Below are positions 1-20,000 of a stretch of DNA of 20,000 bases, piece by piece. The notes under the pieces were generated by a model. The model worked only from the letters and a program-made list of their open reading frames with translations, did no database searches and had not been told where the DNA came from. The translations under genes and the position numbers were made by a program. The stretch's first letter is position 1. Every line of letters begins with the position of its first letter. This DNA is from Halorussus marinus (GTDB lineage: Archaea > Halobacteriota > Halobacteria > Halobacteriales > Haladaptataceae): NCBI RefSeq assembly GCF_004765795.1, contig NZ_SBIV01000011.1, forward strand, positions 55,351-75,350. Reading direction: 5' to 3'.

Positions 1-1
1 G

Positions 2-1042
2 GCGGAATCGACGACTGTCACTGGATTCGGCGACGACCCCGCGATTCGGGAACTCCTCGCTGCCGTCCGGTATCTTGCTGCCGACGACGAGGATGAAGTG
101 CCCGACCGCGCCCCGGAGATCGATACAGAGCGCTTAGACCGTGTCCACGAGATGGACAGCCTCGAAGATGGGCTTCGCTGGTGGGCGACTGACTCGGGAT
201 TGAAAGAGCGAATTGCGGAACGCGCGACCCCGCTGGACGCGCGGGCGCAGTTCGGGAACGTCAAGCGGGCGTTTCGGATGGCCGAGCTCCTCGAAGACAC
301 TGCGTTCGTGGATGCCACGTGGGAGTCCGTCGAGGAGATGCTCGAACGCGCCCACGAGTACGCACCGCAACAAAACCAGACGAGTGCGACGGATCTCAAC
401 GGCGGCGTCCGCGTCGATCACTTGCAAGCCATCAAGAACGAATCGTTCCGCGCGGTGTTTCTCGTGAATCTCGTCGACAGTGAGTACCCGGGTGACCCGT
501 TCCTGACGCGGTTGTTCCCGACCGAGCGGGTCGCGGCGATGCCGGACTACCCTGGCGTCACGGAGCTCGACGAACCGGACGTAGATGCGACGTTCCCGAC
601 GACGTCGACGGCGTCGAGCCGGCCGTTCGCCCGGTACCACACGGAACACGCGCGGCGACGCTTAGCGATTGGGGCTGATGCTGCCGACGAGCACCTGTAC
701 TGTTGTCTGTACGAATTCGAAGACACTGCGCTGGAAGAGCGTGCGCAGGCGTCGCGGTTCCTCACAGAGGCGTACGACCGCCTCCCGTGGGTCACCGACG
801 CCGACGACCCACACATCACGAGCGAGCAAGCGGCAGAGGACTTCCTGTTGTCGCGGGTTGACGACGCGCTCGCCCAAGTGCGGCGCGCAAACAGTCAGGA
901 CCTGACGGTGTCGCTTGACGAGCTAGAAGCGGAGCTCGGCGAGATCCAGGACCTGCTTGATCAGAGCGGAGCGCGTGGCGAGGACCTCCGGAAGGCATTG
1001 CGTGCGCGCGTCGAGTTCGCTAACGGGGAGGTGCGGCGATGA
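2..1042 (+). CDS. Degenerate UvrD-like helicase subunit (AdnA/AddB-like), 5'-truncated by the window edge
   Basis: Frame is open from position 2 (AESTTVTGFGDDPAIRELL...). VRVDHLQAIKNESFRAVFLVNLVDSEYP and EHARRRLAIGADAADEHLY resemble decayed SF1 motifs V/VI (TIHKSKGLEFPVVF; EERRLFYVAMTRA). Stop overlaps the next start (ATGA 1039-1042). Confidence 0.7.
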   Translation, partial: AESTTVTGFGDDPAIRELLAAVRYLAADDEDEVPDRAPEIDTERLDRVHEMDSLEDGLRWWATDSGLKERIAERATPLDARAQFGNVKRAFRMAELLEDTAFVDATWESVEEMLERAHEYAPQQNQTSATDLNGGVRVDHLQAIKNESFRAVFLVNLVDSEYPGDPFLTRLFPTERVAAMPDYPGVTELDEPDVDATFPTTSTASSRPFARYHTEHARRRLAIGADAADEHLYCCLYEFEDTALEERAQASRFLTEAYDRLPWVTDADDPHITSEQAAEDFLLSRVDDALAQVRRANSQDLTVSLDELEAELGEIQDLLDQSGARGEDLRKALRARVEFANGEVRR

Positions 1043-1944
1043 GCCAGGAGTCGCTCTCACCGTCGGCGTTAGCCACGTACGCGACGTGTCCACGACTGTA
1101 CGACTACAGAGAAGTTCAAGACGTGAACGCCCCGGACCGAACCGAACTCTACCTCAACCAGGGGACGATCTACCACGAGACAATCGAGGACGTGTGTGAG
1201 GCGACCGACCGCGACGACCCACCAGAGGTGATTCACGACCGGGCCATGCGGATTTTCGATGCGAAGTGGGACGAACACAGTAGCGCCGACGACTATGAAT
1301 CACGCGCACACCGGGAGTACCAGCGTGCTGAGAACCGGGCTGCTATCGAGTCGTTCTTCGCGCCCGATGGCGGCGTCGGTATCAGCCACGCCCGTCGCTC
1401 AATCGCCACCGAGTGCTGGGTAGAGTGCGAAGTAGATGGGCGAGGACTCCACGGGAAAGCAGACAACGTCATCCGGACGGACGACGGCCTGCACATCTTC
1501 GACTACAAGCGGAAAACCCACGGGATGCTCTCCGACGGGACAGCTGAGTATCTCGGCGAGCATCTCGACGGGGAGGCCCACGAGCCGAAGCGTGTGCGGA
1601 ATGCGTTCCAGACGGCAGCGTACATCGAGGGCGTGAAGAACGAACCGTTCTACGAGGACGGGATGGAGGTCCAGTTCAGTTTCTACGGTCTCCTCAACAG
1701 CACGTCGTTCGAGAGTACCCCTACCGGGTACGATGTGTCTGCACGCGGGTGGGGTCGGGAAACGACTGAGATTTACGACGACCACTATGACACAATCTGG
1801 GCGCTCATACGGGATACACACGACGGCATCACGGGCGAGACCTTCGAGCCAGAGCCGTTCGAGCTCATCAACGAGGAGGCGTGCCCGGACTGTGACTATC
1901 GAGAGATGTGTGCTGACCGCTTGTCGACGGAGGTACGCCGATGA
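1039..1944 (+). CDS. PD-(D/E)XK (RecB/Cas4-like) nuclease with probable Fe-S cluster
   Basis: LSPSALATYATCPR, GTIYHETIE, E...LHGKADNV...IFDYK, QTAAY and a C-terminal CPDCDYREMC (1+3 Cys arrangement). ATGA overlaps on both sides. Confidence 0.9.
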   Translation: MSQESLSPSALATYATCPRLYDYREVQDVNAPDRTELYLNQGTIYHETIEDVCEATDRDDPPEVIHDRAMRIFDAKWDEHSSADDYESRAHREYQRAENRAAIESFFAPDGGVGISHARRSIATECWVECEVDGRGLHGKADNVIRTDDGLHIFDYKRKTHGMLSDGTAEYLGEHLDGEAHEPKRVRNAFQTAAYIEGVKNEPFYEDGMEVQFSFYGLLNSTSFESTPTGYDVSARGWGRETTEIYDDHYDTIWALIRDTHDGITGETFEPEPFELINEEACPDCDYREMCADRLSTEVRR

Positions 1945-4900
1945 GCGACGACAGTGACGAGCACCCGTCGTGGTTCCCTGTCCCGGAAGAGGACGTCTCC
2001 CCGGAGCCCCAGCAGCGGACGATTATCAACTCCGACGCGTACCCGATGCGTGTGCTCGCCGGGGCAGGGACGGGGAAGACGTTCACGATGGTGCGGAAGA
2101 TCGAGCACCTCATCGACGAGGAGGACGTGTCGCCGGACCGGATTCTCGCGTTGACGTTCACGAACAACGCCGCGGACTCGATGCGTGAAAAACTCAACGC
2201 GAAACTCGGCGCGGCCGGGTACGACATCGACGCGTACACGTACCACTCCATCTGTAACGAGATCCTCACCGACTACGCGTACGAAGCTGGGATCGATCCG
2301 GATTTCGAGGTCGCCACGGACGCCGAGAAGTACGCCATCGTGCTGGACGTCCTGGACGACATCGAATACCGGTCTGTGAAACCAAACGTGTACGGGAGCG
2401 ACGGGTACGCGTCAGGGGCCGCGTCGAAGCTGCTCAACTTCATCGGGTCGATGAAGCGCAGCGGCATCACGCCCGACGACATCGACGCGTTCCTCGGCCC
2501 TGCTGACCGCGTCTACGAACTCGCCGACCTCTCGGAGCGCGTCGAAAACATCGCCAGCGATCATCTGGGCGGCCGGTCCGTGTCAAGCGTGCTGGATTCG
2601 CTTCCAGACGCGCGTGCTGACCTTGTCGCTGAGCGCGACGCACTCGGGACCCAGGGTATCGAAGCCAGCGTCCGCGACTTCCTCGACCGCATCATCGAGC
2701 TTTGCGACGAGTTGGAAGCAGCGTTCGAAGCCCACGAGGCGGGCGACCAAGCGTTGCCGGACAACGCGTACAAGCTCCCGAAGTATCTGCTTGGAGGGTA
2801 CGCGAACGGTGCGCCGAAGGGGATTCCGGACGATCTTGACCTCGAACTCACGGAGCATCTCGACTCGTTCCTCTCGGACTGTCTCACGGCCCGTGACCTG
2901 ACAGCGGGCTATGCGGCGTATGAGCGTGAACTCGACGAGCGGAACCTCATCGACTTCGACGGCCTCGTCGTGGAGACGGCCGCACTGATGGACTCGCCGG
3001 TCGGCGAGGAAATCGCTGACCGGTGGGACTACGTATTCTGTGACGAGTTCCAGGACACCGACCGGCTGCAGTTCGATCTCGTCACGTCGCTGGTCACCGA
3101 CGACAACCTGTTCGTCGTCGGTGACGACGATCAGGCGATCTACGAGTGGCGTGGCGCGAACGTCGCCAACATCACCGACGAACTCGACCGCGCGTTCGCC
3201 GCACTTGAAGATGAACCGTTAGAAGAGAACTTCCGGTCCCGACAGCCGATCCTCAACCTGGCGAACGAAGCAATTCAGAAGCTCGACCACCGCGAACGAC
3301 ACAAGACACTGAAACGCGTCAACGAACCCGCCTACGACGGCGACACCGTCGCAACCGTCGAACTGCCGGACGAGGACGATGCGGACGGCGCGACCCAGCT
3401 TCGCACCGTCGTCCAGAATCTGCTGAGCGGCGCAGCAGACAACCTCGAGGAGGCGTACAACCCGGGCGACATCGCGTTACTCGTTCGGAAGAACGACCAC
3501 GCGACGCCGGTCATCGAGGAGTTCGAGGATGCCGGCATCCCGTACCAAGTTGCTGGTGATCTGGCTACGGAATCAGTCGGCGTCGGCACCGTGACTGCCT
3601 ACCTGAAGGCGCTCGCGCGGCCCGAAGACGAGGTGAGTTGGAATCGCGTCCTCCTGATGCGGTACCGGCTCTGCGATGCGGACCTCCGGACGCTCAACGC
3701 GGGCGACGACCCGCTCGTGGACACACTGTGCGGGACGCCGCTCGACGAGTTCGAGGAACCCGACCGCGTCGCAGAAGCCCGCGAGCACGCCACGGAACTA
3801 CTCGAACTCCGCGACTCAGCGTCGCTCAGTCACCTGTACCGCGAACTTACGGACATCACGAACATCGAGTGGTACCTCAGCGAACAGGAACGCCGGGATC
3901 TCGCCCAACTGGAGGATGTCATCGAACAGTACGGGGATAGTGCCGTCCAACCACCGCTCACCCCGGAGTTCATCGACTCGCTCGAACACTACGACTCCCT
4001 GTTCGACGAGAGCGGCTCGACACCGACGAGTCAGCCGGACGTCGCCGACGACGCGGTCAACGTGATGACCATCCACAAGAGCAAGGGCCTGGACTTCCCG
4101 GTCGTCCTCATCCCGCAAGTCACGGCCGACGAGTGGGCACCGAGCTCACGTACCTACGACGCACTCGAAACGGGGCTCTCGGATGGCGCGGAGGCGGCGT
4201 TCGCCGAGGACTTCGTCGAGCGTGACGGGCGTGAAACCCGGCGCGTGTTCCACGTCGGAATCACGCGCGCCGAAGACGTCCTCGTCCTCCAGGGCGGCAT
4301 CGAGGACGACGACGATGCTGCGGACGTGCACCCGGTTTCAGAGGCCGTCGACGAGATTCTCCCAGCCCGAATCCCGTGGCAGCCAGCGCGCGGGCAGCTC
4401 CCGCTCTGGACCGACGTTCAGGAGTGTCTCCCGGATGATGCGGCAGATTGGACAGACACGCTGGCAAGCGAGACTGTCGGGCGCGTTGGAGGGACCGTCA
4501 CTCACGACGGCGACGAACTCGCAGTCGAAGCTGCGCGCGACCGCGTGCTAGACCTCGCAACAGCCACCCTCAACGGAGATCTCTCACCGGGGGCCGAGCG
4601 AGAGACACTCCAAGTGACGTCGCTGAACGGCCCGTCGACACCGTCACCATCGCTCTCGCACAGCTACACGTCGCTGGCAGCCTACGAGGAATGCCCGCGG
4701 AGCCACTACCTAGACTACGTGGTCAACGCATTCCCCGACTATCAGGATGCGACGAATGAAGCCCGGGATGGTGTTTCGCAACGTGAGATCGGGTTGCTGT
4801 TCCACGACACTGCAGAGCAAGCCGCGAACCAAGCTGTGGACCGGGGTGCGGAGTGGTACGAAATCTGTGAGCGCCTCGCCAGTCAACGCCGAGCCGAGGA

Positions 4901-5396
4901 CGCGCTCCCGGCGGCGAAACAGTGTATCGACCGGTACTTCGAATTAGACTTCCCCAGCTACGAGCTGATCGATGCGGAGCGAGAGTTCGAACTCGACATC
5001 GATGGGCACGAACTCGTCGGATACATCGACGCCGTCTACCGGACGCCAGACGATGAGTTGCTCGTCATCGACTACAAGGCCACCGAACGTCACCGCGACC
5101 TGGAGGACGACAAGCAACTCCCGATCTACCTGTTGGCATGTCGTGACCTGTACGATGAGTCCGTCGCACGTGCGGGGTACGCCTATGTCGGTGAGATAGG
5201 GCCGACGGTCGAGTCCCGAACATTCAGCGACGGTGACCTGGCGGCGGTCAGGGACGACGTGACGGCGTCGATGACCCGTATTGCCGAGTTCTCCTTCGGT
5301 CGGTACACTGCTGGTGACCACTGTCAGTGGTGTCAACACAACCAACTGGCCTGCGCGCCGGATTCGTTCACGGTCGGACCAGGATTCGAGGAGTGA
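1941..5396 (+). CDS. UvrD/REP SF1 helicase fused to a C-terminal PD-(D/E)XK nuclease (AdnB/AddA-like)
   Basis: Walker A AGAGTGKT, LTFTNNAA, DEFQDT, VVGDDDQAIYEWRG, ENFRS, MTIHKSKGLDFP, VGITRA. C-terminus has SYTSLAAYEECP, GYIDAVY, IDYK, QLPIY and CQWC...C. Confidence 0.95.
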   Translation: MSDDSDEHPSWFPVPEEDVSPEPQQRTIINSDAYPMRVLAGAGTGKTFTMVRKIEHLIDEEDVSPDRILALTFTNNAADSMREKLNAKLGAAGYDIDAYTYHSICNEILTDYAYEAGIDPDFEVATDAEKYAIVLDVLDDIEYRSVKPNVYGSDGYASGAASKLLNFIGSMKRSGITPDDIDAFLGPADRVYELADLSERVENIASDHLGGRSVSSVLDSLPDARADLVAERDALGTQGIEASVRDFLDRIIELCDELEAAFEAHEAGDQALPDNAYKLPKYLLGGYANGAPKGIPDDLDLELTEHLDSFLSDCLTARDLTAGYAAYERELDERNLIDFDGLVVETAALMDSPVGEEIADRWDYVFCDEFQDTDRLQFDLVTSLVTDDNLFVVGDDDQAIYEWRGANVANITDELDRAFAALEDEPLEENFRSRQPILNLANEAIQKLDHRERHKTLKRVNEPAYDGDTVATVELPDEDDADGATQLRTVVQNLLSGAADNLEEAYNPGDIALLVRKNDHATPVIEEFEDAGIPYQVAGDLATESVGVGTVTAYLKALARPEDEVSWNRVLLMRYRLCDADLRTLNAGDDPLVDTLCGTPLDEFEEPDRVAEAREHATELLELRDSASLSHLYRELTDITNIEWYLSEQERRDLAQLEDVIEQYGDSAVQPPLTPEFIDSLEHYDSLFDESGSTPTSQPDVADDAVNVMTIHKSKGLDFPVVLIPQVTADEWAPSSRTYDALETGLSDGAEAAFAEDFVERDGRETRRVFHVGITRAEDVLVLQGGIEDDDDAADVHPVSEAVDEILPARIPWQPARGQLPLWTDVQECLPDDAADWTDTLASETVGRVGGTVTHDGDELAVEAARDRVLDLATATLNGDLSPGAERETLQVTSLNGPSTPSPSLSHSYTSLAAYEECPRSHYLDYVVNAFPDYQDATNEARDGVSQREIGLLFHDTAEQAANQAVDRGAEWYEICERLASQRRAEDALPAAKQCIDRYFELDFPSYELIDAEREFELDIDGHELVGYIDAVYRTPDDELLVIDYKATERHRDLEDDKQLPIYLLACRDLYDESVARAGYAYVGEIGPTVESRTFSDGDLAAVRDDVTASMTRIAEFSFGRYTAGDHCQWCQHNQLACAPDSFTVGPGFEE

Positions 5397-5570
5397 CAGT
5401 CAAAACCGCGCGATTGGACTGACGGACGGTCTTCCGGTCTCTCCAGCCCTGATTCGCTTGCATATGTCGCCAGGCTTGGTTCGGGACGCTGTTCGCAGTC
5501 CGAGCAACTGTCGGGTGGACCTGGGTGACCGAGTGTTTAGGTCATTATCGCAGTAATCATTACTCAAAGT

Positions 5571-5700
5571 ATGATCGTCTACGACCGGGAGGTGGAACTC
5601 GATACCTTCACCGACGCAGTGGAGTTCCCAGGCTCGGACTTCATCTTCGTGTATGGGCGACGTTGAGTCGGGAAGACCTCGTCGAGAGCCTACGAACGAA
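5571..5700 (+). pseudogene. Remnant of an archaeal AAA-type ATPase (ATPase_2/DUF234-like) N-terminus
   Basis: ATG at 5571 reads MIVYDREVELDTFTDAVEFPGSDFIFVYGRR*VGKT. The typical YGRRRVGKT Walker A is interrupted by an in-frame TGA at 5664-5666 and similarity is lost shortly after. Confidence 0.75.
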
Positions 5701-6156
5701 GGCCGAGCACGTCCCCTGGGGGACCGGCTGACCGGGACGAACGGTTCGCCCGTTCTCGAAAAATAGATACGCCAACGGACTCGAAGACCACCTCGACGAC
5801 TCCTGGTCCCTGTTCAGCGTACCGGACATCGACGATCCCCTCACGGCGTATTGAGTACTCCGGCCTCCGGTCCAGAGAGCGTCTGGTTGAGTCGTTTTGA
5901 TGCGTGTCGCCTTCCAGATTCCGCACCTCCTCGGTGCTGTACTGGCATTCCAAAGGTTTCATCGAGGAAGGTAGGGATTCCCGGTGATGCGCGCGGTGTG
6001 TTGAGCGCTCCACCGTCTTTTCGCGGGTGAAGTAGTTCCCATATTGTCACTATCGGCGATATGGTCGTGCTGTCAGTCGGACAGCCATGCCGTGAATCCG
6101 GATTCGTGCTTCTAACGCCCTGTGGCGTTAGAAATATCGAGTTCTCAGGGCGAGGG

Positions 6157-6168
6157 TTTTTATTTAAC
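6157..6168 (+). promoter_or_regulatory. Probable TATA box for a leaderless transcript
   Basis: AT-rich TTTTTATTTAA about 25-30 nt upstream of ATG 6190. Confidence 0.5.
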
Positions 6169-6189
6169 CATGTAATTTCCAGGTCTACG

Positions 6190-6504
6190 ATGCAACGCGT
6201 CATCGACCGGAAACTGTACGACACGGACCGAGCCGAACAGATCGCCCAGTATGCTCCAAACGCGGATCGAGGTGACCTCTACTACCTCATCGAAACGCTA
6301 TACCGGACCGCAGGCGGGGAGTACTTCCTCCACTGTGAGGGCGGTGCGGCAACCAAATACGCCAAGTCGTGTAGCGGGGGCGGTACGACAGGCGGTGCGG
6401 AAATCAACTCTCTCGATGAGGAAGCGGCGCTGGACTGGTGCGAAGAACGCGGCATTGACGGCGAGATCGTCGTCGAGGAATTCGGACACCTGATCGAAAC
6501 GTAG
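6190..6504 (+). CDS. Small acidic hypothetical protein (104 aa)
   Basis: Likely start ATG 6190 (MQRVIDRKLYDTDRAEQIA...ETLYRTAGGEYFLHCEGG). Haloarchaeal composition and an upstream TATA. The ORF-track extension to 6061 looks non-coding. Confidence 0.75.
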   Translation: MQRVIDRKLYDTDRAEQIAQYAPNADRGDLYYLIETLYRTAGGEYFLHCEGGAATKYAKSCSGGGTTGGAEINSLDEEAALDWCEERGIDGEIVVEEFGHLIET

Positions 6505-6543
6505 CGTCGGTCAGCGGCTGCCTCGGAAACCACTCCTCTCTGA

Positions 6544-9033
6544 GTGGCTGGCGTACTGCGGATCGTGCCCGCAGCGAGGTATGTGAGAGACCCAAAAGAA
6601 ACTAACCGGCTTCACCGCCGGGGAACCAGTAGCGACGCTCGTCCGTATCCGCCAACCCCTGTCCCGTCCCCGATAACGAGCGGCGGGACAGCCCACTCAC
6701 CGGTCGCTCCAGTAGGGTTGGACGCACGGCGGCGTGAACAGGTAGACACCGTCATCCAGCGGTTGACGAGCGACGGACACGAGATTCCAGCACCGTTTTC
6801 GAAGCGAGAGCTGTACCAGACTGCTGCAGACGTTGGAATCGAGGTGTGGAAACCCGCAGTAAAGAACCGAGTCACCGAGCGTGTACTCGACCGACTCAGC
6901 TACGAGTGGGACTCAGCCTCTCGAACCTTCGCACCGGTCGTCACGGATGAACTCATCGAAGACATTCACCGAGCAGCAGACACCATCAGTCCAGCATTCG
7001 ACCCGAAACTGTCCGAGTCGCTCCACAAACAACTCCAGGAGTGGTGCGAACTGCACGGAATCGGGTCGATAGAAACAGGGGCGGTACAGAGAACTGTTGC
7101 GCGACACGCCATCCTGAGTGTTCTTCTAAAAGCGACGGTGTACGAGTGGTACCGGTGTCACGGCGTTGTTCCACCACTCACCAATTCGGTACAACAGGCG
7201 TTTCACAACGCACGGAAGCAGACACTAGACAGAACGTTCGATCAGTTCGTTCTTGACCACGTCGCGGAACTGGCTGATGAGGACCTCCTGGAATCTACGT
7301 TGGCTCACCGGGATCGATTGCTCTTCTCACCCCAGCCAACGGAAGAGATTGGGAAGCTCTACGCGGAGCTAACACCGAGCGAGTATCGACAGTCACTCGG
7401 GCAGTTTCGGACACCGCCGGAAATTGCAGTGACGATGAAGTCCTGGGCAAACCGCGATGTCGACCACCTTCTCGACCCTGGAATGGGAGCCGGCGTACTA
7501 TCCAGCACGTTTCACCCGCGCTGGAGTCTGAACACTGACCCCACGCACATCGACGGGATCGAACGTAGCCCCCTCGCACGGCTCATGGGCGCGACAGCAC
7601 TCACGTTGGGTGGACAGCTGAATACGCCACGAACACACGACTTCCTCACTCTTGATCCAGACGAACTGCAACACGACATCGGCGGGATCGTGTGCAACCC
7701 CCCATACACGAGCGGGGACGCGCTCCCGAAAGAGTACAAAGAACAGATCAACGCCGACATAGAGCAATCGACAGGAATCGACGTCAGTGCGCGATCACCA
7801 CTCTACACGTACTTCATGTACCACAGTCGGTCGTTCCTATCTTCGGGCGACCGTGCAGCGTTCCTCACGCCGGATAGTTTCCTCACGACAGCCTACGGCG
7901 ACTCACTCAAACAGTTCCTACTTGACGAGTTTTCCATCACTGCTCTCGTCCAGTTCGACCCCGAAGGCGAGTCGGTCTTCGAGGACGCCCAAGTCACCGC
8001 ACTCGCTTGCTTCTTAGAAGCAAGTTCTGGCGGTAACGAGGGGGTGACGCGCTTCATTCGCGTGGACGAGTCCATCGATTCGAGTACGCTTCGTAACGCA
8101 GTGCAGAATGGGGAGCAGGGTGAGACTGAGTGGGGATTCATCAATCACGTGCCGCAAGCGGATCTCGTACCCCGGCAAAACTGGGCAGCACTATTCGATC
8201 CCTGCGACGTAGATACAAGCGAGCTGACTGAGCTCGGCGAGTTCGTCACGATCCACCGCGGGAAGTCCACCGGCGATGTAACCTTTTTCTGCCTGACCCA
8301 GGACGAAGTCGACGAGTCCGGAATCTCTGAGAAACACTTGTCTCAACTCATTCGCCAACCAAAGCTCGTCCAGGGGTACGATTTCCGTGGAGAAGATTGG
8401 GAGAAATTACAGGCTGCTGGTGAGGAGGTGTGGCTACTAGACCCAGACAAACTACCAGAAGTCCAGAAGTCACGGGAGGACTTCGAGAAGCAAGTGCTAT
8501 TCAACGCTGACTCGCTCCCAAGGAACAGCAACGGCGAGGTGCCGAACGTCGTTTCGTATCTACAGGATAGCGTCTACCGGACCAATCCGCTCGGAGCGAA
8601 CGTAATCGAGAACCGCCCGTACTGGTATCGCCCCCGTCGACAAGCCTCACCTCGGTTCTTGGTGCAAGACGCCGGTCGAGACGGCTTCACGTTCATCCTC
8701 AACGAGACAACGGCGAGAAACATCAACAACTTCCGTGGATTCTACGACGTGTCCCTTGATGAAACTGAGCTGAAAGCGTTGCTCGCATACCTAAATAGCA
8801 ACATCGGACAGCAGGTGATCCAAGCACAGACACAACCGCAGCAAGGCGGCTACGAGAAACTCAGCATCAACGCGCTCAACGAACTCCCAGTTATCGATCC
8901 GACATCTCTCAAAGAACCTATCGTGGCGACTCTAGCCGACCTATTCGACGAGTTGTGCGAAACTGCCAGAGAAAATGGCGATTGTGAATCGGTGTTAGAG
9001 CGTCTCAACAGTCTGCTCCAGCAAGTGATCTGA
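6544..9033 (+). CDS. N6-adenine DNA methyltransferase (gamma class, Eco57I/TaqI-like) with C-terminal target-recognition region; start uncertain
   Basis: LGQFRTPPEIA (motif X), LLDPGMGAG (motif I), IVCNPPY (motif IV), LYTYF, YGDSLKQFLL, VFEDA. C-terminus ALLAYLNS...GGYEKL...LNELPV resembles a TRD. Confidence 0.88.
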   Translation: MAGVLRIVPAARYVRDPKETNRLHRRGTSSDARPYPPTPVPSPITSGGTAHSPVAPVGLDARRREQVDTVIQRLTSDGHEIPAPFSKRELYQTAADVGIEVWKPAVKNRVTERVLDRLSYEWDSASRTFAPVVTDELIEDIHRAADTISPAFDPKLSESLHKQLQEWCELHGIGSIETGAVQRTVARHAILSVLLKATVYEWYRCHGVVPPLTNSVQQAFHNARKQTLDRTFDQFVLDHVAELADEDLLESTLAHRDRLLFSPQPTEEIGKLYAELTPSEYRQSLGQFRTPPEIAVTMKSWANRDVDHLLDPGMGAGVLSSTFHPRWSLNTDPTHIDGIERSPLARLMGATALTLGGQLNTPRTHDFLTLDPDELQHDIGGIVCNPPYTSGDALPKEYKEQINADIEQSTGIDVSARSPLYTYFMYHSRSFLSSGDRAAFLTPDSFLTTAYGDSLKQFLLDEFSITALVQFDPEGESVFEDAQVTALACFLEASSGGNEGVTRFIRVDESIDSSTLRNAVQNGEQGETEWGFINHVPQADLVPRQNWAALFDPCDVDTSELTELGEFVTIHRGKSTGDVTFFCLTQDEVDESGISEKHLSQLIRQPKLVQGYDFRGEDWEKLQAAGEEVWLLDPDKLPEVQKSREDFEKQVLFNADSLPRNSNGEVPNVVSYLQDSVYRTNPLGANVIENRPYWYRPRRQASPRFLVQDAGRDGFTFILNETTARNINNFRGFYDVSLDETELKALLAYLNSNIGQQVIQAQTQPQQGGYEKLSINALNELPVIDPTSLKEPIVATLADLFDELCETARENGDCESVLERLNSLLQQVI

Positions 9034-9073
9034 TTGCCTAGTCTGTTTTTCAGCCGAAGAATCGCTCTTTGAG

Positions 9074-10024
9074 CTACGTGACTCCGTACTGTGACTTCAA
9101 CGACTCATACTCGGTAGGATTCGGAAGCACTGTGTCGCCACCACTCCGCTTCTCGACTCCGTCCTTGAGAAACGCATAGAGGTCCGAGACTGTGGATTCC
9201 AAACCGTACCATGTTGCGGTATTGCGTAGCTCTTCCTCGTCGATTTGTACGTGCTCGATGAGGAGGAGCGCGTAGCTCACTCGCCTCGACCCAGTGTCAT
9301 TCACGAGACTGTGACAGACAACTTGGGCAGGCGTGAGGGGCTCATCCGGTGCGTACCAAAACGCCGGTTCACCTGCCAGGAAGAACTGCAGGTCGAATGC
9401 GGCGAACCGCGCAAGCCCAGTCATCTCCCACTCGTCAGCGGCTTCGAGAGCCGCGGTGTCGTCTTTGGTGTGGACGTGGACAAGTGCCCGCTCGGGATCG
9501 AACCACTCGACTGTTGCACTTGGCGCGAGACGCCGGGCACGGGTGCGGTGCTCGTGCAGAATAACGGCTTCTGCGAAGTCGTGTAACGGTTGTAGGCCGG
9601 GGACGAACGCATATTCCGGCCCGGATGGGGAGAGCATCGCGCGATGTTTCAACGGGTCCAACGCGTGGTGGACCGCCTGTCGCGTGATGTCAAGTCGATC
9701 TGCGATTGTCGTTGCGCGTCGAGGTTCATCCAGAAACCAGCAAATGCGGATCGTCGCCGGCGATAGTAAATCTGGCCAGTCGACGTGCCCCAGTTTAGAG
9801 ACCAGGCCTCGGTACGCTTCGATCACGGGGTGGCCAGTAACGCGCAGAAGCCGCTGATTGTGGTGGCCCCTGGACTCGCCAATGAGCCCTTCGGTGCGTA
9901 ACTCGTCGGCCGTCCGGTAGATCTGCGAAGTGCTGAGCCCAGTTTCGTCTGCGAGCTCGTGCACGGTCGCTTCACACCCATCGTGAAGGGCGTCGATGAG
10001 TTCGAGTCCCGCGTTTGTAAGCAC
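9074..10024 (-). CDS. Double winged-HTH (MarR/ArsR-like) DNA-binding protein
   Basis: Two HTH segments (TVHELADETGLSTSQIYRTADELRTEGLI; ATTIADRLDITRQAVHHALDPL). Probable GTG start at 10024 (VLTNAGLELIDAL). ORF track extends to 10093. Confidence 0.8.
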   Translation of the reverse strand: MLTNAGLELIDALHDGCEATVHELADETGLSTSQIYRTADELRTEGLIGESRGHHNQRLLRVTGHPVIEAYRGLVSKLGHVDWPDLLSPATIRICWFLDEPRRATTIADRLDITRQAVHHALDPLKHRAMLSPSGPEYAFVPGLQPLHDFAEAVILHEHRTRARRLAPSATVEWFDPERALVHVHTKDDTAALEAADEWEMTGLARFAAFDLQFFLAGEPAFWYAPDEPLTPAQVVCHSLVNDTGSRRVSYALLLIEHVQIDEEELRNTATWYGLESTVSDLYAFLKDGVEKRSGGDTVLPNPTEYESLKSQYGVT

Positions 10025-10189
10025 TGCTGTAAAATAGAATAGTGAATCAGTAATAAGTGTTATCGGAAATTGATTTACGGTAGCCTGTTCCAATCAGTCA
10101 CTGGTCGAACAGGCGGTGATGGTTTTCGAGCCACTCGATCTCGTGGTACGTCACGTCATCCTGGATGTCGTATTGTGAACTACCCTACC

Positions 10190-11434
10190 CTACTCGCTCA
10201 CCGCTGACGCGGCTCGCTCCGTGAGGGTCGGGCTTCCTGCTTCTATGACGCGCTTTGCAGATACCGAATCGGTATCCACAGGAAGCGCAGTCTCCACAGG
10301 CGTTCGTTCGGAGTGTCCCACTCCTACTTTTTCGAGACCGCGAGAAAGGATATTCCACGCCGCGTTCGCGTCCCTGTCCGTCTCAAACCCGCAGGCAGGA
10401 CAGGAGTGTTCCCGAACCCACAGCGGTTTCTCCGTCGAGACGCCGCACGACGCGCACTCCTTGGTCGTCCCTCTCGGGTTGACCGCCACGAAGTGCGTTC
10501 CCTCTCGCTTGCACTTGTATTCGAGCAACGAGAGAAACGTCCGCCACGCGGCAGATGCCGTGTTGCGGCTGTTCGACGGCGACTCCAGCATCCCCTTCAC
10601 GTCCAGGTCTTCGACCGCCACCAGGTCGTACTCCCGAGCGTAGTAGTTCGAGAGTTTGTGCAAGAAGTCGCGGCGCTTTCGCTTGAGGGTGGCGTGGCGT
10701 TCAGCCACGACCTGCCGTTGTTTCTCCCAATTCGCGGAGCCGTGTTCCTTCCGCGAGAGGTCGCGCTGTTCGCTTTCGAGCCGTTCGCGCTCGTCAGAGA
10801 GGTCTGGCGACCCGACCGCCGTGCCATCGGTGTCATGAGCGTACTTGAGAATCCCCACGTCGATGCCGACGCACTTCTCGGGGGTTTCGGGCTTCGCGGG
10901 TGGTTCGCGGTCCATTTCGACGCCGAACGTGGCGAACCACTCGCCCGTCGGTTCCTTCTTGAGCGTGACCTGCTTGAGTGTCGCGTCGTCGGGGATGGCG
11001 CGGTGGAGCCGAATCGGTATATCTCCGAGTTTCGAGAGTGATAGGACAGTCTGACCGCCCTTCTTGTCGAGCTTGAAGCCAGACTGGTTGTACGTGAAAC
11101 TGCGGAACTCCCGTGGTGGCTTCCATTTGAGTTGGCCGACGCCGTAGCCGTTCTCCTTGAGCTTCGAGAGGCTGTTGAGGTTGTCGAACAGGCGTTCCAC
11201 GACGGTTTGGAGAACTTTCGAGTACACGTCGGAGAGGTCGTCCCACCACTGTTTGAGGTCGGGAAGTTCCGACCGCAGGGTGGTCATGGACGGCAATTCG
11301 CCGTGGTTTTCTCGGTACTCGTTGAGGCGGTAGAGCGTGTGGTTGTAGAGTTGCCTACAAATGTCTCGGTGGCGGTCCAACGCCTCGCGGTGGGCGTCGG
11401 ACGGCTTGAGACGGTACTTGTAGGCGTAGTACAT
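10190..11434 (-). CDS. tnpB: RNA-guided endonuclease TnpB (IS200/IS605 OrfB)
   Basis: N-terminal YKYRLKPS...CRQLYN. RuvC residues intact (VGIDVG, VAVEDL, DRDANAAWNI). Zn ribbon CASC...CPAC. Confidence 0.96.
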   Translation of the reverse strand: MYYAYKYRLKPSDAHREALDRHRDICRQLYNHTLYRLNEYRENHGELPSMTTLRSELPDLKQWWDDLSDVYSKVLQTVVERLFDNLNSLSKLKENGYGVGQLKWKPPREFRSFTYNQSGFKLDKKGGQTVLSLSKLGDIPIRLHRAIPDDATLKQVTLKKEPTGEWFATFGVEMDREPPAKPETPEKCVGIDVGILKYAHDTDGTAVGSPDLSDERERLESEQRDLSRKEHGSANWEKQRQVVAERHATLKRKRRDFLHKLSNYYAREYDLVAVEDLDVKGMLESPSNSRNTASAAWRTFLSLLEYKCKREGTHFVAVNPRGTTKECASCGVSTEKPLWVREHSCPACGFETDRDANAAWNILSRGLEKVGVGHSERTPVETALPVDTDSVSAKRVIEAGSPTLTERAASAVSE

Positions 11435-11437
11435 CCG

Positions 11438-11557
11438 TTACTCTCGTTCTTCAATTAGTTCGTCCAGTTGCTCACGGATGAACGACGAGAGGTTAAGATG
11501 GTGGTCTTCTATCCACTCGTCTTGGTCCTCTCGGATGGTGATTGTCTTCCGCTTCAC
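11438..11557 (-). CDS. 39-aa ribbon-helix-helix-like protein upstream of tnpB
   Basis: GTG start, MKRKTITIREDQDEWIEDHHLNLSSFIREQLDELIEERE. Alternating beta-strand followed by a helix-turn-helix pattern. Ends 3 nt before the tnpB ATG. Confidence 0.7.
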   Translation of the reverse strand: MKRKTITIREDQDEWIEDHHLNLSSFIREQLDELIEERE

Positions 11558-11826
11558 TGTAATGCACGTTATGCACATTATACATATAGTGTCTTCGGTG
11601 GCGTGGGCCTGTGGGCCGAGCGTCGAACGTGTTTGAGAACTGTGCGGCACTGTATCCCCTCCCTACTGTGCTACTCGGTCGCTTTGCTCCCTGCGTTGCT
11701 CCTTGAGTAAGGGGGCTTAGTGCCTCAATTCAGCTAACGGAAGCGGATTCGAGGAACGATTCCTCTAACAATATACCTGGCGCAGGGGTTCACGACCTCC
11801 TTGTCTGTGGTTACCACACCCTGACT

Positions 11827-11837
11827 AACTTTAATAC
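11827..11837 (+). promoter_or_regulatory. Candidate BRE/TATA promoter of the tRNA/Y-RNA/Ro60 locus
   Basis: AA-C-TTTAATA at 11827-11836, about 25 nt before the structured region begins (about 11860). No other obvious TATA before the first tRNA. Confidence 0.55.
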
Positions 11838-11859
11838 AGTTGCCACAATATCCCGTAAT

Positions 11860-12310
11860 TGACGTCCGAAACAAATCTCGAAAACGGAGAATTTCGCAAC
11901 ATGGTCGATACTCGCTTCAAACCGCGGCGTGCTCGTTCTCGCTTAGCCGCGGGTCGCGTGTTCGGCGAGTATCTACAAGACCAGCGTGCGAAGAGTTCGG
12001 CCGAAAATCGCTGGGCTTGCGTCACCATCGAACGCGAAAGTGCGACGCACTCCGGCGATCTCCGGACACTCTCACCCGCATAACCCGGCTCCCACGCGGA
12101 CTACCCGTCAGGGGCTGGGGAACACGGGATTGCCGCCTGCTTTCGCCTAGTACTCGCTTCGCTCACAGCGTCACGCGAGTACGGCGACTGAAGCTCGCGG
12201 CAGTTTGGTCTGCGTTCGCTCCGGACAATGGAACGAACGAGCGATTCCGTACGCGCTGAGCGTATGAAGAGTCGCTAGCACACATCCCCCGCAGCGAGAG
12301 CTGCGGCTAC
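11860..12310 (+). ncRNA. Unassigned highly structured leader RNA(s)
   Basis: Nested or consecutive helices: TTCGCA/TGCGAA, TGGTC/GACCA, GATACTCGC/GCGAGTATC, CCGCGGC/GCCGCGG, ATCGCTGG/CCGGCGAT, TGCGTC/GACGCA, GTACTCGC/GCGAGTAC, CGTTCG/CGAACG, AGCGATTC/GAGTCGCT, CCGCAGC-GAGA-GCTGCGG. Confidence 0.5.
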
Positions 12311-12314
12311 GTCA

Positions 12315-12390
12315 AGCCCCGGAGTCTCCGTTGGCGAGGGACGCCGGACTTTGAATCCGGAGGTCGCCGGTTCGATTCCGGCCGGGGCGA
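12315..12390 (+). tRNA. tRNA-Gln(TTG)
   Basis: Anticodon arm CCGGA-CTTTGAA-TCCGG, T arm GCCGG-TTCGATT-CCGGC, acceptor GCCCCG/CGGGGC. A1:G72 mismatch and G at position 8. Confidence 0.85.
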
Positions 12391-12396
12391 CTGCAT

Positions 12397-12470
12397 GCCG
12401 ACGTGGTGTAATCCGGCGAGCATACGGTCCTGTCACGGCCGTGATCCGGGTTCAAATCCCGGCGTCGGCG
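12397..12470 (+). tRNA. tRNA-Asp(GTC)
   Basis: GCCGACG/CGTCGGC acceptor, CGGTC-CTGTCAC-GGCCG, CCGGG-TTCAAAT-CCCGG, G73. Confidence 0.93.
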
Positions 12471-12475
12471 TGGAT

Positions 12476-12625
12476 GCGTGGCGTGGCCACGTGGGGATAC
12501 CCATCGAGGTAGGCAGCCCGTTGGTGCGATCAGCTGGATCGTTCCCACGATGCTGGGCCCAGCAGGGTCTGCAACCTACATGAGCCGGTGTGGTATTCCC
12601 GGGAGCACCCGAAGTACGCCCCCGC
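12476..12625 (+). ncRNA. Unassigned multi-branch structured RNA within the tRNA array
   Basis: GGCGT/ACGCC, GGGGATACC/GGTATTCCC, CATCG/CGGTG, GTAGG/CCTAC, CAGCCC/GGG(T)CTG enclosing hairpins CGATC/GATCG and TGCTG/CAGCA. Confidence 0.5.
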
Positions 12626-12722
12626 GATGAGACGCACAATCACGACTACCCGTTCGTGATTGCGCAGTCGGAAACAGTCGTACAGATAGATAATCAACTG
12701 CCGAACGCTCGGCAGTACCCGT

Positions 12723-12795
12723 GAGCCGATAGTCCAGCGGACGACGATCTGTGCCTTGGGCGCACAGGACCGAGGTTCGAATCCTCGTCGGCTCA
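12723..12795 (+). tRNA. tRNA-Pro(TGG)
   Basis: GAGCCGA/TCGGCTC, TGTGC-CTTGGGC-GCACA, CGAGG-TTCGAAT-CCTCG. Confidence 0.9.
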
Positions 12796-12799
12796 GTGT

Positions 12800-12882
12800 G
12801 CCGTGTCTGGGGAATGGTGACCCCACTGGCCTGCTACGCCAGCCTCGGCGACGGGTTCCCGGTTCGACTCCGGGACACGGCG
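12800..12882 (+). tRNA. tRNA-Ser(GCT)
   Basis: GCCGTGT/ACACGGC, CTGGC-CTGCTAC-GCCAG, long variable arm, CCCGG-TTCGACT-CCGGG, G73. C at position 8. Confidence 0.88.
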
Positions 12883-12884
12883 TG

Positions 12885-13025
12885 ATGCCAAAGAATATCT
12901 GCCCTGACTGCAACGAGGAAGCGTTCCGCCACGTCCCGCTCGGCGAAACAACCTCAATCGACACGATTGGAAGTGTGAGAATCTGCGTCACCGACGAAGG
13001 CACGTACTTCCACGGAACGAGGTGA
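12885..13025 (+). CDS. 46-aa small protein with a CPxC motif (putative Zn-binding microprotein)
   Basis: ATG 2 nt after tRNA-Ser. MPKNICPDCNEEAFRHVPLGETTSIDTIGSVRICVTDEGTYFHGTR. Acidic, haloarchaeal-type codon use, lies in a gap with little RNA structure. Confidence 0.65.
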   Translation: MPKNICPDCNEEAFRHVPLGETTSIDTIGSVRICVTDEGTYFHGTR

Positions 13026-13026
13026 C

Positions 13027-13140
13027 AGCCTTTCGCCCCTACCGTGACTGGGTGCTGGTGAACTCATTCACCCCGAAAGCGAGGGTCAGAAGCTGAGCAA
13101 TATGCATCTTCCGACATTCCGTGAGTAACGCGAAGGGGCT
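13027..13140 (+). ncRNA. Unassigned structured RNA candidate
   Basis: Ends pair (AGCCTTTCGC/GCGAAGGGGCT). Inner GGGTGC/GCATCT encloses small hairpins GGTGAA/TTCACC, CCC/GGG and TCAG/CTGA. Confidence 0.4.
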
Positions 13141-13166
13141 CGTCGGAGCAAGCTCCGACGGCGTGT

Positions 13167-13248
13167 GGTGAGACAAGCAGATTGGTGACTGCGCTCGGTT
13201 TGAAACCGAGAGCTGCGAGGCTTCGGAGTTCGAATCTCCGTCTCACTG
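13167..13248 (+). tRNA. tRNA-Ser(TGA)
   Basis: GGTGAGA/TCTCACT, CTCGG-TTTGAAA-CCGAG, long variable arm, CGGAG-TTCGAAT-CTCCG. Confidence 0.88.
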
Positions 13249-13250
13249 TT

Positions 13251-13336
13251 GGCGGGATTTCCCTAGCCCGGCCAAGGGACCGCGTTGGAAGCGCGGCGTC
13301 CGCGAGGGCACGAGTGTTCAAATCACTCTCCCGCCG
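13251..13336 (+). tRNA. tRNA-Ser(GGA)
   Basis: GGCGGGA/TCCCGCC, CCGCG-TTGGAAG-CGCGG, long variable arm, GAGTG-TTCAAAT-CACTC. Confidence 0.88.
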
Positions 13337-13383
13337 CTGCGTGCCGAAGTGATTCGCAGAGTCGTTAGCGATTCTCGAATTGC

Positions 13384-13465
13384 GCCGCCATGCCAGAGTG
13401 GTCAAACGGACACGGTCGAGAACCGTGTGGTTAGTCCTTCCCAGGTTCGAATCCCGGTGGCGGCA
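13384..13465 (+). tRNA. tRNA-Leu(GAG), atypical (C33, T-stem mismatch)
   Basis: GCCGCCA/TGGCGGC, CACGG-TCGAGAA-CCGTG, variable arm, CCAGG-TTCGAAT-CCCGG with an A:C mismatch. Confidence 0.8.
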
Positions 13466-13505
13466 TACCGGTCACGGTACCGGTAGACGATTCCCTGTAT
13501 TCTCT

Positions 13506-13588
13506 GTCGCCGTACCCAAGTGGTCAACGGGAAGCGGCTCAGAACCGCTGGCGTAGGTCCTCCCGAGGTTCGAATCCTCGCGGCGACA
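13506..13588 (+). tRNA. tRNA-Leu(CAG)
   Basis: GTCGCCG/CGGCGAC, AGCGG-CTCAGAA-CCGCT, variable arm, CGAGG-TTCGAAT-CCTCG, A73. Confidence 0.92.
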
Positions 13589-13591
13589 CTT

Positions 13592-13663
13592 CTCTCCGTG
13601 GTCAAGTGGTCACGACACCTCCCTGTAGAGGAGGAGATGCACGTTCGAGTCGTGCCGGAGAGA
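13592..13663 (+). tRNA. tRNA-Tyr(GTA)
   Basis: CTCTCCG/CGGAGAG with archaeal-type C1-G72 and A73, CCTCC-CTGTAGA-GGAGG, short variable loop, GCACG-TTCGAGT-CGTGC. Confidence 0.92.
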
Positions 13664-13667
13664 CTGC

Positions 13668-13794
13668 GGGGCGGTGGAAGAGCCTGGCATTCACACACTC
13701 TCGCCGAGTTTTCACCGGAGACCCGGTGCGACGGAGAGAGTTCCTTCATCTCACTTGTAACGAGAACACGCAGGTTCGAATCCTGCCCGTCCCA
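13668..13794 (+). ncRNA. tRNA-like RNA (TGT/Thr anticodon) carrying a 55-nt insertion with the Y-RNA motif
   Basis: GGGGCGG/CCGTCCC acceptor, TCTCA-CTTGTAA-CGAGA, GCAGG-TTCGAAT-CCTGC. Deleting 13694-13748 leaves a 72-nt cloverleaf. The insert folds as CTCTCGCCG-AGTTTTC-ACCGG-AGAC-CCGGT-GCGA-CGGAGAGAG-TTCCTTCA. Confidence 0.8.
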
Positions 13795-13795
13795 C

Positions 13796-13824
13796 TGACC
13801 GATGACCCTTGACGGGCGAGGTCA
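13796..13824 (+). other. Kink-turn-like hairpin in a tRNA spacer
   Basis: TGACC-GAT-GA-CCCT...GGGC-GA-GGTCA: a canonical stem, a 3-nt bulge and tandem G.A/A.G pairs. Confidence 0.55.
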
Positions 13825-13828
13825 CTCT

Positions 13829-13901
13829 GCTCCAGTGGAGTAGCGGCCAAACTCACGGCCCTCTCACGGCCGAGCCCTCGGTTCGAATCCGGGCTGGAGC
13901 A
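13829..13901 (+). tRNA. tRNA-Glu(CTC)
   Basis: GCTCCAG/CTGGAGC, GAGT/ACTC D stem, CGGCC-CTCTCAC-GGCCG, CTCGG-TTCGAAT-CCGGG. Confidence 0.93.
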
Positions 13902-13904
13902 TGC

Positions 13905-13977
13905 GGGCCCGGAGCCTATGAGGACAGGCAAGCGGCTTTTAACCGCAGGATAGCGGGTTCGAATCCCGTCGGGCCCT
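13905..13977 (+). tRNA. tRNA-Lys(TTT)
   Basis: GGGCCCG/CGGGCCC, GCCT/AGGC, GCGG-CTTTTAA-CCGC, GCGGG-TTCGAAT-CCCGT. G at position 8. Confidence 0.88.
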
Positions 13978-13983
13978 ATCGGT

Positions 13984-14057
13984 GCCTGGGAGACCCCCCT
14001 GGTGGGGGTGCTGGGCTGTTACCCCGGTCGCGGGAGGTTCAAGTCCTTCCCCAGGCG
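13984..14057 (+). tRNA. tRNA-Asn(GTT)
   Basis: GCCTGGG/CCCAGGC, ACCC/GGGT, CTGGG-CTGTTAC-CCCGG, GGAGG-TTCAAGT-CCTTC, G73. Atypical A8 and D loop. Confidence 0.82.
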
Positions 14058-14086
14058 CTCGGAACCACTAGTTCCATAGCAGTGAG

Positions 14087-14162
14087 GCTCCCGGAGTCTC
14101 CGTTGGCGAGGGACGCCAGCCTTTCAAGCTGGAGATCGGGGGTTCGATTCCCCTCGGGAGCA
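14087..14162 (+). tRNA. tRNA-Glu(TTC)
   Basis: GCTCCCG/CGGGAGC, CCAGC-CTTTCAA-GCTGG, GGGGG-TTCGATT-CCCCT. G at position 8. Confidence 0.88.
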
Positions 14163-14165
14163 CTC

Positions 14166-14249
14166 GGGAACTGATAGTGGACAGTGACGCTCTGTGTCGT
14201 ACCAGCAAGGTAGCGACGCAGACCGGTGACGCGTCCTCTGTCGGTTCCC
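14166..14249 (+). ncRNA. Unassigned long hairpin RNA
   Basis: GGGAACTGATAG/CTGTCGGTTCCC, GGAC/GTCC, internal loop with GTGACGC on both strands, TCTGTGTCG/CGACGCAGA, TACC/GGTA. Confidence 0.5.
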
Positions 14250-14253
14250 ATAG

Positions 14254-14344
14254 CGTGCGGTCGACGAGACGGTGCGTTCCTTCAGCCCGCAAGGCCCACA
14301 CCGGGAGTCATAGCCCGTCGCGCCATCAGTTTCCCGACCGCACG
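14254..14344 (+). ncRNA. Candidate Y RNA 1 (short, no tRNA-like domain)
   Basis: Terminal stem CGTGCGGTCG/CGACCGCACG, internal loop ACGA/AGTTTCC, second stem GACGGTGCG/CGCGCCATC, then TTCCTTCA. Near the Ro60 gene. Confidence 0.75.
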
Positions 14345-14492
14345 TGGCGACCGTCGAGTCGGGGCGTTGCTTCGCCAGGAACTCGCAGGTTCAAATCCTG
14401 TCGGTGGCCTCGTCCATCGAGAACATCCCGGACAAAGAGAGCACGTGGGTGCTCTCGACACCGGATCCGCCTCGACAGTTTCCCGGTCGCCA
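14345..14492 (+). ncRNA. Candidate Y RNA 2 (T arm and closed acceptor-like stem)
   Basis: TGGCGACCG/CGGTCGCCA, loop TCGA/AGTTTCC, GTCGGGGCG/CGCCTCGAC, TTGCTTCG. T arm GCAGG-TTCAAAT-CCTGT followed by CGGTGG/CCATCG. Extra hairpin GAGAGCAC/GTGCTCTC. Confidence 0.78.
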
Positions 14493-14502
14493 TCACTCAT
14501 CC

Positions 14503-14639
14503 CGTGGCCGTCGAGTTGGAGCCATCCTTCGCCTCTGGAGCCGGAAGTCCGGGTTCGAATCCCGGCGGTGGAATCCGTTCTTCCACCGTAGTGTAACCAG
14601 GTAGCACGCTGTTCCGGCTCCAGCAGTTTTCCGGCCACG
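14503..14639 (+). ncRNA. Candidate Y RNA 3, YrlA-like with circularly permuted tRNA domain
   Basis: CGTGGCCG/CGGCCACG, loop TCGA/AGTTTTC, GTTGGAGCC/GGCTCCAGC, ATCCTTCG. Then T arm CCGGG-TTCGAAT-CCCGG, loop-closed acceptor CGGTGGAA-TCCGTTC-TTCCACCG, TA, and D arm GTGT-AACCAGGTA-GCAC. Confidence 0.85.
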
Positions 14640-14644
14640 TCCTT

Positions 14645-14719
14645 GTCTCCGTAGCTCAGTCCGGACAGAGCACCGGCCTTCGAAGCCGGGTGTCGCACGT
14701 TCGAATCGTGCCGGGGACG
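14645..14719 (+). tRNA. tRNA-Arg(TCG)
   Basis: GTCTCCG/CGGGGAC, GCTC/GAGC, CCGGC-CTTCGAA-GCCGG, GCACG-TTCGAAT-CGTGC. Confidence 0.94.
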
Positions 14720-14787
14720 TTCGCTGCTCGCACCACGTGTGAGCAGCACTAGTATCGGAGTCGCCTGTTGCGGCTCCGAGTGATAGC

Positions 14788-16317
14788 ATGGAATTCAACA
14801 AGCCAAAGCAAACGGTCGCGGAGGCGACGCGAACTACCAACTACGAAGGTGGAGAAGCGTTCGAGCCTGCTGACCCTCGACTCGCACTATACAAGCGCAC
14901 GATCAACCAACTGCTGGAGAACTCGTTCTACGAAACCGATGACGAGCAACTCGCCGCTGTCGTCCGACGGTTCGACGCCGCGGCAGACGAGGATCCGGAG
15001 TTCGTCCTGAAGCTCGCCGCGTACGCGCGGCAGGAACTCTACCTGCGGGACATTCCACAGGTCCTGCTCGTACTGGCAGCCAACGACGACCGGTTCAAGG
15101 ACGACTCCCCCGAGTCGCTCATCCGCGAGTGGGCACCGGCGATCATCCAGCGAATGGACGAGACGGCGACCGCCCTCGCTGTCCACGACCAGCTGTTCGG
15201 CGGAACTGCCCCGTGGCCGCTTCGACGTGGGGTCGAAGACGCGCTCGTCTCGATGGCCGATGCCTACACCCTGGGCAAGTACGAGCTGTCACGGCGTGAG
15301 GTGACGCTGCACGACGTGTTCAATCGCGTCCACCCCAAGCCGGCCGATGCCGACCAGGAGGTGCTGTTCGAGCGGTTCATGCACGGCGACCTCGACGACC
15401 ATCCCAACATCGACCCGTTGCCGTCGCCGAACACCTGGGAGACGGTCATCTCCGAGCGCGGCAACACCCGAGACGCCTGGGAGACGCTCATCGAGGACGA
15501 CGAGTACACGCTGCCGATCTTCGCATCGATCCGGAACCTCCGGAACATGCTCGAAGCCGGCGTCGACGAGGACACCGTCGTGAGTCACCTCGACCTGGAG
15601 GCGGTGCGGCACACGCCACTGTACCCGTTCCGGTACTACCAAGCCTACACCGCGCTCCAGAATGCTGACGTTCAGGCACCAGCGGTTGAGCGGTGGCTGG
15701 AGGACGCAATCGACGTCGCTGTCGAGACGGTGCCTGACGGACTCGGAGACACGTTCGTCGCCGTGGACCTCTCAGGGTCGATGGATATGGCGCTGTCCAA
15801 GAACAGCACGCTTCGCCTGAAGGAGATTGGTGCGTTGTTCGGTGCGATCCTGGCCGACCAAGGTGCCGAGGTCGGCGGGTTCGGTGACGACTTCCAGACC
15901 GTTCCGATGCACGTCGACACGCCAGTACTGCAGCGTCAAGATGCGGTGCTGGCCATCGACGAGGACGTCGGGAACTCGACGAACGGCTGGAAGGCACTAG
16001 AGTATCTTCGTAACCGGGGAGAACCCGTTGAGCGAGTCGTCGTCTTCACCGACATGCAGATCTGGGACAGTACGCCATTCACGGCGCGCGATAACCAGAC
16101 GGTCAAAGCGGCGTTCGATGCGTATCGGAACGAGGTCTCCTCGGACACCGCGTTGTATCTCGTCGATCTCGCGTCCTACGGCGACCTCGTGACGCCGGAA
16201 GGCTACGAGAACGTCTACAACGTCTCCGGCTGGTCGGAGAACGTCCTCTCGTTCATCGAACACGCCGAAAACCCGAAGCAGGTCATCGCTGAAATCGATG
16301 CGTTCGAACCTGCGTAG
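14788..16317 (+). CDS. Ro60/Rsr-like TROVE-domain RNA-binding protein with vWA domain
   Basis: TTNYEGGEAF, LLENSFYE, DPEFVLKLAAYARQELYLRD, TWETVIS, IRNLRNM, PFRYYQAY (TROVE). VAVDLSGSM (MIDAS), VVVFTDMQ and VSGWSE (vWA). Confidence 0.93.
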   Translation: MEFNKPKQTVAEATRTTNYEGGEAFEPADPRLALYKRTINQLLENSFYETDDEQLAAVVRRFDAAADEDPEFVLKLAAYARQELYLRDIPQVLLVLAANDDRFKDDSPESLIREWAPAIIQRMDETATALAVHDQLFGGTAPWPLRRGVEDALVSMADAYTLGKYELSRREVTLHDVFNRVHPKPADADQEVLFERFMHGDLDDHPNIDPLPSPNTWETVISERGNTRDAWETLIEDDEYTLPIFASIRNLRNMLEAGVDEDTVVSHLDLEAVRHTPLYPFRYYQAYTALQNADVQAPAVERWLEDAIDVAVETVPDGLGDTFVAVDLSGSMDMALSKNSTLRLKEIGALFGAILADQGAEVGGFGDDFQTVPMHVDTPVLQRQDAVLAIDEDVGNSTNGWKALEYLRNRGEPVERVVVFTDMQIWDSTPFTARDNQTVKAAFDAYRNEVSSDTALYLVDLASYGDLVTPEGYENVYNVSGWSENVLSFIEHAENPKQVIAEIDAFEPA

Positions 16318-16344
16318 CGTTGTCCTCTCATCTTTCTCCGTCAA

Positions 16345-16417
16345 GCACGAGTAGTGTAGTTCGGTATCACGCGGTCGTGCCACGACCGAGACGGGCGTTC
16401 GAATCGTCCCTCGCGCA
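16345..16417 (+). tRNA. tRNA-Gly(GCC)
   Basis: GCACGAG/CTCGCGC (one A:C mismatch), CGGTC-GTGCCAC-GACCG, GGGCG-TTCGAAT-CGTCC. Starts 27 nt after the Ro60 stop. Confidence 0.87.
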
Positions 16418-16477
16418 CTCGGAGCGCAGCTCGTAGACCAGACAGCCCGAGCGACGCTCTTCAGCAGAGGTGACATC

Positions 16478-16771
16478 ATGGCAATCACCAGTGACAACAA
16501 CCCCGAACCGACGACGACTGCTGTCGTCACGATCCGCATCCCATGTGGCGCAGACAGCGATCTCGTTACCGACGCCGAAGAGCGTCTCTCGCGGGCCGAG
16601 GACATCGAGACCATCACCATTGACGAGCTGCACGGTATCGAGCCGAAGCTTTCGGCAACCACCATCACCGTCGGCATCACCATCCGTTGGACCACGACAT
16701 TGACCGATGCGCAGGTGAGGAGACAGCTCGGCGAGGTCCCTGGCCTTGAGTCAATGGACCGGATCGGATGA
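16478..16771 (+). CDS. Hypothetical protein (97 aa)
   Basis: SD-like GAGGTGA just before the ATG, acidic composition, same strand as the Ro60 locus. Confidence 0.7.
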   Translation: MAITSDNNPEPTTTAVVTIRIPCGADSDLVTDAEERLSRAEDIETITIDELHGIEPKLSATTITVGITIRWTTTLTDAQVRRQLGEVPGLESMDRIG

Positions 16772-16819
16772 GGCGTCATGAACACGCCTCTCCGACGATT
16801 TATGCAGTTTTCTCTCTGT

Positions 16820-17220
16820 ATGAGCAACATAGAACCCGCGGGTGACCGCGGTGAGAAGAAGGAACTCCGTCGGGAGCAACCCAGCGGGTGGCTCTACCTC
16901 CGTGGTTGTCGCTCGGACGGGCTGTCGAAGCAGCAGGGATGTTCCGGGGGAGTTCGAAGCGGTGCTGGAGGACGTCGGCTTGATGCTACTCTACGGACCA
17001 CGCTCAGATGACGAACTCCAGTGAGAAATTGACGTAGACCTCGATCTCGGCGAATAGCTGGTGGACGGGGATCCACAGCCGGGTTTTCTCGACGCGACCG
17101 TCATCAGCAACTACGCTAGCATGAACTCGATCAGAACTCTCGTTTACTCACCCGAATCACCAGTCGTCGTACCCCCAGTCTGTGACGAGATCGAACAAGG
17201 TGCCAACTTCGGTCATCTGG
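16820..17220 (+). pseudogene. Mosaic of decayed genes: HTH-protein N-terminus, UPF0175-like antitoxin fragment and PIN-domain toxin fragment
   Basis: MSNIEPAGDRGEKKELRREQPSGWLYL (truncated); EFEAVLEDVGLMLLYGPRSDDELQ*EIDVDLDLGE*; VFLDATVISNYAS...PVVVPPVCDEIEQG (PIN N-terminal D and E), truncated. Confidence 0.55.
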
Positions 17221-17324
17221 CCTGATCCCTCTACCTGCTCCCAGCCCACTAACTTAGATATATAAGTCGCAGGATTAGGTTAGTGCTAACTAAGGCTTAT
17301 AAGTTTAGAAGATAAGCTAGGGGT

Positions 17325-17924
17325 ATGCTCCTCGAACCGCCCGACAGAACACGCGGCTTCAAACGCGAACGACTCCTCCGCGTCCTTCTCAACCACCCGA
17401 CTGGCGAGCTCAGTAAACGCGCCCTCTCACGGGAAGCAGGCACGACCGACGCGTGGGCTGTCAAGCTAACCAACCAACTCGAAAAGCAGGGACTCATCGA
17501 AGGCACAACCGTCAAAGACCCGCGTGGTCTCTACGAGTACTGGCAAGACACACGCATCGCGCCATCCAAAGTAGCGGTCGCACTTCAGTCACCGGTGAGT
17601 GTGATACAAGACGCTGGCCTCACCCACGCCTTCACGACGTACCAAGCAGAAAACGCCCATCAGGGATTTCTCTTCACCTCCAACACAGCTGTCTACGTAG
17701 ACCCAGACGAGACACAGGACTGGGTCTCGATCATTGAGGAACACGGACTCATCGGCGGCGGGAACACAGAGTTCAGAGTAGCCGACGAACACGTGTTCTA
17801 TAACGCCGAAACCGTTAACGAACTCCAGACAGTCTCCATCCCCCAGTTAATCGTGGATCTTCTGGATGAAGGAGGTCCGTGCGTCGAAGCCGCTGAACGA
17901 CTCATCGAGGCACATCATGAGTGA
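17325..17924 (+). CDS. HTH protein, AbiEi-like antitoxin/regulator
   Basis: N-terminal wHTH (LSKRALSREAGTTDAWAVKLTNQLEKQGLI) and C-terminal VSIPQLIVDLLDEGGPCVEAAERL. Overlaps the downstream NTase gene. Confidence 0.75.
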   Translation: MLLEPPDRTRGFKRERLLRVLLNHPTGELSKRALSREAGTTDAWAVKLTNQLEKQGLIEGTTVKDPRGLYEYWQDTRIAPSKVAVALQSPVSVIQDAGLTHAFTTYQAENAHQGFLFTSNTAVYVDPDETQDWVSIIEEHGLIGGGNTEFRVADEHVFYNAETVNELQTVSIPQLIVDLLDEGGPCVEAAERLIEAHHE

Positions 17925-18744
17925 GGCAGACCGTAGCCAGTACGCCGACGAAGTCACGACGTTTTCCGAATCCGAATTACAGCACCTACTCGAAGTGGCA
18001 GCTCCGCCAGTCTGCCTCCTTGGCGGGTGGGCAGTCCATATTCACGTCACCGATGCCTTCCGTGAGGAGCATGGCCGCTCATACATCGGTTCCAGAGATA
18101 TTGACCTTGGCGTCCACGTCGACTCGGAGTGGGATGCGAATACGCTTCAATCAAAACCAGTTTCCACAACCCTCACGAATATCGAATCCGAGCTTGCGTA
18201 TAACCGAGGGCGATTCGGTTTCTACCAGTATTTCCATCGCACGACGAAGGAAGCACTTAGCGACGAAGACGCAGCAGACTACCCCCAGCACGAGATCTTC
18301 CGTCTCGATATCGATGTCCTTCCAAGCACCACAGAACTCGATTCATTCACTGAGGCGTTTGGATTTCGACCCCCAGCTGACCCCCTCCTCGCTCCAGTAT
18401 TCACTGACAATCAATCAGAGAAACTCAATGAGTTCGTCCCATGGGACGCACCAGCAGACGCCCACTTAGTACCACGACCGATCCTTGCAGCGATGAAGGT
18501 ACGCGCATTCCCAGAACGAGATAAGAGCCACAAGCGATTGAAAGACATAGCTGACTTACACGCCCTCGTATGGTACGGGAGCGACTTCAATCAACTCCGA
18601 AGTGATATCGAGAACCATTTGACACAAGATGATATCACCCGATTCAAAAACGGAACTTCAACCGAACTATTTGCGAGCGCTGCTACGCTCATTGGAGTTG
18701 ATAGAGACGTACTCCAGAACTCGATCCAACAGCTCTTCATTTAG
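17917..18744 (+). CDS. Pol-beta-superfamily nucleotidyltransferase (AbiEii/DUF1814-like toxin)
   Basis: Likely start ATG 17917 (MSEADRSQ). LLGGWAVH...GSRDIDLG, DIDVL, AAMKVRAF...KRLKDIADL motifs. Confidence 0.8.
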   Translation: MSEADRSQYADEVTTFSESELQHLLEVAAPPVCLLGGWAVHIHVTDAFREEHGRSYIGSRDIDLGVHVDSEWDANTLQSKPVSTTLTNIESELAYNRGRFGFYQYFHRTTKEALSDEDAADYPQHEIFRLDIDVLPSTTELDSFTEAFGFRPPADPLLAPVFTDNQSEKLNEFVPWDAPADAHLVPRPILAAMKVRAFPERDKSHKRLKDIADLHALVWYGSDFNQLRSDIENHLTQDDITRFKNGTSTELFASAATLIGVDRDVLQNSIQQLFI

Positions 18745-18941
18745 CCCATCTCACGAAATGGGCTAGCCTGAACGAGAGGCCGATGGCCACACAGGAACGT
18801 CCGACGAATCCACGGGAAGCTCCGAGGCGATTCACCCTGAAGGGCACCCTCCCATGTACCCACGTATGTACGTGAGTACGTACATAGGCCCGTACCCGAG
18901 GCGGAGGTAGGTTTTAGGAAGGGAGTTACTTTGTCGACGGC

Positions 18942-19307
18942 ATGTTTCGACGGTCGTTCCTCAGCGCTCTCTCAGCAGTACCGGTACTCCCACGAATCCT
19001 CGACCGGCCCCATTCAGATCAGCGGCCAGCCGTTCCATCCGAAGGCAGTCTCATGTTCTGGTTCCATTTCTACGGGGCGATCCGACGCGACCGACCCATG
19101 AGTACTGAACGAGCGCGAAAACAGGTAGTGAAGAAGTTGAATCTCCAGAACCTCACCGACGACGAAGCTGTCCGGCTCTTGGAGCTGGCGAACGATGGCG
19201 TGTACGACACCGAGGATATGCCCGGACGATGGAGCAGTGTCTTCGAGGAGGTGGAGGGGAACTTCTCTCGTGAGATCTCATTCCAGACGAGTGACCGCGA
19301 GATATGA
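18942..19307 (+). CDS. Hypothetical protein (121 aa) with possible twin-arginine-like N-terminus
   Basis: MFRRSFLSALSAVPV start and an acidic C-terminal half. No recognisable domain. Confidence 0.5.
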   Translation: MFRRSFLSALSAVPVLPRILDRPHSDQRPAVPSEGSLMFWFHFYGAIRRDRPMSTERARKQVVKKLNLQNLTDDEAVRLLELANDGVYDTEDMPGRWSSVFEEVEGNFSREISFQTSDREI

Positions 19308-19443
19308 CCAAAGCCCCTACCGGAGTCCCGAGGAGTACCTCCTATCGGCCACGGGAGGTTTCTATCAGTATCTATAGATGTGACTGTGGAAAAGCGGGTA
19401 GGCCCAAGACAAGGTCGTCTTGGGCTTTAGGGTATCGTGTGAG

Positions 19444-19519
19444 AGCCAAGGGCCGGATTTGAACCGGCGGTAGGCGGCTCTGCAGGCCGCTGCGTTCGGC
19501 CGGACTCTGCCACCTTGGC
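19444..19519 (-). tRNA. tRNA-Cys(GCA)
   Basis: Reverse complement GCCAAGG...GCGGC-CTGCAGA-GCCGC...GCCGG-TTCAAAT-CCGGC-CCTTGGC-T. Lies downstream of 5S, as is usual in haloarchaeal rrn operons. Confidence 0.97.
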
Positions 19520-19613
19520 GCGTCTGGCGCTAATCGCTCGCTGCGCTTAAGTATAGCGGTCCTCGATCGGATCGACCGCAAACGAGACGGCTGCTGTGGC
19601 TCGCGATCGATAT

Positions 19614-19652
19614 GAAAAAAGCCCGCACGGACACGATGTCCGTGCGGGCTTA
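19614..19652 (-). terminator. Hairpin plus T-run downstream of 5S rRNA
   Basis: AAGCCCGCACGGACA-CGA-TGTCCGTGCGGGCTT perfect inverted repeat, followed on the minus strand by TTTTTT. Confidence 0.6.
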
Positions 19653-19666
19653 ACACCTATGAATGG

Positions 19667-19787
19667 CAGGCGGCGAATCGAATTTCCCAGAGGGTCGCCC
19701 ACTCCAGTACTCCTCGATACGCAGGCGGGCTTAACTTCCGTGTTCGGGATGGGTACGGGTGTCGCCCCGCCGCTCTGGCCGCCTTAA
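19667..19787 (-). rRNA. rrf: 5S rRNA
   Basis: Reverse complement TTAAGGCGGCCAGAGCGGCGGGG...CCCGTACCCATCCCGAACACGGAAGTTAAG...GGGAAATTCGATTCGCCGCCT. Confidence 0.97.
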
Positions 19788-19919
19788 CGCCGACTCGCGG
19801 AATCGAACCGCGACCAACTGACCACAGTCGGTGATTCGACGATTCCTAACAACCGTATGGTACGTGCAATCCAGTTTGCGCCTGGATCCGAGCAATCCGG
19901 ATCCCAGTGCGAGTCAAAT

Positions 19920-20000
19920 GAGTGTGTGGCTTCGACCTGTTAGTGCTCGCGGACTCAACGCCTCGTTGCCTCGGCGCGTACATCCCGAGTCTATCGAACT
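19920..20000 (-). rRNA. rrl: 23S rRNA, 3' end (partial)
   Basis: Reverse complement AGTTCGATAGACTCGGGATGTACGCGCCGAGGCAACGAGGCGTTGAGTCCGCGAGCACTAACAGGTCGAAGCC matches the archaeal 23S 3' terminus. Exact end approximate. Confidence 0.93.

Follow-up and report, generated by a model that had tools for sequence, protein, structure and literature searches.

A tRNA-ended Y-like RNA beside a haloarchaeal Ro60 gene

A 127-nt element in a tRNA gene array of Halorussus marinus carries a Y-RNA-like module within a tRNA body, and its sequence makes it likely that this is a Y RNA that does not decode and has genuine tRNA ends, i.e. an un-permuted YrlA and a predicted partner of Ro60. The window (the whole stretch of DNA that was analysed, 20,000 nt) is haloarchaeal, and the element lies in it between the genes for tRNA-Tyr and tRNA-Glu. 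An earlier note on this DNA had described a single tRNA–Y RNA chimera; the composition was correct, but the form is not a one-off, as it belongs to a widespread class across archaea and viruses.

All parts named in the earlier note were found base for base (Table 1), including the TTCCTTCA motif, which is indeed identical to that of the linear Y-like RNA at 14264. The 55 nt said to be extra in a normal tRNA are also present, although their removal leaves the D arm one base short. This insert corresponds to the Ro-binding stem of the three linear neighbours, capped by a tetraloop. CCA is not encoded after the discriminator.

Table 1. Coordinates of the element, its parts and its neighbours in the window
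Feature	Position	Strand	Remarks
tRNA-ended Y-like RNA gene	13668..13794	+	86 bits, model trained partly on this copy
Acceptor stem, 5' strand GGGGCGG	13668..13674	+	G2:C71; G4.U69 here, A4:U69 in 43/46
U8-G9 and D arm	13675..13692	+	A14, G15, GG kept; 3-bp local stem GAA/TTC
TTCA at both insert bounds	13690-13693 and 13745-13748
C/A linker	13693..13697	+	Homologues differ in length by CA units
Stem B' and pyrimidine-rich AGTTTTC	13698..13713	+	Y-module 3' arm, placed first
Stem B'	13698-13706	+
AGTTTTC	13707-13713	+
Terminal Ro stem ACCGG/CCGGT with AGAC cap	13714..13727	+	100% of cells paired; tetraloop in 12 variants in 46
GCGA, stem B and TTCCTTCA motif	13728..13748	+	GCGA is the predicted Ro60 contact strand
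GCGA	13728-13731
Stem B	13732-13740
TTCCTTCA	13741-13748
Anticodon-like hairpin TCTCA-CTTGTAA-CGAGA	13749..13765	+	YrlA 'V' slot; stem covaries, loop drifts
Variable loop (C48), T arm, acceptor 3' strand, discriminator A	13766..13794	+
T arm	13770-13786
Acceptor 3' strand CCGTCCC and A	13787-13794
tRNA gene array holding the element	12315..14720	+	14 ARAGORN tRNAs
Linear Y-like RNA 1	14254..14344	+
Linear Y-like RNA 2, with T arm	14345..14492	+
Linear YrlA-type RNA 3	14504..14638	+	T arm, closed acceptor, D arm; Rfam YrlA 31 bits, cut-off 69
Ro60/Rsr (TROVE + vWA), 509 aa	14788..16317	+	Pfam PF05731, PF25045

The insert folded more stably than expected (z = -3.6, with 0 of 200 shuffles equally stable), and so did the whole RNA (z = -2.8). 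The motif in which the 3' arm of the Y module precedes its 5' arm occurs three times in the window (in the element and at two junctions of tandem Y-like RNAs) versus 0 occurrences in 200 shuffles. ARAGORN did not call the element, and Rfam matched only its 3' half, as a tRNA with 31 bits. A structure detector built on the acceptor, stem B, the CTTC motif and the T arm found two places in the 3.76-Mb genome, the element and a second copy; in its relaxed form it gave four false matches in the host genome. The bases of a tRNA elbow are present as well: T8, A14, G15 and C48 are invariant and GG is kept in at least 90% of 46 homologous copies.

The D stem can form in two registers, as GAAG may form 3 bp with the local TTC or 4 bp with the CTTC that follows the insert, and the two are within about 1 kcal/mol of each other in most homologues. 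A local D stem of at least three pairs is found in 23 of 26 members of the wider family, and the distal 4-bp stem only in 5 window-type rows of the 26. These sequences support the local register for the family, while in the window's lineage both registers are equally stable. A fold with the module inside the D loop and GAAG/CTTC as the D stem was dropped for the family because of the 23/26 local stems; for the window's lineage it is possible.

The Ro60 gene and its genomic setting

The element is located 994 nt upstream of the TROVE ORF on the same strand, well within the 4 kb from a Ro60 gene by which YrlA RNAs are recognised. The window Ro60 matched phiRo60 (9kop/9l5y) over its full length (E 5e-32). 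It has the TROVE and vWA domains, its metal site is retained in the alignment, and the Y-RNA surface is basic except at the equivalent of R137, which aligns to a proline: the phiRo60 residues K141, K142 and R178, which contact RNA (PMC12135203), align to R146, R147 and K184, all of them basic. The host also encodes EndA and RtcB. No RNase PH-family protein was found in the host genome (99.97% complete), so that this host has neither PNPase nor an exosome; a PNPase or exosome tether, including the PNPase (RYPER) complex, is therefore ruled out here, and Ro60 particles must use another effector.

Morgado and Vicente described TROVE genes in 20 of 29 haloarchaeal tRNA gene clusters, many tRNAs of which are pseudogenes (PMC6333295), and the array of the window is such a cluster. 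The term Y RNA does not occur in that paper. A second tRNA array of the same genome (L173, G000:C7:29840-35885) has its own Ro60, 90% identical to the first, and holds the second copy of the element. The element was further found on eight haloarchaeal plasmids.

The array is likely an island beside an rRNA operon. To its left (1039-11434) are UvrD/PD-(D/E)XK genes, an Eco57I-type methylase and an IS605 TnpB, and to its right (17325-19786) an AbiEii-like gene pair, tRNA-Cys and 5S rRNA. Structured array spacers at 12474-12720 and 13025-13165 received no tRNA or Rfam call. A long imperfect hairpin without a Y motif precedes Y-like RNA 1 (14163-14250) and is retained in some homologous arrays. 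Linear Y-like RNAs similar to those at 14254-14638, up to five per array, lie beside Ro60 in many haloarchaea.

Relation to YrlA

YrlA (Rfam RF02553; PMC4201824; 10.1101/312249) and the element share one circular arrangement of parts, from the CGA strand through a stem, the YUAY-like motif and the V/anticodon hairpin to the T arm, the acceptor, the D arm and the pyrimidine strand. Both are encoded near Ro60 on the same strand. As described in these sources, YrlA ends in the Ro stem, carries the T arm before the D arm and has a closed acceptor, whereas the element ends in an open acceptor, keeps the arms in tRNA order and has its Ro stem internal and capped. The linear haloarchaeal Y-like RNAs run from the Ro 5' strand, stem, CTTC motif, hairpin and T arm through a closed acceptor, D arm, linker and stem to the Ro 3' strand. 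Judged by this order of parts, the element is the ring of the linear Y RNAs with its opening moved to the acceptor and its Ro stem closed. The proposal that it is the inverse of YrlA with a capped Ro stem was supported by the shared circular order, the tie to Ro60 genes and the conserved insert motifs.

At E up to 1, the Rfam YrlA model (RF02553) did not match the element. Three YrlA features are missing from it: a Ro stem made from the 5' and 3' ends, the T-before-D order with a closed acceptor, and the sequence GNCGAAN0-1G. Its contact strand reads TGCGAC, so that of the Y-RNA motif that had been claimed for it the CGA core stands and the published consensus does not. The linear neighbours, with GTCGAG in 47 of 66, also lack the second A of CGAA. 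phiRo60 binds a stem-bulge-stem with CGAA, and a change of this second A weakened binding about 3-fold (PMC12135203). On these comparisons, the element would work like a Y RNA but lies outside YrlA both in topology and in the strict motif.

In the linear YrlAs of two phages, a Xanthomonas phage and CcrColossus, the slot named V by Chen et al. 2014 (PMC4201824) holds a 5-bp, 7-nt anticodon arm, which means that both forms join the Ro module between the D arm and the anticodon arm. Moreover, junctions of tandem linear Y genes show the part order of the tRNA-ended form, suggesting a duplication route between the two forms in either direction. In the published model, YrlA descends from a tRNA dimer (10.1101/312249, Discussion). 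A tRNA that already carries the Ro hairpin and is interconvertible with YrlA by tandem duplication would be a simpler and testable route, and it touches two standing questions about Y RNAs, their origin from tRNA and the role of the tRNA-like module.

Some known RNAs resemble the element in part. M. smegmatis YrlA that has been cut by RNase P and has received CCA is likewise Ro-bound with an open 7-bp acceptor and a CCA end, but it consists of two pieces from a cut permuted precursor, whereas the element is one chain and is encoded so. In D. radiodurans, RNA b (and RNA a) upstream of rsr is expressed and weakly Rsr-bound and has a T arm but no terminal Ro stem (PMC4201824). According to a machine reading of Fig. 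S3 of that paper, the short terminal stem of RNA b starts with GGGAC, its centre is a long hairpin and its T arm lies close to the 3' end. This layout resembles an RNA beside a Deinococcus-like Rsr on a metagenome contig (L114:1500-1653); the module belongs to the Yrn1 type (L114 has GGGCCGA), and the available text of PMC4201824 does not class RNA b as a Y RNA or as tRNA-ended. The L114 RNAs may be counterparts of RNAs a and b. The closest precedents would be the processed M. smegmatis YrlA and, probably, RNA b, which may have gone unrecognised in this respect. A predicted tRNA-like RNA occasionally found beside Rsr, b7a-tRNA, is said to resemble authentic tRNA, with no Ro module mentioned in the available text (cited in 10.1101/312249).

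The YrlA descriptions cover only bacteria and phages in the available parts of PMC4201824 and 10.1101/312249, and a term search of five supplementary files of PMC4201824 returned no archaeal entry. Among the full texts that could be searched, no paper on an archaeal or a tRNA-ended Y RNA came up.

The tRNA-ended form in archaea and viruses

The shared plan of the class begins with a 7-bp acceptor, a local D arm, an A-rich linker, a stem, a pyrimidine strand and a short capped hairpin, and continues with a CGA-like strand, a stem, T(A/C)CTTC, a hairpin and a T arm. This architecture lies upstream of TROVE in 3/3 haloarchaea whose Ro60 is 50-53% identical and is present in 7 of 8 TROVE-bearing non-halophile genomes of the phylum, several of which have the tRNA-ended RNA immediately upstream of Ro60. 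In one of the seven (L146, possibly a contig from a virus or one that was misbinned), the Rsr is of the bacterial type. There and in L183, also beside a bacterial-type Rsr, the module carries the canonical GGCGAAG. Two methanogen-type members (L165, L161) have an intact tRNA-Thr(UGU) body with the module inserted at about position 26/27; their relatives have GTC, GTG or GTT anticodons.

Among viral contigs, uncultured phages included, seven tRNA-ended RNAs were found in 5 of 67 Ro60 loci. The halovirus HGTV-1 has one member between rtcB and the TROVE gene, and crAss001 has two unannotated members just downstream of the TROVE gene gp96 (L244:4693-4836 and 4948-5086). On the metagenome contig L114, three tRNA-ended RNAs (1376-1833, minus strand) lie upstream of the Rsr gene; their module is GGGCCGA/CTTGCCC. 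CCA is encoded directly after the discriminator in 5 of the 26 members examined, phage members among them. The HGTV-1 member (HGTV1_136) is annotated in GenBank as 'tRNA Asp (gtc) + Intron'; the class thus corrects annotation, as tRNA finders miss such genes or label them intron tRNAs.

We counted pairs in 20 distant members in an unfitted MAFFT alignment. The bases have changed on both sides in 20 of 24 pairs, in the acceptor, D, B and T stems, and covariation was 0.65 compared with 0.19 in shuffled and at most 0.20 in slid alignments. Window-type rows are gapped in the D helix of this alignment, and pairs were counted on the named structure, as RNAalifold missed stem B and misplaced the D strand.

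Full-length model matches occurred in only 4 of 151 genomes of the phylum, all of them TROVE-positive and three of them training sequences of the model; the remaining matches were tRNAs of 72-104 nt with 59 bits or less. A scan of viral contigs with a capped-hairpin motif yielded nothing new (two known loci and six chance matches without TROVE), and a second hairpin pattern gave 0 matches there. blastn with L187 against phages found no match, and with L114 against plasmids a single 33-nt match. Many R2 matches in viral loci were junctions of tandem linear YrlAs with poor acceptor pairing and were not counted.

Conservation in Halobacteria and alternative functions

Of 401 Halobacteria genomes, 46 have Ro60, and the 22 with the whole element all belong to these; a genome with no Ro60 match (G391) gave a 50-nt partial match to the 3' part only. 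Halorubrum alkaliphilum DSM 23564 and Haloarcula amylolytica JCM 13557 are examples of strains with the element. Because only 24 of 46 GTDB Ro60 loci have the whole element, it must be dispensable, and damaged copies exist (L013, L070). In 46 distinct copies 96.5% of cells were paired and nine pairs had changed on both sides (0/500 shuffles). CGA and CTTC are invariant in 46/46 copies, as is GAAG, while the cap and linker vary; these homologues are 91% identical and not independent, so that the invariance is partly due to kinship. The alignment suggested earlier as a check thus found the insert motifs conserved. A T-arm pattern identified 46 loci, 16 of them not window-type. As this pattern builds in the invariance of the T arm and acceptor, both were rechecked in 29 copies found without it, where they were nearly invariant.

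The anticodon behaves differently from the motifs. The TGT anticodon arm noted in the window copy is there, but TGT is kept in only 37 of 46 homologues; the others have TTT, TAT, TCT, GTT or a shortened loop (L056), and U33 is lost in 9/46, so that the conserved UGU and U33 of a tRNA-Thr(UGU) are not seen. The adjacent tRNA-Glu has a Glu anticodon in 39/39. The Thr identity pair is C2:G71, whereas 45 of 46 copies have G2:C71, and the tRNA-Thr genes of the host begin with GCC. As the anticodon is not kept, decoding is unlikely, and from these sequences the element probably does not serve as a decoding tRNA-Thr.

Could the element be a tRNA that stays unspliced, is charged and delivers its amino acid, together with bound Ro60, to the ribosome or some other acceptor? 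Such a role would fit the near-invariant acceptor and T arm, A73 in 43 of 46 copies, the CCA encoded in phage members and the covarying anticodon stem. We consider it unlikely, however: the anticodon varies or its loop is shortened, the acceptor sequence varies freely across the wider family, and the body, which is closest by a small margin to the host tRNA-Pro, has neither the Pro anticodon nor C2:G71.

A functional tRNA-like RNA whose insert binds a protein other than Ro60, or which acts as a Ro-independent decoy for anticodon nucleases, would explain why the motif deviates from the published Ro consensus and why an exposed anticodon-like loop is retained; tRNAs of such arrays have been proposed as nuclease sponges in Anabaena (PMC8421152). 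The tight co-occurrence with Ro60 across lineages and the canonical GGCGAAG beside bacterial-type Rsr in L146 and L183 make this quite improbable. There is even less to be expected from the view that the element is a functionless by-product of tandem Y-RNA duplication, in which a Y-gene junction was trapped between tRNA halves and now drifts. The tandem linear junctions do give the same 3'arm-5'arm order, the element is patchy in its presence and many array tRNAs are pseudogenes (PMC6333295). Drift would nevertheless hardly account for acceptor, D, B and T stems whose pairs have changed in a compensatory way in archaea and phages alike, for a motif that is fixed while the cap and linker vary, or for a position immediately upstream of Ro60 in several non-halophile genomes.

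The insert is probably not an intron

No bulge-helix-bulge (BHB) was found in the window copy for any cut that leaves 68-80 nt, whereas the same test recovered the introns of the host tRNA-Trp and tRNA-Met as positive controls. In homologues, 25 of 44 had none and the other 19 had matches at scattered positions, and the HGTV-1 copy had a weak 4/2/1 BHB-like match. No fetched locus contained an insert-free copy of the tRNA body. Only one of four RNA runs (X4, and not X3, X5 or X8) had contigs spanning the element; two of these cross the insert and no joint skips it, which is weak evidence as contigs drop rare forms and DNA carry-over is possible. With no BHB, no insert-free copy and no spliced join in RNA contigs, the insert is probably not an intron, as the earlier note had judged. 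BHB-intron tRNAs of archaea also have an insert in the tRNA body, but the element differs from them in having no BHB, in its insert not being at 37/38, and in conserving the insert sequence and not the anticodon. An ordinary tRNA-Thr(UGU) whose non-canonical intron is removed by the splicing endonuclease could draw on the TTCA repeat at both insert ends, the majority loop CTTGTAA, EndA and RtcB in the host, the intact tRNA-Thr scaffold of L165 and L161 and the GenBank intron label of the HGTV-1 member, but it is extremely unlikely given these results, the drifting anticodon and the presence of the same insert in phages of bacteria.

A possible role for tRNA ends on a Y RNA

As a non-decoding Y RNA, the element would likely be transcribed with the tRNA array, cut from the transcript by RNase P and tRNase Z and given a CCA end, as suggested by the general course of tRNA processing and by the CCA encoded in relatives. 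It would then likely fold into an L shape with the insert left unspliced, and the adjacent Ro60 would bind the CGA internal loop; the motif shared with the linear neighbours and the CGAA stem-bulge-stem of phiRo60 point to this site.

More tentatively, and with less than an even chance by some way, the CCA-ended body might be a stable, nuclease-resistant tether or gate that brings Ro60 to tRNA-handling enzymes. These might act in end repair, RtcB ligation or surveillance once the mobile array has been switched on as a defence against tRNA damage or stress. A cyanobacterial array is co-regulated with rtcB (PMC8421152), and this, together with rtcB beside the HGTV-1 copy, is in line with such a role.

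It is almost an even possibility, on the sequences compared, that the members form an overlooked class of Y RNA, made up of CCA-ended tRNAs with a capped Ro60-binding hairpin at 26/27, some of which may be aminoacylated, and that they are the missing intermediate from tRNA to YrlA. So read, and with the same slightly less than even confidence, the class would span archaea, archaeal viruses, bacteriophages including crAss001 and a Deinococcus-like bacterium. Tandem duplication of a tRNA-ended gene would then yield a permuted YrlA directly. If some members are aminoacylated, Ro60 would carry a charged mimic of tRNA in tRNA-repair conflicts. The free acceptor with CCA makes both charging and enzyme recruitment directly testable.

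Further RNAs in related loci

Other RNAs were seen in the loci compared. Some arrays, mostly those without the tRNA-ended form, contain upstream of tRNA-Tyr a linear Y-like RNA that lacks a T loop and has three or four internal hairpins (L055:2670-2830, L068:2414-2580, L056:3160-3345, L028, L029, L030). A further long RNA, whose ends are also tRNA-like (GGGGCGG ... T arm, CCGTCCCC), occurs at L081:1393-1525 and in L102, L107 and L112, with no TROVE gene in the fetched flanks. In CcrColossus, a linear YrlA junction (L243:2074-2240), part of which is annotated as tRNA-Gln, could fold an acceptor with 6 of 7 pairs followed by CCA. Finally, two minimal tRNA-ended forms of 93-95 nt (L157:5727-5821 and L156:3445-3537) have lost the D arm and keep the acceptor, the Ro module, a small hairpin and the T arm.
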